From assembly GCA_017521985.1 (NCBI GenBank), contig JAFXAZ010000035.1, positions 625 to 64,624 on the forward strand: 64,000 nucleotides of DNA, in the 5' to 3' direction. Numbering within the stretch: position 1 is the stretch's first letter; the number at the start of each line of letters is the position of its first letter. This document shows positions 1 to 64,000 of the stretch, piece after piece. The DNA is from Lachnospiraceae bacterium (lineage in GTDB: Bacteria > Bacillota > Clostridia > Lachnospirales > Lachnospiraceae). Below the pieces are notes generated by a model. That model was not told where the DNA came from. It worked only from the letters and a program-made list of their open reading frames with translations, and ran no database searches. Position numbers and translations under genes: made by a program.

Positions 1-118
1 ATAGGTAGGGTCGCGCGAGAACCGCGTGAGGGTGAAATTCCCGTGGAGCTGAGCCAAGCAGCCGTCCGTATTTGCCTCTTTCTATTTTTCGATTTTTAAG
101 TTACTGAAAGGGGTTACT

Positions 119-307
119 ATGCAAGAAAACAAATTGCCGAAAGGCAAAGAAAATAAAGCAAGTGAAAATCCTCTGGAAGAAACAACGACCTACCGTATCG
201 AAGGTAGGTCGTTTGTCGTAAAGCCGGTATTCAAAGAAGGAAACGCCAATACCTTCGGTGCGATCCTTTTACGCCTTATGCAGGCAGATTGTGAAAGTAA
301 ATCGTAA
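119..307 (+). CDS. Small TnpW-like transposon-encoded protein (62 aa)
   Basis: The core TYRIEGRSFVVKPVFKEG...FGAILLRLM resembles the small TnpW proteins found beside serine recombinases in clostridial conjugative transposons. This is recalled, not searched. RBS-like GAAAGGGG lies upstream. Confidence 0.45.
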   Translation: MQENKLPKGKENKASENPLEETTTYRIEGRSFVVKPVFKEGNANTFGAILLRLMQADCESKS

Positions 308-324
308 AACTTCTGCAAACCCGG

Positions 325-354
325 CTGACAAGTGGCTGTCGGGCGCGGTATAAT
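325..354 (+). promoter_or_regulatory. Possible sigma-A promoter for the recombinase gene
   Basis: CTGACA (325-330), 18-nt spacer, TATAAT (349-354), about 65 nt upstream of the GTG start. Confidence 0.3.
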
Positions 355-418
355 ATAAGCGTGGAGATGTATCCACGCAAGAAAAATTGTTGTCCGACTG
401 TCCCGGAAAGGAGGACTT

Positions 419-2128
419 GTGAAACAGTCGAACAATAAAAAATCCCGTGACGTGACAGCCTTTCTTTATGAGAGACTTTCCCGTGACGATAATCTGGAAG
501 GTGAGAGCTACAGCATAGGCAATCAGAAAAAGCTGCTCACCAAAGTAGCCAAAGAAAAGGGCTACACGAATTTAGTTCATTTTATGGACGATGGTATTTC
601 AGGCGTAACGATGGACCGCCCAGGCTTTGTGGATATGATCCGTCAGCTTGAAGAAGGGCGCGCCGCTGCCGTGTTTGTCAAAGACCTTTCTCGTCTCGGA
701 CGAAACTATATTGAGGTCGGACGCTTGACAGAGGAATTTTTCCCCGAGCATGATATCCGTCTCGTAGCGGTCTCGGACAATATCGACACCGCCGAAGGTG
801 AAAACGAGCTGGCGCCGATCCGCAATCTGTTCAATGAATGGTACGCACGCGATATCAGCAAGAAACGCCGTATCAGCAATAAGATCAAGGGCAACGCAGG
901 CGAACCGATGGGACAGCCTCCCTACGGTTACATGAAGGACCCCGACAATCCGAAACGCTGGATAGTGGATGATGAAGCCGCCCTGGTAGTCAAGAGTATT
1001 TACAGTATGACCCTGGACGGCCTCGGAACGGAGCAGATCGCGGCACAGCTTGAACGGGATGAAATACTTACCCCACGCGCCTATTGGCTGCAGAAGGGCG
1101 TTAAACGCCCAGGAAAGGGCAAGCAGTTACCGCCTACACGGTGGAACAGCTCGACCATTACCAAAATTCTTTCTTTACAAGAATACTGCGGCGATATCCT
1201 CAATTTCAAGACCTACTCTAAATCTTATAAGAACAAGAAACGGATAGATAATGACCGTGAGAATTGGGTCGTTTTCAAGGACGTACACGAACCGATCATT
1301 GACCGCGCCGTATGGGAGCAGGTACAGCAGAAACGAGGAACGAGGCGCAGACGACGCACCAACGATGGAGAGAAAAATATGTTTTCGGGGCTTTTGGTTT
1401 GCGCCGACTGCGGAAACAACCTCCATTACCATTTCAATCAAGGCAATCCCGAGATCAAGTATTTCAACTGTTCCAACTACAAGGGCAACAGAGGGACTTG
1501 TACCTCTACCCATTATGTCCGTGTAGATTTTTTGGAGCAGGTGGTGCTTGGCGAGATCAAGCGGCTGACAAAGTTTGCGAGCCATTATGAGGACGATTTT
1601 GTAAAGGCCGTTATGGGTAGCTCTCAACAGAGTGTGGCGCTCAACCGCAAGCTCAAAGAAAAAGAGCTTGCAGCCTTGCAAGCCCGTGATGAAGAATTGG
1701 ACGGATTGTTTGAGCGCATTTATGAGGACAATGTTTCGGGTAAACTTTCCGATGATCGCTTTTCCAAAATGTCAAGACGATATGAGGACGAGCAAAAGGA
1801 GATATCCGAAAAGATAAAGACCCTCCGCGCTGAAATGGATAAATTGAGCAGTAAAGCCGTAACGGCGGATATGTTCATTTCCACCGTCCGTAAATACACC
1901 AGGGCAAAGGTATTGACGCCGCGAATGCTGAACGAGTTGATTGACCGCATAGAGGTCCATCAGGCGGAGAAGATCGACGGCGAATGGGTCCAGCACCTCA
2001 CCATTCATTACAACTGTGTGGGGGCGATATTCATTCCCGAGGTGTTCCCGCTACCGGTGCCCGAGGTATCCGTAAATACAAGAAAAGGCGTGGTCGTAAA
2101 CTACGCGCCATGCCAAGTCGCCATATAA
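419..2128 (+). CDS. Large serine recombinase (resolvase/invertase N-domain + recombinase domain + zinc ribbon + coiled coil)
   Basis: GTG start preceded by AAAGGAGGA. N-terminal catalytic motif AFLYERLSRDD. Cys-rich zinc ribbon CADCGNNLHY...FNCSNY...CTSTHY. C-terminal coiled coil. Architecture matches TndX/TnpX/phage-type large serine integrases. Confidence 0.9.
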   Translation: MKQSNNKKSRDVTAFLYERLSRDDNLEGESYSIGNQKKLLTKVAKEKGYTNLVHFMDDGISGVTMDRPGFVDMIRQLEEGRAAAVFVKDLSRLGRNYIEVGRLTEEFFPEHDIRLVAVSDNIDTAEGENELAPIRNLFNEWYARDISKKRRISNKIKGNAGEPMGQPPYGYMKDPDNPKRWIVDDEAALVVKSIYSMTLDGLGTEQIAAQLERDEILTPRAYWLQKGVKRPGKGKQLPPTRWNSSTITKILSLQEYCGDILNFKTYSKSYKNKKRIDNDRENWVVFKDVHEPIIDRAVWEQVQQKRGTRRRRRTNDGEKNMFSGLLVCADCGNNLHYHFNQGNPEIKYFNCSNYKGNRGTCTSTHYVRVDFLEQVVLGEIKRLTKFASHYEDDFVKAVMGSSQQSVALNRKLKEKELAALQARDEELDGLFERIYEDNVSGKLSDDRFSKMSRRYEDEQKEISEKIKTLRAEMDKLSSKAVTADMFISTVRKYTRAKVLTPRMLNELIDRIEVHQAEKIDGEWVQHLTIHYNCVGAIFIPEVFPLPVPEVSVNTRKGVVVNYAPCQVAI

Positions 2129-2133
2129 AGAAA

Positions 2134-2175
2134 GCGAGTGTTCTACAACATTTCAAATGCTGTAAGAACACTCGC
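2134..2175. other. Candidate hybrid attachment site (attR/attL) of the serine-recombinase element
   Basis: Perfect 11-bp inverted repeat GCGAGTGTTCT (2134-2144) / AGAACACTCGC (2165-2175), 6 nt after the recombinase stop. Its centre (2154/2155) coincides with the point where the SGNH frame runs into a stop codon. Confidence 0.45.
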
Positions 2176-2314
2176 CATGGTCCGGAAACTCAAATCCGAG
2201 TTCCCCTTTCACCAAGGTTGCGTAACCATATCCCAGAATCGCACTATCTTCTCTGGAACGACCTGCATCTGTTATAGAATCTCCTTGAAACAAGATTGTC
2301 CTAGTATTACTCAA
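2153..2314 (-). pseudogene. 5' fragment (53 codons) of an SGNH/GDSL hydrolase gene truncated by the mobile element
   Basis: Minus-strand translation gives (TTG)SNTRTILFQGDSITDAGRSREDSAILGYGYATLVKGELGFEFPDHGECSYSI*. It contains the block-I GDS(I/L) motif typical of GDSL esterases. Blocks II-V (NRGISGN etc.) are missing. The start abuts the stop of the upstream gene at 2315-2317. Confidence 0.6.
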
Positions 2315-3175
2315 CTATACTTCCTCACTTTCACTGTTTTCCTCATCTTCGCTGCTTTCACTGCTTTCAGTACTTGCCTCGCTGCTTTCACTGCTTTCGG
2401 TACTTACCTCGCTGCTTTCACTGCTTTCGGTACTTGCCTCACTGCTTTCACTGCTTTCGGTACTTGCTTCGCTGTCTTCACTGCTTTCGGTACTTGCCTC
2501 GCTGTCTTCACTGCTTTCAGTACTTGCCTCGCTGTCTTCGCTGCTTTCAGTACTTGCTTCGCTGTCTTCGCTGCTTTCGATACTTGCCTCGCTGTTTTCA
2601 CTGCTTTCAGTACTTGCTTCGCTGCTTTCGATACTTGCCTCACTGCTTTCGCTGCTCATCTCGCTAGCTTCACTCTTTACTTCTTTACTAAAATCAAAAA
2701 TATCTTCTAAGGCTAAATTTTCTTCACTTGGAGCAATACCCCAAAATGCTTCCGCTTCAATTTTAAGCTCTTTTTCTTTTGGTACATTTGATAAATAAAA
2801 TTCAAAAGAGTCCTCAGCAATCTGATCTGTATATAATTTTTTTATTTCTACTCCCTCTTCTACATCTGTTATACTTACTACACAATATCCTTGATTTGCT
2901 TTGCTGGATAAGTCGATTTGTACACGATAAGAACATACCTCTGAACTATTTGTATCTATATCATCTATATCCAAACTTAATGTTTGTAACTGCTCCTCCA
3001 TCAATTCAGACGTAACCTTAGTAACTGAATATTCAGCCACTGACACATAAGCCTCTTTTGAAGAATTACTGCTATCTATAAACCATGCCAAACTCATACC
3101 TGCGAGGCTGGATGCGCAAACTAAAATTACTAAAGTAAATATTGGTACCATTAGCATTTTTATTTTCTTACTCAA
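2315..3175 (-). CDS. Secreted TasA/camelysin-like protein with a C-terminal poly-acidic Ser/Glu repeat tail
   Basis: TTG start after GAGGAGGGG. N-terminal TM/signal with SLAWFIDSS (SipW-class signature). The C-terminal ~110 aa consist of (E/D)(A/S)S(T/I)ESSE(S/D)S repeats. Confidence 0.6.
   Translation of the reverse strand: MSKKIKMLMVPIFTLVILVCASSLAGMSLAWFIDSSNSSKEAYVSVAEYSVTKVTSELMEEQLQTLSLDIDDIDTNSSEVCSYRVQIDLSSKANQGYCVVSITDVEEGVEIKKLYTDQIAEDSFEFYLSNVPKEKELKIEAEAFWGIAPSEENLALEDIFDFSKEVKSEASEMSSESSEASIESSEASTESSENSEASIESSEDSEASTESSEDSEASTESSEDSEASTESSEDSEASTESSESSEASTESSESSEVSTESSESSEASTESSESSEDEENSESEEV
2351..2660 (-). repeat. Tandem 30-nt coding repeat (~10 copies) encoding the Ser/Glu-rich tail
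   Basis: The unit GCTGCTTTCACTGCTTTC(A/G)GTACTTGCCTC recurs at 2351, 2381, 2411 ... 2591, with point variants and shortened terminal units. Confidence 0.9.
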
Positions 3176-3818
3176 AACTTATCCCCTCCTCACCTTCAAT
3201 CTGAGTTGCATTCAAATCAAGACTGAATCCAATTTTCAAATCTGAAGCAATATTATTGTAAGCATTCCCTGTGCCCTCTGGCCAAGAGATGCAAATCTCA
3301 AAGGTATCCTCTGCATCTTTTACCAAAACAAGGTTTGTCCCGATGACATCACTAACTTCTGCAATTTCTGCAATTGTTTTTTCTATCACACTTTCACCTG
3401 AAGTTACCTTCACGCATAAAATTTCTTTTAAAGCATCTACTATGTCACTTTGCTCATTTTCTTCGTTAAATTCATAATCGTAATTCAAACGAAGTTCATA
3501 TTTTAACGGTAAAGCTCCAACATTTTTAACAATAATGTTTTCTGTAGCCTGCACACCCGGTTGCCACATAGATGCATTTGTCGCATCATCGCAATTATAA
3601 AGTTCTGTAAAAAGTTTTGTCTCACTTGTTACTTTATCCTCTGGTGTAGCACTACGATAAAATTCTATATCAAGTTCACCCGTTTTAATCTGATTATTTC
3701 TAGAAGAAACCCTGCTTTCAAACCAAGCATATGTGATTCCAAACAGCATAATACAACAGAGAAATAAAGCTATTAAACTACTCAACAATGCATTCCATCT
3801 TATTTTCTTGTCCGCCAT
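3168..3818 (-). CDS. TasA/camelysin-family secreted protein with SipW-type signal peptide
   Basis: ATG at 3818 preceded by AAGAGGA. Signature GITYAWFESRVSSRNNQIKTGELDIEF. C-terminal motif TGNAYNN...LKIGFSLDLNATQ. Confidence 0.65.
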   Translation of the reverse strand: MADKKIRWNALLSSLIALFLCCIMLFGITYAWFESRVSSRNNQIKTGELDIEFYRSATPEDKVTSETKLFTELYNCDDATNASMWQPGVQATENIIVKNVGALPLKYELRLNYDYEFNEENEQSDIVDALKEILCVKVTSGESVIEKTIAEIAEVSDVIGTNLVLVKDAEDTFEICISWPEGTGNAYNNIASDLKIGFSLDLNATQIEGEEGISFE

Positions 3819-4494
3819 TTTCAATTTCCTCTTTTTCTCCAGACTGCTCTTTTAAAGTTTGCAATTCCGCAATCAGTCTCTGAGTTTCTTTTCGTTCTGC
3901 TTCTAATTGTTGCCTTTCCAACTGGATTTCCTTCACTTGTTCTATACGATAAGCTTTGAAGTTTTTAGCACAAATCAATACCTGATATCCTATTAAAAAA
4001 AGAAATGGTATCAAAATACAACAAATATATCCGGGTATTGTTTTTAGGAACTGAAAGAAAACACCGATTTTAGGAATTCTCCACTGATACTTACCTATTA
4101 TCATGTCATAAGTTACGACCATATCATCATCAATATTATTCGTTGTTCCATATGTAACGTATCCTGGTTGTCCCATTTCGTTTGTTGCAGACTTCCTAAT
4201 TTTATGTGTAATTACCATTCCATAGTTCTCTTCGTTTCTAGCTTCATATGAAATAATATCGCCTTCTTTTAAAGATGAAGGTTCTACTAACTTGGTAAAT
4301 ACCACATCTCCTGCATTAAAATCTGTAGCACTCATAGAATCAGACAGAACAATAAAGGCTTTGTATCCAAAAAAACTTCTGTTATTTTGATCCAGTGTCG
4401 TTAAAGAGATTATTGTAAAAATCATCATAACCACTGCTATGATAAACACCCCCCAAAACAGTGCATCCTTTACACTCTTCCATGCTTTTTCCAT
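3778..4494 (-). CDS. sipW: Signal peptidase I, SipW (ER/archaeal) type, with an extra C-terminal TM segment and coiled-coil tail
   Basis: RBS AAGGAGGAGG. N-terminal TM. Catalytic Ser in VLSDSM and His in VITHKI. C-terminal extension ...ERQQLEAERKETQRLIAELQTLKEQ. Confidence 0.8.
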   Translation of the reverse strand: MEKAWKSVKDALFWGVFIIAVVMMIFTIISLTTLDQNNRSFFGYKAFIVLSDSMSATDFNAGDVVFTKLVEPSSLKEGDIISYEARNEENYGMVITHKIRKSATNEMGQPGYVTYGTTNNIDDDMVVTYDMIIGKYQWRIPKIGVFFQFLKTIPGYICCILIPFLFLIGYQVLICAKNFKAYRIEQVKEIQLERQQLEAERKETQRLIAELQTLKEQSGEKEEIENGGQENKMECIVE

Positions 4495-4531
4495 GGTTCC
4501 TCCTCCTTAAAATGAATACTGCGCCTGATTT

Positions 4532-5284
4532 CTATAAAGCTTCTAACTCACCTCTTATTGCGCTATCGTCTTCCATCTTTTCATGAAATATTTTTTGCTT
4601 ATTTTCAAGCTTCATAAATTCCCGGTAATATCTTATTCCAAATTCCCGTAGAGATTTCGAATTAAAATGCAAGTTATCAGGATTAGAAGTTAAACCTTCT
4701 GCTGAAACAAAACCTGTCATCTCATTATTCATACTTATGCTTTTTAATGCTTCATTCACATATACATAATTCATGGAAACGACATTTGACTTGTAATTTT
4801 TAAGATAATCTCCCAATCCACCTACTAAAAATGGCACATCGTACAACTCTAGATCTCTTCTGAATGCTGCCATCATTTTTTCAAATCTTTCCTGATATGT
4901 TGAGTACCTGTCCGGCTCACAATCAGCTTCTCCCTGATGCCACAAAACTCCAGCTATAGTGGATGTTCTTGAGGCAAGCCTTGATTGATAAATGGCATGA
5001 TCATATAATAAACTTCCCTCTTTCCACTGCTCCAATGATGTTCCACCATCCGCACACGGAATCAAACCTACACACACGTCATGTTCTTTTGCATAAGCCT
5101 CTGCAAAACTTTCTGCAAGACTAATCCCCGAAAAAGAACGATCACAATTTACAGGTACATACATCGTTTGCCATCTTCCGTTCCTAAGAACTTTAAGCCT
5201 ATCACTCTTGATTAGCTCCACTTCGTTCACAAAACCTCGACCAGCCATATTAGACTGTCCAATCATCAGAAATGAGTGAATCAT
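4532..5284 (-). CDS. SASA/CE6-like carbohydrate O-acetylesterase (probable acetyl-xylan or sialate-type esterase), no signal peptide
   Basis: The start MIHSFLMIGQSNMAGRG carries the GQSNM motif of the sialate-O-acetylesterase / CE6 family. Start chosen at 5284, just downstream of the upstream gene's stop (5298); the longer ORF to 5383 would overlap that gene. Confidence 0.7.
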   Translation of the reverse strand: MIHSFLMIGQSNMAGRGFVNEVELIKSDRLKVLRNGRWQTMYVPVNCDRSFSGISLAESFAEAYAKEHDVCVGLIPCADGGTSLEQWKEGSLLYDHAIYQSRLASRTSTIAGVLWHQGEADCEPDRYSTYQERFEKMMAAFRRDLELYDVPFLVGGLGDYLKNYKSNVVSMNYVYVNEALKSISMNNEMTGFVSAEGLTSNPDNLHFNSKSLREFGIRYYREFMKLENKQKIFHEKMEDDSAIRGELEAL

Positions 5285-5297
5285 TTTATTCCGCCCT

Positions 5298-5849
5298 TCA
5301 ATCATTAAATTCTTTGTTTGGATTATTTTTAGTCTGTACTGCATCTGCATACATGTTAAAATACAAACTATGATCCTGTACAACGTTGCCTGCTTCCTTA
5401 GGGAAATAAATAGTCATTACTAAGTCCCTTTTTTCATTTATCTCCAATAAATCATCAGCTGCTCCTGCATTACTCTTTGTCAGTTCAGAAGCCGTTCCCT
5501 GATAGAGTATCTTTGCGCCATCAGATAAAGTGATTTCCAGTACATCTGAAAGCCCACCATCTATATCATCCAGATATAGCCTATAATAAACAGCCCAGTT
5601 GCTATTATTTTCTATAAAGAAATTTTTTCGAACAGTCATTCCCGGCTCGAAAAGAAATTCATCTTCTTCAATAACGGGTTTGCCGTCATTTAAATTAATA
5701 TCAATAATTCCGGTTTGAAAAATGTTCTCTTTGACAGACACGCTATCATAAAACAAAGCATAGCTTGAAACACAAAGACAAATTAAAAGAAACATAGCAA
5801 AAACTAAGCTTGTAGCCATTTTATTCAAATTATTCTTTTTATTGTACAT
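5298..5849 (-). CDS. TasA/camelysin-family secreted protein with SipW-type signal peptide
   Basis: ATG at 5849 preceded by AAGGGAG. Signature SSYALFYDSVSVKENIFQTGIIDINL. C-terminal AGNVVQDHSLYFNMYADAVQ. Confidence 0.55.
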   Translation of the reverse strand: MYNKKNNLNKMATSLVFAMFLLICLCVSSYALFYDSVSVKENIFQTGIIDINLNDGKPVIEEDEFLFEPGMTVRKNFFIENNSNWAVYYRLYLDDIDGGLSDVLEITLSDGAKILYQGTASELTKSNAGAADDLLEINEKRDLVMTIYFPKEAGNVVQDHSLYFNMYADAVQTKNNPNKEFND

Positions 5850-6468
5850 TTGTTTTCTCCCTTCTACCATGTCTCAACCCAAAATATACTAGTGCATAAA
5901 AAGCAAATCCCATCGCAACAATCCAGAAATACATATTAGTATTATCTCCAGTCAGAGTACTTGGCAAATAATCTGTTGAATCATCTTGTTCAGGAGTGAC
6001 CTCCATATCCTCGACTTCTTCGCCCTCTACAAACCAAATAAAATCTGCTGTCAGTTTTTTGTTTTGATACTCATTACCCACACTGGTATCCAGCCATACA
6101 CTAATCTCATAATGTACGTCTAGCGTAGTTTTTTCTGTAGCTTTAAGTTCATAATCAAGTGAAGAAGGCATCTCCTTCATCGTACCGTTATAAAGTACTT
6201 GTTCGCCTTCTTTAACCTTTACCTGCACATACAAAACTTCTGCAAGCATTTCACTGCCTTCATGAATATCTGTATCAAATTGCAATGTAATGTCCTCATC
6301 ATATGTAACCTTGACACAAAAGTTTTCAACAATTTTATCACCCGGAAACATGTTTTCCGCATTAAACGGTACACTATCACTGGTAATGTCAGTCGCTTTT
6401 ACCTCTACTACATTTATCGCAAAAAATATCACCATTACGGCAATCAAATTTTTTAAAACTTTTTTCAT
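5839..6468 (-). CDS. TasA/camelysin-fold secreted protein with a C-terminal membrane/wall anchor
   Basis: Ordinary signal peptide. Motifs MFPGDKIVENF...VGNEYQNKKLTADFIWF. C-terminus is YLPSTLTGDNTNMYFWIVAMGFAFYALVYFGLRHGRREK, i.e. a sorting-signal-like motif, hydrophobic helix and basic tail. Confidence 0.5.
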   Translation of the reverse strand: MKKVLKNLIAVMVIFFAINVVEVKATDITSDSVPFNAENMFPGDKIVENFCVKVTYDEDITLQFDTDIHEGSEMLAEVLYVQVKVKEGEQVLYNGTMKEMPSSLDYELKATEKTTLDVHYEISVWLDTSVGNEYQNKKLTADFIWFVEGEEVEDMEVTPEQDDSTDYLPSTLTGDNTNMYFWIVAMGFAFYALVYFGLRHGRREKTNVQ

Positions 6469-6504
6469 ATTCTATCATTCCGTTATACTCTTTAAAAAAG
6501 GTGC

Positions 6505-6538
6505 TGTCACACCGCAGAAAATAATCTCCAGTGTGACA
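6505..6538 (-). terminator. Hairpin + T-run after the GH10 gene (possible partial terminator/attenuator inside the operon)
   Basis: TGTCACAC (6505-6512) pairs with GTGTGACA (6531-6538). On the minus strand the hairpin is followed by TTTTTT. Confidence 0.5.
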
Positions 6539-6565
6539 CCCCTTCACAAAACTTCTATTTAGAAA

Positions 6566-9181
6566 TTAATCGATTGTAATTTCTAATACATTTTCATATC
6601 CCTTGTGATATGCACAAGAAACGGTTTTACTATCGCCGTCTACCGTTACAGTAACATCATAATCTCCGTAGAAACCACGAACTGTAGCAATACCGGAAGC
6701 ATTAGTAGTAGCCTTTGCATCTCTAGTCCACCACTTATTGTATACAAGGTCAGCAAATACCTGACCAGCCGGCTTCAAATTCCAGTTACCATCATAGATA
6801 GGAGAATATGTTGCAAAATTACTGCCATCCCAGAAGCCCCACATCAAGAAACCATCCATACTTTCTTCTGCAAAGCATGAAATCATAACATCTCTCATAT
6901 AGTTAGCCTGTAATGCCTGATCTGGAATAGAACATGAGAATTCAGTAATCTTTAATCTCTTACCATAATCTGCCTCAAGCTTATCATAGAATGCCATAAG
7001 TTCTGTAGGCATCTTAAATGCTGCAATATTATCATAGTGAGACTGGATACCAAGACCATCATAGTCTACATCCAACTCTTCAAACAAATCTAAGTACTCG
7101 ATATACTCAGGTTTCCATACATCAGATGCTTCGTTGTAGTAAAGCATTGTGTCTTCACCAGCAATTGCTCTTGCCATTTCGAACCATTTTACAAATAACT
7201 CTGCACCATGTGCTTTTTCAAATACATTATTTGTAACAATTTCATTTACAACATCCCAATCCACCATATCCGGGAATGTGCCAATAATACTTTCAAAATG
7301 ATCTTCACAATATTCAAGCAATTGTTCTTTATCGTCAATACATGCTGTGCCATTGTCTTTAAATAATCTTTCAGGCATTAAATATGTAGTACCATCGGAA
7401 GCAAATGCTCTCTGCCAAATCAATGGATGACCTCTGAAGTACTTTGCACCTGCTGTTTTAGCTGCTTCTACCTGTGCTGCTGCTTCATCCGGATGTGCTT
7501 CAAATGGTGCCCACTTCATGATATGTTCTGCTACACCGGTATTGAATAAAGCACCATATTTTTCCTGTGTTGTGGCATCAGTAATTGAAGAATTCACAGA
7601 AGTACCAAACTGGAATTCATGTTCAAACATATCAAATTCTACTTCTGCATTTGGAATCACGTTTCCGTTAGCATCCTTTACAACAACTGTGAAATCACCT
7701 TTTCTAATTTCTTCGATTCTTTCGTTTGCTGCTGTTCTCCATTCTGCATCCTTTGCTAATTCAGTATATGTACTTGCACTAGATGTTGACGGTAAATCAT
7801 CAACTGTTAATGTAGTTTTATGAGTGAAGTTGATAATTTCAAATCCACCAATTTCAACTGTACCTAAGTTTGAACATGCTCTTATACCGATAGAAGTTGC
7901 TTTTGGATTAGATCTAACTGCTTTATAAGGCACGAATATTATTGACCATTCATCATCGATAGTATAATTTAAGAACACATCTTTTTTATAACTTCCTGAT
8001 GGCTGCTCAATCTGAATATAAACTTCGTTTGCACCATCACCACCGTCATTCGTACTTCTTGCCCAAAATGCACAAAGCATAATGGAATTTATTGCAGGAT
8101 CTTCCGTTAAGTTTGGATGCTTAGGTTTTGCAGTTGTTTTAACAACATAGTCTGATGTTTTTGCAGGAACAGTGGTACAATTAATACGAAGTACTCTGTT
8201 AAATGCACCTTCCGGTCCTTCAAGTGCTACTACCTCATCTGTACCATATGCACTTGTATCTGTTTCTCTACTAGCTAATGGAATAATACCATCTAAAAAC
8301 TCATCTGCTGTGGTTACGACCGTACCCTGCGCCTTAACCTGATTGTATAATGCAAGCTGCTCTTCTGCGGATAGGCCTTCAAAGTGCATAATATCATTCA
8401 AGTCACTGCTTAATGTAAACTGAGTAGGTACATTTCTATGTACTGTACTTACAAGTTCTGCCATACCGACTTTCTGACTTCCCTCATCATTATATGTAGC
8501 ATCTTTGTCATACTGATTGCCAAAGCTATCTTCTTCTTTTGCAAGCTGTCCTGCTACAACCTGAACATCAATATCAAGTGTTTTGCCCTGATAATCATTT
8601 CCGGCATCTTCGTCCATATGTACAGCTAATGCGAAGCAATCATTGCTTCCTTCTTCAGCAAGCTGTCCATTCTGTGCTGCTGTAATAGTACCTCTTGGTA
8701 CATCTCCCACCTCAACACCGTCCATTGCTGCAAGAGTTTCCCAATCTGTGATATTTGCTTGTGCAAATGACTCTGCTGTTGCACCGTTTACAATAGCGTA
8801 ATCCAACACACTTGCCAGGTTAATCTTGTCTTCCGTATCTGTATCTTTTACAGTCAGTACAATATTGTACTTTAACGCAAGACTTCCCATATTCTTTACC
8901 TGAAGGAATACAATTTCTGTCTTGCCTGGTTCCCAGCTTACACCGTTACCAGTACTTTCGCTAAAAATATCTCCTTCTCCGTCAGCAATGCTAACGTAAC
9001 CATTACCATCCTGCTTGTCCATTAATAAATCTACCTTCAAGGTACCTGCCTGAATACGGTTGCCTGTGTTAGATACATTACTTGTGAACCACGCCATGGT
9101 GCTTCCAAGAAACATTGAAACACATAGTATTAATGATAGAATACTACTTAACAATGCTTTCTTTTTGTTTACTTTTTTCAT
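6566..9181 (-). CDS. 871-aa fusion: SipW-type signal peptide + TasA/camelysin-like domain + CBM4_9/22-like module + GH10 endo-1,4-beta-xylanase + C-terminal Ig-like domain
   Basis: N-terminus LGSTMAWFTSNVSNTGNRIQAGTLKVDL ... AGNDYQGKTLDIDVQVVAGQ. GH10 motifs GHPLIWQ, WDVVNE (acid/base Glu) and LKITEFS (nucleophile Glu). Confidence 0.8.
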   Translation of the reverse strand: MKKVNKKKALLSSILSLILCVSMFLGSTMAWFTSNVSNTGNRIQAGTLKVDLLMDKQDGNGYVSIADGEGDIFSESTGNGVSWEPGKTEIVFLQVKNMGSLALKYNIVLTVKDTDTEDKINLASVLDYAIVNGATAESFAQANITDWETLAAMDGVEVGDVPRGTITAAQNGQLAEEGSNDCFALAVHMDEDAGNDYQGKTLDIDVQVVAGQLAKEEDSFGNQYDKDATYNDEGSQKVGMAELVSTVHRNVPTQFTLSSDLNDIMHFEGLSAEEQLALYNQVKAQGTVVTTADEFLDGIIPLASRETDTSAYGTDEVVALEGPEGAFNRVLRINCTTVPAKTSDYVVKTTAKPKHPNLTEDPAINSIMLCAFWARSTNDGGDGANEVYIQIEQPSGSYKKDVFLNYTIDDEWSIIFVPYKAVRSNPKATSIGIRACSNLGTVEIGGFEIINFTHKTTLTVDDLPSTSSASTYTELAKDAEWRTAANERIEEIRKGDFTVVVKDANGNVIPNAEVEFDMFEHEFQFGTSVNSSITDATTQEKYGALFNTGVAEHIMKWAPFEAHPDEAAAQVEAAKTAGAKYFRGHPLIWQRAFASDGTTYLMPERLFKDNGTACIDDKEQLLEYCEDHFESIIGTFPDMVDWDVVNEIVTNNVFEKAHGAELFVKWFEMARAIAGEDTMLYYNEASDVWKPEYIEYLDLFEELDVDYDGLGIQSHYDNIAAFKMPTELMAFYDKLEADYGKRLKITEFSCSIPDQALQANYMRDVMISCFAEESMDGFLMWGFWDGSNFATYSPIYDGNWNLKPAGQVFADLVYNKWWTRDAKATTNASGIATVRGFYGDYDVTVTVDGDSKTVSCAYHKGYENVLEITID

Positions 9182-9320
9182 TGTCTTTCATCCTTTCTTA
9201 ATAAATATAATTTTCGTAACCTATCCATTACATTTTTATTAGAACCTACATGTCTAATTATTACAATGACGTTTTCGTTAACGCATATACGCTTTTTATA
9301 TTTAGGTTAATATCAAAAAA

Positions 9321-9343
9321 ATCCGCGGATTTCTCCACGGATT
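9321..9343 (-). terminator. Rho-independent terminator downstream of the GH130 gene (bidirectional shape)
   Basis: ATCCGCGGA-TTTC-TCCACGGAT hairpin flanked by an A-run and a T-run. The minus strand reads hairpin then TTTTTTT. Confidence 0.6.
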
Positions 9344-9447
9344 TTTAAATACAGGAAACATTATCTTAATATTAGGAAAAGCCCGCTTTTACGAGCCTCT
9401 TCTGAAAGGGATATATATGATTATACTTGCAGCACAAAAAAAGAAAT

Positions 9448-10452
9448 CTAAAGTCTACCCAAACAAAGGTCTACCAAATCCTGAACCTTTGCCGTTGCCA
9501 TACATTCTACGGTGTCATTCAAACCATAATATATTTTTGCCGTACCATCTTCTTCTGCAATAAGACCGCCCGGGAAAATAACATTGGTGCGGAAGCCTTC
9601 GTTTTCTTCATAATCTCCTTCCGGTGCAATCAATGGCTCTTTATACATGCCAATTACTTTAGAAGGATTTTCTAAATCCAACAACATTACACCTACACAA
9701 TAACGTTTCTGCCACTTTGGTTCCCATCCATTTTTTTCGCGCTCCGTGTCTTTATCCACGGTGTGGAATAATACCAGCCATCCCTCTTTTGTCTTAATCG
9801 GAGGTGCTCCAGGACCGATTTTATCATTTGCATATGGAACATGCTCCACGCCTAAAAGAAGCTCAGCCTCGCCCCAATATCTTAAATCAGGAGACTTAGA
9901 CATCCAAATGTCAAAACGGTCTTTTCCCCCTCTGGAATATACCGGAAATGGACGCTCTAAACGTACATATTTTCCATCCACTTTTTCCGGGAACAATACC
10001 ATATTTCGATTATCCGGTACGGTCAGAGATAATACTTCCACTGTTTTGAAGTCGTCCGTCACTGCTACTCCGCCTCTTACACCATGATTGGTATCCACAG
10101 CAAAGCAAAGATAACAACGGTCATCGATTACCGTTAATCGTGGGTCATACACTCGCTTTACATCCGGGTCATTCATATCCTCAACCGTTAGAAATGGCTT
10201 ATCTTGTACGTCCCAATGAATACCATCCTCTGAAAAAGCAATACCAATTACACACTTTCCAAATCGGCTGATACCATTAAACTGTGAATCATTTCTAAAA
10301 ACCATGACATACTTGCCACGAAATTTTGTGACGCCGGCATTAAAAATACACTCTGCATCATAAGGAATGTTTTTTTTACTTAATACCGGTTTCCCACCCC
10401 GATAACGTGTAATTACAGGGCTTGATTTTAATTCCGGAAACATTTTTCCCAT
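9448..10452 (-). CDS. GH130 family glycoside phosphorylase (beta-1,4-mannoside/mannooligosaccharide phosphorylase-like)
   Basis: Typical GH130 blocks: IFNAGVTKFRGKYVMVFR, YDPRL, VLFPEKVDGKYVRLERPF, GPGAPPIKT. Confidence 0.8.
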   Translation of the reverse strand: MGKMFPELKSSPVITRYRGGKPVLSKKNIPYDAECIFNAGVTKFRGKYVMVFRNDSQFNGISRFGKCVIGIAFSEDGIHWDVQDKPFLTVEDMNDPDVKRVYDPRLTVIDDRCYLCFAVDTNHGVRGGVAVTDDFKTVEVLSLTVPDNRNMVLFPEKVDGKYVRLERPFPVYSRGGKDRFDIWMSKSPDLRYWGEAELLLGVEHVPYANDKIGPGAPPIKTKEGWLVLFHTVDKDTEREKNGWEPKWQKRYCVGVMLLDLENPSKVIGMYKEPLIAPEGDYEENEGFRTNVIFPGGLIAEEDGTAKIYYGLNDTVECMATAKVQDLVDLCLGRL

Positions 10453-10639
10453 AGTAGTTCTCCTTTACGATAAAAATTAACCATTCAACCGCTGGTCAAT
10501 TTTACTGTATCATTAAATTCTCAAAAAATCTGTGCAGTTATTTATATAAACTATGCAAAAACTCATTTTTAGTTGAAAAAAGTGTATTTTTTGTTTATAC
10601 TAAAAAGCGAAATGAACTGTTTTATGTAGGTAAAAGATT

Positions 10640-11458
10640 ATGAAAACCAATGTACGACTCATAAAGAAAAAGCAAGATTACAAACAGGAAATCTTTTTTG
10701 AACGAAAAAATCTAAACATATCCAGCACCGTTCACTGGCATGATTTTTATGAAATAGATATTATTTTGTCCGGAAGCGGGACAACGATGATAAACGGCAA
10801 AGACCACCTGCTGAGCGAAGGAACTATGAGTTTCTTGACTCCATCCGATTTTCACGATATAACGTCTTCCGGTTTAAGTATTTTTAATATTCAATTTTCA
10901 GAAGATTGTGTGGACTATGAAATCTTAAACGCATTGATTCATACGAATAGCAGAATATGTCATTTGGATCAAGCCCAAACAGAAAGTATATGCAAGCTAT
11001 GTGCTCTGCTTGAAACAGCGCACATGAACACTGCATACCAGAAGATATATTATCAGAAAATATTAGAAAGTATTTTTTTGATTTTTTTGCAGAATGTACA
11101 CGCCACTGGCGAAAAATCTACACAGACAGAGCCGGATATCATTCAGCAGATTATTGTTTACCTAAATATGCACTTTATGGAAAATCCATTATTAAAGGAA
11201 ATTGCCGAGCAGTTTCACCTGAACGAAAACTATCTTTGTATGCTGTTCAAAGAACAAATCGGTGAAAATTACAAAAGTTATCTGCGCAGCCTCAAACTAA
11301 ATCACGCAGAAAAACTTATTATATACACCAATATGCCCATCACTGAAATTGCTTTCAGCAGCGGGTATAATACACTTTCGCATTTTAACAGGGAGTTTAA
11401 AAGTATGTTTCATATTACTCCTTTGGAAATGAGAAAGCAGGCGAATTTTTCCCAATAA
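10640..11458 (+). CDS. AraC-family transcriptional regulator (cupin sensor + HTH)
   Basis: N-terminal cupin region HWHDFYEIDIIL. C-terminal AraC HTH ...ITEIAFSSGYNTLSHFNREFK. Divergent from the GH130 gene. Confidence 0.85.
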   Translation: MKTNVRLIKKKQDYKQEIFFERKNLNISSTVHWHDFYEIDIILSGSGTTMINGKDHLLSEGTMSFLTPSDFHDITSSGLSIFNIQFSEDCVDYEILNALIHTNSRICHLDQAQTESICKLCALLETAHMNTAYQKIYYQKILESIFLIFLQNVHATGEKSTQTEPDIIQQIIVYLNMHFMENPLLKEIAEQFHLNENYLCMLFKEQIGENYKSYLRSLKLNHAEKLIIYTNMPITEIAFSSGYNTLSHFNREFKSMFHITPLEMRKQANFSQ

Positions 11459-11471
11459 AAAGACGCTATAT

Positions 11472-12014
11472 CTATTTATGCTTACAGCCGCCACAGCCCG
11501 CGCAGCCCCTATCGTTTCCCACTTCCATAGTGGCCATGCTTCTTGGGCTGGTCAGCAAGCAGATTGCCTGGGCGGAAATCCCTTCACCGGTACCGGTAAA
11601 GCCCAGTCCCTCTTCGGTGGTTGCCTTTACATTGACCTGTTCGATATCAAGTCCCAGGCATTTTGCAATATTGGCACGCATAGTATCAATGTGCGGGCGC
11701 ATTTTTGGCGCCTGTGCAATAATGGTGGCATCGATATTTTCAATAAAATAGCAGTTTTCTTCTAATAAATTGCCCACATGCTCCAAGAGCTTCATGGAAT
11801 CCGCACCTTTGTACTTAGGGTCTGAGTCCGGAAAATGCTTGCCGATATCGCCAAGGGCCGCTGCCCCCAAAAGTGCATCGGAAATTGCATGTAACAATAC
11901 ATCCGCATCCGAATGTCCCAGTAGGCCCTTCTCATAAGGAATCTTCACACCGCCTATAATTAAATCTCTATCCGGCACCAGTCTGTGCACGTCATAACCC
12001 ATACCAATTCTCAT
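11472..12014 (-). CDS. ispF: 2-C-methyl-D-erythritol 2,4-cyclodiphosphate synthase
   Basis: [12 protein letters not shown]...[31 protein letters not shown]. Carries an unusual ~25-aa Cys/Gly-rich C-terminal extension. Confidence 0.9.
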
Positions 12015-12073
12015 TGTTATATCCTTTCATTCACTAATAATCAAGCAATCCGACTTATTTCATCTCTTTTTTA

Positions 12074-13063
12074 TTATTTCACTGGTTCCGTGGTCAGTTC
12101 GAAAATCAACAATTCCACACTCATTTTGTCCTGAAGGGTTCCTGTTTTGATAGCCTCATCTGCTTGAATGCAGCGTTCTAATGCACACTTTAACTGTGAG
12201 GTCTTGTACAATCCCGCCTGCTTCAAATATTTATTTACTGCAAAAGGCGGCACACCTATCTTGCCTGCCATGGTTTTATTGTCCGCACCACGCTTTTTTA
12301 AATCCTTAATCTGCAACAAAATATTCATATGCCTGCCAATCAAAAACAAAATACGAATAGGTGGCTCCCGAAGTGCCTGCAGTTCATTATACAATGCCAG
12401 TGCCTTTGTCTGGTCGCGCACACCAATGGCATCCACCATGTCAAAAATATGGCTGGTAATACGTGTGATGCACACTGCCTCCACATCATCCCGCTCAATC
12501 ACAGGCTTGTCTAACGTATAGCAAAGAAGCTTTTCCAACTCCAAACGGATGATATTCATGTCCGTTCCGGTTTTTTCCAAAAAACATTCCAAGGTCTGCC
12601 CGGTAATCTGCTTGCCTTCCTTTTTCAGCATGCCGAGAATCCATTTTTTGAGCGTAGCCTCATCCTGAACACCAAATTCCACACATAACCCTGCTTTATC
12701 TGCCGCCTTAAAAAGCTTGCTTCGCTTGTCGCAGTCGCTTTCCACCAAAATCCACGTGGTAGTCTCACAAGGCTGTGTAAAGTAATTCGCCAGTTCCTCA
12801 CCGCCGCTTTTGAGCACTCCCGTACCTTCCATCACAATCACACGACGCTCCGCAAAAAAGGGCATCGTTTCCGCAAAATCAATCAATTGAGGAATGGAAT
12901 AGTCCTTGCCCTGCACATGCCAAAAATTCATGGCATCGCCTTCACCAAGCACTGCCGATACAAGCTTGTCTCTATACTGTTTTTGTAAATACGCTTCCTG
13001 CCCATACAATACATATGCATTGCGAAAGCTTCTGTTATTAATATCCTCTAAAATACGTTTCAT
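12074..13063 (-). CDS. holA: DNA polymerase III delta subunit
   Basis: The N-terminus ...YVLYGQEAYLQKQY and the overall length are typical of HolA. In Firmicutes holA normally follows comEC. Confidence 0.85.
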   Translation of the reverse strand: MKRILEDINNRSFRNAYVLYGQEAYLQKQYRDKLVSAVLGEGDAMNFWHVQGKDYSIPQLIDFAETMPFFAERRVIVMEGTGVLKSGGEELANYFTQPCETTTWILVESDCDKRSKLFKAADKAGLCVEFGVQDEATLKKWILGMLKKEGKQITGQTLECFLEKTGTDMNIIRLELEKLLCYTLDKPVIERDDVEAVCITRITSHIFDMVDAIGVRDQTKALALYNELQALREPPIRILFLIGRHMNILLQIKDLKKRGADNKTMAGKIGVPPFAVNKYLKQAGLYKTSQLKCALERCIQADEAIKTGTLQDKMSVELLIFELTTEPVK

Positions 13064-13156
13064 GGAAACCTCTTGCTTTCATGCTAGTCATGCACACGCG
13101 TTACTTTATTTAGTATACAAAAAATCAGACTGTCCGTCAATGAAATACAAATGTTT

Positions 13157-13963
13157 CTAGCTTTTGTCCTCACAAAATAACGTTTTAATAAGACCATCCA
13201 ATGCCCTTGTATTCAAGGGATTTTTCTTAGTTTCGTATGTAATAAACAAGTTTACACCTATATATATCCCATTTCTCTCGTATATATTAAATTTTCTAAT
13301 TACATTTTCCACATAATTACTGTCATCCATCATTCCTAAATGTTCTAAGTAAACCTCTTCCCTGTCCGGCATTTTAAGAATAGTAAAGTCAGGATGCAAC
13401 TTAATGTTGCCTTCCAATATTAGAGGACACTCGTATCGATAGGGAATCCCAAGTGCATATAGTTTATCTGCAATAATTTTTTCTGATTTAGACCTGACCG
13501 ATTCTCCTCTCTCTGTAATAATTTCCGGGGTATCGTCTGCAAAGGCTTTTCCTTCATAAGCCTCCTCTTGCCAACACTTTATGTATTCCTCGTCGGATAG
13601 CACAACTGGATTAATTAATTCCCTACGATATAAATTAAACTTATTATATATTGCCTTCAAATTAGCCCTCTCATATTTCTGTAAAAATACATTAATTGCT
13701 TTTCTCCTCTCCTCCGCAGCTTTTATTACTTGTGCATCATAATCTCTCTGTGCAATTGCCTTAGCCACTTCATACTCATTCTTTTTCATATATCTTCCAT
13801 TTCTACCAGTTTGTACACTTTTCAGATAATATTCTATCCCGTCCGGCTTTTTTGATATACGCAAATAGCCTTCCGGTGCTGTTTGAAGTCTTTTCTTTGC
13901 TTTTTGCACTATTTTCTCTAAATTTAATGCTTCTTCTCTAAGCTCAGAATGAATTGTTTTCAT
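13157..13963 (-). CDS. Hypothetical protein with an N-terminal coiled coil and a C-terminal PD-(D/E)XK/TnsA-N-like nuclease fold
   Basis: C-terminal pattern VRSKSEKIIADKL...IKLHPDFTIL...EVYLEHLG resembles restriction-endonuclease-like folds. ATG at 13963 preferred over the GTG at 13984. Confidence 0.4.
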   Translation of the reverse strand: MKTIHSELREEALNLEKIVQKAKKRLQTAPEGYLRISKKPDGIEYYLKSVQTGRNGRYMKKNEYEVAKAIAQRDYDAQVIKAAEERRKAINVFLQKYERANLKAIYNKFNLYRRELINPVVLSDEEYIKCWQEEAYEGKAFADDTPEIITERGESVRSKSEKIIADKLYALGIPYRYECPLILEGNIKLHPDFTILKMPDREEVYLEHLGMMDDSNYVENVIRKFNIYERNGIYIGVNLFITYETKKNPLNTRALDGLIKTLFCEDKS

Positions 13964-14007
13964 AATCTTCCTGCTTCCTCCCACTTTTTTTCATATTTTA
14001 CAGTTCA

Positions 14008-14336
14008 AGTCGGGCTTTGGACTTCCCTTTTCCCGACTGATTATCTTATTTAACTTCTCAGATAGGGGAACTTTTGCCCCTTTCCCCCGACCGCCTACAC
14101 CTTTTTTCATTCCCGGTCGGGGGCATCCTACACACTTGCCCCGACTATCTACACCTCTTTTCATCTCCGGTCGGGGGTATCCCGCACATTTGCCCCGACT
14201 ACCTGCTTCTCTTTTCATCTCCGGTCGGGGTAACCACTAGCATTTCCCCCGACCGCATGTCTCATTTGCTCTTTCAGGTCGGGAGAATCACATGCACTTA
14301 CCCCGACCGACTGCATCACCTTCCACCTTCAGTCGG
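14008..14336. repeat. Tandem array of ~6 degenerate ~54-nt units, each forming a CCCCGAC...GTCGGGG hairpin
   Basis: Stems at 14084-14093/14114-14123 (perfect 10 bp), 14139-14145/14170-14176, 14193-14199/14224-14230, 14248-14254/14277-14283 and 14307-14312/14331-14336. A further inverted pair lies at 14008-14014/14032-14038. Loops and linkers are also conserved. Confidence 0.85.
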
Positions 14337-16667
14337 AGCATGCCAACTCCTAACCTCTATTTTTCCATACATCTCTACCATTATCGCCCCTTGCCTGCCT
14401 GTATACCACAATTCTGCGTTAATCTCATTCATTCGTGCCACAGCATCTGCATGGGGATGTCCGTAGGAATTGCCAACGCCATAGGAAAGAATAATATGCT
14501 CCGGCATGGAAGTCTGCAAAAATTCAGAGGAATTGGAATATTTAGAGCCATGGTGCGCTGCTTTCAGAACTGAAATATTGCTTCCTGTATCCAACATATT
14601 CAAGCTCTCAACCTTTAATGGATTCTGTGCATTATACTGAGTCTTCTCCTGCACCTCACTCAGTTTTTCCAGCAAAGTCGCCTCCTGCTCTGCGCCAATA
14701 TCCCCTGTCAGCAAAATTCCATGCCCTTGATATGTAAATAACAGCACCTGCGAATATCCATTGGCATCCTCTACATCCACACAGTGCTTAACCGGATGCA
14801 AAACCTCCAGCTCCAGTTCCCCCATTTGCAGACTGTCTCCTGCTCCTAGAGTTGTTACCGGTATATCCAAGGTTTCTGCAGAACGAAGCAGTTCTCCAAA
14901 CTCCTGCTCTAAAGCCTCCTTGCCAAGGGAAGGCAGCACAATCCGTCCTATTTTCACGTGACTATGCTCATATGTAGTAAGCCACTGTAAAATACCATTC
15001 ATGTGGTCCCCATCTGCATGGCTGATAAATACACCATCCACCTCGGAAATCCCATAGTATTTTAAGCAGGGCAAAAGTATATTATCCGCCACCTTACTTT
15101 CACTGGTACTTCCACAGTCTACCACATATGTCTCCTGCCCATACTGAAGCACGGTACAGTCTCCCTGCCCTACACTAAGGAAACGACAGGTCAGCCCGAA
15201 AACCGGTCTTATCATCAAAATGACAACCGCCGCCATCATTGCCCCACAGACCAAAAGCGAAACCCATTTCTTCTTTCCATGAAGCAGCAGGTATCCCCAT
15301 AAAAACAAACACACATAATAAAGCACTATCTGCCAGCCTGCCGGAGCCCCCAATACCAGACAATGGTACGGAAGCTTCTGACTTTGCAGGCATATTTGCT
15401 CGTAACCCCACAAAAGCCCCTGACACACATACACAAAAGGAAGCGCCACCACACTAACATCCCCTGGTGTTGCCAGCACGATTGCACCGAAACCTACTAT
15501 ATATGGCAAACATGGAAGTACCATAATATTAATTAGCATGCTATATATCGGATATTCGTAATAAAAATACAACTGTATCGGAAAGGTAGCCGCCAAAATC
15601 CCAATCCCCCCTGAAAATAACTTGCCAAACCATTTCACTATGGTAACTTTGTCTTTGCAAAGCTTTTCCACCAAGGGCGCTATCACAGTAACTCCCAGAA
15701 CTGCTCCAAAGGACAGCAAAAACCCGCTATAAAATACATATAGCGGCTGCTCCAATAGTAACAGCATGGCTGCAACGGATAATCCGGTCAGCCTGTCATA
15801 GGTTCTTCCTAAAAGCAAGGCAGACATTTGCATGGCAAACATACAAATAGCCCGAAAGGTAGCCGCCTGTGTGCCAATCATCGCGCCATACATTACTACA
15901 AGCAAAAGCCCTGCTACCGCCGCCGACTTCACAGGAACTTTGAGCCTTCGCAGCATGTTAAAACACCCCATCCCCAGCATGCTGATATGCAGTCCGGATA
16001 TGGTCAGAATATGCAAGATTCCTCCTTCTCTAAACAGGTCTTTTAATGCGTGATCTAAATCAGCCTTATCTCCCAAGAGTATAGTCTTCATAACACCAGC
16101 GTACTTCGGAGAAAAATAGGTATTGATTTTTTGTAGGAAATATTGTTTGAAATTATATAAAGATTGGGAAAAAAGAGTTTTTTCCTGGTTACACCAAATC
16201 ACTTCAGCATCCCATATTCCCCCACCTATGTCTTGTATGTGATAATAAAACTTACTATCAAACTGACCGGGATTTTGTGCTGACTCATAAGGCTGAAAAG
16301 AGCCCTTTACCCAGACACGTGAGCCTATAGGAATTTGTGAATTGGAAATATTGGAATAACAATAGATTTTGTCGTGCACATACGTTGTGCCGGAATTGTC
16401 TTTTGTATTTGAAACAGAATTGTTTTTATCAGAAAGGTAAGATGTTTGTACTGTACTGCTCTTTTCAAGAGAAACACCTTCCAGTAAATAAACAGTTTGT
16501 ATTTCTCCGTTGATTTCCTGTTCTTTTATAGATACGACCTGACCGTTTACATATACTGTTCTGCCCTTCCATGCACTATAATCCGGCAGGAGGGGCGGAA
16601 ACAGTGTGTAAAATACTCGAATAAACAGGATAAAGAGCAGGCAGGCGCACCCCAATGGCCGCTTCAT
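14316..16667 (-). CDS. comEC: DNA internalization competence protein ComEC/Rec2 (with metallo-beta-lactamase domain)
   Basis: Polytopic membrane core. C-terminal MBL motif FISHADGDHMNG ... AAHHGS. Confidence 0.9.
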   Translation of the reverse strand: MKRPLGCACLLFILFIRVFYTLFPPLLPDYSAWKGRTVYVNGQVVSIKEQEINGEIQTVYLLEGVSLEKSSTVQTSYLSDKNNSVSNTKDNSGTTYVHDKIYCYSNISNSQIPIGSRVWVKGSFQPYESAQNPGQFDSKFYYHIQDIGGGIWDAEVIWCNQEKTLFSQSLYNFKQYFLQKINTYFSPKYAGVMKTILLGDKADLDHALKDLFREGGILHILTISGLHISMLGMGCFNMLRRLKVPVKSAAVAGLLLVVMYGAMIGTQAATFRAICMFAMQMSALLLGRTYDRLTGLSVAAMLLLLEQPLYVFYSGFLLSFGAVLGVTVIAPLVEKLCKDKVTIVKWFGKLFSGGIGILAATFPIQLYFYYEYPIYSMLINIMVLPCLPYIVGFGAIVLATPGDVSVVALPFVYVCQGLLWGYEQICLQSQKLPYHCLVLGAPAGWQIVLYYVCLFLWGYLLLHGKKKWVSLLVCGAMMAAVVILMIRPVFGLTCRFLSVGQGDCTVLQYGQETYVVDCGSTSESKVADNILLPCLKYYGISEVDGVFISHADGDHMNGILQWLTTYEHSHVKIGRIVLPSLGKEALEQEFGELLRSAETLDIPVTTLGAGDSLQMGELELEVLHPVKHCVDVEDANGYSQVLLFTYQGHGILLTGDIGAEQEATLLEKLSEVQEKTQYNAQNPLKVESLNMLDTGSNISVLKAAHHGSKYSNSSEFLQTSMPEHIILSYGVGNSYGHPHADAVARMNEINAELWYTGRQGAIMVEMYGKIEVRSWHAPTEGGR

Positions 16668-16685
16668 GCCTCTCCTCCTAATAAG

Positions 16686-17615
16686 TTACTTAATATAATT
16701 TAAATCTCTGCTGAACACGGTAGTAAGCGGAATCACTTCTCGAAACATCACATCCGTACTGCCGGCTACCAATATCTGCACACGGTCAATGCCGGGCAGC
16801 TCGCACAAGGAATTTACGATGCTGTAAATAGCCACTTCTGCCTTCACTTCATAAACCTGCGTCAAAAACGTACTGTCAAAATTTACGTAGCAGGTATTAT
16901 CCTTTACCAGCGTACTGATTAATTTGGTGTCAGGATTGATAGTTGGATAAACGCCATGTGTGGTGGTACCCGGTCCTTTTAACAATTCTTCCACCACAAA
17001 CTTGTCCAAAGAAATATTGGTATTGTAAGCCTTGCTTCTATCTACAGCAATCAGCCCATCTCCGGCCTCATTTGCAAAATAAAGACGAATGGTAACCTTT
17101 TCATATGTACTGATTTCTTCACCGGCATTGTCAATGAACATATCCGCAGTCATAGCACCTATGGCTTTATCCAGACTATCACGCAGAGGTTCGCCGTCAA
17201 TATGAATCGTTACTGAATCAATTCCCTCAATCTGCGTAATGCTTTTTACCAGGGATGCACGTGTCAGAATCTCCATAAGTGTATTTAACTGCTTATATTC
17301 TTTAGAAAGATTGAGCACCAGTGAATTGTTGGTAATATTGGTGGTAAGTACTGTTATGCCCTGTGAAATCGGAACCTGATACTCCAGCTTTTTGGGTGCT
17401 GTAGCAAGCAAAGTCAATACTTCCTCTAACTGTGCCTCTACACTTTCTCCCAGCAAATAAACTTCCTTTTCCACAACTTTATTGTTCTGGGCACCAATAT
17501 AAGACATCATAATGGCTGTTCCTTCCGTTTCTTCCTCTTTACAGCCTGTTAACATGCCCAATAGCAAAAGCATCACAAACAACACACCAAATCGATATAG
17601 TTTGCATTTTTTCAT
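16686..17615 (-). CDS. GerMN-domain lipoprotein
   Basis: Lipobox LLGMLTGC. Two GerMN-like repeats (..VTIRLYFANEAGDGLIAVDR..). Confidence 0.7.
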   Translation of the reverse strand: MKKCKLYRFGVLFVMLLLLGMLTGCKEEETEGTAIMMSYIGAQNNKVVEKEVYLLGESVEAQLEEVLTLLATAPKKLEYQVPISQGITVLTTNITNNSLVLNLSKEYKQLNTLMEILTRASLVKSITQIEGIDSVTIHIDGEPLRDSLDKAIGAMTADMFIDNAGEEISTYEKVTIRLYFANEAGDGLIAVDRSKAYNTNISLDKFVVEELLKGPGTTTHGVYPTINPDTKLISTLVKDNTCYVNFDSTFLTQVYEVKAEVAIYSIVNSLCELPGIDRVQILVAGSTDVMFREVIPLTTVFSRDLNYIK

Positions 17616-17620
17616 CGTTC

Positions 17621-19117
17621 TTAACCCTTTTGATAAATAAGTGGAATTTTAACCGTAAATGTACTTCCTTCTCCCAAGGTACTGTCTAATGTAATCGTAC
17701 CTCTGTGCATCATAATAGCACTTCTGGTAATAGCAAGCCCCAGACCTGTACCACCGATTTCCCTGGAATGTGACTTATCTACACGGTAAAATCTCTCATA
17801 AATATGCTCTGTATCCTCTTTTGGAATACCGATTCCGGTGTCGCCTACCTCCACCCAGAAGCTTTTGTGGTCTGCATCCAAGGTAACCTTTACACTGCCA
17901 TGCTCCACATTATATTTGATCGCATTCTCAATCAGATTGGTAAACACAAGGTTCATTTTTACCTCATCTACCTCTGCTGTAACCGGGCGAATACACTCTA
18001 ACACCAGCTCCACGTCTTTTTTCCGTGCAAGTGGTCTTAAACGCTTCAAAATAAGCTCCAAAAGTTCTGCAATATCGATTTGCTCCACCACAAGCCCTGC
18101 CGCCTTTTTATCCATTTTAACCAAGGCTAATAAGTCGGTAATAATCTGATTTTCTCTATCAATTTCTACGGTAATGTCATGAAAAAATTCTTCATAAAGT
18201 TCCAGGGGAGCGCCACCCATTGACACAATGGAATCGGCCAAAACCTTCATGGAGGTAAGCGGTGTCTTTAATTCATGACTGACATTTGCCACAAATTCCT
18301 GTCTGGAATCATCCAACACCTTCATGCGTCCCATCAACTCGGTAAATGCATTAGAAATTTCCCTGGTTTCTACATAGGTATTTACAGGGGTAAATTCATC
18401 AAAGTAACCATCCTTAATACCACGGATGGACTTGCCCAGACGTTTAAACGGATTCACCAAAAATCTGGACAAAACAAATGCCGCCACTACCATAATAACC
18501 ATGGAAAAGCTAAGCAGCGTATATGCTCTGTGGCGCAACACCTCCAGCGTATCCACAATATTACTATTGGAAATACTGGCAAACATTACACCGGTAACCA
18601 TTTCCTTTTCTTCCAACCCGCGCTCTCCAAGTACCGTTACTTTGCGCTTAATCGGAGTCGTCATTTCGATATAACCATCCACCTTATCATATCGGGTAAT
18701 GCTTTCCCCCTCAAAGCACTTAATAATTTCCTCGGAAAGCATATACTTTCCTTGGCTGATAGAATACGTGTCCTTTACAATTTGGTAATTGCTGGAAATA
18801 ATCAACACGCGCCCTTCATATAAATTGGACAGCATTTCCAATTCTGCACTGATAACCTCAGAGTCCGGATTTTCAAGATAGTTATACGTAACCAAATGGT
18901 TCGCTAATACCTTCAACTGACTTTGTACCGTGTTGGCACGTATCTCTACTGCTTTTTGTTCGTAATTTTGCAAAATACCGGCATGAAGAATAATTGCCGG
19001 AACTACCCCCGCAATTAACATGATGATAAAAATACCGGTTCTAAGACTTATTAATGCCTTAAAAACCTGTTTATTTGCAAAGAAAATAATAACCGACCCC
19101 CCATTTCGTGTGTACAT
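17621..19117 (-). CDS. Sensor histidine kinase
   Basis: Two TM segments. H-box FVANVSHELKTPLTS. N and G boxes NLIENAIKYN and GDTGIGI...GGTGLGLAI. The start is ambiguous; ATG 19117 was chosen and overlaps the regulator gene. Confidence 0.85.
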   Translation of the reverse strand: MYTRNGGSVIIFFANKQVFKALISLRTGIFIIMLIAGVVPAIILHAGILQNYEQKAVEIRANTVQSQLKVLANHLVTYNYLENPDSEVISAELEMLSNLYEGRVLIISSNYQIVKDTYSISQGKYMLSEEIIKCFEGESITRYDKVDGYIEMTTPIKRKVTVLGERGLEEKEMVTGVMFASISNSNIVDTLEVLRHRAYTLLSFSMVIMVVAAFVLSRFLVNPFKRLGKSIRGIKDGYFDEFTPVNTYVETREISNAFTELMGRMKVLDDSRQEFVANVSHELKTPLTSMKVLADSIVSMGGAPLELYEEFFHDITVEIDRENQIITDLLALVKMDKKAAGLVVEQIDIAELLELILKRLRPLARKKDVELVLECIRPVTAEVDEVKMNLVFTNLIENAIKYNVEHGSVKVTLDADHKSFWVEVGDTGIGIPKEDTEHIYERFYRVDKSHSREIGGTGLGLAITRSAIMMHRGTITLDSTLGEGSTFTVKIPLIYQKG

Positions 19118-19763
19118 ACTTCGGCTCACTTGGATTTCTCTCAATCTTTTCACGAAGACGTCGAATATGTACATCCACCGTTCTCACATCGCCCGGATAA
19201 TCTGCCCCCCAGATTAATGTGAGCAGCTTTTCACGGCTGTATATTTTGTTGGGATTTAAGACCAAAAGCTCCATAAGTTCATATTCCTTGGCCGTCAAAT
19301 TCATTTCCTGACCTAAAATATAGCAACGTCGACCGCTCTTTTCCAAACGCACATCACCATTTTCAATAACATCCTCGCTCTGAACCTTCACTTCTTTGTG
19401 AGAGGTGCGGCGCATGATAGCTTTCATACGCGCCTTTACCTCCAGGATATTGAAAGGCTTGGTAATATAATCGTCGGCACCATATTCCAGACCCAGGATT
19501 TTGTCCATGTCATCGCCCTTTGCGGTAAGCATTAAAATCGGCACCTGTGAAAATTCACGAATCTGCTGGCAGACATCAAAGCCACCTAATTTCGGCAGCA
19601 TAACATCCAATAAAATGATGTCATACTCCTTGGACTTTGCCATATCCAATGCTTCTTCCCCATCATATGCAGCATCCACTTCCATACCTTCCTGCTCCAA
19701 ACTAAAACGGATACCTTTTACGATTAACTTCTCGTCGTCTACTACTAATACCTTTCTTGCCAT
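19071..19763 (-). CDS. OmpR/PhoB-family response regulator
   Basis: Receiver domain VLVVDDE...DIILLDVMLP...LTAKG. Winged-helix C-terminus ...VDVHIRRLREKIE...VHTKWGVGY. Confidence 0.9.
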   Translation of the reverse strand: MARKVLVVDDEKLIVKGIRFSLEQEGMEVDAAYDGEEALDMAKSKEYDIILLDVMLPKLGGFDVCQQIREFSQVPILMLTAKGDDMDKILGLEYGADDYITKPFNILEVKARMKAIMRRTSHKEVKVQSEDVIENGDVRLEKSGRRCYILGQEMNLTAKEYELMELLVLNPNKIYSREKLLTLIWGADYPGDVRTVDVHIRRLREKIERNPSEPKYVHTKWGVGYYFLCK

Positions 19764-19771
19764 ATAAACTC

Positions 19772-20368
19772 CTACTCTATGTAAATACTTTCTTTTATCT
19801 GATTGAAGAGACTGTCTCCAATCCCCGTAACTTCTTTTAACTGCTCTATACTGCTGAAGACACCAATCTCGGTACGATATGCAAGAATTGCCTCTGCCTT
19901 AGCTTCTCCGATTCCACTCAAGGTACATAGCTCTGCCACAGACGCCGTGTTAAGATTCACAAGTCCTGCCTCCTGTCGGAACACCTCTGTCCTTTGTGCC
20001 TCTGCTTCTGCGATCGTCGGAACTATAATCTGCATACCATCCTCTAGACGCTTTGCCAGATTCACTGCCTCTGTGGCAGCGTCCGGCAAAAAACCGCCTG
20101 CTGCCTCTACAGCGGACACAATACGGCTGCCTAATTCCAGTTCATATACACCGGGTCTTAACACTGCTCCGCATATATACACACATAGAACCTGCTCCGG
20201 CATAGTTGATAAATCGTCTATACCGGCTATGTCTGTCTCTGTTTCTTCGCCTGTGTGCATTATCGTCAGTGCTTCTTCTAAAGATACACTTCCTGCCTTT
20301 CCACAGCCTGAAACTACCATCATACTTCCAAACAGCAATAGACACCAAATTTTTATTTTATAAAACAT
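19772..20368 (-). CDS. comEA: Competence protein ComEA (SLBB + helix-hairpin-helix DNA receptor)
   Basis: N-terminal anchor. Sequence YICGAVLRPGVYEL..., then LNTASVAELCTLSGIGEAKAEAILAYR...LKEVTGIG. Confidence 0.85.
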   Translation of the reverse strand: MFYKIKIWCLLLFGSMMVVSGCGKAGSVSLEEALTIMHTGEETETDIAGIDDLSTMPEQVLCVYICGAVLRPGVYELELGSRIVSAVEAAGGFLPDAATEAVNLAKRLEDGMQIIVPTIAEAEAQRTEVFRQEAGLVNLNTASVAELCTLSGIGEAKAEAILAYRTEIGVFSSIEQLKEVTGIGDSLFNQIKESIYIE

Positions 20369-20477
20369 GTATCATCCCTTCCGGGTCAGCCTCTTATATG
20401 ATACATCTTACATTTTATGCTAAAAAACTCACAAGTGCAAGTGTTTGTTCAAAAGCATATCTTAAGAAATTTTAAAT

Positions 20478-20909
20478 TTATTTCCACTTAAAAATAATAA
20501 TCCCAACAATTGCAATTCCCATGCCCAAAATCTTACGCCAGGAAAAGCCGGTTTTCTCTACGCCAAACATACCAAATACTTCAATCAAGTATGCTACAAT
20601 TAACTGAGAAATTACAATTAACATAGCTGCTTTGGCAGGTCCTAAGCTGGACATGCTCTGAACAACCGTATACGTAATAAAGGCTCCTATAGCACCACCT
20701 AACAGCATGTATTTGGGTTCCACACTAAACACGCGCATAAGGGAACCTCTCTCAAACATTGCCCATGCTCCAAGACATACAAGCAATGCGGAAAACTGCA
20801 CAAAGGCTGCCGCCGCCCAAATACCGCTTGCTTTTGTAACCTGGGTGTTAAATACACCCTGCACACTCATCAGTGCCCCCGAAATAATCGCAATCAAAAA
20901 TCCAATCAT
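20478..20909 (-). CDS. Small DMT-superfamily membrane protein (DUF606/YdcZ-like)
   Basis: 143 aa with about 5 TM helices. Sequence resembles half-size DMT transporters. Confidence 0.55.
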   Translation of the reverse strand: MIGFLIAIISGALMSVQGVFNTQVTKASGIWAAAAFVQFSALLVCLGAWAMFERGSLMRVFSVEPKYMLLGGAIGAFITYTVVQSMSSLGPAKAAMLIVISQLIVAYLIEVFGMFGVEKTGFSWRKILGMGIAIVGIIIFKWK

Positions 20910-20974
20910 CCTAGTATGACCTCACTTTCCTTCTCTTTAGTCATATCCATTCTGATTGGATTTTAGTACACTTA

Positions 20975-22357
20975 TTATTGCGGAATCTGATTTTTTAATT
21001 GATTTTCTATTTCTTCCAACGTAGCTTGCGGATCTGCGCCGTCCCAAATTTGATTAAATGCATTTTCCAAAAGCATCCAGAAATTACGGGTAGCCATATA
21101 TGGGGGAACCGTTGCAGATTCTGCATATTCTGACTTAAATACCTTTTCCATATTGGTAGTTGTCTTTGCATAAATACTTGCCGGAATATAACCGGTCCTT
21201 TCGTACAACTGGTCAATAGCAGTATGCTCCATGGTTAAAAACTGTGCAAAATCATTGGTGGTCTCCGGATAATTGGTATAACCATTTACCACCACTACAT
21301 TGGTAACGGAAAGAGGACGTCCTTCGTATACCATGACATTTTCCGTTTGTGCTTCCTCCTCCTGTAGAATTTTGCCCGGATCCGGAGTTCGTGCATAGTC
21401 ATATTCAAAGCTTATCAGCCCCTCTTTATTGGCATTCTCCAGCTTCAAGGCAGATTCGCTGTCTAAAATCGTAAACAGCACCTTACCTTCCATAAACTCC
21501 TGCAAAATGCTCTCTGTGGAAACGGTTTCCGCATCCATATAGAAATACTCCGTAACATTTTTAAAAATTTCCATACACGCTGCAGTATTTTCATTGTATA
21601 TATCAATTTCCTTATCCGTTAAAGCAGCATATTCGCCAAGATAAAAATAATTAAAGAAAATATCGTTAATATTCCACTTAAAGACCGTTTCCAACCCCTC
21701 AGGAGCTTCCAAGTTATTGGATAACGTAATCAGTTCATCAATGGTCTCCGGAATCATTACATTTACCAATCTGGCAATATCTTCTTCCGGCACCACAATG
21801 GACTCCGGATTTTTCACCCCTTCTGCTTCTGCCTGAATCCGGAATTGGTCCCAAGCAACGGTTTCCAACATCGTTTTATTATATACAAGCGTACTGGTAT
21901 CAAAATAAAACGGATAACCTAACAAAGTATCCTCATAAGAGGCTGCTTCCACTGCCACGTTGGGAAAAGCATGTCTTACTTTATCCTCCGCCTCTACCGG
22001 CATGGTAAGCCCTGCAAGATATGCCTTTTCCATAGCATCGCTGGTAATAACGTACATATCCGGATACTCTTCTCCCTGAATGGATGCCTGATAAATTTTT
22101 TCCAGGTATTCACTGGCTGACACCAGCTTCGGAACCACATTGGCTCCCCGATGCAGCTGATTATAAACACTTGCCACATTATTATAGTAATTGGTTAACA
22201 AATCGTTGGTATACCAAAAATGAACCGTCCCTGTTTCCTGACGCTCCATCAGCTTATGATAGCCCATACCATTCAATCCAATATAACTTGCGGCACCTAC
22301 AAAAAGTGCAGATGCTGCCAGTAACCCCCCTATAATTTTATGCTGCAATTTCTTCAT
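20975..22357 (-). CDS. Membrane-anchored extracellular solute-binding-like protein
   Basis: N-terminal TM anchor followed by an SBP family-1-like fold (..HFWYTNDLL..). No adjacent permease or ATPase genes. Lies directly downstream of argD. Confidence 0.45.
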   Translation of the reverse strand: MKKLQHKIIGGLLAASALFVGAASYIGLNGMGYHKLMERQETGTVHFWYTNDLLTNYYNNVASVYNQLHRGANVVPKLVSASEYLEKIYQASIQGEEYPDMYVITSDAMEKAYLAGLTMPVEAEDKVRHAFPNVAVEAASYEDTLLGYPFYFDTSTLVYNKTMLETVAWDQFRIQAEAEGVKNPESIVVPEEDIARLVNVMIPETIDELITLSNNLEAPEGLETVFKWNINDIFFNYFYLGEYAALTDKEIDIYNENTAACMEIFKNVTEYFYMDAETVSTESILQEFMEGKVLFTILDSESALKLENANKEGLISFEYDYARTPDPGKILQEEEAQTENVMVYEGRPLSVTNVVVVNGYTNYPETTNDFAQFLTMEHTAIDQLYERTGYIPASIYAKTTTNMEKVFKSEYAESATVPPYMATRNFWMLLENAFNQIWDGADPQATLEEIENQLKNQIPQ

Positions 22358-22369
22358 GTACATTAACTC

Positions 22370-23560
22370 CTAACATTCCTGAAGACATTCATCCAAAAGA
22401 CTAATCATGCAGTCTACGTTCTCTTTGGAAATTACCAAAGGCGGAACAAAACGAATAATATTGGTACCTGCATTAATCAGAATAAGCCCTTTTTCCAGTG
22501 CTTTGTTGATAACAGGACCAACCGGACAGGTAAATACAAGGCCACGCATAAGTCCCATGCCTCTCTGACATTGGATGAAGTCATACTTCTCAACTAATTT
22601 ATTTAACTTCTCTTCTAAGTATGGAGCAATCCCCCTTACATTGTCAAGTATCTTCTCCTCCCCAAAAATATCCAATACTTTGGAAATGGCAGCACATGCC
22701 AGTGGATTTCCGCCATAGGTGGTGCCATGATCCCCTGCCACAAGACTCTTTTCAGCCACCTTTTCCGTCATGGCAAAAGCACCTACCGGTACACCATTGC
22801 CGATTGCCTTGGCCGTAGTCATAATATCCGGCATCACCCCATACTGTTCATATGCATACATACTGCCGGTACGACCCATACCACACTGAATTTCATCTAA
22901 AATCAGTAAAATACCTTTTTCGTCACAAAGAGCACGTACTTTCTGCAAAAAATCCGGTTCGGCCGGATAAATGCCGCCTTCTCCTTGAACCGTCTCCATA
23001 ATAATAGCACAGGTTTTGTCCGTCACCTGACTAAGCACACTGTCAAAATCGTTAAAGGTTGCAAATTTTATATTACCTATTAATGGCTCAAAGGCCTCAC
23101 GGTAATGTGGATTACCGGTTACGGAAAGGGCTCCCATGGTACGTCCGTGGAAGGAATGCTCCATGGCAATGATTTCATGGTCTGTAGTGCCGTCCATGGT
23201 GTAAGCGTATTTTCTGGCTGCCTTTAAGGCGCCTTCTACTGCTTCTGCTCCGGAATTAGTAAAGAACACCCTGTCCATACCGGTTGCTTTCTTCATTTTG
23301 CGGGCTGCTTCGATTGCAGGTACATTGTAATAATAATTGGAGGTGTGAGTCAACTTATCAATCTGGGCTTTTAACACATCATTAAAGCCTTTATGCCCAT
23401 AACCAAGTGCAAATACTGCAATACCTGCACAAAAGTCCAAATATTCCTTGCCCTCGATGTCGTACAAATGCACGCCCTCACCACGGTCTAACACAATCTG
23501 ATATCGATTATATGTGTGAAGCAGGTCTTTTTCCGCCTGTTCAATATATTCCTTCATCAT
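22370..23560 (-). CDS. argD: Acetylornithine aminotransferase
   Basis: Class-III aminotransferase motifs: [44 protein letters not shown] (PLP Lys). Confidence 0.9.
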
Positions 23561-24444
23561 AGCATATGCTCCTTTTCATGGTCTGCCACAATAGCAGTAC
23601 CAACACCTTTATTGGTAAATACTTCTAACAAAAGGCTATGTGGGGTACGTCCATCTAAAATATGTACACGATTTACACCATTTCGAATCGCATCGGTACA
23701 ATTTCCAAGCTTTGGTAACATACCACCGCCAATCATGCCGCTGTCAATCAATTCCTGGGCCTCTGTTGCAGTCAGTCTGGAAATAAAGGTACTCTTATCA
23801 CTAAAGTCTCTGTAAAGACCTTCAATATCCGTTAAAAATGCAAGTTTTTCTGCACCAACTGCCTTTGCAATGGCACATGCTGCATCATCTGCATTGATAT
23901 TGTAGGTTTGGAATGCATCGTCGAGACCAATTGGTGCGATAATCGGAAGGAAATCCTTCTCCAACAAATCATAAAGAATCTTTGGATTTACATCGGTAAT
24001 ATTACCTACAAAACCGATATCCTCACCGCCTGCAAATTTTTTTTCTACCTTTAAAAGACCGCCGTCTTTTCCGCTGACACCAATGGCCTGCACGCCCAGT
24101 TCTTCCACCATAGTAACCAAACGCTTATTTACTTTATTTAACACCATTTCTGCAATTTCCATGGTATCTGCATCGGTTACACGAAGACCATTTACAAAGC
24201 GAGCCTCCATGCCAACCTTTTCCACCCACTTGCTGATTTCCTTACCGCCGCCGTGTACAATAATCGGTTTAAAACCAACTAATTTTAACAGCACCACGTC
24301 TTTAATAACGTTTTTCTGCAGTTCTTCGTTGCTCATAGCAGAACCACCGTACTTTACCACCACAATTTTACGGTTAAATTTCTGAATATATGGTAAGGCT
24401 TCAATTAAGACGCCTGCCTTTTCTAATGCACTTAAATGTTCCAT
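23557..24444 (-). CDS. argB: Acetylglutamate kinase
   Basis: VVKYGGSAM...IVHGGG...NINADDAA. Overlaps the argD start by 4 nt. Confidence 0.9.
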
Positions 24445-24497
24445 CTTTGTACCTCGTTGATATGCTTTACTTTTTGTTTCAAAATCTTACTTACGTA

Positions 24498-25721
24498 TTA
24501 TGAACGATAATCCGCATTAATTTTTACATAATCATATGTCAAATCGCAGCCCCATGCAGTAGCTGTTTCGCTGCCCATCTTCATGTCTACCACCACAGTC
24601 ACTTCCGGCTCAGACAAAATCTTGGTTGCCTCTTCTTCGCTGTAATCGGTCCCACAGCCATCCTTGTAAATCTGAATGCGTCCTGCCTTGGACTGGAAGA
24701 ACAACTCAATCACTTCCGGGTCAAACTGTACACCGGAATAACCCAGCGCACATAAAATACGTCCCCAGTTTGCATCATGTCCATAAATCGCAGCCTTCGT
24801 CAAAGAGGAGCAAATAACGCTTTTTGCAAGAACTCTTGCATTTTCTTTTGTATCTGCATTCATAACGATGGTTTCGAACAGGGCTGTTGCACCTTCCCCG
24901 TCACCTGCCATTTTCTTAGCCAGCGTCTCATTTACAAAATGAAGTGCTTCTACAAACTTATCATATGCTTCGCCCTTTTCGGTAATCTCCGCGTTACCTG
25001 CCATGCCATTTGCCAGTACCAGCAGGGTATCATTAGTAGAGGTATCCCCATCTACGGAAATCATATTGAAGGTGTCTACTACGTCTGCCTTTACTGCCTC
25101 TGTCAAGAGTTCCTTGCTGATTGCAATATCGGTAGTCACAAAGCCAAGCATAGTACACATATTTGGATGAATCATGCCGGAGCCTTTGCACATACCGCCA
25201 ACAGTCACAGTCACACCATCCACATCAAATTGTACCGCCACTTCCTTAGAAACAGTATCTGTGGTCATAATTGCCTTTGCCGCCTGATGTCCGGCTTCCA
25301 AAGTACCTTCCTTTGCCTCTGCCAGCTTTACCACGCCTGCTTTTAACTTGTCCATTTTAAGCTGCATACCGATAACGCCGGTAGATGCCACCAATACGCT
25401 TTCCTTTGGAATATGTAATGCTTCGCTGACAGCCTCTGCAGTTTCCAGACAATATCCATAACCGATTTTACCGGTGCATGCATTGGCAATACCGGAGTTT
25501 ACTACAACCGCCTGTGCGTATGGGCTGTTCTCTACTACTTCCATATCCCACAAAACAGGGGCAGCCTTTACCACGTTCGTCGTAAACGTACCTGCCGCTT
25601 TACAAGGCACGGTACTGTATACCAGCGCCATATCCAATCTGTTTTGGTACTTAATGCCGGCTTCTACACCGGCTGCTTCAAAGCCTTTTGCTGCGGTTAC
25701 ACCGCCTGTAATTTTTTTCAT
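24498..25721 (-). CDS. argJ: Bifunctional ornithine acetyltransferase / N-acetylglutamate synthase
   Basis: MKKITGGVTAAKGF... and the autoproteolytic site region ...MLGFVTTD (ATML-type). Confidence 0.9.
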   Translation of the reverse strand: MKKITGGVTAAKGFEAAGVEAGIKYQNRLDMALVYSTVPCKAAGTFTTNVVKAAPVLWDMEVVENSPYAQAVVVNSGIANACTGKIGYGYCLETAEAVSEALHIPKESVLVASTGVIGMQLKMDKLKAGVVKLAEAKEGTLEAGHQAAKAIMTTDTVSKEVAVQFDVDGVTVTVGGMCKGSGMIHPNMCTMLGFVTTDIAISKELLTEAVKADVVDTFNMISVDGDTSTNDTLLVLANGMAGNAEITEKGEAYDKFVEALHFVNETLAKKMAGDGEGATALFETIVMNADTKENARVLAKSVICSSLTKAAIYGHDANWGRILCALGYSGVQFDPEVIELFFQSKAGRIQIYKDGCGTDYSEEEATKILSEPEVTVVVDMKMGSETATAWGCDLTYDYVKINADYRS

Positions 25722-25753
25722 AATGCTTCTCCTCATAAATATATGTATCATCC

Positions 25754-26215
25754 TTACGGAACAAAATTCGTAACATTTTCCGGATTGAGATTTTCTTCGT
25801 AGTAATTACAGTCTTCTCTGTGCTTCCAGTTTAACTTCTGCCAGAATTTATTGCCAATTTCATTGCTTTTAAATGCAATAAGATTAATCTTATTAATACC
25901 TTCTTTGCGAAGTGCCTCTTTACAACATACCACCATATCCTGACCTATGCCCAGCATACGGTATTCCTGTCTTACGCATACATGATACAAACAGCCTCGT
26001 CTGCCATCATGTCCGCAAAGGATTCCTCCTATAATCCGCCCCTCATGAAGTGCTACCACACTAAGTCCCGGATTACGTGCTATAAACCGTTCAATTCCTT
26101 CCTTAGAATCATCCCAGGAGCGAATACCAAAACCGGAAATAGACTGCCACATATTAAAAACTTCTTCATAATCTTCCGTTGTCATGGGTCTGATTTGAAT
26201 ATCTTTTGCTGCCAT
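25754..26215 (-). CDS. GNAT-family N-acetyltransferase
   Basis: Acetyl-CoA binding block VCVRQEYRMLGIGQDMV. 153 aa. Confidence 0.8.
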   Translation of the reverse strand: MAAKDIQIRPMTTEDYEEVFNMWQSISGFGIRSWDDSKEGIERFIARNPGLSVVALHEGRIIGGILCGHDGRRGCLYHVCVRQEYRMLGIGQDMVVCCKEALRKEGINKINLIAFKSNEIGNKFWQKLNWKHREDCNYYEENLNPENVTNFVP

Positions 26216-26254
26216 ATTGCCTCCAAATTTTCATCTGCTCAAATACAAGTACGT

Positions 26255-26914
26255 TTAAATCAAGGACTGTCCATTGATAATTAGCTTAAATTCCAATCCC
26301 AATTTCGCTGCTGCCTTTCTGCAAAGCTTCATTCGTCCAAGGAAAATTTCGAAATAATCCATAACCACACATTCCTTGGTGTCAATGGTAAGTGTCAGGG
26401 TTATATGCTCGTCTTTTTTATAGGTAAGCTTGGATTCTTTTACTGCAAAATTTACGCTGTCATGAATATCAAAGCTTGCACGGTCAATATTACGTACCCT
26501 TGTAAATCGCACGTCTGTCTTGTCTGCAATAATCAGTGCGGCTGCAATCGGATTTACCGGAAAGGCAGTGGACTCGTCATGGTTGCCAATGGCGGTCACA
26601 ATGGTAGCAATATCCTCTGCATCGGCTCCCATATTGTCCAGAATACGGAATGCCATAACTGCACCACTCTGTGCATGGTCCACACGATTAATCACATTGC
26701 CGATATCATGTAAATACGCTGCAATACGAGCCAGCTCCGCCTCTCTTTCACTGTAGCCCAAAGCCAGCAGAATATCCGCTGCAGTCTCTGCTACCTTCAT
26801 TACATGCGGAAAACTGTGCTCCGTATAGCCCAGTGCAATTAAGGACTCGTCAGCCTTTTTGATATAGGTTTTAATTGCTTCGTTATTTTTTACGTCCTGA
26901 TACGTAATCTTCAT
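26255..26914 (-). CDS. HD-domain phosphohydrolase-like protein
   Basis: HS..HV....AAYLHDIG...NHD motif set. Confidence 0.7.
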   Translation of the reverse strand: MKITYQDVKNNEAIKTYIKKADESLIALGYTEHSFPHVMKVAETAADILLALGYSEREAELARIAAYLHDIGNVINRVDHAQSGAVMAFRILDNMGADAEDIATIVTAIGNHDESTAFPVNPIAAALIIADKTDVRFTRVRNIDRASFDIHDSVNFAVKESKLTYKKDEHITLTLTIDTKECVVMDYFEIFLGRMKLCRKAAAKLGLEFKLIINGQSLI

Positions 26915-26967
26915 ACACACCTCTTATTTACTGCAGGCTTCGGTCAACCACGCCATGCGCCTGTTCT

Positions 26968-28023
26968 TTATGGGAACATCGGAACCAGATTTAAACCCTC
27001 ATCCTCTGCAAGCCCAAACATTAAGTTCATATTTTGAACTGCCTGACCTGCGGCACCCTTTACCAGATTGTCAATGGCACCCATCATAATGACACGACCG
27101 GTTCTCTCATCTACTACAAAATTTACGTCCACATAATTGGATCCCTCTACCCATTTTGTCTCAGGACAGACACCTTTATCCAATACTCGCACAAATTTTT
27201 CATTTTTATAATATTTCTCATAAGCTGCACGGATTTCTGCTTCCGTTGGAAGACTGCCGTCGGCCTTTGCCTTTAACTTTGCATATGCTGTCGCCAAAAT
27301 GCCACGGTTCATCGGAATCAAGTGCGGAGTAAAGTTTAACATTACCTTACAATTTCCTGCATAGCCCAACTGCTCCTCAATTTCCGGAGTATGTCTGTGA
27401 CTTGCTACGCCGTATGCTTTAATATTTTCATTTACTTCACAATATAAATTCGGAAGCTTTGCACTACGTCCTGCGCCGGAAGTACCGCTCTTTGCATCAA
27501 TAATCAATGTATCTACATCAATCAAGCCTTCCTTAACCAGCGGATAACAGGTCAAAATAGAACATGTGGTGTAACAGCCCGGATTAGCAACCAATCTGGC
27601 ACCCTTTACATCCTCACGGTTGATTTCACAAAGACCATACACTGCTTCCTCAATAAACTGTGGAGACTTGTGCTCGATGCCATACCACTTTTCATATGTA
27701 GCAACATCCTTAATACGATAATCCGCAGACAAATCTACAAACTTTGCTTTCTGCAAATATTCTTCCTTTAATATAGAAGCCAAATAACCCTGCGGCGTTG
27801 CTGTAAATACCACATCTACCTGCTCAACCAATGCTTCAATATTGTCATCGAAACACTTCTCTTCCACAATTTCAAAGAAATTACGATATACATCACTATA
27901 CTTCTGATCCACATAACTTCTGGAACCATACCATTTAATCTCTACATCCTTGTGATTCATCAAAATACGAACCAACTCACCACCCGCATAACCGGTGGAA
28001 CCAATAATACCAACTTTAATCAT
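26968..28023 (-). CDS. argC: N-acetyl-gamma-glutamyl-phosphate reductase
   Basis: MIKVGIIGSTGYAGGELVR and the active-site sequence NPGCYTT. Confidence 0.9.
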   Translation of the reverse strand: MIKVGIIGSTGYAGGELVRILMNHKDVEIKWYGSRSYVDQKYSDVYRNFFEIVEEKCFDDNIEALVEQVDVVFTATPQGYLASILKEEYLQKAKFVDLSADYRIKDVATYEKWYGIEHKSPQFIEEAVYGLCEINREDVKGARLVANPGCYTTCSILTCYPLVKEGLIDVDTLIIDAKSGTSGAGRSAKLPNLYCEVNENIKAYGVASHRHTPEIEEQLGYAGNCKVMLNFTPHLIPMNRGILATAYAKLKAKADGSLPTEAEIRAAYEKYYKNEKFVRVLDKGVCPETKWVEGSNYVDVNFVVDERTGRVIMMGAIDNLVKGAAGQAVQNMNLMFGLAEDEGLNLVPMFP

Positions 28024-28218
28024 AATATGTCCTCCTTGCATAGCCCAAAAAAGTCTATGCCCCCATAGTTTTTTATTTTACTTTAATATGGTAAAAAATA
28101 CAAGTAGCAATATTATTTTGCAAAAAATTCTACGCCATTGTAATATATGTATATTTATACAACGTTTATGCATGTTTTGCAAGTGTTTTTTGCAAAATCT
28201 ACATTATAAGTATTTATT

Positions 28219-28234
28219 TTGCATTTTTATTCAT
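28219..28234. promoter_or_regulatory. ARG box (ArgR/AhrC operator) in the argC/argG divergent control region
   Basis: The reverse complement with flanks reads AATGAATAAAAATGCAAA, against the Bacillus AhrC consensus CATGAATAAAAAT(G/T)CAA(G/T). Further TTTTGCAAAA / ATGCAAAA half-sites lie at ~28119, 28176-28196 and 28255-28270. Confidence 0.65.
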
Positions 28235-28322
28235 TTTCTCACAAATAATGCTTGCAATTATATGCAAAAAGGTGTATTATCTCCCTTAGATAAGAAACTT
28301 ATATTTAAGGGAGATACATATT

Positions 28323-29540
28323 ATGAAAGAAAAAGTTATTTTAGCGTATTCCGGCGGTTTGGATACTACAGCCATTATTCCATGGTTACATGAAAATTAT
28401 GACTACGAAGTTATCTGTTGCTGTATCGACTGTGGTCAGGGTGAAGAACTGGACGGATTAGAAGAACGTGCTAAATCCTGTGGAGCTACCAAGTTATACA
28501 TCGAAGATGTTGTTGACGAATTCTGTGATGAATACATCGTTCCATGTGTTAAGGCAAACGCTATTTATGAGAATAAGTATTTATTAGGTACTTCTATGGC
28601 TCGCCCTGTAATTGCAAAGAGATTAGTCGAAGTTGCTCGTAAAGAAGGCGCCGTTGCTATCTGCCACGGTGCTACCGGTAAGGGTAATGACCAGATTCGT
28701 TTTGAATTAGGTATTAAGGCACTTGCTCCTGATTTAAAGATTATCGCTCCTTGGAGAGATGACAAATGGGGCATGGATTCCCGTGAAGCAGAAATTGAAT
28801 ACTGTAAGGCACATGGTATTAACTTACCATTCTCTGCTGATAAATCCTACAGCCGTGACCGTAACTTATGGCACATCAGCCATGAAGGTCTGGAATTGGA
28901 GTTCCCAAGTGAAGAGCCAAACTATGACCACTTATTGGTACTCAGCCAGTCTCCGGAAAAAGCTCCGGACGAAGGCGAATATGTAACCATGACCTTTGAA
29001 GCAGGTGTTCCAAAAACCTTAAACGGTAAGGAAATGAAGGTTTCCGAAATTATCGCTGAATTAAACATTCTCGGTGGCAAACACGGCATCGGTATCATCG
29101 ACATCGTTGAAAACCGTGTAGTTGGCATGAAGTCCCGTGGTGTTTACGAGACTCCGGGCGGAACCATCCTTATGGAAGCTCATCAGCAGTTAGAGGAGTT
29201 AATCCTTGACCGCGATACCTACACCTTAAAGAAAGAAATGGGCAATAAATTTGCTGATTTGGTATACGAAGGCAAGTGGTTTACACCTAAGCGTGAAGCA
29301 ATCCAGGCATTTATCGATGTAACTCAGAAGTATGTTACCGGTGAAGTAAAGTTCAAGCTTTACAAAGGCAATATTATCAAAGCCGGCACCACTTCTCCAT
29401 ACTCTCTCTACAATGAAAGCCTTGCTTCTTTCAAGACCGGTGATTTATATGACCACCACGATGCAAGCGGTTTTATCAACCTGTTTGGTCTGTCCTGCAA
29501 GGTTCGCGCAATGAAAATGGCAGAAGTTGAGGGTAAATAA
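28323..29540 (+). CDS. argG: Argininosuccinate synthase
   Basis: [10 protein letters not shown] ... [16 protein letters not shown] ... signature blocks. Confidence 0.95.
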
Positions 29541-29834
29541 TTGGAATTTAAGTTAGGATATTTTATTCTGGCATACTTCGCAATTATTACGATTGTCGCA
29601 TTTGCTCTTATGGGCATCGACAAACACAAAGCAAAAAAAGGGGCCTACCGTATTTCGGAGGCCTCCTTATTTATTACCGCACTGCTGGGTGGCAGCATCG
29701 GTTCGGTTGCAGGTATGTTAGTCTTTCATCACAAAACCCAGCATTGGTATTTTCAGGCTTTTATGCCTCTTATTGCATGTTTGCAGATGGTCGGTTTATT
29801 GACTTTTGCTATTTATAAAATGGGCTGGCTATAG
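29541..29834 (+). CDS. DUF1294-family small membrane protein
   Basis: TTG start abutting the argG stop. Sequence MGIDKHKAKKGAYRISE..LGGS.G...GM..F.HKT.H is characteristic of the family. Confidence 0.65.
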   Translation: MEFKLGYFILAYFAIITIVAFALMGIDKHKAKKGAYRISEASLFITALLGGSIGSVAGMLVFHHKTQHWYFQAFMPLIACLQMVGLLTFAIYKMGWL

Positions 29835-29845
29835 TTTCTTAAAAA

Positions 29846-29868
29846 GAGGTGCAGAAAATCTGCACCTC
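29846..29868 (-). terminator. Rho-independent terminator
   Basis: GAGGTGCAGA-AAA-TCTGCACCTC forms a perfect 10-bp stem. A T-run follows on the minus strand. Confidence 0.7.
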
Positions 29869-29882
29869 AAATTTAAATTATA

Positions 29883-30799
29883 CTAGTTCTCCACGCTCGC
29901 CTCTTTGGCATTCCAATAATCTTGTACTTTAATTTGCAATATGTTGCAAGCTTTCTCTGGTGTAATCTCTAGTGACTTCATTACACTTTCCACGCTGCTA
30001 AGAATCATCTGATTTGTCACTTGCTCTGTCACTTCTCGTGTCACTCTTTCCGTAACCTTTTCAGTCACTCGCTCTATTACACCTTCGCTCCAATTACACA
30101 TGATATTCACCTTTCCTTCCAACTCTCTTGTCGTTGCTATATGGTATTCCTTTTCTAAAATATGTAATTTGTCAGGTGCTTTTACCTCCTCGCTTGCAAG
30201 AACTGATAACAAACGTAAAAGCTTCTGATACTCATTTTTTCTGTAATCCTTATCCTCAGGATTCCCCAAACAAAGCATCACCACACTCAGCAAATCATAT
30301 CTGGCCGGTTTGGAATAATTACCATATAACTTATTCTGTTGTATTTTGTATTCCGTATAATCTTAATTCGTTCTTTGGATGGCGCAACCGCATGGAACAA
30401 AATATCGAAACGTGCTTCTCCCTCACCGGGAACTTTATCTTGTGTATCTCGACCGATGATGCTATCGTTGGTCTTTCCCGGCGCAACATATACCTTCGAA
30501 ACAACAGGCTCTCCTTCAATACATTGTACAATGTTCTGAATAGACATGCCTCTGAATTCTTCCGTAACACGGCTTATAATCCACGCCAGAATATATTTAT
30601 CGCTTAGTACATTTTTTACTTCGGTATCATACCGAGCTTTTTCTTTTGCAATATTTACTACTTGTGCAATATTGGTAGCTGACACATTTTGTACCTCGCT
30701 TTCTATTATTATAGCATGAATGTGAATAATACACACCCCTTTATCCTTGGTACAAAAATACACTGTAGTTTGTATTGCACTACTATAATAACACATCAA
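29883..30799 (-). pseudogene. Rpn-family recombination-promoting nuclease / PD-(D/E)XK transposase-like gene, disrupted (internal deletion + frameshift)
   Basis: The N-part ...VPGEGEARFDILFHAVAPSKERIKI breaks frame near 30340. A second frame continues DYTEYK...YDLLSVVMLCLGNPEDKDY...MCNWSEGV. The central nuclease core (~100 aa) is absent. Confidence 0.5.
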
Positions 30800-30888
30800 T
30801 TATCGACAATCAACCTCAATATTCTTGAAATTTCCTTTTATTTTGCTATACTATTATCATACCTTTTACATAGCGAGGGATTTATCAC

Positions 30889-31383
30889 ATGATTGCACTT
30901 CAAATCACGGAATTAAAAGCCTTTATGGGCAAACTATTAGGCACCAATACCTTTGATGATTTTCTTTTACAGGAAGCGACCCTGCAAATGGGTATCAGTT
31001 ATATTATAGACGGGCACATCAATGAAGCCTTTTACCAGACAGACGAAGACATGGAAGACACCGGCGACAGACTGCCTTTTATTCCATATGGAGAGGTCAG
31101 AAGCACTCTTTTTGACCTAATAAAAGGAAAGCGCACACCACTCGGTTTTCAAGTAGTTTTGCAGCTTTCCCCAAAGAGATGCGCTATTATTTTCCCGGAA
31201 GGTTTAGAAAAGCACTTAATTAAAGGCTTACTTATAAACATCCGCTATGACGGTTCCAAAGCTATGATTACTTCCGGTATCAGTTATTCTTCCTTTACAC
31301 TGGACAAAACACCTGAGCTTATCTGGGACGAAGCCCTGATGAATTTTCTGCGCAATGCAGGCATTTCCTTCGACCAGCTTTAA
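30889..31383 (+). CDS. Hypothetical protein (164 aa)
   Basis: ORF with a plausible start. No motif recognised. Confidence 0.45.
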   Translation: MIALQITELKAFMGKLLGTNTFDDFLLQEATLQMGISYIIDGHINEAFYQTDEDMEDTGDRLPFIPYGEVRSTLFDLIKGKRTPLGFQVVLQLSPKRCAIIFPEGLEKHLIKGLLINIRYDGSKAMITSGISYSSFTLDKTPELIWDEALMNFLRNAGISFDQL

Positions 31384-31736
31384 CGCTTTAACTTTGGCTT
31401 GAAAAGAAAAGCCGCCAATAATCCAAAAATCAGAGCCGCGCTGCATCCCACAGCTGCGGCTTTAAATCCGCCCGTAAAAAGCCCCATAAAGCCTTCCTGG
31501 TCAATCGCTTCCTTGACACCCTTCATTAAAATGTGCCCGAACCCTAAAAGCGGTACACTGACACCGGCACCAACCGCTTCCTTCAGTGGCTCAAATACTC
31601 CCACAAAGCTAAGAATTGCACCGCTTACCACTAAGAGCACCATAATACGTCCCGGCATAAGCTTGGTCTTTTCCATTAAAATCTGCACCAGTGCACATAC
31701 AACTCCCCCAACAAGAAAGGCTATAATATAGTCCAT
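31380..31736 (-). CDS. spoVAE: Stage V sporulation protein AE (SpoVAEb-type membrane protein)
   Basis: MDYIIAFLVGG..C...QIL......PG.I.V..V..G..L...G.....G.G..VPL.GFGH pattern typical of SpoVAE. 118 aa. Confidence 0.75.
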   Translation of the reverse strand: MDYIIAFLVGGVVCALVQILMEKTKLMPGRIMVLLVVSGAILSFVGVFEPLKEAVGAGVSVPLLGFGHILMKGVKEAIDQEGFMGLFTGGFKAAAVGCSAALIFGLLAAFLFKPKLKR

Positions 31737-31807
31737 ACATTTCTCCTCTCGTTTTTATTTAGTATGTAACAGCAGGAAAAAAATATTCTTTCAAAAATAT
31801 AACTCTT

Positions 31808-32044
31808 TTATGGTTCTTCAAATTCACAAGTCACATAATAGCCTCTGGGACTTTGCTTTACATCAATTACCACACCGCTTCGTGCAAGCATTCTTTCACG
31901 AAACGGGAAATTACCGGACATGGCAAGAGACGGGTCAATGGTATAATAATAGTTACTTGGAAGCACACCTTCCGTAACCGTAATCTCCTGTCCCACTTCC
32001 AATAGTCCCTGTCGCTCCATTTTAAATTCCATTGTTCTTTTCAT
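31808..32044 (-). CDS. Small hypothetical protein (78 aa) ending in ...CEFEEP
   Basis: ORF immediately downstream of the ligase pair. No recognised motif. Confidence 0.4.
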   Translation of the reverse strand: MKRTMEFKMERQGLLEVGQEITVTEGVLPSNYYYTIDPSLAMSGNFPFRERMLARSGVVIDVKQSPRGYYVTCEFEEP

Positions 32045-32106
32045 ATTTATAATCCATCCAGTTCTTTAATTCTATCATACCCTTGCCGGTTTTCTCAAAC
32101 ACGTAA

Positions 32107-33435
32107 TTACAGTGGCATTGGCGTAGCCGCCAGAGCCTTCACATCGGAAATCAAAGAAGTGGTACCCAAAATGCAAATAGGTCGATTCCGGGCATCCTCT
32201 GCTTCCATAAAAGCACGTGCTTTGTCTATTGCATCACTTATATTTTCTGCCCAGTCTGCGGCTATACCAACCTCAACCAGTGCTTCCACTTGTTCTGTGC
32301 CGAATTTGTAATGTGCATTCTCGCTCTTGGTTAAAATCATATGTATAGACACCTTTTTCATTGCCTCTGCCACACCAAGGTAATCTTTGTCAGATGGGAT
32401 ACCTATAATGGTAGTCACTTGATTTACCTCCAACTGCTGTAATGCTTCCAATACATTACAGCAACTGGCGCGATTTATACACGCATCCAAAAGCATCAGC
32501 GGATTACTGCTTAGCACTTCCAGTCTGCCCGGCCATTCTAAATATTGCAGTGCCTGTTTTACCTTTGCTTCCTCTAACACACCAAGCTCCATTTCACAAA
32601 GTGCAATCGCCAATGCGCAATTCTCTGCCTGATAGGTTCCCAAAAGCGGAATCTGAATATCCACATAACGGGTCTTGCGAGTCACTACATCAAATTTCAT
32701 GCCCTTCTGCGTGTAACGTACATACTCACACCAGAAATCTCTTCCATACTCATACAATGTGGTCTGACACGCTTCTGCCCTGCTGCGTAATACCTTAAGC
32801 ACTTCCTCTTCTTGCTTGCAGGTAAACACAGCGGCTTGGTCCCCTGTCATAATGGCAGACTTATTTTCTGCTATTTCTCCCAGTGTCTTGCCCAGTTCTC
32901 TGGTATGCTCCAGAAAAATACGGTTAATAACTCCATATTTATGCGGCACATTATTGACGTCATCATATGCCACCCCTTTGCCACATTCCATAACCTGGAA
33001 CGTTACGCCAGCTTCTTTAAAAATATCCAAGGCTGCTGCTGCCTGAATCCCCATGGGACTGATATATTCTTTTTGCGCAAGGGTTGCTTCTACTTCGTCA
33101 AACTCCGGCTTCACACACTCAATAGCCTTTGTCAACACTTCATCGCTGACCGGTTCCCCTTGCACTTGGATACGCTCGTTAAAGGCCAAAATATGAGGAC
33201 TGGTCATAAGTCCCACCTTGTGATGCATTCCCATAATCTCCGCAATCATTTTAGAAACAGAACCTTTCCCCTTACTGCCTGTTACAAGCACCGTTGGGAT
33301 TCCTGCCCTTTTTTCGATAATTGCCTTGCTAAGCTTTGGATTACGCTTCTTTGCATCCGAAGCATCATAATCCAAGTAAGGCTCCGCCTTTAAATAAGAA
33401 GCATACACATAATCAATTGCTTTCTGAACAGTCAT
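32107..33435 (-). CDS. Mur-ligase-family protein, FolC/folylpolyglutamate-synthase-like
   Basis: P-loop LVTGSKGKGSVS, TSPH, and a Mur ligase middle/C-terminal layout. The start overlaps the ATP-grasp gene by 23 nt. Confidence 0.7.
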   Translation of the reverse strand: MTVQKAIDYVYASYLKAEPYLDYDASDAKKRNPKLSKAIIEKRAGIPTVLVTGSKGKGSVSKMIAEIMGMHHKVGLMTSPHILAFNERIQVQGEPVSDEVLTKAIECVKPEFDEVEATLAQKEYISPMGIQAAAALDIFKEAGVTFQVMECGKGVAYDDVNNVPHKYGVINRIFLEHTRELGKTLGEIAENKSAIMTGDQAAVFTCKQEEEVLKVLRSRAEACQTTLYEYGRDFWCEYVRYTQKGMKFDVVTRKTRYVDIQIPLLGTYQAENCALAIALCEMELGVLEEAKVKQALQYLEWPGRLEVLSSNPLMLLDACINRASCCNVLEALQQLEVNQVTTIIGIPSDKDYLGVAEAMKKVSIHMILTKSENAHYKFGTEQVEALVEVGIAADWAENISDAIDKARAFMEAEDARNRPICILGTTSLISDVKALAATPMPL

Positions 33436-34282
33436 GTTTAAAATCTCCCAAAATGGTATCTATAATCGCCCCTGCTACATTCACACCGGTGGCGCGTTCC
33501 ATACCCTCAATCCCCGGCATCACATTAATCTCGCAAAAATATGGCTTGTCCTTTCCAAACAACAAATCGATTCCCAGAAAGTCAAGCCCTGTTTGCTCAT
33601 AAATATCCTTTGCCGCCTGCCTGATGTTGTCATCTATCGGATATTCCCTGACACCGGCTCCCAGAGCCACATTGGCCTTAAAGCCCTGCACCGCTTCTCT
33701 GGTCATGCAGGCAATCACTTCACCGCGTATACTGTAAAAGCGAATATCCCTGCCATAGCTTTCCGCAATATATTCTTCAAACAAATATTCTTTGTCTGGG
33801 TCGTAGGTTTCACATAGCACCTGAAAATCTTCCTTGTTCTCTATCAAAAACACCTCGGCTCCTTGGGAGCTCTCCAGCCCTTTTGCCACAAAAGGAAGAC
33901 CCAGTTTGGTTGTGACCACCTCAAAATCAGTATAACCTGTTCCAAGCATATACTTCGGCATCAAAAAGCCTTCTGACCTTAAATTTTTGACCTGCATATA
34001 TTTGTTTATGTAAGTATTAAAAATATTCGTCTCATTATAAGTACGCTTTGCAAGTGCACCAATCTCATCCTTGATATGATCATATTTATAACGATTAATC
34101 ACAAAATCGCAATTCTCTAATCGCTCCCTCTTATGGTACACACCATCTTCGGTTACGATAGTATCTGCCACGCCCACAATCTGCAAAGAAACTCCTCTTT
34201 TTGCCGCTTCTTCCAAAATTCGGTGACATGTATATGCATCTTTCATAAAACTGTACTTTTCAATAATATATCCTGTTAACAT
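33413..34282 (-). CDS. RimK-type ATP-grasp ligase
   Basis: ATP-grasp blocks ...LPFVAKGLESSQGAEVFLI... and ...GIDLLF...YFCEINVMPG. Confidence 0.7.
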   Translation of the reverse strand: MLTGYIIEKYSFMKDAYTCHRILEEAAKRGVSLQIVGVADTIVTEDGVYHKRERLENCDFVINRYKYDHIKDEIGALAKRTYNETNIFNTYINKYMQVKNLRSEGFLMPKYMLGTGYTDFEVVTTKLGLPFVAKGLESSQGAEVFLIENKEDFQVLCETYDPDKEYLFEEYIAESYGRDIRFYSIRGEVIACMTREAVQGFKANVALGAGVREYPIDDNIRQAAKDIYEQTGLDFLGIDLLFGKDKPYFCEINVMPGIEGMERATGVNVAGAIIDTILGDFKHDCSESN

Positions 34283-34360
34283 TTTCTGCCTCTCAAATCA
34301 TTTATAAAAACATTTTAGCACTATACACTTTGTTTGTGAAGTGCATAGTGCTACCACATT

Positions 34361-35500
34361 TTATTTATTAATCCAAAAATTCTCCGAAAGCAGCAGCCAG
34401 TTTGCCCGAAACCACTGCATAATCTGCCAGTAACCGCAGCCACGCAAATCAAATTCCTTAATTAAATCAAATTTAGCCTGCAGGCTGCGCACATCTTCAA
34501 ACCATACTTCATGCACGATACCGTCAGCCATATTCGTATACCGAAAATACGGACTCTGAGCAACCTCATCAAACATGATTTCTGCGCCCTCCCGAAGCGC
34601 AATTTGAATCGCCTGTATATTGTTGATAGTATTTGCTTCAGTCACACCCCGCTCAAACGGAAGCGGCCAATCGTACCCATAATTCGGAATCCCCAAATCA
34701 ATTTTTTCTCTTGGAATTTCTGTCACAGCATACTCCACAACCCGACGCACCTGATTAATCGGTGCTACTGCCATAGGCGGTCCATAGGTGTAGCCCCACT
34801 CATAAGTCATTAAAAGTACGGAATCCGCAGCCGCTCCAATTGCCGGATAATCTTTTCCTTCGTACAGCAAACCGCGCTGCACAGCAGATGTTTTCGGGGC
34901 AAGCGCTACTGACGTGTGATATCCGTTTTCACGCATCGCCTCTGACACACGCTCCACAAAAGCGGTAAAAGCATCTCTATCGTTTGCCAGGATATACTCA
35001 AAATCAATATCCAGTCCTTGATAGCCCTTTTCATCCATTAAAAACAAAAGATTTTGAATCAGATTCTCTGTATATTGCGGATTGTTTACCACAGAATTTA
35101 TCAAAAGATTGTTAAACTGTCCATCTGTTCCAAAAGGCGTCAGCACCAGTACCGGCTCCGTACCAAACTGCTTTGCTGTCACAATCAACGGCATATCATC
35201 CACCTGTGACGGAATCAACTGCCCATCACTTGTAAATCCATAAGAAAAAATAGGTAAATACGTCAAATATGGCAGCGTCTGTTCCAGCACCCACATGCTA
35301 ATAAACGGATAGGCATATCCACTAACAAAAACGGACCTATCCGGCATACGTACCCCTCCACGGATAAAAAGCGCCTGCCCAACGGCAAGCGCATAAGGAT
35401 ACACTAACTGATTGTCAAATATAATTTGCGACACATCTATACCATAGTAAGCTGCAATACCACCCACCGTATCACCGGGACGCACTACATAAATATCCAT
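34361..35500 (-). CDS. LysM + GH18-like spore peptidoglycan hydrolase (YaaH/YdhD-like)
   Basis: N-terminal LysM YVVRPGDTVGGIAAYYGI. GH18 block GLDIDFEY. Confidence 0.75.
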   Translation of the reverse strand: MDIYVVRPGDTVGGIAAYYGIDVSQIIFDNQLVYPYALAVGQALFIRGGVRMPDRSVFVSGYAYPFISMWVLEQTLPYLTYLPIFSYGFTSDGQLIPSQVDDMPLIVTAKQFGTEPVLVLTPFGTDGQFNNLLINSVVNNPQYTENLIQNLLFLMDEKGYQGLDIDFEYILANDRDAFTAFVERVSEAMRENGYHTSVALAPKTSAVQRGLLYEGKDYPAIGAAADSVLLMTYEWGYTYGPPMAVAPINQVRRVVEYAVTEIPREKIDLGIPNYGYDWPLPFERGVTEANTINNIQAIQIALREGAEIMFDEVAQSPYFRYTNMADGIVHEVWFEDVRSLQAKFDLIKEFDLRGCGYWQIMQWFRANWLLLSENFWINK

Positions 35501-35626
35501 GATTACACTTCCCATGTCTTTAGAAGCAGTATATGCGCTAAATTCCCAAATGTGCCTGTCTGTAAGCAATTCTTCTTGCTTTTTAGATAATATGCAGTTA
35601 TAATGAGAAAGAAGGAGGATAGAAAA

Positions 35627-36427
35627 ATGAGTTTTTTAACAGGCAAAACAGTTTTAATTACCGGTGGCGGCAGAGCCGTATTATCCAACGGTAAAGCAGG
35701 TGCTATCGGTTATGGTATTGCTACCGCTTATGCAAAAGAAGGGGCAAATATTGTTATTACAGGTAGAAATGTCAAGAAATTAGAGGATGCAAAAGAAGAA
35801 TTAGAACGTCTTTATGGCGTTAAGGTTCTTTGTGTCGCAGCTGATGTTGCTGCAGGCGCTGACAACCAGGCTGTTGTAGAAGCCGTAGTTGCCAAAGCAG
35901 TTGAGACTTTTGGCGGCATCGACGTTTTGATTAACAACGCTCAGGCGTCCGCTTCCGGTGTTTCCATTGCAGATCATACAACAGAGCAGTTTGATTTAGC
36001 TCTTTATTCCGGCTTATATGCAGCATTCTACTATATGAAGGCGTGCTATCCATATTTAGCTAAGAGCCATGGCAGCGTAATCAACTTTGCATCCGGCGCA
36101 GGTCTTTTCGGTAATTACGGTCAGTGTGCGTATGCAGCAGCAAAGGAAGGCATTCGTGGCCTTACCCGTGTAGCAGCTACCGAATGGAGCAAGGATGGCA
36201 TCAATGTAAATGTTATTTGTCCGCTTGCATGGACATCTCAGCTTGAGAACTTCAAAAATGCTTATCCGGAAGCATTTGAGAAAAATGTTCACACACCACC
36301 AATGGGCTTCTTTGGTGACCCGGAAGAACATATCGGTCGTGTTTGCGTTCAACTGGCACATCCGGACTTTAAATATATGACCGGCGAAACCTTAACTTTA
36401 GAAGGCGGTCTGGGACTTCGTCCATAA
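35627..36427 (+). CDS. SDR-family oxidoreductase
   Basis: RBS GAAGGAGGA. Rossmann motif VLITGGG...GIG. Catalytic residues in the Y..AK motif (YAAAKEG). Confidence 0.85.
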   Translation: MSFLTGKTVLITGGGRAVLSNGKAGAIGYGIATAYAKEGANIVITGRNVKKLEDAKEELERLYGVKVLCVAADVAAGADNQAVVEAVVAKAVETFGGIDVLINNAQASASGVSIADHTTEQFDLALYSGLYAAFYYMKACYPYLAKSHGSVINFASGAGLFGNYGQCAYAAAKEGIRGLTRVAATEWSKDGINVNVICPLAWTSQLENFKNAYPEAFEKNVHTPPMGFFGDPEEHIGRVCVQLAHPDFKYMTGETLTLEGGLGLRP

Positions 36428-36444
36428 AAACTATAACATACAAA

Positions 36445-36478
36445 CAGCCAGTAGGTCACTTCCTGCTGGCTGTTTTTT
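36445..36478 (+). terminator. Rho-independent terminator of the SDR gene
   Basis: CAGCCAG...CTGGCTG stem followed by TTTTTT. Confidence 0.8.
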
Positions 36479-36665
36479 ATCTTGGCTGACCACATGCTCC
36501 GCTAGGCAAACCACTATATCCGAATTTTATCATTTCACATTTTCCATATTATCTAAGTCATATTCACATGCCTGAATTACAAATTCGGAAACTGTCACAT
36601 TATTTGAAGCGGACAATTTCCTTCTAAGAATGTTGAAAAGTGCTGGATTAATACGACTGCTATTT

Positions 36666-36863
36666 GGTGGAAAGGGGCTTTGTGTTGGCCGGCAGGCACT
36701 TCTATATTTGCTTATGAGACCGTTGAAAGACGTCGGTCCTTGGTGAAGCAAGGTGATAACCGCAGCTGAACCTAGTACCGCTACGTCTTTCGTCGAGTGA
36801 AAACGTGTCTCAAAAGAAAATATAGAAATGCCTGACATCCCAACGCAGAAGCCCCTTTCCACC
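36666..36863. repeat. 198-nt extended imperfect palindrome (candidate MITE or structured RNA)
   Basis: Nested arms: GGTGGAAAGGGGCTT (36666-36680) / AAGCCCCTTTCCACC (36849-36863), perfect 15 bp. TGTGTTGG/CCAACGCA. 17-bp CAGGCACTTCTATATTT/AAATATAGAAATGCCTG with 1 mismatch. GAGAC/GTCTC. GAAAGACGT/ACGTCTTTC. Confidence 0.85.
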
Positions 36864-36878
36864 TTAAACCAGTCGTTT

Positions 36879-37910
36879 CTAGCAATGCTCCAGCACCACT
36901 CCATGTGCAATAGCCGGTATAGTCATGCCTTCTTCACTACGAAGCTTACTAAGAAGTGCTCCGGTGGGTACAAAAAGCACACGTTTCCATTCACCGGCTT
37001 TTAATTTTTCCAATACATATGCAGAAAGCATGGTCGCACTGCAACCGCAACCGCTGCCACCGGCATGTACATCTTCTTTTTCCCTATCAAAAATGAGTAA
37101 TCCGCAGTCACTATGATTCTTCGTAATATCATATCCCTGCAAGGACAATAAATCATACAACGCCTCGGAGCCAATCTCCCCTAAATCTCCGGTAATAATC
37201 TGGTCATAATCGTCCACACTGTAAGGAAGTTCCTTTAGTGCACTGCCAATGGTAAGTGCTGCCGCCGGCGCCATGCAGCCACCCATATTCTGAGGGTCTT
37301 TTAGCCCGGCATCTACAATTTCTCCCATCACAATATGAGAAATGCACACCTTGCTGCCGGCAGTATTTTCGCGACTTAGTAAAAAAGCCCCACACCCGGT
37401 CACGGTCCAGGTGGAAGACAACGGTCTTTGGGCACCATACCCAAGAGGAAAACGAAACTCTTTTTCTGCACTGCCAAAATGGGAGCTGGTCATAGCTACC
37501 ACTTTTTCCGCATACCCTGCAGACAACAATACAGCACCAAGAGCCAGTGTGGCACCACAGTTGGAGCACGCCCCGTAGATGCCATAATTGGGTATACCAA
37601 AGGATAAAAGACCATAACTGGATGCGGTAGACTGACTGAGCAAATCCCCCGAGAAGATGCAGTCAATTTGTTCTTCCGTAATACACGCCTTACGAAGAAG
37701 TATGTCAAGAGCCTCCTTTTGAAGCTCACTTTCGGCTTCCTCCCAACTATCTTTTCCCAAAAACGGATCCTTACAAACCTTATCAAATCCTTCAGCAAAA
37801 TGACTGGTCCCCTCCTTCGGTCCCACAACGCCGGCACTATTCTCCACATAAACAGGGTTGCTAAGTTTGATACATCTTTTCCTTTTATTTTTACTTTTAC
37901 TTAATTCCAT
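36879..37910 (-). CDS. spoVAD: Stage V sporulation protein AD (thiolase-fold)
   Basis: ...SAGVVGPKEG...GKDSWEEAES.LQKEA... and a thiolase-like C-terminus. Length and motifs are typical of SpoVAD. Confidence 0.85.
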   Translation of the reverse strand: MELSKSKNKRKRCIKLSNPVYVENSAGVVGPKEGTSHFAEGFDKVCKDPFLGKDSWEEAESELQKEALDILLRKACITEEQIDCIFSGDLLSQSTASSYGLLSFGIPNYGIYGACSNCGATLALGAVLLSAGYAEKVVAMTSSHFGSAEKEFRFPLGYGAQRPLSSTWTVTGCGAFLLSRENTAGSKVCISHIVMGEIVDAGLKDPQNMGGCMAPAAALTIGSALKELPYSVDDYDQIITGDLGEIGSEALYDLLSLQGYDITKNHSDCGLLIFDREKEDVHAGGSGCGCSATMLSAYVLEKLKAGEWKRVLFVPTGALLSKLRSEEGMTIPAIAHGVVLEHC

Positions 37911-38013
37911 AACAATTCCACCTTTTTTCTTTAATATGCCCATTGACAGTTTTTTTCATTCTGTTAAAATAGAAAATGAGTGATTATATTTTGTAACGAG
38001 GTATGATAATACT

Positions 38014-39108
38014 ATGGATAAAATTCAACCAAATCGTATGGATAGAGGTTTTCAGAAATATCAGGCAGAATTTGAAGCAAAGGCTTTAGAGGTTCTGCGT
38101 TCCGGCTGGTATATTTTGGGTAAGGAAGTTTCCGCCTTTGAAGAGGAATTTGCAGCATATGTAGGTTCTAAGCACTGCGTGGGTGTAGCAAATGGTCTGG
38201 ATGCTCTTTGGATGGCATTCCGCGTACTTGGCATTGGTCCGGGGGACGAAGTTTTAGTTCAGGGCAATACATATATTGCCAGCGTTATGGGTATTACCAT
38301 GAATGGCGCCACTCCGGTTTTTATTGAGCCGGATGAGTATTATCAGATTGATGTTACCAAGCTAGAGGAACATATTACAGACAAGACAAAAGCTATTTTG
38401 GTGGTTCATTTGTATGGCCATAATGCGAAGATGGACGAGGTAGTTGCTCTCTGTAAGAAGTACAATTTACGCCTGGTGGAGGACTGTGCACAGTCTCACG
38501 GCTCCATGTACCAAGGTCAAATGTCCGGTACCTTTGGCGATATCGGATGCTTCTCCTTCTATCCTTCCAAGAATTTGGGAGCTTTTGGTGATGCAGGTGC
38601 GATTACCACCAACGACCCACAGATTGCACAGGACTTCCGTGTACTTCGTAATTATGGCAGCGAGAAACGTTATTACAATAAAATTGTTGGTACCAACTCT
38701 CGTCTGGATGAATTGCAGGCAGGTCTTTTGCGTGTACGCTTACAGTATATGGACGAGCTTACCCGCGAACGTCAGGAATTGGCCGCACGCTACACTGCTG
38801 AGATACGTAATGACAAGCTTATTTTACCTATGGAACGACCGGATACAGTGAATGTATGGCATCAATACGTTATCCGCTGTAAGGAACGAGATGCTTTGAT
38901 TGCACATTTGGAATCACTTGGAATCGGCACCATTATTCACTACCCTATTCCACCACATCTGGCAGAAGCTTATCAGTATCTGGGACATGAAAAAGGAGCA
39001 TATCCTATTACAGAGAAGTACGCAAATGAAGTACTTTCTATCCCGATGTACAACGGCATGACCACAGAAGAACAGGACAGAGTTATTCAGGCATTAAACA
39101 ATTTTTAG
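38014..39108 (+). CDS. DegT/DnrJ/EryC1/StrS-family sugar aminotransferase (FdtB/WecE-like)
   Basis: ...VANGLDAL... and SFYPSKNLGAFGDAG (PLP Lys). Confidence 0.9.
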   Translation: MDKIQPNRMDRGFQKYQAEFEAKALEVLRSGWYILGKEVSAFEEEFAAYVGSKHCVGVANGLDALWMAFRVLGIGPGDEVLVQGNTYIASVMGITMNGATPVFIEPDEYYQIDVTKLEEHITDKTKAILVVHLYGHNAKMDEVVALCKKYNLRLVEDCAQSHGSMYQGQMSGTFGDIGCFSFYPSKNLGAFGDAGAITTNDPQIAQDFRVLRNYGSEKRYYNKIVGTNSRLDELQAGLLRVRLQYMDELTRERQELAARYTAEIRNDKLILPMERPDTVNVWHQYVIRCKERDALIAHLESLGIGTIIHYPIPPHLAEAYQYLGHEKGAYPITEKYANEVLSIPMYNGMTTEEQDRVIQALNNF

Positions 39109-39144
39109 ATGCATTTAAACTTAAGAAAATTCAGGAGATATACT

Positions 39145-39573
39145 TTGAAATTAGCAGATCAGATTAAAATAATAGACTTTGTAGAGCGCGGTGACGAGCG
39201 CGGTAACCTGGTAGTTATCGAAGGAGAAAATCAGGATATTCCTTTTGATATTAAGCGCGTATTTTATATCTACGGTTCTGATTCTACCGTAGTCCGCGGT
39301 CAGCATGCCAATCGACGCACCAAATTTGTCCTGATTAATGTAGCAGGTCAGAGTAAAGTTAAAGTAGACAATGGCTTTGAAACCAAAATCATTTCCTTGG
39401 ACAAGCCTCGTATGGGTCTTTTCTTAGACACCATGGTTTGGAAGGACATGTACGATTTTTCTCCGGACTCTACTTTGTTAGTATTATGCAGTGAGCATTA
39501 TGATGGCAGTGAATATATCCGCGATTATGATGCTTACATAAAAGAAATCAGAGAGGTACATGGTAATGAGTAA
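39145..39573 (+). CDS. WxcM/FdtA-like sugar 3,4-ketoisomerase (cupin)
   Basis: TTG start after AGGAGA. Sequence F.ERGDERGNLVVIE...IPFDIKRVFYIYG......RGQHANR. Confidence 0.75.
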   Translation: MKLADQIKIIDFVERGDERGNLVVIEGENQDIPFDIKRVFYIYGSDSTVVRGQHANRRTKFVLINVAGQSKVKVDNGFETKIISLDKPRMGLFLDTMVWKDMYDFSPDSTLLVLCSEHYDGSEYIRDYDAYIKEIREVHGNE

Positions 39574-40501
39574 AATTTCTATCGTAGTTCCGGTTTACTG
39601 GAATTCTGATACCCTTATGCTTTTATACGAAGATATGAAAGCCAAAATTTTAGACAAACTGGGAGACTACGAATTAGTATTTGTAGATGATGGCTCCGGG
39701 GACAATTCCTGGGAAATCATGAATCAGATTCGTGACATGGATTCTCATGTACAATGTGTAAAGCTCTCCCGTAACTTCGGCGAGCATGCAGCCCTTCTTG
39801 CCGGCTTGTCTGTCTGCACCGGTGACTGTGCCGTAACGAAGCAGGCCGACTTACAGGAAGACAGCGAGATTATTTTAGAAATGTATGAAAGCTGGAAACG
39901 AGGCAATAAAGTCGTTTTGGCCGTTCGTAAGGATCGTGACGAAAACCCGGTCAAAGTATTTTTTGCCAATATGTACTACGCCATTGTGCGCAAGACCATT
40001 ACCAAGAATATGCCGGAAGGCGGCTGTGATTGTTATCTCTTAGACCGTCAGGTTATTCAGGTACTTCAGGACTTAAATGAGAAAAATTCTTCTCTTACCC
40101 TTCAGGTACTTTGGGCAGGCTTCCAGACCGACCATGTATACTTTCACAGACGCGACCGCGAGGTAGGCGAATCCCGCTGGACATTTTCCAAGAAATTTAA
40201 GCTTGTGCTGGATTCCATGATGAGTTTCTCTTACTTCCCAATCCGTATGATGAGTATCGTAGGCGTTACTTTTAATATATTAGCCGTCCTTATGTTTATC
40301 TACGTACTGGCAGAAAAATTTACCGTAGGCACCCCGATTGCCGGCTGGTCCTCCCTCATGTGCGTGGTACTCCTCTCTTCCGGCCTGATTCTTTTAACCC
40401 TCGGAATCTTAGGCGAATACGTTTGGAGAGCATTAGACGCTGCAAGAACCCGCCCACCGTTTATTATTGACGTAGTGAAGAAAGCAACGGAAGAAGATTA
40501 A
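39566..40501 (+). CDS. GT2 polyprenyl-phosphate glycosyltransferase (GtrB/ArnC-like) with two C-terminal TM helices
   Basis: ISIVVPVYWNS...FVDDGSGD...LSRNFGEH... Confidence 0.85.
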   Translation: MSKISIVVPVYWNSDTLMLLYEDMKAKILDKLGDYELVFVDDGSGDNSWEIMNQIRDMDSHVQCVKLSRNFGEHAALLAGLSVCTGDCAVTKQADLQEDSEIILEMYESWKRGNKVVLAVRKDRDENPVKVFFANMYYAIVRKTITKNMPEGGCDCYLLDRQVIQVLQDLNEKNSSLTLQVLWAGFQTDHVYFHRRDREVGESRWTFSKKFKLVLDSMMSFSYFPIRMMSIVGVTFNILAVLMFIYVLAEKFTVGTPIAGWSSLMCVVLLSSGLILLTLGILGEYVWRALDAARTRPPFIIDVVKKATEED

Positions 40502-40520
40502 TTGTATATGCAATACAATA

Positions 40521-40573
40521 GAGCAGTTGTTGAAATTTCCAGTCTATCGGGCTTAGAAAAGCAACAACTGCTC
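40521..40573. terminator. Bidirectional hairpin between convergent genes
   Basis: Perfect 12-bp stem GAGCAGTTGTTG / CAACAACTGCTC with a 29-nt loop. Confidence 0.5.
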
Positions 40574-40612
40574 CTGTTTATTACAATACTTTGATGAGAT
40601 TTCCTATAATGA

Positions 40613-41590
40613 CTATGGTTCTAAGCGAAACTCAAAATCAGCTTGTGGCTCGTCCTTTTGCGGAACCCCTGTTTCCGGCACATATACTCCACCGCCTACG
40701 GTAATCCGTGCATCATCAGTTGTTCCATCTGTATAATGCACCGTGCAAATGATTTCTACATCTTTCATCATTTCTTCAATCGCATTCACTCTGTCTTCCA
40801 GCATCATATTTTTACCATATAAGAAATCCCAGCTATACTCCGTTTCATTGCAGATATTAATCCATGTGTAATCATTCATCTGATTGTCATAAGAAAGAGT
40901 AATGGATTTATAAAGACCAAACACAGAAGCAGGATTGTCCAATGTGTCAGAATCTTCTCCCCCACACAAACCGGTATTTAGTTCTTTTCCATAGGTTTCA
41001 CTTGCTATTAAAATAGACGCATTCGGTCTTTCTACAACCTGAAAAGCGGCCCCATTAATGCTATAGGTAATACTTTCAATATTTTCTCCTTCACACAAAA
41101 AATTAGTCCCTATGCAATATGATACGAAGTCATCTTCGCCTTCACACAAAACACATCCTAAACCATTTTTTTGTACCAATATATTATTACCGGCATTTAA
41201 GGTTACATATCCATTTTCATCAGCCTCCGGATGATCAGCAGCATATGCCTTTAAAGTAAACATCTTTTCAATAGCTTGCATCAAATTATCATCTTTCACA
41301 ATTTCTACATGTGTTTCTCCTTCAAATGTTTCATAATTTTCATTTGATATATCAATGTCAAGAAAGTTGCCTGCTACAATAAACAATGCTATGCATGCGC
41401 ATGCCGCTGTCAAAGTTTTTATCGTCGCTTTCTTTCTTTGTGATTCTTCTTTTCGTAAAATAACATTCTTCTTAATCATATCTTCTGTTCCTCTTTCTTT
41501 GATTTGAATATAAGCCTCGTCCGCTTTTTTCTGAACAATTTCAGGCACTACAACATCTTTTTTTAAAATATCATTATATTTTCTCTCCAT
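40613..41590 (-). CDS. Putative membrane anti-sigma factor
   Basis: Immediately downstream of the ECF sigma gene. Short cytoplasmic N-terminus, a single TM helix (TLTAACACIALFIVAGNF) and an extracellular domain. Confidence 0.5.
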   Translation of the reverse strand: MERKYNDILKKDVVVPEIVQKKADEAYIQIKERGTEDMIKKNVILRKEESQRKKATIKTLTAACACIALFIVAGNFLDIDISNENYETFEGETHVEIVKDDNLMQAIEKMFTLKAYAADHPEADENGYVTLNAGNNILVQKNGLGCVLCEGEDDFVSYCIGTNFLCEGENIESITYSINGAAFQVVERPNASILIASETYGKELNTGLCGGEDSDTLDNPASVFGLYKSITLSYDNQMNDYTWINICNETEYSWDFLYGKNMMLEDRVNAIEEMMKDVEIICTVHYTDGTTDDARITVGGGVYVPETGVPQKDEPQADFEFRLEP

Positions 41591-41604
41591 TAAATGACTC
41601 CTCC

Positions 41605-42096
41605 TCAGCTTTCCATATAATAGCTCTTCAATTTTTTACGCCCTCTGTCAAGCCTGGTCTGCACAGTACTTTTGGGAATATTTAGCAACCCCGCTATTTC
41701 TTGGATGTGATAGCCTTCTCCATAAAAAAGCATCATCACTATACGATATTTTTCATCCAACCGAGAAAGTGCTTCCTTTAGCTCAAAATTGTAAACATCT
41801 TCTATAGATGGCTCTTCTAATTCTTCCACAGAAATTGTCATTTCTCTTTCTTTCCTTATGTCATAGCAATTGTTAATTAAAATACGTATAAGCCATGTTT
41901 TAAAATAACGATTGTGTTTTAACGTCGATAATTTTTCCCAACAAACAAGTATCGTCTCCTGAATTGCATCGGCAGCATCTTCATCATTCATAAGAATAGA
42001 TACCGCTACCTTATACATATCCTTTGTATAGGCTTGCATTAATTTTGTAAAAGCATCCGGATCTTTGTTTTTTGCTTTATGTACTAATTCTTCCAT
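41605..42096 (-). CDS. ECF-type RNA polymerase sigma-70 factor
   Basis: Region 2 ...EDAADAIQET... and region 4 ...GYHIQEIAGLLNIPKSTVQTRLDRGRKKL. Confidence 0.85.
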   Translation of the reverse strand: MEELVHKAKNKDPDAFTKLMQAYTKDMYKVAVSILMNDEDAADAIQETILVCWEKLSTLKHNRYFKTWLIRILINNCYDIRKEREMTISVEELEEPSIEDVYNFELKEALSRLDEKYRIVMMLFYGEGYHIQEIAGLLNIPKSTVQTRLDRGRKKLKSYYMES

Positions 42097-42337
42097 TTAA
42101 CTCTTTTCATACAACCTCCACTCCTTCTTATTTTTCTTTTTCATTAAAATCTGTATTATCTTTTATAGTGAAAATTTATAAAAGGTACCTTGATTATCAC
42201 TACATATATTAGACGTACATTAGCAGAAAAAAATCTCATACTCAAAAAACATCCCATGCAAAATTCATTCAAAACTTTGCATAAGGATATCTTAATCACA
42301 TATTTCTACATTGCTAAAATAAATAAATAGTATCTTC

Positions 42338-42838
42338 CTATTTGTTCTTCATCAGATACTCTTTATATGCTCTTTCTAAAAGCTTAAAGTCACAACTATT
42401 TTCTGTTAATTTGGGCTTTTTATTATGTACTACCATATCATAAATCACACTTGCTTTTTCAAGTATCTCTGATTCATTATTTTTACAAAAACGATACTCT
42501 TTATTTAGTAACATTCTATATTGCTCATCTTCAATATCCTTTATTACAAGACGTTTAATACATTCCTCTGGGACAGGAATCATATAATTAAAACGCAGCG
42601 AACCTTTTATTTCTTTTTTATCTCCTGGTGTGCAAATTAATATATTTGCCTCTTGCTGTATATCGAAAGAGGATACAGACACATAGTAATTCATCCCATT
42701 TACTTTCAATACTGCCCCAAATGAAAATTTATCTCTATCTGAATAATGTATATTTGGCACTTTTGAAAATCCCCTATGTGTTTTTTCGTATGTTTGAAGA
42801 AATCCAATGTATTTTTCATCAATTCTGTAAAAGTCCAT
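42338..42838 (-). CDS. Type III toxin-antitoxin system toxin, ToxN/AbiQ family endoribonuclease
   Basis: MDFYRIDEKYIGFLQ...FGAVLKVNGMNYYVSVSS...LRFNYMIPVP...CDFKLLERAYKEY aligns by eye with ToxN (MKFYTISSKYIEYLKEF...YLAPLTS...LKFMIPI...CNFSLLEEKYRDF). RBS GGAGGA. Confidence 0.8.
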   Translation of the reverse strand: MDFYRIDEKYIGFLQTYEKTHRGFSKVPNIHYSDRDKFSFGAVLKVNGMNYYVSVSSFDIQQEANILICTPGDKKEIKGSLRFNYMIPVPEECIKRLVIKDIEDEQYRMLLNKEYRFCKNNESEILEKASVIYDMVVHNKKPKLTENSCDFKLLERAYKEYLMKNK

Positions 42839-42860
42839 ATTTCCTCCGTAAAACAATAAA

Positions 42861-42885
42861 AGGAGACGAGTAAACTCATCTCCTT
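42861..42885 (-). terminator. Rho-independent terminator between the antitoxin repeats and the toxin gene
   Basis: The minus strand reads AGGAGAUGAG-UUUA-CUCGUCUCCU followed by UUUUAUUGUUUU. This is the position expected in type III TA loci. Confidence 0.75.
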
Positions 42886-42895
42886 AGTAATAACG

Positions 42896-43000
42896 TTCGC
42901 TCTAATGTGGCGAAGCACAAAAATTAAGGTTCACATTTAAAGTAGTGAAGCACTTACATTAAGGTTTGCCTTCAAAGTAGCAATGCACTTAATTGAGCAA
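42896..43000 (-). ncRNA. Candidate type III antitoxin RNA: three imperfect 35-nt tandem repeats
   Basis: Units at 42896-42930, 42931-42965 and 42966-43000. Anchors GAAGCAC/AATGCAC, AAAGTAG and ATTAAGGT recur with an exact 35-nt period. Neighbouring units match at about 24/35 and 21/35 positions by hand alignment. Confidence 0.6.
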
Positions 43001-43013
43001 TTTGCTCACTTAT

Positions 43014-43042
43014 AGTATATGCAATTTCCTTTTCATAGTCAA
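43014..43042 (-). promoter_or_regulatory. Sigma-A promoter of the toxI-toxN-like transcript
   Basis: The minus strand reads TTGACT (43042-43037), 17 nt, TATACT (43019-43014), directly upstream of the repeats. Confidence 0.7.
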
Positions 43043-43057
43043 CCATTTCCATAAAAA

Positions 43058-43567
43058 TTACATAACTTTTTGACCCTTACTAAACGCCCAGTATTTATTA
43101 ATCACATAATTCAGTGGAATGGTAATAATCAAATTAATCGCTGCCGCAAGTATCTCAGATAAAATCTTAGCCTCCAGCACAATGCCAATTTTACTGAGGC
43201 CACTTAAAATTCCCAAATTGCCAAGCAAGGAAAGGACCGGTCTCATAAACTGCTCCAGCTTTATAATCTCCAGCCAGAACACTAAAAGCCCTGCGCTCAG
43301 CACCATGCTGAAACCATAGGTAGCGTAGGTCTTTAACAGTACCTTCCACCAGACTCTCTGTTCGCCTTCCTCTGCCTTAAAGACATATTTGTTGCTCCAG
43401 TAGTAGGCATTCAAAATACTAATCAGGTTGCCGATAATATTGGCTGCCAGATAATGTACGCCAAAGAACAACAGCACTACATAAATGCCTTCACAGATAA
43501 TGGTATTGGACAAGCCCACGATGCAGAACTTGATAAATTGTAAAAATGACTTAATTTTATCCTTCAA
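43058..43567 (-). CDS. GtrA-family membrane protein (polyprenyl-phosphate sugar translocation)
   Basis: FIKFCIVGLSNTII... plus four TM helices and a C-terminal NKYWAF motif. Confidence 0.8.
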   Translation of the reverse strand: MKDKIKSFLQFIKFCIVGLSNTIICEGIYVVLLFFGVHYLAANIIGNLISILNAYYWSNKYVFKAEEGEQRVWWKVLLKTYATYGFSMVLSAGLLVFWLEIIKLEQFMRPVLSLLGNLGILSGLSKIGIVLEAKILSEILAAAINLIITIPLNYVINKYWAFSKGQKVM

Positions 43568-43646
43568 AATTTGCCTCTTTCTGTAATCTATATCTTATAA
43601 ATGGGCTGTCACACCACTGCAACAGCCCAATACAAATCCGTAATTA

Positions 43647-44243
43647 TTAAACATTCTTGGCAATCTTTGCAACTGCCTTGGATACGATGCCACCAACAAT
43701 GGTCGTTGCAATCCATTCTACTACACCATTAATACCCACAAATGCCACTACAAACATCAATGCATTGGCACCTGCTGCATTCAGACTCTGTATGTATTCT
43801 GTGTTCCAGAAAAACAAAATCAGGGTACCCATGAAAAACAGGGTATTTAAAAATGCAGTCATAAAACCGCCCACAAAATAACAGATGGTGTTACTATTAT
43901 CAGCCTTGATAAAGACTTTGAATAACACGCCTGCCAGGTAACCCATAAGAATACGGGTTGGTACGCATACAAAAAAAGTATAAAGTGGATTAATGCTTAA
44001 AAGCATTGCTCCAAACTGGCTCATACCAAAGCACTGGTAAAAGCTGGTAAGTCCGAATACTGCACCTAATACTGCGCCTGCTCCCGGTCCGATAACCATT
44101 GCTCCGATTGCTACCGGAATGGTAATCAAGGAAATTTCAAGTCCAACGGTTTTCAAGTATCCGAGCGGGGTGAATGCCATAATCAAAACAACGGCAATAA
44201 GTATGGCCATCTGTGCCATCTTGATTGTTTTTGTACTACGCAT
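43647..44243 (-). CDS. ECF transporter S component (possibly pantothenate-specific, PanT-like)
   Basis: Six-TM S-component-like profile. The substrate is guessed only from the adjacent coaW. Confidence 0.6.
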   Translation of the reverse strand: MRSTKTIKMAQMAILIAVVLIMAFTPLGYLKTVGLEISLITIPVAIGAMVIGPGAGAVLGAVFGLTSFYQCFGMSQFGAMLLSINPLYTFFVCVPTRILMGYLAGVLFKVFIKADNSNTICYFVGGFMTAFLNTLFFMGTLILFFWNTEYIQSLNAAGANALMFVVAFVGINGVVEWIATTIVGGIVSKAVAKIAKNV

Positions 44244-44368
44244 ACAAAGTTCCTCCTAAAATAGAAATGTTACTGTTTCTACCATATGTAAAATACAGTA
44301 CAAATGTATTTTAGCATGCTAAAAATTTCCTTGCAATTGTTTTTGGCATTGTATTTAATTTAGTACGT

Positions 44369-45214
44369 TTATACGGTAACCGGGCTGCATTCTCTGGCCG
44401 TTACCAAAGCCGCACCGATAGAGGTGGCAAAGCCTGCATGCTCCGGAATCACAAAATATACACCCTCTCCTGCCAGCTCTGCACAGTCCTTGGTAATAAA
44501 ATCACATTCCGCAAAATTCGCCAAAGAACCAATTAAAATAAACTCTTTGACACCCATATTATGAGCAATTAATGTGCCCGTATGGCATAGATTTTCAATC
44601 ACCATATGCACAATGCCTGCTGCAATATCTTCCTTGGAAACCATTTCCTCCACCTTGCCAAAGTTGGCCGCAGTAACATTTAAATTAAGACCGGGCAACG
44701 GCTGCTTGGAAATATCCCCAATCAACAAATCAATCTGCTTGTAATCTCCCTGGGAAGAAAGTGCCTGAATAGCGTCCACATCCTGGGTATTAAGCAACAA
44801 TTTGGACAATCCCAAAATAGTGCCGCCGCCAATAGCAATACCGCCTAAATGGGTCAATTTATCGCCTTCTACCAGCACATAAGACGTACCGGTGCCCATG
44901 CTGACTACTACGGATTTTTCTTCCTTGGCAAAAAAGCGTCCGCCTACACCATTTGCTACAAACTCATCTACCTTATAAGTAGGTATACCATAAATCGGCT
45001 TCGTCACACCACTGCTTCCCACGCCTGTCAAATGAATTTCTGCAATATCAGACAAATCCAGTTCATTTTCCGTCAAAAACTGACCAAACGCACCAAACAA
45101 AGACGCAATGGGATTACTTGCCTCTACCTGAATACACTTGAGTAAATTCTTCCCTACAAAGCCGGATATTTTGGTAGTGCTGCCACCAATATCAATACCT
45201 ACGATGGTTTTCAT
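44369..45214 (-). CDS. coaW: Type II pantothenate kinase (CoaW-like, ASKHA fold)
   Basis: IVGIDIGGSTTKI, SMGTGTSYV, GGIAIGGGTILGL, QIDLLIGDI...LPGLNLNVTAANFG and GFATSIGAAL align by eye with Staphylococcus CoaW blocks. Confidence 0.7.
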   Translation of the reverse strand: MKTIVGIDIGGSTTKISGFVGKNLLKCIQVEASNPIASLFGAFGQFLTENELDLSDIAEIHLTGVGSSGVTKPIYGIPTYKVDEFVANGVGGRFFAKEEKSVVVSMGTGTSYVLVEGDKLTHLGGIAIGGGTILGLSKLLLNTQDVDAIQALSSQGDYKQIDLLIGDISKQPLPGLNLNVTAANFGKVEEMVSKEDIAAGIVHMVIENLCHTGTLIAHNMGVKEFILIGSLANFAECDFITKDCAELAGEGVYFVIPEHAGFATSIGAALVTARECSPVTV

Positions 45215-45215
45215 A

Positions 45216-46460
45216 TTAACCCTCCACAATTTTACCTGCAACCGCACTGGCCGCTGCTGTTTTCGGGGAAGCCAGGAAAATTTCCACCTTGGAAGTACCC
45301 ATACGACCTAAGAAATTACGATTGTTGGTCGCCACAACACGTTCCCCATCTGTAAGTATACCACCAGTTCGTCCACAACACAAGCCACAACCGGGATGGG
45401 TTATCATAGCACCTGCTTTTGCAAGAATTTCCATAGTTCCGTTTTCCACGGCCTCACGATAAACCTTGCGGCTGGCAGGAGTTACAATCAACTTTACAAA
45501 AGGTGCAACCTGTTTATCTTTTAAAATTTCTGCAGCTGCCATCAGGTCTTCTAATCGTCCATTGGTACAAGAACCGATAAATACCTGGTCAATCTCCGTG
45601 CCTGCCAACGCACGAACCGGTTTAATATTGTCTACCTGAGAAGGACAAGCTAATACCGGTACAAAGTCCTCCGCTTTATAATATATCTCTTTACAATATA
45701 CCGCATCTGCATCGCCCACCAAAGAACTTTCTGCCTCAGTCAGCTCCATTTCACAATATTCTGCGGTCTTTTCATCCGGAGTAAATAAAGCACATTTTGC
45801 ACCTGCTTCAATGGCCATATTTGCCATAGTCATACGGCTGGCAATGGTCATATTTTCCACGGTGTCCCCGGAAAATTCCAATGCCTTATACGTAGCACCG
45901 TCTGCACCTAAATCTCCAATCAACGTCAAAATAATATCCTTGCTGGTTACGTTAGCTGCAAGCTTACCTGTAATATGTACTTTAATGGTTTCAGGCACTC
46001 TCACCCACATCGTACCGGTACCAAGGATACTTGCCATCTCTGTGTACCCGATTCCGGAAGAAAAGGCGCCCACACAGCCATAAGTGGTAGTGTGACTGTC
46101 TGTACCAAAAACAATATTGCCCGGCTTTACATAGCCCGCCTCCGTCATCAACTGATGGCAGATACCGTCACTGCGGTGCACATGCTTCATGCCGTATTTT
46201 GCAGCAAATTCATTGCCTTTTCTAAAATGTCTGGCATCGTCCAACTGACTTGCCGGAACTAAGTGGTCGTAAATAAGTACCACCTTATCTGCATCCCAAA
46301 GCTTGGTAAAGCCCATTTCTTCAAATTTGTCCGCCACAAAAGGAATGAAAATGTCGTGAATCATCACTCTGTCCACATTTACCGTCACAATCTGCCCCGG
46401 CTTTACACATTCCGCTCCTATATTTCTTGCAATGATTTTTTCAATAATTGTTGAACCCAT
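45216..46460 (-). CDS. Aconitase-family dehydratase large subunit (LeuC/HacA-type), copy 2
   Basis: ...GTDSHTTTYG..., GSCTNGR and CG.C Fe-S ligand blocks. About 414 aa, the archaeal-type short LeuC form. Confidence 0.8.
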   Translation of the reverse strand: MGSTIIEKIIARNIGAECVKPGQIVTVNVDRVMIHDIFIPFVADKFEEMGFTKLWDADKVVLIYDHLVPASQLDDARHFRKGNEFAAKYGMKHVHRSDGICHQLMTEAGYVKPGNIVFGTDSHTTTYGCVGAFSSGIGYTEMASILGTGTMWVRVPETIKVHITGKLAANVTSKDIILTLIGDLGADGATYKALEFSGDTVENMTIASRMTMANMAIEAGAKCALFTPDEKTAEYCEMELTEAESSLVGDADAVYCKEIYYKAEDFVPVLACPSQVDNIKPVRALAGTEIDQVFIGSCTNGRLEDLMAAAEILKDKQVAPFVKLIVTPASRKVYREAVENGTMEILAKAGAMITHPGCGLCCGRTGGILTDGERVVATNNRNFLGRMGTSKVEIFLASPKTAAASAVAGKIVEG

Positions 46461-46469
46461 ACCACACCT

Positions 46470-46961
46470 CTAATCCAGTCCGTTTAATTTACGCATTGCC
46501 TTTACCAAACCGCCGGCTGAAATAATATCTACCAGATTCTGTGGCAAGGAAGTAATTTCATAATGCTGTCCGTTATGCTCAATGTCCTGATTTACGGTCA
46601 CGGTAATGGTATCGCCTTCGTTCACTGCTGCCTGCAACGCATCGTTTTCAATCAACAGCAACCCATTATTGATGGAATTACGGAAGAAAATGCGTGCGAA
46701 GGACTTGGCAATGACACATCGTACCCCCAGTGCCTTGATAATTTCCGGTGCCTGTTCTCTGGAGGAACCGCAGCCAAAATTTTTACCTGCTACAATCATA
46801 TCACCCGGTTTTATCTGTGCTGCCAGCTCCGGTCTTAATGGACTAAATGCATAAGGTGTCATATCCTGTATGCTTTTTAATGCTAAATATTCCGTTGGAA
46901 TAATAATGTCGGTATCGATATCGTCACCCAACACCCATACTGTTCCTGTAAATTGTTCCAT
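46470..46961 (-). CDS. Aconitase-family dehydratase small subunit (LeuD/HacB-type), copy 2
   Basis: ...DDIDTDIIIP...AGKNFGCGSSREQAP... Confidence 0.8.
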   Translation of the reverse strand: MEQFTGTVWVLGDDIDTDIIIPTEYLALKSIQDMTPYAFSPLRPELAAQIKPGDMIVAGKNFGCGSSREQAPEIIKALGVRCVIAKSFARIFFRNSINNGLLLIENDALQAAVNEGDTITVTVNQDIEHNGQHYEITSLPQNLVDIISAGGLVKAMRKLNGLD

Positions 46962-46996
46962 ATTCTTCTCTTTTCTGTGCCTTTTTGGTGCACGCT

Positions 46997-48253
46997 TTAT
47001 TCTAACATATCTGCTGTGGTAATCACACCTGCCACTGCACTTGCCGCAACGGTCGCTGCACTTGCCAGATACACAAAACTGTTTGGATGGCCTGCACGCC
47101 CCTTGAAATTACGGGTACCGGTACTAATCAGAGTCTCGCCCTCTCCGATAACACCCTGACAGCTTCCCCAGCAAACACTGCAGTTGGCATTCATCACAAT
47201 AGCCCCTGCTTCCATAAAAATATCCATCAGGCCTTCCTTCAGAGCCTGCATATATACCGTCTGGCTGGCCGGTACTACCAACAGCCTTACAAGCGGATGT
47301 ACTTTTCTTCCCTTTAATACGGCTGCTGCCACACGCAAGTCTTCGATGCGACCGTTGTTGCAGGAACCAATAAATGCCTCGTCAATCTTGACTCCGGCAC
47401 ATTCCTTCGCAGGTACTACATTATCTACAAAGTGAGGCTTTGCAACGATAGGTCGGATGGTACCTAAATCAATATCATAAACCTTGGCATACTGCGCGCC
47501 TTCATCACTCTTAAATACATGCTTTGGTGTACGTCCATGCTCCTTTAAATAATCCAGTGCCACGTCATCCACTTCCATAAGCGCTGTTTTGGCACCGGCT
47601 TCTACACAAAGATTACAAACAGCAATGCGGTCTGCCATAGTAAGCGTCGCAAGCCCTTCCCCGCCAAATTCCATCGCCATGTAATTGGCACCATTGGCAC
47701 TAATCTGACCAATTATGGTCAAAATCAAATCTCTGGCATATACGCCCTCCGGAAGCTTTCCGGTCAGGTTAAAGCGAAGAGTCTCTGGCACCAGTACCCA
47801 AGACTTTCCCGTCACCATAGCATATAAATAGTCGGTACAACCAACACCGGTACCAAACGCACCCAGTGCACCATATGCACAAGTGTGGCTGTCTGCACCA
47901 AAAATCAATTCACCCGGACGCACGTGATTTTCCATCATTACCTGATGACATACACCGGCCCCCTCATAAAACGTAATGCCATGCTCCTTAGCAAAATCAC
48001 GCATTTTTTTGTGACTGGCTGCGGTCTTTGGACTGTCACACGGCACATTATGGTCTACTACCCACACCAGCTTGGAAACATCTGCAATGTGAGGGTGTTT
48101 TAATTTATTATGATACATATCAATGGTAAGGTGCGTGGTGCCGTCGTTACTCAGTAACTGATCCACTTCCACCGTATGTATATCGCCTGCCTGAACGCAA
48201 TCTACGCCTGCTGCCGCCGCAATAATTTTCTCTGCCATTGTCATCGGCTTCAT
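46997..48253 (-). CDS. Aconitase-family dehydratase large subunit (LeuC/HacA-type), copy 1
   Basis: ...GADSHTCAYG..., GSCNNGR and NCSVCWG blocks. Confidence 0.8.
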   Translation of the reverse strand: MKPMTMAEKIIAAAAGVDCVQAGDIHTVEVDQLLSNDGTTHLTIDMYHNKLKHPHIADVSKLVWVVDHNVPCDSPKTAASHKKMRDFAKEHGITFYEGAGVCHQVMMENHVRPGELIFGADSHTCAYGALGAFGTGVGCTDYLYAMVTGKSWVLVPETLRFNLTGKLPEGVYARDLILTIIGQISANGANYMAMEFGGEGLATLTMADRIAVCNLCVEAGAKTALMEVDDVALDYLKEHGRTPKHVFKSDEGAQYAKVYDIDLGTIRPIVAKPHFVDNVVPAKECAGVKIDEAFIGSCNNGRIEDLRVAAAVLKGRKVHPLVRLLVVPASQTVYMQALKEGLMDIFMEAGAIVMNANCSVCWGSCQGVIGEGETLISTGTRNFKGRAGHPNSFVYLASAATVAASAVAGVITTADMLE

Positions 48254-48254
48254 A

Positions 48255-48731
48255 CTACACTTCCTCCTTATTTAATGATGCAATAAGTCCACCCTGGTCT
48301 AAAATCCCCTGCATATAAGGTGGAAGCTTCGTACAAGTATACTGCACACCATTTACGGCAGCAACGCCTTCTGACATATCCAGACTCATTTCATCCCCTT
48401 CAGAAACCGCGCCATAAAGTTCCTTACACACAATAACCGGCAAACCGATATTAATGGCATTGCGGTAAAAAATACGTGCAAAGGACTTTGCAACCACTGC
48501 CTGAACGCCCAATGCCTTTAACACACTTGGTGCCTGTTCTCTACTGGAACCGCAACCGAAATTTTCCTCTGCTACTACAAAATCTCCGGGTCTAACCTTG
48601 GCAGCAAACTCCGGGTCTAAGGATTCAAAGGTATGCACCTTCATCTCCTCAATGGTCGGATATAATAAATACTGGGATGCAATAATCTGGTCCGTATCCA
48701 CATCCCTATGAAAACGAAAAACTTTTCCCAT
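48255..48731 (-). CDS. Aconitase-family dehydratase small subunit (LeuD/HacB-type), copy 1
   Basis: ...DVDTDQIIAS...AEENFGCGSSREQAP... Confidence 0.8.
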   Translation of the reverse strand: MGKVFRFHRDVDTDQIIASQYLLYPTIEEMKVHTFESLDPEFAAKVRPGDFVVAEENFGCGSSREQAPSVLKALGVQAVVAKSFARIFYRNAINIGLPVIVCKELYGAVSEGDEMSLDMSEGVAAVNGVQYTCTKLPPYMQGILDQGGLIASLNKEEV

Positions 48732-48924
48732 AGTCACTCCTCCATAGTCCATAAAAATTCTTTCAGACTATATAAAACTAATATTTTACTATTGTATCAC
48801 AAAATACCTCAAAAAAATAGGAGTGATTTTAACCTTTTAACATGCATTATTTATCCTTTTTTTGCATAAAACTGCACTTTTCATAATATATTGGTAACCA
48901 GTGATTTTATCCTTTGGAGATGCT

Positions 48925-50457
48925 ATGTCTGATGTTATAAACCAGGTAAATTCTTACATAAACAATATTGTCTGGGGCACTCCGGTACTTACCCTGATTA
49001 TTGGCACCGGTGTCCTTCTGACCATCCTTACAAAGGGCTTTCAGTTTACCCACTTTCCATATGCTCTAAAGGAAATTTTCGGTGGATTACGAAAATCTGC
49101 TGTTTCAAAAAAAAACGCCCCAAAAGAGGCTAAAAAGCATTCCCCGGATGAACCACCTTCTATTTCTCAGTTCCAGGCTCTCTGTACTGCCCTGTCTGCC
49201 ACCATCGGCACCGGCAATATTTCCGGTATCGCCTATGCCATCACTGTCGGTGGACCCGGAGCTATTTTCTGGATGTGGATAGCCTCCCTTACCGGCATGA
49301 TTACCGGCTTTTCCGAAAAAGTGCTGGGCATTTATTATCGCAAACGCAATGCAGACGGCGAATGGTGCGGCGGTCCCATGTACTATTTGGAATATGGTTT
49401 AGGAAGCAAAAAAGGCTGTAAAATGCTGGGACATATACTTGCTGTTTTCTTTTCTCTCTTCACCATTTTGGCATCCTTTGGTATTGGAAATATGAGTCAG
49501 GTCACCTCCATTCGTGAGAGCATTTTAAGCCTAGTCACCTTTTCGGGAGTTCCGGAAAGAGACCGTTTTTTTATTGGGACTTTTATTGCTATAGCTGCAG
49601 CATTTGTGATTCTGGGAGGACTGCGCCGCATTGCCGACGCCAACGAAAAACTGGTTCCTTTTATGGCCGGGTTCTATATTCTGGGTGCTACTATTATACT
49701 GCTCCAACAAGCCGGTCAAATTTGTCCTGCATTTGGTGCTATTTTTCGACACGCCTTTTCCAAAGAAGCCATGCTCGGCGGTGCCGGCGGCACCATAATG
49801 CGTCACGCTATTGCCTGTGGCTTTAAAAGAGGTGTGTTTTCCAACGAGGCCGGACTTGGCTCCTCGGTTATTGTGCACGCTGTTTCCGACGTAAAAGAGC
49901 CCGTAAAACAAGGATTTTGGGGCATTTTTGAAGTGTTTTTTGATACCATTATTATCTGCACATTGACTGCACTGGTTATTCTCACCAGCGGGCTTGTTGA
50001 TTTAAACACCGGACTTGTTTTAAGTGACAACTCCAGTCTGGCCCTTGCCACAGAAATTTTTACCGGTTCTTTCGGTATGGCCGGCGGCTTGTTTATGGCA
50101 CTTTCCGTCACGTTATTTGCCTTCGCTACCATTCTTGGCTGGCATTTCTATGGTGTGCGAGCCTGGGAATATTTATTTGGCAAAAAAACTGCCATACTCT
50201 ACAAATACATCTATATTGCAGTTATTTTACTTGGCTGCATGCTTCAAACCGACTTTGTCATCGACCTGTCCGATACCTTTAACGGTCTGATGGCTATTCC
50301 CAATATGCTCGGTGTACTTAGCCTGACCCCTACCGTGCTTGCAATTTTAGATAATTATAAACAGCGTAACTTTTATGGCGCTACGCATCTGACACCTATG
50401 CTGTCATATTTTCCGGATATCCAAAAGGCTCAAATGCACAGAAAAGATTTTCCATAA
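48925..50457 (+). CDS. Alanine/glycine:cation symporter (AGCS family)
   Basis: ...LSATIGTGNISGIAYAITVGGPGAIFWMW... signature. Confidence 0.85.
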   Translation: MSDVINQVNSYINNIVWGTPVLTLIIGTGVLLTILTKGFQFTHFPYALKEIFGGLRKSAVSKKNAPKEAKKHSPDEPPSISQFQALCTALSATIGTGNISGIAYAITVGGPGAIFWMWIASLTGMITGFSEKVLGIYYRKRNADGEWCGGPMYYLEYGLGSKKGCKMLGHILAVFFSLFTILASFGIGNMSQVTSIRESILSLVTFSGVPERDRFFIGTFIAIAAAFVILGGLRRIADANEKLVPFMAGFYILGATIILLQQAGQICPAFGAIFRHAFSKEAMLGGAGGTIMRHAIACGFKRGVFSNEAGLGSSVIVHAVSDVKEPVKQGFWGIFEVFFDTIIICTLTALVILTSGLVDLNTGLVLSDNSSLALATEIFTGSFGMAGGLFMALSVTLFAFATILGWHFYGVRAWEYLFGKKTAILYKYIYIAVILLGCMLQTDFVIDLSDTFNGLMAIPNMLGVLSLTPTVLAILDNYKQRNFYGATHLTPMLSYFPDIQKAQMHRKDFP

Positions 50458-50507
50458 ATAAAAAAGCCCAAACTGCACATCCTAATCCCAAAACCAGGAG
50501 GTGCATT

Positions 50508-50648
50508 ATGGACAATTGTAAGAATAAAAATATAAAAACAACTGACGACTATGATGACGGCAACATCCCTCAGGTAGACTTACCCCAGGATGTGATTCCG
50601 GACGAAGTACCAAGAAAAGACGGTCCGGGCGGAGAGAGTGGCAAATAA
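50508..50648 (+). CDS. Small acidic ORF (46 aa) with a strong RBS
   Basis: AGGAGG (50496-50501) lies 6 nt before the ATG. Product is MDNCKNKNIKTTDDYDDGNIPQVDLPQDVIPDEVPRKDGPGGESGK. Below the ORF-track cutoff. Confidence 0.35.
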   Translation: MDNCKNKNIKTTDDYDDGNIPQVDLPQDVIPDEVPRKDGPGGESGK

Positions 50649-50708
50649 GCCACTCCACTTCTTCCCCAAAACACTACATAAAATTTCTGATTTTTTTGTA
50701 AAAATAGC

Positions 50709-50737
50709 TTGCATTTTTTAATAGAGTTTGCTATACT
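50709..50737 (+). promoter_or_regulatory. Sigma-A promoter of tRNA-Trp
   Basis: TTGCAT, 17 nt, TATACT, about 27 nt upstream of the tRNA 5' end. Confidence 0.65.
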
Positions 50738-50763
50738 GTCAAAGTAGTTGTTTTACAACACCT

Positions 50764-50834
50764 AGGGGAATCATCCAACGGCAGGATTCCGGTCTCCAAA
50801 ACCGTCCATGGGGGTTCGAATCCCTCTTCCCCTG
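50764..50834 (+). tRNA. trnW: tRNA-Trp (anticodon CCA), 3' CCA not encoded
   Basis: Hand-folded cloverleaf. Acceptor AGGGGAA/TTCCCCT. D stem ATCC/GGAT. Anticodon loop CTCCAAA. T arm GGGGG-TTCGAAT-CCCTC. GGTCTCCAAAACC is typical of Firmicute tRNA-Trp. Confidence 0.85.
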
Positions 50835-50844
50835 CTACGTTTAA

Positions 50845-50876
50845 AGACTTAGAAGTGTATTTTCTAAGTCTTTTTT
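50845..50876 (+). terminator. Rho-independent terminator after tRNA-Trp
   Basis: AGACTTAGAA / TTCTAAGTCT forms a perfect 10-bp stem followed by TTTTTT. Confidence 0.85.
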
Positions 50877-50892
50877 GTTATGACATTGAAAA

Positions 50893-50926
50893 AGCCACTA
50901 TACCGTGATTTTCCGGTATAATGGCT
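50893..50926 (-). terminator. Terminator of the nhaC-like gene (bidirectional shape)
   Basis: AGCCACTATACCG / CGGTATAATGGCT (1 mismatch), flanked by an A-run and a T-run. Confidence 0.7.
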
Positions 50927-50932
50927 TTTTCA

Positions 50933-52246
50933 CTACTTACTTTCCTTGCCAGGAATCACAAAAATAAACAATAAAGAACTAATCAACAACATGTACGGGT
51001 AAATAAGATTCGGCAGAATCTGGAACGCGCTTACTTCGCATCCTAATTCCACTGCAGTAGAAACTGCTACCAACATCTGTGCACCGTATGGGATGACGCC
51101 CTGGAAAATACAGGAGAAGGTATCCAGAATGGAGGCTGCTCTCTTAGAAGAAATGCCATAGTTTTCAGACATTTCCTTTGCAATAGGGTTTGCCATAACG
51201 ATTGCTACGGTATTATTGGCTGTGGCAATATCCATAGCACCTACTAAAAGGCCCATACCAAGCTCGCCGCCTTTTTTTCCCTTAAATACACGTTTAATCA
51301 GGTCAAGAAGTGCTTCAAATCCGCCGTATTCTGCAATCAATGCACAAATGGCAGATACTAAAATCGCAACCATAGTGGTTTCAAACATACCGCTTGCACC
51401 GGAGCCCATATTAGCTAAAAGGTCTGTTGCTGCGGTAGCACCGGTTGACAGCATAATCACGGAGCCACACACAATACCCATAAGAAGTACTACAAATACA
51501 TTGATACCGATAATACCACCTGCCAACACAAGTATGTACGGAACAATCTGAATTAAGTTATATTCGCCACCAACACCTGCACCTACTTCTAAACCAAAGG
51601 ATTGCACAAGTAAAATTACAAGGGTTGCCACTGCTGCCGGTAGTGCAATCCAGAAGTTTTCACGGAATTTGTCCTTCATGGCACAGCCCTGTCCGTTACA
51701 AGCCGCAATGGTCGTATCCGAAATAAAGGATAAGTTGTCACCAAACATGGCACCGCCAACTACTGCACCGATACAAAGCGGTGCCGCAAAACCGGTACTG
51801 TTTGCCAAGGCAACTGCAATTGGTGTAATCAGTGTAATCGTACCTACGCTGGTTCCCATTGCAACAGAAACAAATGCACTAACCACAAAAAGAACCAGTA
51901 CGGAAAATCTCGCCGGAATAATAGAAAGCATAAAATACGCCACGCTTTCTGCACTGCTTCTTCCCACAACACCTACAAAAATACCTGCTGTCATGAAGAT
52001 TAAAATCATAGTAATGATATTTTTATCTCCAATGCCTTTTCCCATAAGCTCTAATTTCTTGTCGAAACTAAGCTTTCGATTTTGTAAGCATGCTACAAGC
52101 AGTGCTACGAGAAATGCTACTACAATCGGAATGTTGTAAAAACCCATCGGAATTTTCATCACATATTCAAAAATAAGTCCAAGCCCAAGATAGATTACTA
52201 AAAATACGCCAATTGGCAAAAGTGCTTTAAAATTTTTTGTTTTCAT
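50933..52246 (-). CDS. nhaC: Na+/H+ antiporter, NhaC family
   Basis: 437 aa, polytopic, with an NhaC-like N-terminus ...LLPIGVFLVIYLGLGLIFE. Confidence 0.75.
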   Translation of the reverse strand: MKTKNFKALLPIGVFLVIYLGLGLIFEYVMKIPMGFYNIPIVVAFLVALLVACLQNRKLSFDKKLELMGKGIGDKNIITMILIFMTAGIFVGVVGRSSAESVAYFMLSIIPARFSVLVLFVVSAFVSVAMGTSVGTITLITPIAVALANSTGFAAPLCIGAVVGGAMFGDNLSFISDTTIAACNGQGCAMKDKFRENFWIALPAAVATLVILLVQSFGLEVGAGVGGEYNLIQIVPYILVLAGGIIGINVFVVLLMGIVCGSVIMLSTGATAATDLLANMGSGASGMFETTMVAILVSAICALIAEYGGFEALLDLIKRVFKGKKGGELGMGLLVGAMDIATANNTVAIVMANPIAKEMSENYGISSKRAASILDTFSCIFQGVIPYGAQMLVAVSTAVELGCEVSAFQILPNLIYPYMLLISSLLFIFVIPGKESK

Positions 52247-52308
52247 TGGTAAACCCTTCTTCTCATATATTTTTTAATCGCCATGCTCTGTAGCATATAT
52301 AATTCAGA

Positions 52309-52722
52309 CTACTTCAGATTCTGCGTCAGTAAGTCCTCTAACGTTACACTATCCAAATACTCTGCAACTATCTGATCCAGCTTCTGCCATAATGGCAAGG
52401 TCAAACAGTCACCCGCACGGTTGCATCCGCCCTTACTCTCTTCCAGACAATTTACGGTATTCAGTTCGCCTTCTGCCGCACGTACAATATCCCCCACACT
52501 GTAGGCAGATGCTTCTTTATTTAATCGATAACCGCCGCTTTTACCGCGCAAACTTTCTAACATCCCAGCCTTGCCCAAATTGGATACAATGGACTCCAGA
52601 TACTTCATGGAGACCTCTTGTCTGTCAGAAATTCCCTTGAGTGAGATATATTCCTCCGATGGCTGACTTGCAAGATCCAGCATGACACGCAGTGCATAAC
52701 GGCCCTTTGTTGAAATCATCAT
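52309..52722 (-). CDS. Rrf2-family transcriptional regulator
   Basis: MISTKGRYALRVMLDLA... winged HTH. C-terminal Cys residues are present (CLEESKGGCNRAGDC). Confidence 0.85.
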   Translation of the reverse strand: MMISTKGRYALRVMLDLASQPSEEYISLKGISDRQEVSMKYLESIVSNLGKAGMLESLRGKSGGYRLNKEASAYSVGDIVRAAEGELNTVNCLEESKGGCNRAGDCLTLPLWQKLDQIVAEYLDSVTLEDLLTQNLK

Positions 52723-52734
52723 ATCACTACACCC

Positions 52735-53169
52735 CTAGAAATCAGCTACTTCAAAAATTGGCTCTAAATCTTCGGTATCGGACGCCATAAAGCCTCCGAA
52801 AGCCAAGTGAAGCTCTTCTAAAACCTTCTTTACCATATCTTTATCCTTGGTGTTATAGCTGGCGGCATAAACCACCTTCACACCCTTGGCGGACAAAAAT
52901 TCCCGGTCTCCCGGCTCTGTAAACGTGTCCATCATATTTTCAAAAATAAGGCTGTCTGCAGAAAGCACAATCTCCATCAAATCCAGCTCTGTCCAGATTT
53001 CCTTAGCTTCCTCCTCCACACAATGTACTGCTTCCACCAAATCACGCACAGTCACCTCGGCCGGAATCATATAAAAATACTCTACTATCGTACCTTTATC
53101 TTCTTTCACTGTCTTTGCCTGCATTTTCAGACTGCCCTTTTTCTTTTTATCGTTCTTTTTTAATTTCAT
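52735..53169 (-). CDS. Hypothetical protein (144 aa)
   Basis: ORF trimmed to M43 so that it does not run over the divergent aroK start. No motif recognised. Confidence 0.4.
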   Translation of the reverse strand: MKLKKNDKKKKGSLKMQAKTVKEDKGTIVEYFYMIPAEVTVRDLVEAVHCVEEEAKEIWTELDLMEIVLSADSLIFENMMDTFTEPGDREFLSAKGVKVVYAASYNTKDKDMVKKVLEELHLAFGGFMASDTEDLEPIFEVADF

Positions 53170-53276
53170 AAATCGAATACCTTTTCCTTGTATTTTCCTT
53201 ATAAAACCATTATAGTGGAAATGTAGTTTTTTGCAAGAAAATTGTGTCAAAAAACAAAACGAAAGAGGACTTTTAT

Positions 53277-53795
53277 ATGAAACACACGAAACCAAACATT
53301 ACACTAATCGGGATGCCGGGGGTTGGAAAAAGCACCATCGGCGTTATTCTTGCCAAAATCATTGGCTATGAATTTGTGGATTCCGATATTGTTATACAAA
53401 AACAGGAAGGCAAGCTTTTGCGCGAAATTATCGCTGACGTAGGTAGTCAAGGATTTTTGGAAATTGAAAATCGTGTTCATGCAGAAATGGAGGTCACCAA
53501 CTCTATTATTTCCCCTGGAGGAAGCATCTGCTATTGTAGACAGGGTCTAGAGCACCTACGCGAGATTTCTACTGTGGTATATCTTAAACTGGACTATCCA
53601 AAGTTAAAACGCCGCCTTGGCAACCTGACCGCCAGAGGCGTGGTCTTAAAAAACGGCCAAAACCTTTACGACTTATACAAAGAGCGTACTCCTCTTTACG
53701 AGAAATACGCTCACGTTGTCATTGATGAAACAAATTTAAATGTTGAAAAAACCATTAAGGCTGTGATGGATGCCTTGGAGTTGGAGGCGGAGTAA
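53277..53795 (+). CDS. aroK: Shikimate kinase
   Basis: RBS AAGAGGA. P-loop IGMPGVGKSTIG. FVDSD... Confidence 0.85.
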   Translation: MKHTKPNITLIGMPGVGKSTIGVILAKIIGYEFVDSDIVIQKQEGKLLREIIADVGSQGFLEIENRVHAEMEVTNSIISPGGSICYCRQGLEHLREISTVVYLKLDYPKLKRRLGNLTARGVVLKNGQNLYDLYKERTPLYEKYAHVVIDETNLNVEKTIKAVMDALELEAE

Positions 53796-53811
53796 TCTCC
53801 GCTTCTAAACC

Positions 53812-55059
53812 TCAGCTTTGTTTTTTGCAACACTTGAAGGCAAAACCAAACATACATTCCTGTTCCAGCTTCAGATCATGATTCAACATATACTGTATTA
53901 CTTCTGTAAGCTCACCATCTTCTCTTCTTTGCTCCATCATTTTTTGTAAACGCACTTTGTCATTCTCGGATAACTTCCTGCCAAAATCAGCATACTTCTC
54001 CAATGTAGCCCGGTCCATACAAAAACGCATAAACGGTATCTGCGTTCGTTCACACAAATCCCGATAAATCTCAAATCCGCCAGCATCTATATCCCCAAAA
54101 TGTAAATACTGTGCCTTCGGTAGTTTTTCATAAATCATTTTTAACAAGGTACATCTTAAAGAATTATGATATCCACCAAGATAAATCATCAGTGTCTTTT
54201 CCTGGTTCCATCTGAAAAATGTAGTCAGATTCTCAATCGTTAACACGTTCTCAACATCTTCCACATCTTTAAACTGTATTTTACTTATATCATCTCCAGA
54301 AATACCAATTCCCTGCTTAAGCGTCCCTATCTGCAGAGCTTCACCAGAAATATACAACGTCACATTTCCTTTAAAATATACATAGTTCGGTGTATGATAT
54401 ATGCCATATTCTGCCAAAATATCATCCCCATCTTTCTCTGTAAACTCATCACAAAACCTACGCATCACCTTAACGATTTTACTGATGTTCTTTTCAAAAA
54501 ACTTGGTGTCGTGAAAGTTTTTAATTGAAAATTCTCTTACATAGCACTGCTCTGTATTTTGTTCCACCGCATATATGCCTTTCAGCAAGGCTTCGGTTTC
54601 TGAAAGTTTCTCCGTGTCTATAAATTCTTTTACGGACTGGCTATTACGAAGCCTTTCCTCCAAAAATTCCATAAAACGCAGACAAATAGGGGTATCATAT
54701 CTGTCCTTCCACTCGGAAAGTGCTTTTAAATTCGCAGAAAGAATATCCGTCTGGGGCGTCCTTTTCACATAAACATAAATTTCCTTCAGCTTTTCCGGAC
54801 ACAAAATAACTTTTTCCAGAATATGTCCGACTTTCCTCCGTTTCCACACCAGCCGGACATATCCTTTTCTTTCGCATTCTTGCAATAACGCATGTATGTC
54901 TTCATAAACAGCAGAGCTTTCTTCAAAATAAGCCGGCAATGTCTTTTTATTTACCGGAAAACTGATATTTATATTTATTTGATTGTCACCGGTAAACAAT
55001 TTACTGCGTTCATAAGAATCCAACAGCTTATGAAGCACTGCTTTATCATATTGCACCAT
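53812..55059 (-). CDS. jetD: Wadjet JetD (Toprim/topo-VI-like nuclease subunit)
   Basis: C-terminal Toprim-like block YLGGYHNS...YLHFGDIDAGGFEIYRDL. Fourth gene after the SMC-like ATPase. Confidence 0.75.
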   Translation of the reverse strand: MVQYDKAVLHKLLDSYERSKLFTGDNQININISFPVNKKTLPAYFEESSAVYEDIHALLQECERKGYVRLVWKRRKVGHILEKVILCPEKLKEIYVYVKRTPQTDILSANLKALSEWKDRYDTPICLRFMEFLEERLRNSQSVKEFIDTEKLSETEALLKGIYAVEQNTEQCYVREFSIKNFHDTKFFEKNISKIVKVMRRFCDEFTEKDGDDILAEYGIYHTPNYVYFKGNVTLYISGEALQIGTLKQGIGISGDDISKIQFKDVEDVENVLTIENLTTFFRWNQEKTLMIYLGGYHNSLRCTLLKMIYEKLPKAQYLHFGDIDAGGFEIYRDLCERTQIPFMRFCMDRATLEKYADFGRKLSENDKVRLQKMMEQRREDGELTEVIQYMLNHDLKLEQECMFGFAFKCCKKQS

Positions 55060-58000
55060 TATAGTACCTCTCAGCAAAGCTGACCTTTTCATCTGTCATA
55101 ACCAAAAGTGTGCCCTCTACGTGCGGACTGATATACTGAATCTTATCCGGCGGTGCTGCAATAATAATCTGTAGAGGGAGTCTGCGCAAAAACTCCAGCA
55201 CACCTCCTATTCGCTCGTCGTCCATATTGTTAAAGGCTTCATCAAACATCACCAGGCCTATTGCCTCTCCGCCGATATTATTGCGGTACAGCTGCACAAA
55301 AGAAGCTGCTACCGTCACATAGAACGGAGTCTGGGTTTCTCCGCCACTCTTTTCCTCACATACCTTGGAGTAATAAGAGAAGCTGCCATCTGTGTGACTG
55401 ATTTTAATATCGTAGTCCATATACGTACGGTAATCGGTAAATTCATCCAGCGCTCTTGTATCGTTTTCACCATCCAATGCCAGCTTATCAAACAGCTCGT
55501 CGATCACTTCCTTATGATTTTCATGGAAAATTCCAGAGAAAATAGACTCTCCTTGCACTGCATTGAAATCGTCCATAATCATATCATAATACTGTTTATA
55601 GTGCTTGCTGGCACTATAAGTAAATTCATATCGCTCATTGCTGAATACAATATCCTTCAGAGCCTTATTCAAATCCTTGAACTCATCCTGTGCATTCTTC
55701 ATATTTTCCTGAAGCTTTGCCAAAAACTGCTCTCTGAATTCCTCTTCTGCACTTTGTCTGGCGGATTCCACCTTCTCTTCATACTTCAAAAGTTCAGAGT
55801 TTACTAATCGTTCATATACAAGAGCAAACTCCGGGTAACCTTCCATGGAAGGGGCCGCGCCAAAGTCATGAGCCGTTTTATATGCCACCATAGCTTGAAC
55901 CATTTGCGTTTTTGCATTATCGATAATTGTCATATTGGCCTTCTTACGTCTGGCATAATTATCGCGAAACTGTTCATAGCTTTTATCCGAAGTCTGCTTT
56001 TCGTATTCACTGTTCCATGCCGACAGCCTGTCTCCCGCCTGCTCGCCAAGAAATACAAAGGCAGTCTGCTTTTCCAGAAATACACCCTGCTGATGCTCTG
56101 TGCTCTCCTCAATGTTTCGTAGCTTTTCTTCAATATTGCCGATATTACGGTCTCTCTTACTGATTTCTTCCTCTAAATCCTTTAAAAGAGCCTCTAAAGC
56201 ATCCAACTGCAGACGCTTTTGCAACACGTTGGAGTTTTTTTCTAACGTCGCAATATTGGCTTTGCAGTGCTGTATTTCCAATTGTACTACACGCATTTTG
56301 CCAATTACATCCACCTTATACCAAATATCCAAATCAACATCTGTTTCCAGTGGCTGCAATACATACTCTAAATTATTCGCCTGCTCTGTAAGCTTTTGAA
56401 TCCTTAATGACAACTGTTCCCGCTGCGCTTTTGCCTGCATAAGCTGAACCTTTGCCGCCTCACGCCCTATGTAAGGCTTTTTATAAATCTCCGGCTTAAT
56501 GGCACTTGCTACATGATTTTGATATCGCATACACTCGCGGGTAATAGACGTCGGATATTGCTTTAACTGCTGGTAATGGTCACACATCTGTACCTTACCC
56601 AGTATCATATTGATATAACGCTTGGCATATTTATTTTTGGAGGTAACCACAGTAGCCAAGGTGCCCTCCGGTGCCTTTTCATATTTGTCAAGCTTCTGGG
56701 GATTGATTAGACCTACGCCATACACCTTTCCCTCTTTACGAAGCTTATCATAAATCCCCAAAGCAATATCAAACCCTTCCGGGTCTACCAGTACATAAAA
56801 TCTCTGTGTGTTCAAATAACCTTCTACTGCATTTTTCCAGCTTTCATCTGTAACCTCCAACAATTCACACAATATTCTCGGTTCACTCTTTCTGCCGATT
56901 CCTGCAAATTCCGCTTTGGTCGTTTCCATTAAGCGAAGTACTTCCTCCGCATAAGGAAGTCGGTCCTTCTGCAATTGTTCGATTTTTCGGTCTAATTCCA
57001 GACGTTCGGATTTCAAATTTTCCAAATCAATCTGAACCGCAGCCATTTTCATCCGAACCTTTTCATACATGAGTTTCTTGTAATCAATCACACATCTGGT
57101 AATTCTTTTTACTTCAGCAATATCCTGCATGCGCTCAATATCCTGCAATGCACTCCTATATTCCCTGATACAGCCATCGGTATCTTTTACCTCCAGCAAT
57201 TTGTCTGCCTGCTTCATGGCATTTCTTAGGCTCAGCATGAAATCCTGCTTTTCTTCCTTTAATTCCTTTGCTTTATCTTCCAGCTTTGCCAATTGTTTTT
57301 TCTGGTCATCCAGCGCAAGAAAATCCTTGTCCTGTGCAAGCTCTGCCCAAATATTATCACGAATGCTCTGTTTTTCCTCTTTTTCCTTCTTTACTACATC
57401 TAAGGCTTTACGCTGCTCCTCTAGACGTAACTGCTCCTCCTTTACTCTGCGATGCAGGTCTGAAAGCATTGTTTTCACGGCATCTGCTTCTGCACGAGCC
57501 AAATAATAATCGTAGGTTTTATCCTTTTCCAGACCGTCTACTACCTGTGCATGCAGATTTTCAATACCTTCCAACTTGCGGATACGCTCTTTTACACTAT
57601 CCAAGGTTCTCTGTAAATCCTGATAGCTTCGCACATTTTCTCGCAAAATATCCACATTTACTTCTTTTTCATCCAACACATAAGAGTACACAAAGTCCTT
57701 GATATCTTTAATCGGTCGAAAGGCCATGGCCTTAGGAATCAAATGGAAAAATTTCTCTTCAATCCTGCCGAATCGGGACTGTACCATGCTTTTGGCTTCC
57801 TTATCTGTTTTACACAACTTGGTAATCTGCTTCGCGTTGGTCGTTCTGAACTGCGTAATGGACTTCGGTGTTTTACCCACAAAGAACAATTCATCCGACA
57901 ATCGAACTCCATCCATCAGATAACGTACCACGGTCTCCTGTCCTTCTGTAGCCGAGTCAATCACCGCACCCACTATAAAATATCGTTTCTTACTTTCCTC

Positions 58001-58288
58001 AAAAAATTCCAACGCAACATGAGCACTGATTTCACCGGTTCTTTCATAAGGCTTATTTTCCCTACCTGTTTTACAACGGATGTAACCGGTCAACTTACGC
58101 TTTCCGTTTTCGTGGGCAGCCTTATTAAAAGAGCCGGAAGAACACGTTACCACAAACTGAATTGCGTCCAATAATGTAGACTTTCCGGCGCCGTTTTCCC
58201 CTGACAAAAGAGTAGAAGTATCTAATTCAATACACGCATTACTAAAACGATGCCAGTTAATCAATCTCACTCTCATCAGCTTCTTCAT
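55046..58288 (-). CDS. jetC: Wadjet JetC (SMC/MukB-like ABC ATPase with a long coiled coil)
   Basis: Walker A LSGENGAGKSTLLDAIQF, ~800 aa of coiled coil, signature SGGE, Walker B LVMFDEAFNNMD. The start is ambiguous (58288 or 58276). Confidence 0.85.
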   Translation of the reverse strand: MKKLMRVRLINWHRFSNACIELDTSTLLSGENGAGKSTLLDAIQFVVTCSSGSFNKAAHENGKRKLTGYIRCKTGRENKPYERTGEISAHVALEFFEESKKRYFIVGAVIDSATEGQETVVRYLMDGVRLSDELFFVGKTPKSITQFRTTNAKQITKLCKTDKEAKSMVQSRFGRIEEKFFHLIPKAMAFRPIKDIKDFVYSYVLDEKEVNVDILRENVRSYQDLQRTLDSVKERIRKLEGIENLHAQVVDGLEKDKTYDYYLARAEADAVKTMLSDLHRRVKEEQLRLEEQRKALDVVKKEKEEKQSIRDNIWAELAQDKDFLALDDQKKQLAKLEDKAKELKEEKQDFMLSLRNAMKQADKLLEVKDTDGCIREYRSALQDIERMQDIAEVKRITRCVIDYKKLMYEKVRMKMAAVQIDLENLKSERLELDRKIEQLQKDRLPYAEEVLRLMETTKAEFAGIGRKSEPRILCELLEVTDESWKNAVEGYLNTQRFYVLVDPEGFDIALGIYDKLRKEGKVYGVGLINPQKLDKYEKAPEGTLATVVTSKNKYAKRYINMILGKVQMCDHYQQLKQYPTSITRECMRYQNHVASAIKPEIYKKPYIGREAAKVQLMQAKAQREQLSLRIQKLTEQANNLEYVLQPLETDVDLDIWYKVDVIGKMRVVQLEIQHCKANIATLEKNSNVLQKRLQLDALEALLKDLEEEISKRDRNIGNIEEKLRNIEESTEHQQGVFLEKQTAFVFLGEQAGDRLSAWNSEYEKQTSDKSYEQFRDNYARRKKANMTIIDNAKTQMVQAMVAYKTAHDFGAAPSMEGYPEFALVYERLVNSELLKYEEKVESARQSAEEEFREQFLAKLQENMKNAQDEFKDLNKALKDIVFSNERYEFTYSASKHYKQYYDMIMDDFNAVQGESIFSGIFHENHKEVIDELFDKLALDGENDTRALDEFTDYRTYMDYDIKISHTDGSFSYYSKVCEEKSGGETQTPFYVTVAASFVQLYRNNIGGEAIGLVMFDEAFNNMDDERIGGVLEFLRRLPLQIIIAAPPDKIQYISPHVEGTLLVMTDEKVSFAERYYNGAI

Positions 58289-58880
58289 CGCTCTTTTTCC
58301 CCTTTCTGTAGATTTCCAGCTTGTCATAGGCTGCTTTAATATCTTCGACACGAACCGCCATTAATATGGATGCAAAAATAATAATCCTGGAATCCTCTGC
58401 ATCCAGATTTTTATCCAAAATTTCTATCAACTGAAACCTGCGAAATACACCCAAGGCATTACGCAGCGTTGTTTTGTCGATCATTTTATCTCTGATTTTC
58501 AGGCTCAGATACTTGTCATGAATATCTCCCACATTAATAATTACCTCATCACTGGCAGAAAGTTCTCTACGCTTTTCATCATACAAAACACGCAAAATCA
58601 AAAGTATGATAGACTCGTATAGCTTTAAATTCAGACGATTATAATTTTGAGGATTCGTAAGCTGAATCACGCCATACTCCTCATTAATCTCCAGCCTGTA
58701 TCCCAGAACAGCAAGATACTCCGCAAATTTTTCTTTATATTTCAGCACAAAATAATAATCAGACTTGCTGTTAACATTGCTCTTACATAAAAAGCAGTTG
58801 CTCAAAAGACGGTTACACAATCTGGTAAACTCATCTCTATCCTTTTGAAGCATTCCACTAAATAAATTCACGCTTTCCAT
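58257..58880 (-). CDS. jetB: Wadjet JetB (MukE/MksE-like, DUF4194-like)
   Basis: ~200-aa acidic-tailed protein between the kleisin-like and SMC-like genes. ...YYFVLKYKEKFAEYLAVLGYRLEINEEYGVIQL. Confidence 0.7.
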   Translation of the reverse strand: MESVNLFSGMLQKDRDEFTRLCNRLLSNCFLCKSNVNSKSDYYFVLKYKEKFAEYLAVLGYRLEINEEYGVIQLTNPQNYNRLNLKLYESIILLILRVLYDEKRRELSASDEVIINVGDIHDKYLSLKIRDKMIDKTTLRNALGVFRRFQLIEILDKNLDAEDSRIIIFASILMAVRVEDIKAAYDKLEIYRKGKKSDEEADESEID

Positions 58881-58893
58881 AGCACTCTCCGTT

Positions 58894-60288
58894 CTACTTT
58901 TTCTCTTTGCTATCCTTTAACCGAATACGAAAATCCTTAAAACGATATCCGTTTACAACCTTTTCTTCCAGAGCCTCAATACAATAGCACATATGCTTTC
59001 TTTGCCCGTAAAGTCTAGTATAAATAATCTTCACAAAATCTTCTACCGTCGCGAGCGGCAATTCAGATGCACACGCTTCCTTCCGTGCTCCCAGCTGCTC
59101 CAGGATATATGTATCGATTTTCTGAGGATTCATCACGCATTGCATTTTTTCCATCATCCGCATCAGCTTCTGCTTGCGAAGCTCCTCATCCGGCTCTTCC
59201 ACATCCAATTGCTCCGGCTTGAATTCCTTTTTGCCTTCAATCGGAGAATACAGAGATTTTTCATCTATGACAGACACACTGTACAGACGAACTAATTCCT
59301 CCAGGAAATCCACCCGGTAAATTCCACCAATATCCATGCTCTGACTGTTCATTTCCTCGCCAATGCCCACCAGAATTTCCTTCAACTGCCCCCGAATATC
59401 CTCACTTCCCGTCAACAAAAACTTGGCGCGGTTAATGGCAGCCTTCTGATATTGCGTGTTTTTGCGCTTGATTTCCTCCAGAATATCATCCATGCTTTGG
59501 AACACTGCAACAATATCGTGAATATACTGATAAACAAGCTCCTCTGCTGCTTCCGTGGATATTTCCTTGATTTCCGCCAGCTCCGCAGCCGCTTTATTTA
59601 CAAAGCTTTTATTGCGACTTTTACTCTCTAACCGCTCTACGATTTCCGGTCGGAACTTGGATACATTATCTGAAGTCAGCAAACGATGATATGCCTTGTC
59701 CACGATATTGGTAATATAATCATTAAATAAGACATCCATTATTTCTGCCACAGTCTTATGCTTTGTAAGCTCATCAATGTAGTGTTTGATATTGGAATTC
59801 AGATTTTTTAGTCCCGTAATCAGTAGGTCGGTATTCTCAAGAATTTGCATCAGCATTATGCCAGGATGCTCCGTGGCACTGCGCACAATACTGTAAATAG
59901 TATAAATATACCCCTGATATTCTACCTGTCTGCCTTCCTGAATTTCCGTCAAGGTCTTGATAACCTTAACCGCATACTCTTTAAAATTCACACGTTGCAC
60001 GTAACTTTTGTCTGTTTCAATCTCTATCCAACCATAAAACTCTAAACGCCTCAGCATCCAATTAGCTTTGTTTCGGCTGCTGTCGCTTTCCACGTCCTCT
60101 CCAATAAGTTCTGCACTGTTTGTGCTTTCGAAATAATACTGCAGCTCCTCCACCAGTACATCTCTCTGCACACCAAAAGAAAGCTGATGTTCCATAATGG
60201 AAAACAGCTTGCAGATACATTCCCAATATACAGTTTTATTTGGTGATGCCAAAGGCACAAAAAAATTCTCCGAAATAGTACGAAACAT
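58894..60288 (-). CDS. jetA: Wadjet JetA (MukF/MksF kleisin-like)
   Basis: 464-aa first gene of the operon. Call rests on position and size; no sharp motif was recognised. Confidence 0.65.
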   Translation of the reverse strand: MFRTISENFFVPLASPNKTVYWECICKLFSIMEHQLSFGVQRDVLVEELQYYFESTNSAELIGEDVESDSSRNKANWMLRRLEFYGWIEIETDKSYVQRVNFKEYAVKVIKTLTEIQEGRQVEYQGYIYTIYSIVRSATEHPGIMLMQILENTDLLITGLKNLNSNIKHYIDELTKHKTVAEIMDVLFNDYITNIVDKAYHRLLTSDNVSKFRPEIVERLESKSRNKSFVNKAAAELAEIKEISTEAAEELVYQYIHDIVAVFQSMDDILEEIKRKNTQYQKAAINRAKFLLTGSEDIRGQLKEILVGIGEEMNSQSMDIGGIYRVDFLEELVRLYSVSVIDEKSLYSPIEGKKEFKPEQLDVEEPDEELRKQKLMRMMEKMQCVMNPQKIDTYILEQLGARKEACASELPLATVEDFVKIIYTRLYGQRKHMCYCIEALEEKVVNGYRFKDFRIRLKDSKEKK

Positions 60289-60394
60289 AGAAATGTCGTC
60301 TTTCTAATCATATTATTTTAAAGCCACAATACCCAAACGATACAGTGGCTTATTGTTTCATTATTTATTTTTCCTGTAGTATACTACAATTTTG

Positions 60395-60423
60395 ATTGTA
60401 CCTTGTGTTTTCAGGACTGTCAA
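60395..60423 (-). promoter_or_regulatory. Consensus sigma-A promoter upstream of jetA
   Basis: The minus strand reads TTGACA (60423-60418), 17 nt, TACAAT (60400-60395), about 100 nt upstream of the jetA ATG. The 5' UTR contains the hairpin AAGCCAC...GTGGCTT (60321-60351). Confidence 0.7.
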
Positions 60424-60459
60424 CTAATTGTGCCAAAAATCCTCACAAAACGTTACAAC

Positions 60460-61010
60460 CTAAGACATCTTAGATTTCAATTCTTCTTCGGTCATACTCA
60501 AACGCTTTGCAGCTTCCGCCATAGAAATCACTCCATCCTTCAACAAGCCAATGCACATATCCACTGCACCTTCCTTAATGTTGGTATCTTATACCGTAGT
60601 TGCCCACCCGGTTTCATTATATGTACAATTAGTTCCTTGGGGGTCTTTCGCGTTCCGGTTAGATACAACACCGTGGACCGCGGAAGCTCCATGTTACACA
60701 TATCGCCTTCCAGCAAGTGATTTTCCAACGCAATCAATACACCATACTCTGCCATTCGTGAAGGCATCCGTTTATCATTCTGACTTTGACACTCAAAATG
60801 AAGCCTCTCTTGACGTGACTCTTCCTGCACATCCACTACTAAATGGGTATCCGTTACCCGCTTCTTCACACCTCCTTTTTGCTCCTGATGATAATGCTCG
60901 TCACTGCCAAATACCACTTTTTCCCCACCTGTATAGCTTGTCCCATGCGCTTCATTCGCTACCGCCAAGCAGTTGCACAAGAAGCCCTTATTTCGCAAAA
61001 AAACAACCAT
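60460..61010 (-). pseudogene. Rpn/PD-(D/E)XK transposase-like gene fragment (N-terminally truncated, frameshifted near the 3' end)
   Basis: ...RLHFECQSQNDKRMPSRMAEY... matches the intact neighbour (RYHFECQSTPDS..). The frame switches near 60545 to ...IKEGAVDMCIGLLKDGVISMAEAAKRLSMTEEELKSKMS*. Confidence 0.5.
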
Positions 61011-61084
61011 ATCAAACGATACAGTGGCTTTGCTGACTTATTTACGTTACCCGCGGAAGCGTTAGATAACTCATTTCACAATTT

Positions 61085-62017
61085 TTACGGAAGTAACAAC
61101 GTCTCCTGCGCTGATTTATAGTCGTCCATATTTAACTTCAACAACTCACATGCCTTCTCTGCAGTGATACCCATCGACTGCATAAGATTCCGCACCATTT
61201 CCTTACGACCCTCTGCACGTCCCTCTGCACGCCCCGTATTCAATATCGTCTTCGCCGGATAATCTAATAATACTCCTCCCATAATCGCCTCTATTCCTTT
61301 CTTGATTACTTCATATTTTTCTAAACAATGCTCTACTACCTTCAAAACCATGCTGGCAAGCATGTTTCTTTCGTATTCGTTCAACTCTCCGGATTTAACC
61401 ATTTCCTCCAGATAAACTGCAATTCTTTTGTATTCCTTTATTATTTTTTCTCTTTCCATTTCGTCTTCATCGCACACCTTGAATCGATTTTCGTGTACTA
61501 AAATGTAGAATGGAATTAATAAAAATAGTCTTTTTTCAAAGATTTTGTCTAAAGAATAATTTTTCAATTTCATAACACGCACTTCCTGAAGCACACGCCC
61601 CTGGCTGGTTTCTACGTAAATATGCATAATATCAGGGGTATTCCGCGTATGTCGCAGAAAAAGCACCGCAGACTGCGGATACCGCGCCGTCAGCTTGTCC
61701 ACTTCCAAAGAATTGTCCCAAAAAGCAACCTGGCTGTCATACTGATACATGCGCAGCAGCATGGTGCTGTCCGGTGTACTTTGGCACTCAAAATGGTATC
61801 TTTTCTCAGGCTTGCCCTTAATCATAAAATAACTATCCGTGTCAAGCTCCTTGATTTCCTCTGGTGTATTTATGTAGTGTTCATCCTGTAAGTGCACAAG
61901 TTCCTCATCTCCTCGGTATCCCTCCTGATACAACGCATTAATCGCAGGAAGAATCATTCTTCTGCTGTCGTGAATAGTCGTCTTAAACACGCTGTCGTAT
62001 ATTGTACTTTGCTGCAT
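61085..62017 (-). CDS. Rpn-family recombination-promoting nuclease / putative transposase (apparently intact)
   Basis: STIYDSVFKTTIHDS..., nuclease core D...YHFECQS, C-terminal repeat GRAEGRAEGRKE. Start taken at M31 of the ORF. Confidence 0.6.
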   Translation of the reverse strand: MQQSTIYDSVFKTTIHDSRRMILPAINALYQEGYRGDEELVHLQDEHYINTPEEIKELDTDSYFMIKGKPEKRYHFECQSTPDSTMLLRMYQYDSQVAFWDNSLEVDKLTARYPQSAVLFLRHTRNTPDIMHIYVETSQGRVLQEVRVMKLKNYSLDKIFEKRLFLLIPFYILVHENRFKVCDEDEMEREKIIKEYKRIAVYLEEMVKSGELNEYERNMLASMVLKVVEHCLEKYEVIKKGIEAIMGGVLLDYPAKTILNTGRAEGRAEGRKEMVRNLMQSMGITAEKACELLKLNMDDYKSAQETLLLP

Positions 62018-62183
62018 ATCCTTACGGCTCCTTCTGATTATTCGAAGGATTTTGTCAAAAAATATCCCTCTATTACGTATATGCATAAGGAAGCCTTTTC
62101 GTCGCACTTTTTTTCACGATTTTACAAAAATTTAAGAATTAGTCGATATATCGTCTAATTTCCTTCGTTGATTTATACTTGTC

Positions 62184-62375
62184 CTAGGACATCTTGGATT
62201 TCAGTTCTTCCTCGGTCATGCTCAAACGCTTTGCAGCTTCCGCCATAGAAATGTCTTCGTATATCTTTTGTAATTCACTGAGTGCCTCCTCACTTTTATT
62301 ATAACCTATCATTCGGTTTTTGTATACCAAAATATAAAAAGGAATTAAAAAAAACAACTTTCGTTCTACCAGCTC
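62184..62375 (-). pseudogene. 3' remnant (~60 codons) of another Rpn-family gene
   Basis: Translation gives ELVERKLFFLIPFYILVYKNR...ISMAEAAKRLSMTEEELKSKMS*. Compare KRLFLLIPFYILVHENR in the intact copy. Confidence 0.45.
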
Positions 62376-62548
62376 CTATATATCGTCCAAATTCCGAAAA
62401 AAAACCACCATATCAAACGATACAGTGGCTTATTGTGTTATTATTTATTTCTTTACCGTAGTTCCTCTCACATGAAGTCTTGGTTTATATTCCATATACA
62501 CCGGTGGTTCCTCTGTGGAAAAACTCTTCATTTTTTCCTGTAGGATAC

Positions 62549-63205
62549 TTAGTCCCACCTTACATCCATGGAACCGCAGATTGCCATATCTTCCGGAATA
62601 CGAATGCCCCTCTGATTCAGCACGCTGATGCATCCCATAGCCGTCATATCATTCACTGCAATGATTGCAGTACACTGTGGATACTTCTCTAAAAGCTCCT
62701 CCGTCATTTGAGCGCCGCAGTCATACTCATATGTGCTTTCTAATCCTTCATTCTCATTGTCGGAAACCAAAACACGAAGATGTTCTCCTAATCCCGCTTC
62801 TTCCATACAGGAGGAAATACCATCCAAACGCTTTCTTCTTGCTTCTGTCATATTCGTAAACGGAGTAGAAATATACGCAATCTCCTTATGTCCCAAGGAC
62901 AGCAAATGCTCTGTGGCCATCTGACCTGCTGTATAACTGTTCAAGCTTACCGTATCTACATCCACGCCCGGCATCTTTTCACCTACAATAACCGTCGGCA
63001 TATCTTCCGGTATAGGAATCTTAGGAGTAAATAAGCTTAGTACTCCCTGTGCGCCTATACTTCTTAAATAATTGTAGCTCTGTATCTCGCCACTCTCACT
63101 ACGCATGGTGTTTTGCATAACAACCGTAAGTCCCAGCGACTGCGCATAAATCTCTACATTTTGTACCAAGAATGGATAATATAAATTAGACAAACCTTCC
63201 TGCAA
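62549..63205 (-). pseudogene. Internal fragment of a LacI-family regulator (sugar-binding domain only; HTH and C-terminal end missing)
   Basis: Periplasmic-binding-fold blocks ...GVLSLF..., LGHKEIAYIS and AIIAVNDMTAMGCISVLNQRGIRIPEDMAI. There is no N-terminal HTH. Both edges abut repeat modules. Confidence 0.6.
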
Positions 63206-63210
63206 TTTTG

Positions 63211-63239
63211 ATTGTACCTTTTGTCTCCAGGAATGTCAA
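63211..63239 (-). promoter_or_regulatory. Second copy of the consensus promoter, firing into the LacI fragment
   Basis: The minus strand reads TTGACA (63239-63234), 17 nt, TACAAT (63216-63211). It lies within a 42-nt repeat shared with 60387-60428. Confidence 0.6.
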
Positions 63240-63279
63240 CTAATATTTACTAATATAACATTTCCCAACTCCTGAAACA

Positions 63280-64000
63280 TTATTTTACGCTTACTTCCTC
63301 ATTTAAAGACAAGGAATACAACACCACTTCTTTAACCTTTTTACCCAAGGCCTGTTCCAGGGCCTTGGCGTAGTAATCCATCTGCACTTTGTAACGTGTT
63401 ATCAACTCAGCCCCGTTTTCCACCCGGTCGGTTTTGTAATCTACCAAAACAAATTCGCCGTCTTCTTCAAAGTAGGCATCTATAATACCTTGTACCAACA
63501 TCATCTCTTCTTGCGGAAATTCCTTTTTCACCAAATTTGCGGGCACTCCAAGAAAGAAGGACTGCTCTTTATATAATGCTCCCTTCTCTGCGGCTTTTTC
63601 CATGCGCTTAGCAATCCGAGATTGCACGAAATCCTGCATTTTATTTATATAAATACAGTCTCTTTGTCTTTCTGCCAGTTTTCCTGCATAAACCATTGCA
63701 TCTAAGGTGTTTTCCCACTCAATTTTACTCTGTGGTAAATTGGTAAAATCCAAAAGTTCCATCACTTTATGATATGCAGTACCTCTCTCAGCGCCCTTCG
63801 GTTCGGTCTGTTCCTGCATAAATGCCGGTATATATGGTATCAAATCCTGGTCATTTGCCTTTTCAAAGGTTTCATAAACTGCTTCATTTTCTTCTTTGAT
63901 AGCAGCCTTCTTTATTTCGGACACGCTGGTCTTTGTGTATAATCCCTTTAAATTGGCATAAGGATACTGATATTCAAAATGTTCTTTGTACGTTTGGTAC
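63280..64000 (-). CDS. addA: ATP-dependent helicase/nuclease AddA, C-terminal nuclease domain (partial; continues beyond the window)
   Basis: RecB-type nuclease motif GIIDAYFEEDGEFVLVDYKTDRV...QMDYYAKAL. The frame stays open to 63999. Confidence 0.75.
   Translation of the reverse strand, partial: YQTYKEHFEYQYPYANLKGLYTKTSVSEIKKAAIKEENEAVYETFEKANDQDLIPYIPAFMQEQTEPKGAERGTAYHKVMELLDFTNLPQSKIEWENTLDAMVYAGKLAERQRDCIYINKMQDFVQSRIAKRMEKAAEKGALYKEQSFFLGVPANLVKKEFPQEEMMLVQGIIDAYFEEDGEFVLVDYKTDRVENGAELITRYKVQMDYYAKALEQALGKKVKEVVLYSLSLNEEVSVK

Follow-up and report, generated by a model that had tools for sequence, protein, structure and literature searches.

A proposed SipW-dependent TasA-type gene cassette in a clostridial xylan-utilisation locus: a candidate system for holding a xylanase at the cell surface

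Can bacteria use a TasA-type fibre to keep enzymes at their surface? The question is raised by a locus from a spore-forming member of the gut Clostridia, found in a window of 64,000 nucleotides (the whole stretch of DNA that was analysed). Between 2315 and 9181, the minus strand carries seven intact co-directional ORFs that are packed tightly or overlap (Table 1); they had been noticed in the initial annotation, and gene calls made independently on 13 metagenome contigs match them. They comprise, as that annotation had it, a sipW-centred set of TasA-family paralogues with one member fused to a GH10 domain and one anchored. Our best explanation, to which we give about an even chance, is a SipW-dependent TasA/BsaA-type surface-assembly cassette within a xylan-utilisation locus. 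From sequence and structural models, a TasA-type fibre may hold enzymes at the surface here, because the front end of the xylanase is a TasA-type subunit encoded beside the peptidase and a candidate base and cap. Heteropolymers of TasA/BsaA paralogues, as well as LPXTG-bearing neighbours, have already been proposed in clostridia (PMC11580942), while our literature search found no paper on enzyme display by donor-strand TasA-type assembly. Thus the hetero-fibre idea is known, and what is new is the enzyme or CBM passenger.

Table 1. Features of the locus, with positions in the window
Feature	Position	Strand	Raw ORF	Evidence or remark
Large serine recombinase, edge of inserted mobile element	419..2128	plus		Pfam Resolvase, Recombinase, Zn_ribbon_recom, DUF4368
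GDSL esterase 5' remnant, 45 codons	2153..2314	minus		mobile-element insertion at ~2178
p286	2315..3175	minus	2315-3175	SipW-type signal peptide, TasA-like N-terminal strand, beta-rich domain, Ser/Glu-rich repeat tail
p218 (216 aa as called), stand-alone TasA-like subunit	3168..3818	minus	3168-3824	full-length homologue of the N-module of the GH10 protein
SipW-type (archaeal/ER-type) signal peptidase I	3778..4494	minus	3778-4494	extra C-terminal TM and coiled-coil tail
SASA-family carbohydrate esterase	4532..5305	minus	4532-5383	Pfam SASA, E 2.9e-51
p190, stand-alone TasA-like subunit	5298..5849	minus	5298-5870	SipW-type signal peptide
p209	5839..6468	minus	5839-6468	ordinary signal peptide, TasA-like core, C-terminal sorting-signal-like tail
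871-aa fusion protein	6566..9181	minus	6566-9181	SipW-type signal peptide, TasA-like module, middle region, GH10
TasA-like module with SipW-type signal peptide, fusion protein	aa 1-234; nt 8480-9181	minus		
Middle region, fusion protein	aa ~235-474	minus		no family assignment
GH10 xylanase domain, fusion protein	aa 518-809 (Pfam); nt 6755-7630	minus		beta-sandwich parts on the flanks
Terminator-like hairpin	9317..9346	minus		13-bp stem and T run; between GH130 gene and GH10 fusion gene
GH130 glycoside phosphorylase or hydrolase	9448..10452	minus		Pfam GH130, E 2.8e-44
AraC-family regulator, divergent	10640..11458	plus		Pfam HTH_18 and AraC_binding

What is the front end of the xylanase? A TasA fold had been predicted for this N-terminal domain, and the AF2 model of the module (pLDDT 82.5) is indeed a TasA-like jellyroll. 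Foldseek places the TasA fibre 8aur first (E 8.5e-6) and the bundling pilus 7ueg next (E 1.1e-4), with a modest TM-score of 0.42 and about 13% sequence identity to TasA. Conservation in the module covers its signal peptide, the strand that follows directly on cleavage and, at the C-terminal side, the GN(E/D)YQ...ATQ motifs. In a family alignment of 67 sequences, A30/W31/F32 are found in 66, and A30-W31-F32-T33, directly after the predicted cleavage site, in 65-66; position 34 is D in 62 and S in the window protein. N41 is found in 63 of the 67, G46 in 66, E84 in all, K104 in 54, N195 in 64 and Q212 in all, and the ATQ..E.DSFG..YD segment after the jellyroll is also kept. The four SipW-type N-termini and four GN-YQ/N motifs quoted in the initial annotation are present, and they lie on these conserved columns (A30/W31/F32; N195 and Q212). 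In TasA, two parts rearrange to form the fibre contacts, and the conserved post-cleavage strand and post-jellyroll segment correspond to them (PMC9674648). Of the module family, 31/66 and 36/73 members match Peptidase_M73. The Pfam Peptidase_M73 matches at the locus are at or near threshold and span mostly the signal peptide and N-terminal region. In gut Clostridia the module heads a large family of 4,890 cluster representatives (E <= 1e-10), mostly of 400-1,900 aa; its passengers are, among others, CBM_4_9, beta-helix, LRR and, in the relative P0070, one dockerin of type I. The GH10 fusion thus has thousands of natural module-passenger counterparts.

The enzyme at the other end was correctly named. 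The GH10 domain is found by Pfam with E 4.9e-27, and its catalytic Glu motifs WDVVNE and KITEF both align to solved GH10 xylanases, such as the PDB match 7d88 (E 1.2e-28), where both are conserved; judged from these motifs, the domain is catalytically intact. A CBM had also been claimed for this protein and was not detected, as aa 235-474 gave no Pfam match with E <= 1. The Pfam search of the protein gave no cohesin, dockerin, SLH or LPXTG either. A search of related genomes for sipW beside a GH10 fusion, as initially suggested, found the arrangement again in a second species (L001), where the fusion adjoins both sipW and a p286-like gene; it is 65% identical to ours in the module and 56% in the C-terminal part. 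This argues against chance juxtaposition.

Is the GH10 protein then just an ordinary soluble secreted xylanase? Its N-terminal beta-sandwich would be carbohydrate-binding or non-assembling, its SipW-type signal peptide merely inherited, and the neighbours would form a separate biofilm matrix. Beta-jellyrolls N-terminal to GH10 are commonly CBMs, and the weaker Foldseek matches include glycosidase accessory domains and one CBM15. Moreover, the GH10 gene and p209 are separated by 97 nt that hold a weak terminator-like hairpin with a promoter-like partner, so that co-transcription of the two genes is not certain. However, the module has no CBM family match in the Pfam search, its top structural matches are two donor-strand filaments, and it is homologous over its full length to p218 and to the family that reaches Peptidase_M73. 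With the recurrence beside sipW in another species, we consider a soluble xylanase distinctly unlikely.

If the module belongs to a surface assembly, what are its partners? Two stand-alone subunits, p218 and p190, are full homologues of it. In HHalign against the module family, p218 matches over aa 1-214 with 99.8% probability (E 3.8e-28), and p190 with 98.7% (E 4.6e-16). p218-type tblastn matches occur in 80/80 related loci, and p218 also shows a weak match (E 1e-5) to TIGR04090, the BsaA family. p190 probably starts at 5849 and so has 183 aa, the length called on the metagenome contigs; it scores 26.8 bits against Pfam Peptidase_M73, above the 22.5 cutoff, and in at least 8 loci its orthologue is flanked by a p209-like gene and sipW. 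The peptidase was rightly recognised as an archaeal/ER-type S26 enzyme: with 77.3 bits it passes the 51.85 cutoff of TIGR02228, the model for archaeal-type signal peptidase I, and its homologues lie within 10 kb of a TasA-module gene in 37/80 related loci.

The remaining two partners are incomplete. The family of p286 matches the module family with 98% probability (E 1.3e-13) over aa 2-57 only, i.e. the signal peptide and N-terminal strand, and p286 as a TasA fold was therefore rejected. It has no match to p209, and p286 has no PDB sequence match. Its beta-rich domain of about 100 aa (GYC...Y.T.QI...WG) is unrelated to the module, and its tail is encoded by a 30-bp repeat of 9.4 copies (2349-2629). 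Family members occur in 24/80 related loci, usually as the last cassette gene. From its sequence, p286 is a candidate donor-strand-only protein, a TapA-like cap or nucleator. Conversely, p209 matches the module family with 96.8% probability (E 2.6e-10), its aa 38-146 aligning to module aa 81-207, a stretch that covers the core and leaves out the N-terminal donor-strand region. Its AF2 model (pLDDT 84.9) is a beta-sandwich with a C-terminal helix, for which Foldseek returned generic beta-sandwiches and no specific match. There are therefore not five TasA folds, as had been counted: the module is complete in three proteins, present as the core only in a fourth and as the strand only in the fifth.

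Where would such an assembly be held? The tail of p209 reads LPSTLTGD, a hydrophobic helix and RHGRREK, while its family alignment shows a conserved tail of [SP]PxTGD, TM and RRK with a basic end; it is a sortase-like or membrane anchor by sequence. The proposed anchored member thus keeps its C-terminal anchor and loses its full TasA fold, and p209 becomes a candidate cell-anchored, acceptor-only base. It could instead be argued that the module proteins join a released, community-shared biofilm matrix on plant particles, in which the xylanase is immobilised away from the cell. TasA and BsaA are matrix proteins, the sorting motif of the window p209 is degenerate (STLTGD), no sortase gene was found within the window, and p286 ends in an acidic Ser/Glu repeat tail with a possible affinity for cations or polysaccharide. 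Yet the sorting signal of the p209 family is well conserved and leaves at least a C-terminal TM anchor, and xylan loci of Gram-positives, such as the Roseburia and Eubacterium systems, generally couple cell-proximal cleavage to ABC import. A released matrix is therefore very unlikely in our view.

In the cell-attached scenario, SipW would cut the (S/T)-x-A↓W-F motif on the C-terminal side of its conserved Ala and expose the N-terminal strand, which would enter the beta-sandwich of an adjoining module as in TasA donor-strand exchange. p209 would accept the strand of the first subunit and form the base, because it is envelope-held and unable to donate; p218, p190 and the GH10 fusion would build the chain, because each can donate and accept; and p286, a donor only, would occupy the final free groove and so cap the chain, or nucleate as proposed for TapA. 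The product would be a cell-attached homo- or hetero-oligomer holding the xylanase at the surface. ABC transport would bring freed oligosaccharides into the cytoplasm, where the SASA and GDSL esterases and GH30 would deacetylate and trim them. The recurring gene order in related loci is p209-like, p190-like, sipW, one to seven module-fusion genes and p286-like, with all three accessory types together in 14/80 loci, many of which are truncated. Sequence and models make enzyme display by donor-strand assembly plausible.

Does the module polymerise at all? It might be a SipW-dependent handle for export and surface retention that docks 1:1 on p209, or a spacer or stalk, leaving individually tethered enzymes. 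p209 is already an acceptor-only, anchored partner, and up to seven different fusion proteins in one related locus could each dock alone. Long fibres might be hindered sterically if each subunit bore a 637-aa passenger, and large passengers fit 1:1 complexes more easily. In C. perfringens, BsaB is not incorporated in BsaA polymers and gives dimers only, so paralogy is no guarantee of co-assembly. On the other hand, the fusions retain the whole acceptor domain although a p286-like strand alone would suffice, the interface segment after the jellyroll is strongly conserved, and docking leaves little role for the passenger-free p218 and p190 and the donor-only p286. Individual tethering is a rather unlikely alternative to the chain.

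What, then, of the esterases and the flanks? The interleaved SASA gene is intact, and the second esterase, at the 3' end, is a GDSL stub. The SASA gene is missing from 80/80 related loci; its product, called as 250 or 257 aa on metagenome contigs, probably starts at 5305 or 5284, lacks a signal peptide, leads directly into the GQSN block and is predicted to be cytoplasmic. Both esterases were rejected as fibre parts and read as cytoplasmic metabolic genes. Of the hetero-fibre parts list, the fusion, the anchor and the hemicellulose locus thus stand, while the TasA-fold p286, the CBM and the esterase parts fall. Over 45 aa the stub is identical to the start of the 212-aa GDSL esterase of L083, an uninterrupted metagenome allele, and then it diverges; DNA homology between window and L083 stops at about 2178. 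The serine recombinase is not part of the system and marks its disrupted 3' end: the mobile element, where GC climbs from 0.35 to 0.48, is missing from L083. That allele runs on into the GDSL esterase, GH30 and ABC permeases, and the locus is therefore one for xylan utilisation. Upstream, the GH130 gene is glycan-utilisation context, and the AraC-family gene is a candidate regulator. The hairpin between GH130 and the fusion gene probably bounds the transcription unit upstream, although it comes from a consensus scan in which terminator-like sites overall were not above shuffled expectation.

How does the cassette compare with known systems? Like B. subtilis tapA-sipW-tasA (cryo-EM 8AUR), it has a signal peptidase that is dedicated and of archaeal type, and its subunits show an A↓xF cleavage site followed by a donor-type strand at the N-terminus, a jellyroll core and an (N/Q)xYQ...ATQ C-terminal strand; TapA resembles p286 in its disordered tail and in having the N-terminal strand as its sole likeness to the subunit, whereas their domains have no detectable similarity. 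It differs in having several subunit paralogues, one with a 637-aa GH10 passenger, in its acceptor-only paralogue with a C-terminal sorting signal, in a peptidase below the Bacillus SipW equivalog cutoff (74.7 against 190 bits), and in lying in a glycan-utilisation locus and not in a biofilm regulon. Several TasA-family paralogues are likewise encoded by the clostridial sipW-bsaA-bsaB-bsaC operon of C. perfringens, and one of them carries LPXTG in some strains and is a proposed wall anchor. There the large non-TasA secreted passenger, BsaC (vWA), is a separate protein and no CAZyme is present. Donor-strand exchange and an N-E-K isopeptide lock have been demonstrated for BsaA, and the conserved N41/E84/K104 are a putative counterpart. 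Archaeal bundling pili (AbpA, 7UEG; AbpX, cannulae) are donor-strand filaments of the same superfamily, but their subunits are passenger-free and have no dedicated peptidase. Cellulosomes and sortase-anchored modular xylanases of gut Firmicutes, e.g. the Roseburia intestinalis Xyn10A locus, keep an extracellular endoxylanase at the cell surface by modular attachment to an anchored partner, as is proposed here, and Xyn10A-type loci likewise encode the xylanase with an ABC importer, cytoplasmic esterases and glycosidases; in the window, attachment would be by beta-strand complementation through a TasA-type module. A precedent is given by the engineered B. subtilis TasA fusions with MHETase or OPH, which place the enzyme C-terminal to the subunit, are secreted and form functional extracellular fibres (PMC8332661). 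Those are synthetic constructs, whereas the window fusion is natural and conserved in two species.

The cassette consists of seven intact and tightly packed genes on the minus strand within 2315-9181 of the window, as listed in the table, and the gene calls are identical on 13 independent metagenome contigs. The first gene encodes the GH10 protein, and the four smaller TasA-type candidates are named p209, p190, p218 and p286 by their length in aa. Do these products have the properties expected of an enzyme-bearing fibre, as proposed in the initial annotation?

Features of the window, with strand and supporting remark
Feature	Position	Strand	Remark
Large serine recombinase, DUF4368 type	419-2128	+	in inserted mobile element (window 1-2178)
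p286	2315-3175	-	seventh in transcription order; overlaps p218 by 8 nt
p218	3168-3818	-	sixth; overlaps peptidase gene by 41 nt
SipW-type peptidase	3778-4494	-	fifth
SASA-family esterase	4532-5305	-	fourth
p190	5298-5870	-	third; start probably 5849; overlaps p209 by 11 nt
p209	5839-6468	-	second; preceded by a 97-nt gap
871-aa protein, TasA-like module + GH10	6566-9181	-	first
Terminator-like hairpin	9317-9346		upstream of cassette; consensus scan
GH130 gene			upstream of cassette; Pfam
AraC regulator		divergent	upstream of cassette; Pfam
ComEC-like protein	14316-16667		
Germane-domain protein	16686-17615		
ComEA-like HHH protein	19772-20368		
SpoVAD	36879-37943		
JetD	53812-55092	-	PADLOC
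JetC	55046-58351	-	PADLOC
JetB	58257-58880	-	PADLOC
JetA	58894-60288	-	PADLOC

The catalytic part of the 871-aa protein is a GH10 domain, as had been proposed. It matches PF00331 at aa 518-809 (E 4.9e-27), and solved GH10 xylanases (7d88) align with it at WDVVNE and KITEF, the motifs of the two catalytic glutamates. A carbohydrate-binding module had been proposed as well, and this was not borne out: aa 235-474 match neither a CBM family nor any other Pfam family at E <= 1, and show no similarity to the CBM_4_9 domain of the relative P0005. The domains that would mark a cellulosome, dockerin and cohesin, were found by Pfam in no product of the locus. What is then the N-terminal part? This module (aa 1-234, signal peptide included) was modelled by AF2 from a 67-sequence alignment with pLDDT 82.5 and pTM 0.72, and the model consists of a signal helix, a low-confidence stretch at aa 33-43 right after the predicted cleavage site, and a beta-sandwich. 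The best PDB match of the model by Foldseek is the TasA fibre 8aur (E 8.5e-6, prob 1.0, modest TM 0.42) and the second best is the Pyrobaculum bundling pilus 7ueg (E 1.1e-4, modest TM 0.35-0.43), both of which are donor-strand filaments. The model points to a TasA-like jellyroll or beta-sandwich fold. Searches of PDB sequences with the module, as a single sequence or as a profile, gave nothing significant, so it takes a comparison of folds or of profile with profile to see the similarity to TasA. The Peptidase_M73 profile (PF12389) scores 22.5 bits on the GH10 protein, equal to its gathering cutoff, and covers only aa 7-51.

How many of the products have this fold? Five had been claimed, and three of them stand as full modules, i.e. 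the GH10 N-module, p218 and p190. In profile-profile comparison with the module family, p218 aligns over its full length (99.8% probability, E 3.8e-28) and p190 over aa 32-169 (98.7% probability, E 4.6e-16); their Peptidase_M73 scores are 21.4 bits, under the cutoff of 22.5, and 26.8 bits, above it. By homology, both are predicted to have the TasA-like fold. The other two are reduced by HHalign to a core without the strand (p209) and a strand without the core (p286). Peptidase_M73 matches neither, and p209 has no Pfam match at all. The p209 family profile (35 sequences) matches the module family with 96.8% probability (E 2.6e-10), confined to the part that opens with the WEPG/MFPG strand and closes with the GNEYQ one (aa 38-146 of p209 against aa 81-207 of the module). 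The mature p209 begins after an ordinary VKA|T signal-peptide site, just about 15 residues ahead of the aligned core, which means that the AWF...N.IQAG.L.VDL region is absent from it. AF2 modelled p209 with confidence as a beta-sandwich followed by a helix at the C-terminus (pLDDT 84.9), and since Foldseek with this model returned only generic beta-sandwich or jellyroll matches, the TasA assignment of p209 depends on HHalign.

For p286, a word-indexed search of 5.8 billion proteins found near-identical copies only, and its family was therefore built from the related loci by local HMM. This family matches the module family (98% probability, E 1.3e-13) at aa 2-57 only, which comprise the signal peptide and the N-terminal strand, and beyond aa 57 the claimed TasA fold could not be upheld. 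The following domain of about 100 aa (GYC...Y.T.QI...WG) has no match to the module, to p209 or to any PDB sequence. With the whole family profile there was nothing significant among PDB sequences; eight chains appeared at E <= 10, none of them named TapA. An N-terminal segment resembling the donor strand of a subunit is a TapA-like trait, and on this sequence evidence p286 is best described as a TapA analogue, not a member of the TapA family. A tandem repeat of 30 bp (window 2349-2629; 9.4 copies with 91% matches) encodes the tail of p286, giving SEASTESSE(D/S). Among metagenome contigs the whole p286 protein has 251, 286, 291 or 296 aa, which makes the repeat number polymorphic.

The peptidase of the cassette was claimed to be of the ER/archaeal type, and this is confirmed by its score of 77.3 bits against the archaeal-type signal peptidase I model TIGR02228 (cutoff 51.85) and by the Ser and His motifs LSDSM and ITHKI. 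On NF046067, the equivalog of Bacillus SipW, it scores 74.7 bits, below the cutoff of 190. By these profile scores the peptidase is of the SipW enzyme type, not an orthologue of the Bacillus enzyme. The SipW-class signal peptides also hold: four products have the cleavage-site pattern A|WF or A|LF, with the sipW gene inside the cassette, and the score on TIGR04088 stays below its cutoff (15.5 against 19 bits). In TasA, the Phe at P2' is the feature that makes SipW necessary (PMC10269814). Camelysin-type protease activity was considered and rejected, because no peptidase family except Peptidase_M73 matches the TasA-like products in Pfam. The protease annotation of TasA/CalY is itself regarded as a misidentification (PMC11580942).

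Is there any sign of how such subunits would assemble? In TasA, residues 28-38, directly after the SipW site, reach into the beta-sandwich of the next subunit and so make the polymer, the C-terminal segment forms a second interface, and the N-terminus of TapA resembles the donor strand and was proposed to supply the first one (PMC9674648). In the module family alignment, the residues just after the predicted cleavage site are nearly invariant: A30, W31 and F32 are each kept in 66/67 sequences and T33 in 65/67, while position 34 is D in 62/67 and S in the GH10 protein of the window. N41 (63/67), I43 (59/67), G46 (66/67) and L48 (63/67) follow. The core WEPG is kept in 66-67 of the 67, and GN(E/D)YQ and the post-jellyroll ATQ..E.DSFG..YD are likewise conserved. 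The conservation of both the strand and the post-jellyroll segment makes polymerisation by donor-strand exchange plausible. Note that p209 and p286 are complementary truncations, one with core and putative anchor and no donor strand, the other with the strand and no core. A polar assembly might follow, in which the envelope-held p209 takes a strand and forms the base, p218, p190 and the GH10 fusion each donate and accept, and p286, able only to donate, would be a cap or nucleator. An acceptor such as p209 might also receive a single GH10 protein, in one-to-one docking with no polymerisation; set beside the conserved post-jellyroll segment, this seems to us unlikely. Would the enzyme disturb a fibre? 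Engineered C-terminal enzyme fusions of TasA form active fibres (PMC8332661), thus a C-terminal passenger is compatible with donor-strand assembly in principle. The display interpretation is plausible and is strengthened by the comparative data, with assembly as its putative key step.

The putative envelope attachment of p209 bears on where a fibre would end up. The p209 family ends with [SP]PxTGD, a transmembrane segment and RRK, and p209 of the window has STLTGD preceded by LPST. A scan for the TLxTC motif found no sortase ORF in the window, and only 2 such ORFs lie within 10 kb in the 86 related loci. The altered motif and the missing sortase would fit a matrix that is released with the subunits in it, in place of an appendage on the cell, a reading that we nonetheless judge improbable. 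A further observation concerns the conserved N41 (63/67), E84 (67/67) and K104 (54/67), encoded at window 8870-9061, whose spacing is reminiscent of the N-E-K triad of BsaA. That they form an isopeptide lock like that of BsaA (PMC11580942) is speculation. Among the window paralogues only the GH10 module has all three residues; at least one is missing from p218 (WQPG), from p190 (K to Y) and from p209 (MFPG; K to Q).

Relatives of the module occur in at least 581 loci, taking one genome per species. Of these, 80 loci were kept. By title, almost all are from Clostridia MAGs (Oscillospiraceae, Acutalibacteraceae, Lachnospiraceae and others), and many were sampled from animal gut or faeces; two are labelled Bacteroidaceae or Alloprevotella. 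The cassette was counted in them by tblastn and HMM searches, with many loci cut by contig ends. SipW was found in 37/80, p209-like proteins in 20/80 (many ending in [SP]PxTGD, a hydrophobic stretch and RRK), p286-like proteins in 24/80, and all three together in 14/80. A locus has one to seven module-bearing ORFs, and the usual order is p209-like, p190-like, sipW, module fusions and p286-like (e.g. L026, L073, L059 and L066). A sipW gene beside a GH10 fusion was also sought among relatives, and one was found: the GH10 orthologue L001/P0083 (868 aa, Lachnospiraceae MAG from roe-deer colon; identity 65% over the module and 56% over the C-terminal part) adjoins sipW and a p286-like gene. The GH10 protein could be an ordinary soluble xylanase whose N-domain has another role, but of the three alternatives to a fibre this one agrees least with the homology data and the conserved sipW linkage, and we consider it to be rather improbable. 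In three loci (L013:7826-9262, L014:14-1516 and L005:3105-4529), p209-like and p190-like parts are joined in one ORF (474-500 aa) that lacks a C-terminal sorting signal, and this may be a fused base-plus-subunit variant.

How general is the fusion of the module with a passenger? With the module as query, phmmer was run exhaustively on 1.84 billion cluster representatives and gave 6,140 matches at E <= 1e-3, 4,890 of them at E <= 1e-10. Among the best 150 of the 6,140, the match almost always lies at about residues 1-230; most of these 150 are 400-1,500 aa long and only four are shorter than 300 aa. The full ORFs of the related loci have 225-1,913 aa. Passengers were surveyed by Pfam in 66 of the related-locus ORFs and in the 73 closest representatives. 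Peptidase_M73 was matched in 31/66 (E <= 1e-5) and 36/73 (E <= 1e-4), respectively, CBM_4_9 in 0/66 and 10/73, Beta_helix in 1/66 and 8/73, LRR_5 in 5/66 and 2/73, and Peptidase_M26_N in 3/66 and 0/73. Single cases include CBM6, F5/8 type C, a GH141 insertion domain, an RGL11 C-terminal domain and a 3-keto-disaccharide hydrolase, and GH10 occurs in these surveys only in the orthologue L001/P0083. One module protein of 380 aa, P0070, ends with a dockerin of type I (aa 322-373; score 28.6 bits, cutoff 22.9), a hint at a link between the module and cohesin-based cellulosome scaffolds in some species. In L014, L075 and other related loci, as many as seven genes stand in tandem, each joining the TasA-like N-module to a different C-terminal part of 200-450 aa, mostly without Pfam match; these arrays hold a large reservoir of unannotated surface domains.

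The SASA esterase and GH130 were found in none of the 80 related loci by tblastn or HMM, thus the window joins a generic cassette with xylan genes. Two esterases had been claimed here. The SASA-family gene is intact (E 2.9e-51, Pfam); its GQSN block lies right at the N-terminus, hence no signal peptide and a cytoplasmic location are predicted. The second is a truncated remnant: the ORF 2153-2314, of 53 codons, is not intact, and over its first 45 codons it agrees fully with the beginning of a 212-aa GDSL esterase on the contig L083. That esterase has the same kind of N-terminal start as the SASA esterase. The observations of the initial annotation were largely correct, with three corrections, for the p286 fold, the CBM and this second esterase. 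Homology to L083 ends at about 2178, where an element of higher GC starts (0.48 vs 0.35). L083 is the uninterrupted allele and continues with the GDSL esterase, then a GH30 enzyme, a pair of ABC permeases and other genes. From the GDSL stub and this continuation, the locus is a hemicellulose-utilisation locus whose 3' part was cut away by the mobile element. By its insertion in the GDSL esterase gene, the element has parted the xylan locus from its genes for GH30 and the ABC transporter, and on another contig, L081, the element carries on with HTH_16, sigma-70 region 4, ABC_trans_CmpB, TauE and MMPL genes.

The gap between the GH10 gene and p209 (6469-6565) has a short terminator-like hairpin (6500-6513) and a TG-extended promoter-like site (6469-6496), each a consensus match only. 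With such a pair, the xylanase and the remaining cassette may differ in expression level. The counts of promoter-like and terminator-like sites in the scan are not above shuffled expectation, so operon boundaries are tentative. Elsewhere in the window, the minus strand encodes a defence system against plasmids at 53812-60288, a type I Wadjet complete with jetABCD (PADLOC E 3.7e-79 to 0), and the genes in 14316-20368 and 36879-37943 describe the host as a spore-forming Firmicute with competence genes.

How enzymes are retained on the cells of cellulosome-free Gram-positive gut fibre degraders is only partly understood. We tentatively propose, as a possibility still short of even odds, that in gut and rumen Clostridia TasA-type donor-strand filaments are a general cellulosome-independent display scaffold. 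It would have a wall-anchored acceptor-only base, interchangeable passenger-bearing subunits (xylanase, CBMs, beta-helix enzymes, LRR adhesins and even dockerins), a TapA-like donor-only cap or nucleator, and possibly an N41/E84/K104 covalent lock; the window would be a case where this scaffold is wired into a xylan-utilisation locus. If the module tethers or polymerises its passengers, the display system so defined would be new and, it seems, very common on cell surfaces. It would connect the biology of biofilm fibres with polysaccharide utilisation, and would be a natural counterpart of engineered TasA-enzyme materials. A SipW-type signal peptide together with AWFTD...WEPG...GNEYQ...ATQ might serve as a metagenome signature of surface-displayed CAZymes and adhesins. 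What is more, the complementary truncations, anchored without donor strand and donor strand only, would make filament polarity and termination directly testable.

In the full-text literature, with most subscription journals outside it, we found no description of any naturally occurring TasA- or SipW-linked fusion with a glycoside hydrolase or CBM, of a TasA-type subunit inside a polysaccharide-utilisation locus, of a very large passenger-bearing family, or of the pairing of a strand-less anchored paralogue with a strand-only one. For C. perfringens, LPXTG neighbours, several paralogues and the possibility of heteropolymers have been noted before (PMC11580942). The system of the window may be likened to tapA-sipW-tasA and to sipW-bsaABC, and its subunits are distant members of their superfamily.

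Follow-up and report, generated by a model that had tools for sequence, protein, structure and literature searches.

A single gene in the 64,000-nucleotide stretch of Lachnospiraceae bacterium DNA analyzed here (GCA_017521985.1 JAFXAZ010000035.1:625-64624, hereafter the window) encodes what sequence and predicted structure indicate is a secreted modular xylanase, composed of a unit of the TasA superfamily, a linker, a CBM4/22-fold module and a XynA-type GH10 domain. We lean, with slightly better than even confidence, towards a reading in which this protein joins a cell-wall-anchored TasA-type fibre by donor-strand exchange and displays its xylanase there. TasA-type fibres are known from the biofilms of Bacillus and Clostridium, where they act as structural scaffolds made of single-domain subunits. 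The N-terminal TasA-like module of the fusion protein (N-module) belongs to a family that is large and undescribed and carries many different cargo domains, and self-assembling surface fibres may serve gut Clostridia for the display of enzymes and adhesins.

The fusion gene is a single open reading frame on the minus strand, which fills positions 6566-9181, starts with the ATG at 9181 and encodes 871 aa (Table 1); the plus-strand frame over the same interval is riddled with stops. All the elements that the initial annotation had read from this interval, namely the AWFTS-type signature, a strand motif, WDVVNE and ITEFS, are present in the translated minus-strand frame. From the N- to the C-terminus, the protein consists of the SipW-type signal (residues 1-30), a very conserved stretch (31-49), a beta-sandwich, a disordered linker, the CBM4/22-fold module and GH10. 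The boundary between N-module and cargo is sharp: approximately 110 database proteins match residues 1 to ~230 only, with 41-60% identity, and six others (P0003-P0008) match residues ~233-871 only and carry a Cu_amine_oxidN1 domain in place of the TasA-like module. A survey for the same domain order recovered two further full-length proteins, P0001 (96% identity) and P0002 (58% identity), both intact and encoded on independent metagenome contigs from different samples; the source of P0002 (L003) is a Lachnospiraceae MAG from roe deer colon. No type I dockerin family appears among the Pfam matches of the fusion protein, even at E≤0.1, and neither a cohesin nor an SLH domain was detected with Pfam. 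An LPXTG-type sorting signal is absent as well, the C-terminus (...KGYENVLEITID) being devoid of a hydrophobic helix.

Table 1. Features of the fusion gene and its surroundings, with positions counted from the first nucleotide of the window.
Feature	Position	Strand	Evidence
Whole fusion gene: TasA-like module, CBM4/22-like module and GH10 xylanase	6566..9181	-	ORF list, translation, full-length homologues P0001 and P0002
SipW-type signal peptide, residues 1-30 (MKKVNKKK...LGSTMA)	9092..9181	-	Pfam M73, residues 7-51; TIGR04088, residues 14-48
Candidate donor strand, residues 31-49 (WFTSNVSNTGNRIQAGTLK)	9035..9091	-	Conservation, monomer model, correspondence to the TasA donor strand
TasA-like beta-sandwich core, residues 50-213	8543..9034	-	AF2, Foldseek, hhalign
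Invariant tail motif (E216-x-D218-S-F220-x-x-x-Y224-D225) followed by disordered linker, residues 214-270	8372..8542	-	Invariant columns; pLDDT; break point of N-only and C-only homologues
CBM4/CBM22-fold module, residues 272-452	7826..8368	-	AF2 model, Foldseek; without Pfam match
N-terminal flank of XynA-type GH10 (helix and small beta segment), residues 474-517	7631..7762	-	Aligned to 7d88 residues 37-80
GH10 catalytic (beta/alpha)8 domain, residues 518-809	6755..7630	-	Pfam PF00331; PDB 7d88
C-terminal beta tail, residues 810-871	6569..6754	-	Alignment with the C-terminal portion of 7d88, ending at its residue 398
Candidate fibre anchor, 209 aa: ordinary Sec signal, TasA-like core without donor strand, STLTGD, TM helix and basic tail	5839..6468	-	hhalign; sorting-signal homologues
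Stand-alone TasA-like protein with SipW-type signal, 190 aa	5298..5870	-	Pfam M73, 26.8 bits; hhalign
SASA/SGNH carbohydrate esterase without signal peptide; probable start MIEGRN...	4532..5305	-	Pfam PF03629, E=2.9e-51
SipW-type (archaeal-type) signal peptidase I, 238 aa, with charged C-terminal extension	3778..4494	-	TIGR02228
Stand-alone TasA-like protein with SipW-type signal, 218 aa	3168..3824	-	Full-length homologue of the N-module (hhalign)
286-aa protein: SipW-type AWF signal, small domain, acidic Ser/Glu-rich repeat tail	2315..3175	-	hhalign; tandem repeat
Terminator-like hairpin (13-bp stem and T run) upstream of the fusion gene, separating it from a GH130 gene	9317..9346	-	

The signal peptide ends with ...LGSTMA30/W31FTS, and SipW-type cleavage is predicted after A30, the site being carried over by analogy from TWA/AF in TasA. 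The Pfam model Peptidase_M73/camelysin (PF12389) scores 22.5 bits, exactly its curated cut-off, and the alignment spans only positions 3-46 of the 196 in the profile, leaving the mature domain unmatched. With the NCBIfam model of SipW-dependent-type signals (TIGR04088), the fusion protein reaches 15.5-17.5 bits, under the 19-bit cut-off; the same model matches 29 of 34 close N-module homologues (best E=3.5e-7). Among 133 homologues, G26, T28, A30 and W31 are invariant, and residues 31-50 are the best-conserved segment of the module, with a top-residue frequency of 0.74 versus 0.37-0.43 in the sandwich body.

The AF2 model of the N-module has a pLDDT of 82, rising to 86-95 over most of residues 50-213, a region that includes GNDYQGKTLDIDVQVVAGQ at residues 194-212. 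When the predicted structure of the N-terminal part was compared with the PDB using Foldseek, the TasA fibre ranked first (8aur_A; E=5.8e-6, 233 aligned columns, with a modest TM of 0.41) and the archaeal TasA-like pilin AbpA second (7ueg_A; E=1.5e-4), all remaining matches having E>1e-3. Sequence offered no such route to the solved TasA: a profile of 34 N-modules searched against all PDB sequences returned chance matches only (virginiamycin lyase, E about 2.6), which leaves the N-terminal motif, the fold and the genomic context as the basis for relating the module to TasA. By its SipW-type signal, its beta-sandwich (jelly-roll) fold and the SipW-type peptidase gene encoded with it, the N-module belongs to the TasA/CalY/BsaA superfamily. 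Thus, the proposal that the N-terminal ~230 aa are TasA/camelysin-like is borne out by the SipW-type signal with its camelysin motif, by 8aur and 7ueg as the top structural matches, and by the presence of sipW and stand-alone TasA-like genes in the operon.

The two ends of the module differ from its body in the monomer model. Residues 31-49 have no secondary structure and low pLDDT, and pLDDT is low (57-68) in the invariant C-terminal tail, too. By analogy, residues 31-49 would correspond to the donor strand of TasA, which comprises residues 28-38 (PMC9674648), and are a candidate for the same role; moreover, the subunit interfaces of TasA are formed by precisely its two termini (PMC9674648). 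The conserved post-cleavage strand and tail, both modelled with low confidence in the monomer, could be read as signs of an inter-subunit function.

The linker that connects the N-module to its cargo is ~55 residues long and largely disordered, with pLDDT <50 over residues 233-268. In the AF2 model covering the middle module, pLDDT is 71 overall and 80-94 over most of the core, and the best Foldseek match is CBM4-2 of the Rhodothermus xylanase (2y6j; E=3.9e-8, TMt 0.68), with further matches to BiXyn10A CBM1 (4qpw) and the CBM22 modules of Xyn10C (4xup) and Xyn10B (2w5f). The CBM4_9/22-like module described in the initial annotation is thus confirmed at the level of the fold, although Pfam, PF02018 (CBM_4_9) included, yielded zero matches over residues 233-480 even at E≤10. 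A profile search of the middle module against PDB sequences likewise had no CBM among its matches, and a homologue search with this module alone retrieved two fragments only; its fold was identified only once the structure had been predicted.

The GH10 domain matches PF00331 with 95.4 bits against a cut-off of 22.1 (E=4.9e-27). Its acid/base, E647, lies in WDVVNE (residues 642-647; codon 7241-7243), and its nucleophile, E747, in ITEFS (residues 745-749; codon 6941-6943); both align with positions that are E in 7d88, the structure of XynA, and A in the mutant 7d89. The assignment as GH10 with both catalytic glutamates therefore stands, and the domain is a predicted endo-beta-1,4-xylanase. The small C-terminal tail domain noted earlier is also real and matches the C-terminal region of XynA. 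The N-terminal flank gave weak Pfam matches to Big_1 and CarboxypepD_reg.

The fusion gene forms one transcription unit with the genes for the 209-aa, 190-aa, SipW-type, 218-aa and 286-aa proteins, and this operon is conserved in L001 with 97.8% DNA identity; the esterase gene is called as 257 aa in L001. The signal peptidase scores 77.3 bits with TIGR02228, whose cut-off is 51.85, and 74.7 bits with the SipW-Bacillus model, under the equivalog cut-off of the latter. The 218-aa protein aligns with the N-module by hhalign (probability 99.3%, E=2.4e-20, 198 columns) and scores 25 bits, below threshold, with TIGR04090 (BsaA family); for the 190-aa protein, the probability is 95% (E=2.3e-8). In the 286-aa protein, the signal/AWF region alone matches the N-module. 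Its gene contains a DNA tandem repeat at 2349-2629, low-complexity tails are found in homologues from other loci as well, and the protein is a possible TapA-like accessory.

The 209-aa protein is the candidate anchor. With signals removed, its family aligns with the N-module family by hhalign (probability 89.7%, E=1.8e-6), and only ~14 residues precede its FPGDK segment, which aligns with WEPGK. Its C-terminus, STLTGD followed by a TM helix and RHGRREK, is a sortase-type sorting signal in which STLTGD is a variant motif; in 20 of 80 loci, homologues of this protein end in sorting signals of the (S/P/T)PxTGD type. A TLxTC scan of ORFs of at least 70 aa gave no sortase candidate in the window and candidates in only a few related loci; a sortase, if there is one, would thus be encoded elsewhere.

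When grouped at 50% identity, the N-module family forms at least 3,845 clusters, and species-representative genomes contain at least 538 of its loci. The module invariably starts at residue 1, nearly always comes with cargo and is almost confined to uncultured gut and rumen Clostridia. The 127 complete N-module genes from 80 genome loci encode proteins with a median of 653 aa, only 9 of which fall short of 400 aa, and the tandem arrays in these loci reach 7 cargo genes, which run in the same direction as sipW and the genes for small subunits; sipW homologues were found in 36 of the 80 loci, many of which are truncated. The cargo is mostly adhesin-like (LRR_5, beta-helix) and also includes CBMs and lyase-like domains, GH10 being rare. 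Hence, the fusion is unusual, as had been claimed, for a GH10, but the combination of a TasA-like module with cargo is common in uncultured gut Clostridia. The family is essentially unannotated, and we found no description of natural TasA-enzyme fusions in the open-access literature, although absence there is not proof. According to the BsaA preprint, TasA/BsaA operons often contain several paralogues and LPxTG proteins, and heteropolymers have been suggested.

In the mechanism that we propose, the SipW peptidase of the operon would cut the fusion protein after A30, and the freed strand, W31-K49, would enter the beta-sandwich of an adjacent TasA-like subunit, while the sandwich of the fusion protein would itself take a strand from another subunit, a donor-strand exchange as in TasA. 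The fusion protein would then be one subunit of a mixed fibre that also includes the stand-alone 218-aa and 190-aa subunits. The 209-aa protein, with its sandwich core, sorting signal and lack of a donor strand, would end the fibre and fasten it to the cell wall, and the 286-aa protein, with its SipW signal and acidic tail, may play a TapA-like nucleating role. The CBM and GH10 would project from the fibre on the linker, keeping xylan hydrolysis near the cell, a cellulosome-like outcome reached via a different assembly chemistry. The location of sipW, two homologous subunits and an anchor-type core in the same transcription unit as the fusion gene argues for the fibre, as do the domain identities, the conservation of the operon in L001, the behaviour of the two termini of the N-module and the arrangement of the wider family, with its cargo arrays and anchor proteins. 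Against it stand the restriction of the TasA/camelysin sequence similarity to the first ~45 Pfam positions and the TM of 0.41, the score just under the cut-off of the SipW-signal model, the failure to detect a sortase gene in the window and the variant STLTGD motif; furthermore, homopolymerisation might be impeded if every subunit bore a cargo as large as 640 aa.

It is rather unlikely, in our judgement, that the N-module is a docking or capping unit only, which would make one strand donation at the tip or end of a fibre, or to the 209-aa acceptor, and would serve as the surface anchor of a single enzyme with no self-polymerisation. The 209-aa protein does resemble an obligate acceptor, having the core and no donor strand, and could by itself keep one cargo protein at the wall, but in arrays with as many as 7 cargo genes the products would be in competition for that single acceptor, and the operon also encodes stand-alone subunits with donor strands. 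The cargo is far larger than the N-module, and the mostly adhesin-like cargo of the wider family would be expected of tip proteins, yet the N-module retains a complete sandwich with a conserved core and tail and is therefore more than a mere donor strand.

We consider it improbable that the N-module instead acts as a carrier for SipW-specific export or for folding, or binds the matrix, with the xylanase freed as a soluble enzyme, possibly by cleavage of the linker, and no fibre being formed. A plain Sec signal would be enough for export, and this reading does not account for the conserved proximity of genes for stand-alone TasA-like subunits and for anchors with sorting signals. The predicted disorder of residues 233-268 would open the linker to proteases, and the homologous CBM-GH10 cargo occurs without the module in P0003-P0008 and therefore works in other contexts; however, a 200-residue fold with invariant termini has been kept across thousands of proteins with unrelated cargo. 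Finally, a chimeric assembly artefact or a recent non-functional fusion, suggested by the sharp break at residue ~232 and the separate homologues of each half, is rejected with near certainty because independent full-length homologues exist, the same intact architecture recurring at 96% and 58% identity in independent contigs from different samples (P0002/L003 effectively refuting an artefact), with all 871 codons open and the catalytic residues conserved.

Extended to the whole family, the donor-strand fibre becomes a more tentative proposal, one that we regard as possible at less than even confidence. Uncultured gut and rumen Clostridia would build an undescribed Gram-positive surface fibre, a SipW-processed TasA-type donor-strand polymer of interchangeable subunits that is tied to the wall via a sortase-sorted acceptor without a donor strand; most subunits would carry C-terminal cargo (LRR/beta-helix adhesin-like, CBM, lyase-like and, here, GH10), making the fibre a cohesin- and dockerin-free analogue of the cellulosome. 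Judging from the alignments, such a fibre might be covalently locked, because N41 (133 of 133 N-module homologues), E84 (132 of 133) and K104 (84%) form a possible triad in the order of the BsaA isopeptide triad. This BsaA-type lock in the N-module is a speculative idea; in each of the stand-alone 218-aa and 190-aa paralogues, one triad member is missing, by reading of the hhalign alignments. If true, the fibre would give Gram-positive bacteria a new means of presenting catalytic and binding functions away from the cell, and would offer those gut and rumen Clostridia that have no cellulosomes a new path to cell-associated degradation of plant fibre. Moreover, since the family is large, essentially unannotated and almost confined to uncultured organisms, a working model would become available for thousands of 'hypothetical' proteins.

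Among the closest known systems is that of TasA, CalY (camelysin) and BsaA with SipW (Bacillus subtilis, B. cereus and Clostridium perfringens; PF12389, IPR022121), which shares the SipW-type A/(A/W)F signal, the conserved N-terminal strand and the beta-sandwich. The fusion gene adjoins sipW and paralogous subunits, and an accessory with a similar N-terminus recalls TapA (PMC9674648). However, TasA, CalY and BsaA each consist of one domain, with a length of about 200-260 aa, whereas the fusion protein adds 640 aa of CBM and GH10 cargo; the TasA system is regarded as sortase-independent, whereas the operon described here includes a subunit with a sorting signal; and TasA polymerises into fibres, whereas the fusion protein is known here from its sequence and predicted structure. 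The second-best structural match of the N-module, AbpA of Pyrobaculum calidifontis (PDB 7ueg), and related TasA-like archaeal filaments are likewise built of beta-sandwiches complemented by donor strands, and an archaeal-type signal peptidase processes their subunits (PMC9245690). AbpA is archaeal, single-domain and without enzyme cargo, unlike the fusion protein.

For the catalytic part, the closest solved relative of residues 474-846 is XynA of Bacillus sp. KW1 (GH10; 7d88, 7d89, 9rhv; E=1.8e-28), which shares the N- and C-terminal flanks around the barrel and both catalytic glutamates and accepts arabinose-decorated xylan (PMC13444322). By length (428 aa) and alignment, XynA contains neither the TasA-like nor the CBM4/22-fold module, the similarity being confined to the catalytic region and its flanks.

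Cellulosomes (dockerin-cohesin), SLH domains and LPXTG anchoring have the same outcome as that proposed here, polysaccharide-degrading enzymes in a cell-attached multi-protein structure, but the chemistry is different in that the fusion protein would attach by insertion of a strand into a TasA-type sandwich. In Bacillus subtilis living materials, as Huang et al. reportedly described in Nat Chem Biol in 2019, enzymes placed on the TasA C-terminus are displayed on fibres, and a topology with C-terminal cargo is therefore workable. Those TasA-enzyme constructs are synthetic, whereas the fusion protein is natural and a member of a large family; the fusion gene would thus be a natural precedent for such engineered living materials. 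Chaperone-usher pili also assemble by donor-strand exchange and include two-domain tip adhesins such as FimH and terminator subunits such as PapH. They resemble the proposed system in joining a pilin domain to a functional domain and in having an anchor subunit unable to extend the chain, but they are Gram-negative structures that need a chaperone and an usher and have no sequence relationship to it, and their functional domain is N-terminal, whereas the cargo of the fusion protein is C-terminal.

The gene for the fusion protein is a single minus-strand ORF of 871 codons (window 6566-9181) that starts at the ATG at 9181, with a Shine-Dalgarno-like AAGGA 11 nt 5' of it; the plus-strand frame over the same stretch, when translated, is full of stops. 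Because a strong terminator-like hairpin separates it from the upstream GH130 gene, the fusion gene is the first of a co-oriented minus-strand block reaching 2315, the other members of which all lie downstream of it. The sequence landmarks named in the initial annotation were all found in the 871-aa translation. A weak terminator-like hairpin (5-bp stem and T run, 6500-6513, minus strand) lies immediately 3' of the xylanase gene, before the 209-aa gene; read-through attenuation at this site could give the cargo gene a dosage different from that of the fibre genes beyond it.

Features of the fusion gene and its neighbourhood (nucleotide positions refer to the window, residues to the fusion protein)
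Feature	Position	Strand	Evidence or remarks
AraC-type regulator	10640-11458	divergent	Pfam scan
GH130 phosphorylase (mannoside-type)	9448-10452	minus	own transcription unit, upstream of fusion gene
Strong terminator-like hairpin	9346-9317	minus	13-bp stem and T run; between fusion gene and GH130 gene
Signal-peptide end ...STMA30/W31FTS	residues 30-31	minus	translation
GNDYQGKTLDIDVQVVAGQ	residues 194-212	minus	translation
WDVVNE	residues 642-647	minus	translation
ITEFS	residues 745-749	minus	translation
209-aa protein	5839-6468	minus	ordinary Sec signal; C-terminal STLTGD motif, hydrophobic helix and RHGRREK tail
190-aa TasA-like protein, SipW-type signal	5298-5870	minus	Pfam M73, 26.8 bits; hhalign 95%
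SASA/SGNH carbohydrate esterase, no signal peptide	4532-5305	minus	Pfam
SipW-type signal peptidase	3778-4494	minus	TIGR02228, 77 bits
218-aa full-length N-module homologue	3168-3824	minus	hhalign 99.3%, E=2.4e-20
286-aa protein	2315-3175	minus	AWF signal and acidic Ser/Glu repeat tail

The N-terminal ~230 residues (N-module) had been described as TasA-like. An AF2 model built from 34 homologues (mean pLDDT 82) comprises the signal-peptide helix, low-confidence unstructured residues 30-49 and a beta-sandwich with pLDDT mostly of 86-95. In a Foldseek comparison of this model with the PDB, just two matches had E<1e-3, and the TasA fold anticipated in the annotation ranked first: the cryo-EM TasA fibre (8aur_A; E=5.8e-6, all 233 target residues aligned, TM 0.41) was followed by the archaeal TasA-like bundling pilin AbpA (7ueg_A; E=1.5e-4). 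At the sequence level, the link between the N-module and TasA is restricted to the N-terminus. The camelysin/TasA model (Pfam M73) matches only residues 7-51 of the fusion protein, with a score exactly at the gathering threshold, and the first ~50 residues of 45 of 78 further family members; TIGR04088 (NCBIfam, 'SipW-dependent-type signal peptide') is matched by 29 of the 34 N-modules, the fusion protein itself scoring 17.5 bits, slightly below the 19-bit cut-off. The N-module profile found no TasA chains among PDB sequences. The TasA-like assignment thus stands on motif, fold and genomic context, which place the N-module in the TasA superfamily, and does not extend to a full-length sequence match to the Pfam family or to TasA in the PDB.

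Across 133 non-identical N-modules, conservation peaks at residues 31-50 (top-residue frequency 0.74, entropy 1.0 bit), against frequencies of 0.37-0.43 and entropies of 2.1-2.4 bits for the sandwich body; in the tail, Q212, E216, D218, F220, Y224 and D225 are invariant or almost so. Both residues 31-50 and the conserved tail are of low confidence in the monomer model, the N-terminal segment being devoid of secondary structure, and this combination of conservation and low model confidence at both termini favours a possible inter-subunit role. In TasA, the N-terminal residues 28-38 form the donor strand and a C-terminal segment the second inter-subunit interface, and the first strand in the fibre is thought to be donated by TapA (PMC9674648). 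N41 is present in 133 of the 133 N-modules, E84 in 132 and K104 in 84% (fusion-protein residues, window about 8870-9061), in the same order as the N35/E56/K74 triad that yields an intermolecular isopeptide bond in BsaA of Clostridium perfringens. The N of this candidate triad sits in the N-terminal strand, with E and then K following; as we read the hhalign output, one of the three residues is missing from each stand-alone paralogue (218 aa and 190 aa).

A Pfam scan of the fusion protein placed GH10 at residues 518-809 (95 bits), and the nearest solved relative of residues 474-846 was XynA of Bacillus sp. KW1 (7d88, E=1.8e-28), a GH10 enzyme accepting arabinose-decorated xylan (PMC13444322). 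In the alignment, E647 and E747 fall on the two glutamates replaced by alanine in the inactive XynA mutant 7d89, in agreement with the proposed GH10 domain with both catalytic glutamates. The barrel flanks, 474-517 and 810-846, match XynA's own N- and C-terminal regions; the tail suggested after GH10 corresponds to the C-terminal one of these flanks. Residues 233-473 were recognised by no Pfam model, nor by a profile against PDB sequences. In an AF2 model of residues 233-520 (8 sequences, pLDDT 71), a disordered linker (233-268) leads into a helix and a beta-jelly-roll. In the PDB, the jelly-roll has its best matches among xylan-binding modules: CBM4-2 of the Rhodothermus marinus xylanase (E=3.9e-8, TM 0.68-0.70 normalised to target), then BiXyn10A CBM1 and the Xyn10C and Xyn10B CBM22 modules. 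The 'CBM4_9/22-like' label for this module has support at the level of predicted fold.

BLAST of the fusion protein against its 120 best database relatives revealed a sharp break at residue ~232. In ~110 of them the alignment is confined to residues 1-~230 (41-60% identity), and in six homologues (P0003-P0008) to ~233-871. These six share the CBM-fold and GH10 cargo, but in them an ordinary signal peptide is followed by a Cu_amine_oxidN1 domain where the fusion protein has the N-module; the N-terminal anchoring module has thus been swapped in the course of evolution. The whole architecture, in the domain order initially proposed, recurs among these relatives only in P0001 (96%) and P0002 (58%); judging from these homologues, the fusion is real and was kept through divergence, but is rare.

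The N-module itself is widespread. When 1.84 billion cluster representatives were scanned in full with HMMER, 3,845 proteins matched at E<=1e-30 and 8,433 at E<=1e-3; in each of the 150 matches listed, the module begins no more than ~50 residues from the N-terminus, and in almost every case at residue 1-2. Species-representative genomes contain at least 538 loci that encode it, almost all of them belonging to gut or rumen Clostridia that have not been cultured (Lachnospiraceae, Oscillospiraceae, Acutalibacteraceae and 'Eubacteriales' MAGs). The best 80 of these loci contain 143 genes with a complete module, 127 of which are complete genes (median 653 aa, maximum 1,921 aa, only 9 below 400 aa). 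Module genes often form tandem arrays, with up to 7 in L017, and share their orientation with one or two sipW paralogues and with small TasA-like genes (180-220 aa). Arrays of cargo genes were noted in L017, L007, L082, L037, L050 and L053, among which are giant cargo proteins of 1,585-1,921 aa with the same N-module. Two, sometimes three, divergent sipW paralogues occur in L021, L023, L030, L034, L036, L045-L047, L051, L055, L062, L069 and L082, one of a pair matching the window SipW at E ~1e-70 and the other at E ~1e-15; this hints at separate SipW peptidases for different subunit classes. Anchor-type proteins, with a Sec signal, TasA-like core, (S/P/T)PxTGD motif, TM helix and basic tail, were found in 20 of the 80 loci, many of them truncated, and 18 of the 20 also carry sipW. 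The motif resembles that of Clostridioides difficile SrtB. AWF-signal proteins with a low-complexity tail also recur across related loci. Among 100 cargo regions scanned, only ~30 matches to any Pfam family were obtained, leaving most regions without one; the families were mainly BspA-type LRR, right-handed beta-helix/pectate-lyase-like, GLUG, CBM4_9, F5/8C and lyase-like, and GH10 was confined to the P0002 lineage.

For the 209-aa protein, encoded downstream of the fusion gene, the alignment of its family with the N-module family, signals removed, spans the WEPGK to GNEYQ strands (hhalign 89.7%, E=1.8e-6). The FPGDK segment, which aligns with WEPGK, has just ~14 residues ahead of it, and the donor-strand region is therefore absent from the 209-aa protein. 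The esterase gene has TasA-like genes on one side and sipW on the other, a placement shared with the related contig L001, and presumably encodes a cytoplasmic, sugar-deacetylating enzyme inside a candidate surface-fibre operon. The last ~70 residues of SipW form a long, charged, coiled-coil-like extension past the peptidase domain (…QLERQQLEAERKETQRLIAELQTLKEQSGEKEE…). A tandem DNA repeat at 2349-2629 (period 30 or 90 nt, ~9 or 3 copies, 89-91% matches) codes for the acidic tail of the 286-aa protein; a 190-aa plus-strand ORF at 2138-2710 mirrors this repeat and was rejected as an artefact. Between L001 and the window, identity is 97.8% from 9411 down to 2178; beyond that point the two diverge. 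L001 carries a GDSL esterase, a GH30 and an ABC permease there, and the window (within 1-2300) instead has a large serine recombinase gene (419-2128, plus strand) in a stretch of 48% GC versus 37% in the operon. This divergence suggests a mobile-element insertion or rearrangement just downstream of the operon. Positions 11472-64000 are ordinary chromosome (ispF, holA, comEC, gerM, a histidine kinase, arginine biosynthesis genes and a Mur ligase).

Alongside the observed domain identities, sipW, paralogue homology, sorting signal of the 209-aa protein and conservation pattern, we consider a mechanism in which SipW would cleave the fusion protein after A30 and donor-strand exchange would join the N-module to other subunits in a putative order within the fibre. 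The 209-aa protein, with a core and a wall-sorting signal and devoid of the donor strand, fits the proposed role of an acceptor-only terminator and wall anchor. We regard the domain architecture as all but certain and give the fibre-display mechanism about an even chance of being correct; display on a TasA-type fibre is, by a modest preference on indirect evidence, our best explanation of the fusion protein. It is rather unlikely that the N-module does no more than dock once, at the fibre end or on the anchor, and less likely still that it is an export or matrix-binding carrier from which the enzyme is later released. An assembly artefact is excluded for practical purposes by the independent full-length homologues.

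Taken singly, the parts (TasA-superfamily unit, SipW peptidase, CBM4/22 fold and GH10) all belong to kinds already known. We found no description of cargo-bearing TasA/BsaA-type subunits in the open-access literature; the combination of these parts appears undescribed, as does the large family of cargo-carrying TasA-like modules whose conserved clusters include a sorting-signal anchor. According to the C. perfringens BsaA preprint, BsaA/TasA operons often hold several paralogues together with LPxTG proteins and sortases, and its authors speculate on heteropolymers and on the LPXTG-bearing BsaB as a possible anchor of the fibre.

Follow-up and report, generated by a model that had tools for sequence, protein, structure and literature searches.

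A probable chromosomal toxIN-family module with three diverged ToxI repeats in a Lachnospiraceae bacterium

The window analyzed in this work is the whole stretch of 64,000 nucleotides between positions 625 and 64,624 of contig JAFXAZ010000035.1 from a Lachnospiraceae bacterium. An earlier note, made from the sequence alone, had read positions 42338-43042 of the window as a complete type III toxin-antitoxin (TA) module, considering the antitoxin less certain than the toxin, in that the repeats are about three and only poorly identical to each other. The questions raised by this locus are whether it represents such a module, to which sub-family it belongs, and whether repeats so different from one another can code for an antitoxin RNA. 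According to our analysis, with a probability of about 85%, the locus is a chromosomal toxIN-family type III TA module, embedding a gene for a ToxN RNase and, upstream of it, three ToxI pseudoknot repeats; the module is apparently complete and functional. It represents an ordinary but well-supported find with a few small twists, of a kind that has been catalogued since 2012.

The toxin gene and the layout of the locus

The features of the locus are, in order:

43037..43042, minus strand: -35 hexamer TTGACT of the putative toxI-toxN promoter (consensus scan; equivalent TTGAyT in related loci)
43014..43019, minus strand: -10 hexamer TATACT (the -10 column TATAAT/TATACT is kept in the 57-array alignment A2)
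42994..43008, minus strand: 5' leader hairpin TGAGCA-AAT-TGCTCA (inverted-repeat search and per-sequence folding)
42956..42990, minus strand: ToxI unit 1, 35 nt, S1 AAGT/ACTT, S2 TTGC/GCAA (sequence-only nhmmer match)
42921..42955, minus strand: ToxI unit 2, 35 nt, S1 AAGT/ACTT, S2 TCAC/GTGA (sequence-only nhmmer match)
42886..42920, minus strand: ToxI unit 3, 35 nt, S1 TGT/ACA, S2 TCGC/GCGA (sequence-only nhmmer match)
42850..42885, minus strand: intrinsic terminator between toxI and toxN (stem-loop 42885-42860 and U-rich tail 42859-42850)
42842..42847, minus strand: RBS GGAGGA of toxN (GGAGG-like motif before the ATG in related loci)
42338..42838 (stop included), minus strand: toxN, coding for a 166-aa ToxN/AbiQ-family endoribonuclease toxin (homology and predicted fold)
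42253..42285, minus strand: terminator-like hairpin ending the operon (14 pairs, T-run, -18 kcal/mol)

The five features listed in the earlier note all lie on the minus strand and, except for the repeats, their positions agree with those given there exactly or to within a few bases. Candidate promoter, tandem repeats, terminator palindrome, and toxN homologue, i.e. the elements by which type III loci have been recognized (PMC3401426), are all present in the order that had been proposed.

The 166-aa ORF described as ToxN-like was found at 42838-42338, and its product is a ToxN/AbiQ-family toxin, as profiles, similarity to solved chains, and predicted fold all agree. The HMM search for this family gave a match with Pfam PF13958 (ToxN_toxin) with an E value of 4.5e-44 and 150.8 bits (cut-off 25), which covers the whole 159-position profile (1-159) and residues 1-161 of the toxin; PF13958 is the sole Pfam family above its cut-off, and the PADLOC AbiQ model matched at 2.2e-32. 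Furthermore, the PDB chains 4ato, 2xd0, 7d8o, and 4glk match the toxin with E values from 1.9e-11 to 2.7e-7, and the AlphaFold2 model (pLDDT 86.9) has a TM of 0.78-0.80 to 2xd0, 7d8o, and 4ato (ToxN from Pectobacterium, E. coli, and Bacillus). Homologues are named "type III toxin-antitoxin system ToxN/AbiQ family toxin" by NCBI; probing NCBIfam did not retrieve any model for the toxin, GtrA, the 325-aa protein, or the ECF-transporter protein.

The sub-family, which had been left to be assigned, is toxIN, and neither cptIN nor tenpIN, since the fold is at TM 0.78-0.80 to ToxN and only 0.53 to CptN (Foldseek match to 4rmo, E 9.5e-3). No CptN or TenpN chain was retrieved among the PDB sequence matches at E <= 1, and TenpN was absent from the four Foldseek matches at E <= 0.001. 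Moreover, the array, whose period is 35 and which comprises three complete units and a leader part-unit, fits the ranges of the toxIN family, and so does the 166-aa toxin: repeats in this family are 31-62 nt long and number 1.9-5.6, and the toxins average 168 aa (PMC3401426).

Residues Y32, K37, S56, and S57 align with ToxN Tyr29, Lys33, Thr52, and Ser53, whose roles in the active site have been described (PMC5086642, PMC8860590), and are invariant in the clade. Near the active-site serines, 110 out of 120 homologues harbor K or R; only the window toxin and the three sequences closest to it have I60-Q61, and two other homologues likewise lack a basic residue there. All the other ToxN sequences with which the toxin was compared have a basic residue 2-4 positions after the serines. 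This K/R position is likely the counterpart of ToxN Lys55, although loop indels make the alignment uncertain; the change of Lys55 to Ala abolished the toxicity of E. coli ToxN (PMC8860590). A further substitution, R69C, is unique to the window protein.

Concerning the start of toxN, the GGAGGA RBS was found, as had been claimed, at 42847-42842, followed by the ATG at 42838. A longer ORF of 172 aa from the TTG at 42856 was rejected: it would start inside the U-tail of the terminator, the RBS fits the ATG at 42838, and the homologues begin with MDFY. Two other ORFs, at 42706-42918 (minus strand) and 42628-42873 (plus strand), have no support, and cut across the RNA elements or run antisense to toxN.

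The candidate promoter TTGACT-17-TATACT is present at 43042-43014, as had been reported; with 10 out of 12 consensus matches, it is the best on the minus strand within 41500-44500. Consensus matches, however, occur at chance density in this AT-rich region (14 found versus 12.6 expected from shuffles); the main support for the promoter call thus comes from 57 related arrays, in which it is conserved at this place. Transcription is predicted to start at about 43007. The leader hairpin that follows was judged by folding the sequences one by one, since MAFFT gave no useful alignment there. Each of the 57 aligned arrays has a hairpin of at least 5 bp there, the sequence of the stem varying between arrays; the mean z-score versus shuffles is -4. 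The hairpin is similar to the 3' half of a ToxI unit and looks like a remnant part-unit; its role might be either the protection of the 5' end or that of a 5' flank for the first processing site.

The strong terminator hairpin with its U-run was also confirmed, at 42885-42860 (1 nt beyond the end given previously). Its 11-bp stem with a 4-nt loop (-16 kcal/mol) covaries over 57 loci: double changes are seen in 9 of the 11 pairs, and the share of cells that pair is 97.6%.

The ToxI array

The array of 35-nt repeats that had been claimed is present. Tandem Repeats Finder retrieved a period of 35 (2.4 copies, 75% matches) at 42910-42992, and an autocorrelation of 0.559 was obtained at period 35, above the maximum of 0.513 reached in 5000 shuffles. 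The register at 43000-42896, on the other hand, was off by about 10 nt: the units correspond to 42990-42956, 42955-42921, and 42920-42886, after a 5' leader hairpin that belongs to the array itself. Identity between the units is 63-77%. Unit 2 gains one further T-A pair in its stem S2 (TTCAC/GTGAA). Unit 3 is the most divergent one: S1 has three Watson-Crick pairs and a flanking T.T mismatch, loop L2 is 1 nt shorter, and its 3' linker reads UUAUU in place of UUAAU, a degenerate form of the motif; pair 2:15 is switched from A-U to U-A, which is compensatory.

About 70 homologous toxins have the same array upstream of them; they come from Lachnospiraceae, Oscillospiraceae, Selenomonadaceae, Erysipelotrichaceae, and others, and the arrays have three units in most loci, two in six, and four in one. 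The comparison of these arrays shows each unit to be, in terms of covariation, an H-type pseudoknot with single-stranded 5' and 3' tails, in which S1 pairs positions 1-4 with 13-16 and S2 pairs 8-11 with 22-25, G5 lies in loop 1, A19 lies in loop 2, and 12.21 is the junction pair. In the whole-array alignment 94.5% of the cells pair, versus 33-50% when the partners are slid, and 20 pairs show double changes. When the 148 distinct units are stacked, 98.4% of 1184 cells pair (19-46% if slid), with 135 double-change cells versus 31 in shuffles and double changes in seven of the eight pairs; S2 pairs in 100% of the cells. Loci whose toxins are only 42-47% identical share the same two stems with unrelated sequences, e.g. 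CGGC/GCCG. Moreover, G5 is kept in 142 of the 148 units and A19 in 147, and the junction is U12.U21 in 68 and A12-U21 in 41; G5, U12.U21, and A19 are the special nucleotides of the solved E. coli ToxI (PMC8860590). A model with 5-bp stems was dropped in favor of the 4+4 one, because its additional pairs 5:12 and 7:26 fail in 42-44 of the 148 units and the 4+4 model matches the solved ToxI.

A search of the region against Rfam at E <= 10 did not retrieve the ToxI family RF02519, giving only chance snoRNA-like matches. This family (gathering score 50 bits) matches the array of B. thuringiensis pAW63 at 59, 47, and 40 bits and misses both an enterobacterial ToxI and the window clade; it appears specific to the 34-nt Bacillus type, and its miss is therefore no argument against a ToxI function here.

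The caution about the repeats was right in that their identity is low and their number is about three. The doubt cast on the antitoxin, however, is removed by the comparative data, i.e. by the same array lying upstream of about 70 toxins, by the compensatory changes in a two-stem pseudoknot, and by the positional match to the solved ToxI. Unit 1 is 85% identical to unit 1 of other loci and unit 2 is 93% identical to unit 2; over about 60 loci, units at the same position are 88-92% conserved, versus only 69-74% within an array. S2 reads uuGC/GCaa in unit 1, uCAC/GUGa in unit 2, and uCGC/GCGa in unit 3 across these loci. The differences between units are position-specific and kept across the clade, which implies that the low identity reflects an old divergence preserving the structure, not decay; the comparison of loci thus shows, as far as sequences can, that the repeats have diverged and yet are functional.

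The motif UUAAU occurs in 51-52 of the 57 internal linkers, placed as the GAA^AU cut of E. coli ToxI, so that the cut would fall 4 nt upstream of pseudoknot position 1 (comparison with PMC8860590). By homology with the solved complexes, the module might work as follows. From the single sigma-70-type promoter (43042-43014), a transcript would be made that includes the leader hairpin and then the three 35-nt ToxI units. Most transcripts would end at the terminator 42885-42860, with a minority reading through into toxN, and this leakiness would keep the antitoxin RNA in excess over the toxin mRNA. ToxN, by homology a metal-independent endoribonuclease, would cut the precursor in its linkers at UUA^AU, i.e. 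42960|42959 and 42925|42924, releasing RNAs about 35 nt long whose ends carry a 2',3'-cyclic phosphate. Each RNA would reach with its tails into two neighboring ToxN proteins, occupying the active-site groove in the first and another groove in the second, giving a closed and inactive RNA-protein ring, probably 3:3. If the supply of the labile RNA drops or the complex is disturbed, typically by phage infection, ToxN would be freed and would cleave cellular and phage RNAs, so that growth stops and the infection aborts. Toxicity, RNA self-processing, and abortive infection are thus properties that this locus would have by homology; the type III loci from new hosts assayed in PMC3401426 were cptIN and tenpIN only, with no toxIN from gut Firmicutes.

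The conservation of the units by position also leads to a tentative idea, which we consider rather doubtful, namely that one transcript delivers one set of three distinct, non-interchangeable pseudoknots for one 3:3 ring, with a lysine-less ToxN in the sub-branch of the window. If this were true, the differences between the stems could either prevent neighboring repeats from mispairing during co-transcriptional folding or fix the place or the stability of each RNA within the complex.

Relatives, genomic setting, and alternative explanations

The window toxin belongs to a small sub-branch, its identity being 83-89% with P0001-P0003 and not above 75% with any other homologue. The comparison of toxN with that of the related locus L007, both within the lysine-less clade, gave a dN/dS of 0.11 over a dS of 0.52; judging from these substitutions, the lysine-less toxN is under purifying selection. 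According to a hand count of the aligned rows, the ToxI units of the two loci differ at about 5 out of 105 positions (about 95% identity, versus 84% for the flanks); no pair is broken and the sole stem change preserves the pairing. The selection seen on both parts of the module supports, though only indirectly, a toxin that inhibits growth and is neutralized by its own repeat RNA. The toxIN locus lies at the same site in L007 in spite of these flanks. Moreover, the toxN ORF is intact and identical on 17 contigs, and, of the 15 metagenome contigs open to a base-by-base comparison, 13 have an identical intergenic region and toxN. The gene is present on every contig with an identical GtrA neighbor that extends far enough; a search among these contigs for an empty site, with the identical GtrA neighbor and without toxIN, did not retrieve any. 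An allelic ToxI variant occurs at the same site in the same species, and near-identical cassettes are patchily spread across families and phyla.

The neighbors of the module are ordinary genes (GtrA, a glycosyltransferase, and an ECF sigma factor), and a candidate, probable Wadjet defence system lies 11 kb away. The 181 plasmid records retrieved are all below 60% identity (at most 38% among the matches listed), while carriage by phages or viruses is limited to three phage records and two viral contigs, all distant. The locus lies on no plasmid, prophage, or obvious defence island, and because of this chromosomal context the anti-phage role is the least supported step of the proposed mechanism.

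In principle, a genuine ToxN-ToxI pair might have a role other than phage defence, as a selfish or stabilizing addiction element or as a stress-responsive growth brake; we regard this as rather unlikely. The module lies on the chromosome between ordinary genes, its presence at the same site in a relative with flanks only 84% identical suggests a long vertical residence, members of the clade are hardly found in phage and viral collections, cptIN loci from gut Firmicutes did not protect E. coli from phages (PMC3401426), and type III systems can also be addiction modules (PMC5086642). All the toxIN-family members tested so far (Pectobacterium ToxIN and AbiQ), however, abort phage infection (PMC5086642), and both the second ToxI allele in the species and the patchy near-identical cassettes look like the turnover of defence genes, the probable Wadjet system nearby pointing in the same direction. 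The small peculiarities of the locus might suggest something else, i.e. that the module is an attenuated or decaying relic, which would have lost catalysis together with the Lys55 equivalent and whose array is eroding. The I60/Q61 replacement, which out of 120 homologues only the window toxin and the three nearest to it show, the loss of toxicity upon K55A in E. coli ToxN (PMC8860590), the private R69C, and the 63-77% identity of units, of which the third has a 1-nt deletion and a UUAUU linker, would fit with this. We consider it quite improbable, given that the lysine-less gene has a dN/dS of 0.11, that its ORF is intact and identical on 17 contigs, and that the ToxI units are better kept than the flanks, with pairing preserved; the differences between units, kept by position across about 60 loci, are not those of erosion, two further homologues also do without a basic residue, and the alignment of the loop to Lys55 is itself uncertain.

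Very improbable, in our opinion, is a third explanation, which concerns the RNA rather than the protein: the repeats might represent a cis-acting leader (an attenuator, a platform tuning read-through, or DNA iterons) and not a trans-acting antitoxin. [quoted passage not shown] The covariation, however, reveals selection on RNA pairing rather than on the DNA sequence; fold, special nucleotides, and unit length match the solved ToxI unit by unit (PMC8860590); the UUAAU linkers, which are single-stranded and conserved, are compatible with sites cut by ToxN; and three independent, equivalent pseudoknots would be unusual for attenuators.

Under the reading of the locus as a toxIN module, it can be annotated with confidence as a type III TA and as a candidate abortive-infection module of a gut Lachnospiraceae-like chromosome. 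The antitoxin RNA was missed by both of the automatic resources tried, Rfam giving no match and NCBIfam having no model. The about 70 arrays, with 148 distinct units, represent a well-supported alignment of the pseudoknot that might seed an RNA family, which would cover the commonest toxIN clade of human-gut Firmicutes. For those who search for repeats, low identity in such arrays can mean a divergence that preserves the structure, not decay. The lysine-less toxin and the position-specific units pose small questions on ToxN chemistry and ToxIN assembly, while the current understanding of type III systems is unchanged by this locus.

Comparison with known systems

The systems of P. atrosepticum pECA1039 and E. 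coli (ToxIN; 2XD0/2XDB/2XDD and 7D8O) share with the window locus the operon order and the toxin fold (TM 0.78-0.79), a unit of 36 nt (35-36 nt in the window clade), and the same pseudoknot plan, with S1 1-4:13-16, G5 in loop 1, A19 in loop 2, and a 12.21/22 junction pair at the end of S2; the 3' tail has 7 nt and the 5' tail 4 nt, the latter starting with AU. A related enterobacterial ToxI, AGGTGATACGCTACCACTAAGTGCGAAC..., is recognizably like the clade consensus AAGTGCGTTGCTACTTTGAGTGCAAAC. The window toxin is, in contrast, only 22-26% identical to these ToxN proteins, and a counterpart of Lys55 is absent from the window clade (the loop alignment being uncertain). The array has three non-identical units versus 4.6-5.6 near-identical ones, a loop 2 that is 1 nt shorter, UUAAU linkers instead of GAAAU, and, at its 5' end, a leader hairpin that is conserved; the host is a Gram-positive anaerobe, in which the locus lies on the chromosome rather than on a plasmid.

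Among solved structures, the best sequence match is ToxN of B. thuringiensis pAW63 (4ATO; E 1.9e-11, 30% identity), also from a Firmicute. Its array is similar, having about three repeats (2.9 x 34 nt) that are non-identical and whose changes look compensatory. It differs in the RNA sequence, unrelated enough for RF02519 to match pAW63 alone, in the longer ToxN (194 aa), and in being plasmid-borne. AbiQ/antiQ of Lactococcus lactis pSRQ900 (4GLK) has repeats of 35 nt as well, in 2.8 copies (PMC5086642). The catalytic nucleophile of AbiQ is a serine, Ser51 (PMC5086642), and the window protein has S56-S57. AbiQ is the weakest of the four matches to ToxN-family structures (E 2.7e-7, TM 0.73) and, differently from the window toxN, is a plasmid-borne phage-resistance gene of dairy bacteria.

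Two further type III TA systems, CptIN of Eubacterium rectale (4RMO) and TenpIN of Photorhabdus, are built on the same operon logic, and CptIN occurs in the same gut Firmicutes as the window clade; their repeats are 40-48 nt for cptIN and 39-57 nt for tenpIN (PMC3401426), versus 35 nt in the window. Finally, the gut Lachnospiraceae toxIN loci described by Blower et al. in 2012, e.g. from Ruminococcus sp. 5_1_39BFAA, Roseburia intestinalis, and R. torques ATCC 27756 (PMC3401426), belong to the same clade as the window locus. That survey aligned consensus repeats only (PMC3401426). The locus of Ruminococcus sp. 5_1_39BFAA (L033 in our set) codes for a toxin 69% identical to that of the window and has the same three-unit array, the window differing from the 2012 loci in that it falls in a small sub-branch with the I60/Q61 substitution.

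Layout of the locus and identity of the toxin

The minus strand of the window carries the following elements, listed in the order of transcription:

43042-43037, minus: -35 box TTGACT, scoring 10/12 together with the -10 hexamer, from which a 17-nt spacer separates it
43019-43014, minus: -10 box TATACT, the top promoter-like match on this strand between 41500 and 44500
43008-42994, minus: leader hairpin, found in each array between the -10 box and unit 1
42990-42956, 42955-42921 and 42920-42886, minus: ToxI units 1, 2 and 3
42885-42850, minus: terminator hairpin (11-bp stem, -16 kcal/mol) and U-rich tail, directly after the repeats
42847-42842, minus: ribosome-binding site GGAGGA
42838 (ATG) to 42338, minus: toxN, 166 aa
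42285-42253, minus: second terminator-like hairpin, closing the unit

The predicted promoter (TTGACT-17-TATACT, 43042-43014), the terminator with its U-run and the GGAGGA preceding the toxin ORF are present as an earlier note had described them. The 35-nt repeats that it reported do form an array, with a register that needed correcting: the period is clear from about 43013 to 42886, Tandem Repeats Finder returns 2.4 copies with 75% matches, and the period autocorrelation is 0.559 versus a maximum of 0.513 in 5000 shuffles.

The assignment of the 166-aa ORF to the ToxN family, proposed in the same note, is borne out by sequence profiles, solved structures and the predicted fold. The ORF matches PF13958 (Pfam ToxN_toxin) over its whole length (E 4.5e-44) and the PADLOC AbiQ model (2.2e-32), and its matches among solved structures are limited to four ToxN/AbiQ sequences (4ATO, 1.9e-11; 2XD0, 2.6e-9; 7D8O, 8e-9; 4GLK, 2.7e-7). 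The AlphaFold2 model (pLDDT 86.9, pTM 0.83) gives TM scores of 0.78-0.80 with ToxN of Pectobacterium, E. coli and Bacillus, 0.73 with AbiQ and 0.53 with CptN. These matches and the modelled fold assign the module, whose sub-family the note had left to be settled, to toxIN rather than to cptIN or tenpIN. The protein collection searched contains 831 homologues, many of them labelled at source "type III toxin-antitoxin system ToxN/AbiQ family toxin" or "protein AbiQ" and coming from Agathobacter, Lachnospiraceae and Oscillospiraceae; moreover, 17 metagenome contigs encode the identical protein, next to the same neighbours in the six places listed.

The active site of ToxN comprises Tyr29, Lys33, Thr52, Ser53 and Lys55 (PMC5086642), and K33A, T52V and K55A abolish the toxicity of the E. 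coli protein (PMC8860590). At the aligned positions, the window toxin has Y32, K37, S56 and S57, followed by I60-Q61 (codons 42659-42664; motif SSFDIQQE) where the other ToxN sequences compared have a basic residue: SSFDKKQE in most of the clade, TSPKK in Pectobacterium, LSYKK in AbiQ. K or R occupies this position in 110 of 120 homologues, among which the replacement is common only to the window toxin and its three nearest relatives. The position is likely the counterpart of catalytic Lys55, in an alignment loop that contains indels. Furthermore, C69, where R69 is usual, is unique to the window toxin. Inactivation would be one reading of I60-Q61; however, in the comparison with the closest genome locus, that of a Lachnospiraceae MAG (L007; toxin 88% identical), toxN has a dN/dS of 0.11 at a dS of 0.52 and is under strong purifying selection. 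For this reason, we read the replacement as a tolerated or compensated variant. Between the same two loci, about 5 of the 105 positions of the ToxI units differ, and no pair is broken (hand count on aligned rows).

The ToxI array and its predicted processing

In 80 genome loci that encode a relative of the window toxin, the 240 nt upstream were inspected, and nearly all share one plan: promoter (TTGAyT...TATAAT), short hairpin, 35-36-nt units, terminator, RBS and ATG. According to a sequence-only HMM, most loci have three units, six have two and one has four. A model with two stems per unit (S1 and S2) plus the terminator was tested on 57 distinct three-unit arrays, aligned over their whole length; 94.5% of the cells make standard pairs, versus 33-50% with the 3' partners slid along by 1-3 columns, and 20 pairs have changes on both sides. 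Single units (148 distinct, some belonging to toxins only 42-47% identical) were also stacked with the structure-blind MAFFT; some distant ones were put in register by hand, and the slid-partner controls guard against the resulting bias. On this alignment, an initial 5+5-bp pseudoknot model had two weak pairs and was replaced by a refined one, in which S1 joins positions 1-4 with 13-16 and S2 joins 8-11 with 22-25. With the refined model, 98.4% of 1184 cells are paired (19-46% when slid), 135 cells are doubly changed (31 in shuffles) and S2 is paired in 148/148 units. For example, positions 9 and 24 pair as C-G (107 units) and U-A (40), and positions 1 and 16 as A-U (118), G-C (8), C-G (6) and U-A (4); in distant loci, AAGU/ACUU gives way to CGGC/GCCG or UGGU/ACCG. 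These comparative data indicate that the ToxI unit is an H-type pseudoknot. The earlier note had considered the antitoxin call less certain than the toxin call, the repeats being only about 60-70% identical and about three in number; the shared plan, the pairing and the covariation settle that doubt.

The divergence of the units follows their position. In three-unit arrays, S2 is uuGC/GCaa in unit 1, uCAC/GUGa in unit 2 (57/59) and uCGC/GCGa in unit 3 (56/59), and the pseudoknot core is 88-92% identical at one position across loci versus 69-74% among the units of one array. This difference argues that the divergence predates the radiation of the clade and that each unit is separately conserved. 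The canonical ToxI array of Bacillus thuringiensis is likewise made up of units that are not identical and whose differences look compensatory; the feature is thus not unprecedented. The most divergent unit of the window is unit 3, with pair 2:15 swapped to U-A, a loop 2 shorter by 1 nt and a 3' linker UUAUU; possibly this unit remains attached to the terminator hairpin.

A leader hairpin of at least 5 bp lies between the -10 box and unit 1 in 57/57 arrays (mean z-score -4), with stems as different as GAGCAA/TTGCTC, GAACCT/AGGTTC and GGAATC/GATTCC, among others. It looks like the 3' half of a ToxI unit and was not found in the enterobacterial and Bacillus loci examined; protection of the 5' end, or flanking of the first cleavage site, is our guess at its role.

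In the solved E. coli ToxI, S1 has four canonical pairs, folding depends critically on G5 in loop 1, S2 contains the U12.U22 pair and the G21 triple, A19 and A20 make A-minor contacts, and the tails span -3 to 0 (5') and 26-32 (3') (PMC8860590). Similarly, G5 is present in 142/148 clade units and A19 in 147/148, and the junction is matched by position 12 opposite 21 (U.U in 68 units, A-U in 41); unlike in E. coli, loop 2 is shorter by one nucleotide. The similarity between an enterobacterial ToxI (AGGTGATACGCTACCACTAAGTGCGAAC...) and the clade consensus AAGTGCGTTGCTACTTTGAGTGCAAAC is visible by eye. Since E. coli ToxI is cut in GAA^AU (PMC8860590), positional homology predicts that ToxN would cut between the two A's of the UUAAU linker, 4 nt upstream of position 1; 51-52 of the 57 internal linkers contain that motif. 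The window array would then be cut at 42960|42959 and 42925|42924, releasing AUGUAAGUGCUUCACUACUUUAAAUGUGAACCUUA as the putative middle RNA.

Allelic variation and genomic surroundings

The L007 module sits at the same site as that of the window, with flanks 84% identical. Directly downstream of the window toxN (40613-42096, minus) are genes for an ECF-type sigma-70 factor of 163 aa and, next to it, a protein of 325 aa for which no family match was found and which is possibly an anti-sigma factor; L007, otherwise syntenic, lacks both, which points to an insertion or a deletion adjoining toxIN. Every metagenome contig that carries the identical GtrA neighbour and is long enough has toxN, and the intergenic region and toxN are identical in 13 of the 15 contigs comparable base by base. 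Contig L096 (3011-3228), whose GtrA is identical to the window's, shares the promoter, the leader and the beginning of unit 1 with the window; from mid-unit 1 on, its ToxI units and its terminator diverge (87% identity, indels present), and the contig ends before toxN. This pattern indicates an allelic variant of the cassette in the same species and chromosomal site.

Cassettes near the clade consensus, with the same ToxI units and toxins 69-73% identical to the window's, also occur in Bacteroidota-assigned bins (L008, L009, L023, L032 and L046; MAG labels Alistipes, Bacteroidaceae, Bacteroidales and Bacteroides), reflecting either cross-phylum horizontal transfer or mis-binned contigs. In an uncultured Ruminococcus MAG (L085), a 43%-identical ToxN homologue is preceded by 46-nt repeats in which an S1-like hairpin (AGCG/CGCU) is retained, the S2 pairing seen in the other arrays is missing and an extra GCUUCGGC element is present; its antitoxin architecture may be different. 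In an uncultured Hungatella MAG (L083), just one pseudoknot unit, whose loop 2 is long, stands before a terminator and a 47%-identical toxN, whose product has FS instead of the SS/TS active-site pair; this system may be degenerate or minimal.

The module sits among surface-glycan genes, which often shape phage receptors:

38014-40501, plus, and 43058-43567, minus: surface-glycan gene group around toxIN (DegT/DnrJ aminotransferase, FdtA/WxcM-like, family-2 glycosyltransferase, GtrA)

The surroundings also encode SpoVAD, which suggests a spore-forming Firmicute as the host. Among the flanking ORFs scanned (about 32 to 58 kb), none was recognised as a plasmid, prophage or transposon gene; the phage and viral collections searched contain almost no members of the clade, and plasmid relatives of the toxin are all below 60% identity (at most 38% among the matches listed). 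At 53812-58351 (minus), a 426-aa protein with JetD_C (PF09983, 4e-19) and DUF3322 adjoins a 1101-aa SMC/SbcC-like ATPase; the two genes probably belong to a Wadjet (JetABCD) anti-plasmid system, at a distance of about 11 kb from toxIN. Two consecutive aconitase-family large and small subunit gene pairs at 45216-48752 (minus) are tandem LeuCD- or homoaconitase-like paralogues. A strong 30-nt (and 90-nt) tandem repeat at 2349-2629 (9.4 copies, 91% matches) falls within long ORFs that overlap on the two strands; it probably encodes a repetitive stretch of protein.

Relation to known toxIN systems

We put the probability that the window locus is a functional toxIN-type toxin-antitoxin module, working as described, at about 85%; we are much less confident that phage defence is its role in this host. 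The toxIN, cptIN and tenpIN families and their locus criteria were defined by Blower et al. 2012 (PMC3401426), and the locus agrees with those criteria. It also fits the ranges given there for toxIN: repeats of 31-62 nt in 1.9-5.6 copies, and toxins averaging 168 aa (PMC3401426). From new hosts, only cptIN and tenpIN loci were tested in that work (PMC3401426); our literature search did not find later work on this gut-Firmicute toxIN clade, and the Rfam ToxI model covers the Bacillus type only. Gut Lachnospiraceae toxIN loci were already catalogued, including that of Ruminococcus sp. 5_1_39BFAA (PMC3401426), which is one of our loci (L033). The window locus is a further member of an already known toxIN kind.
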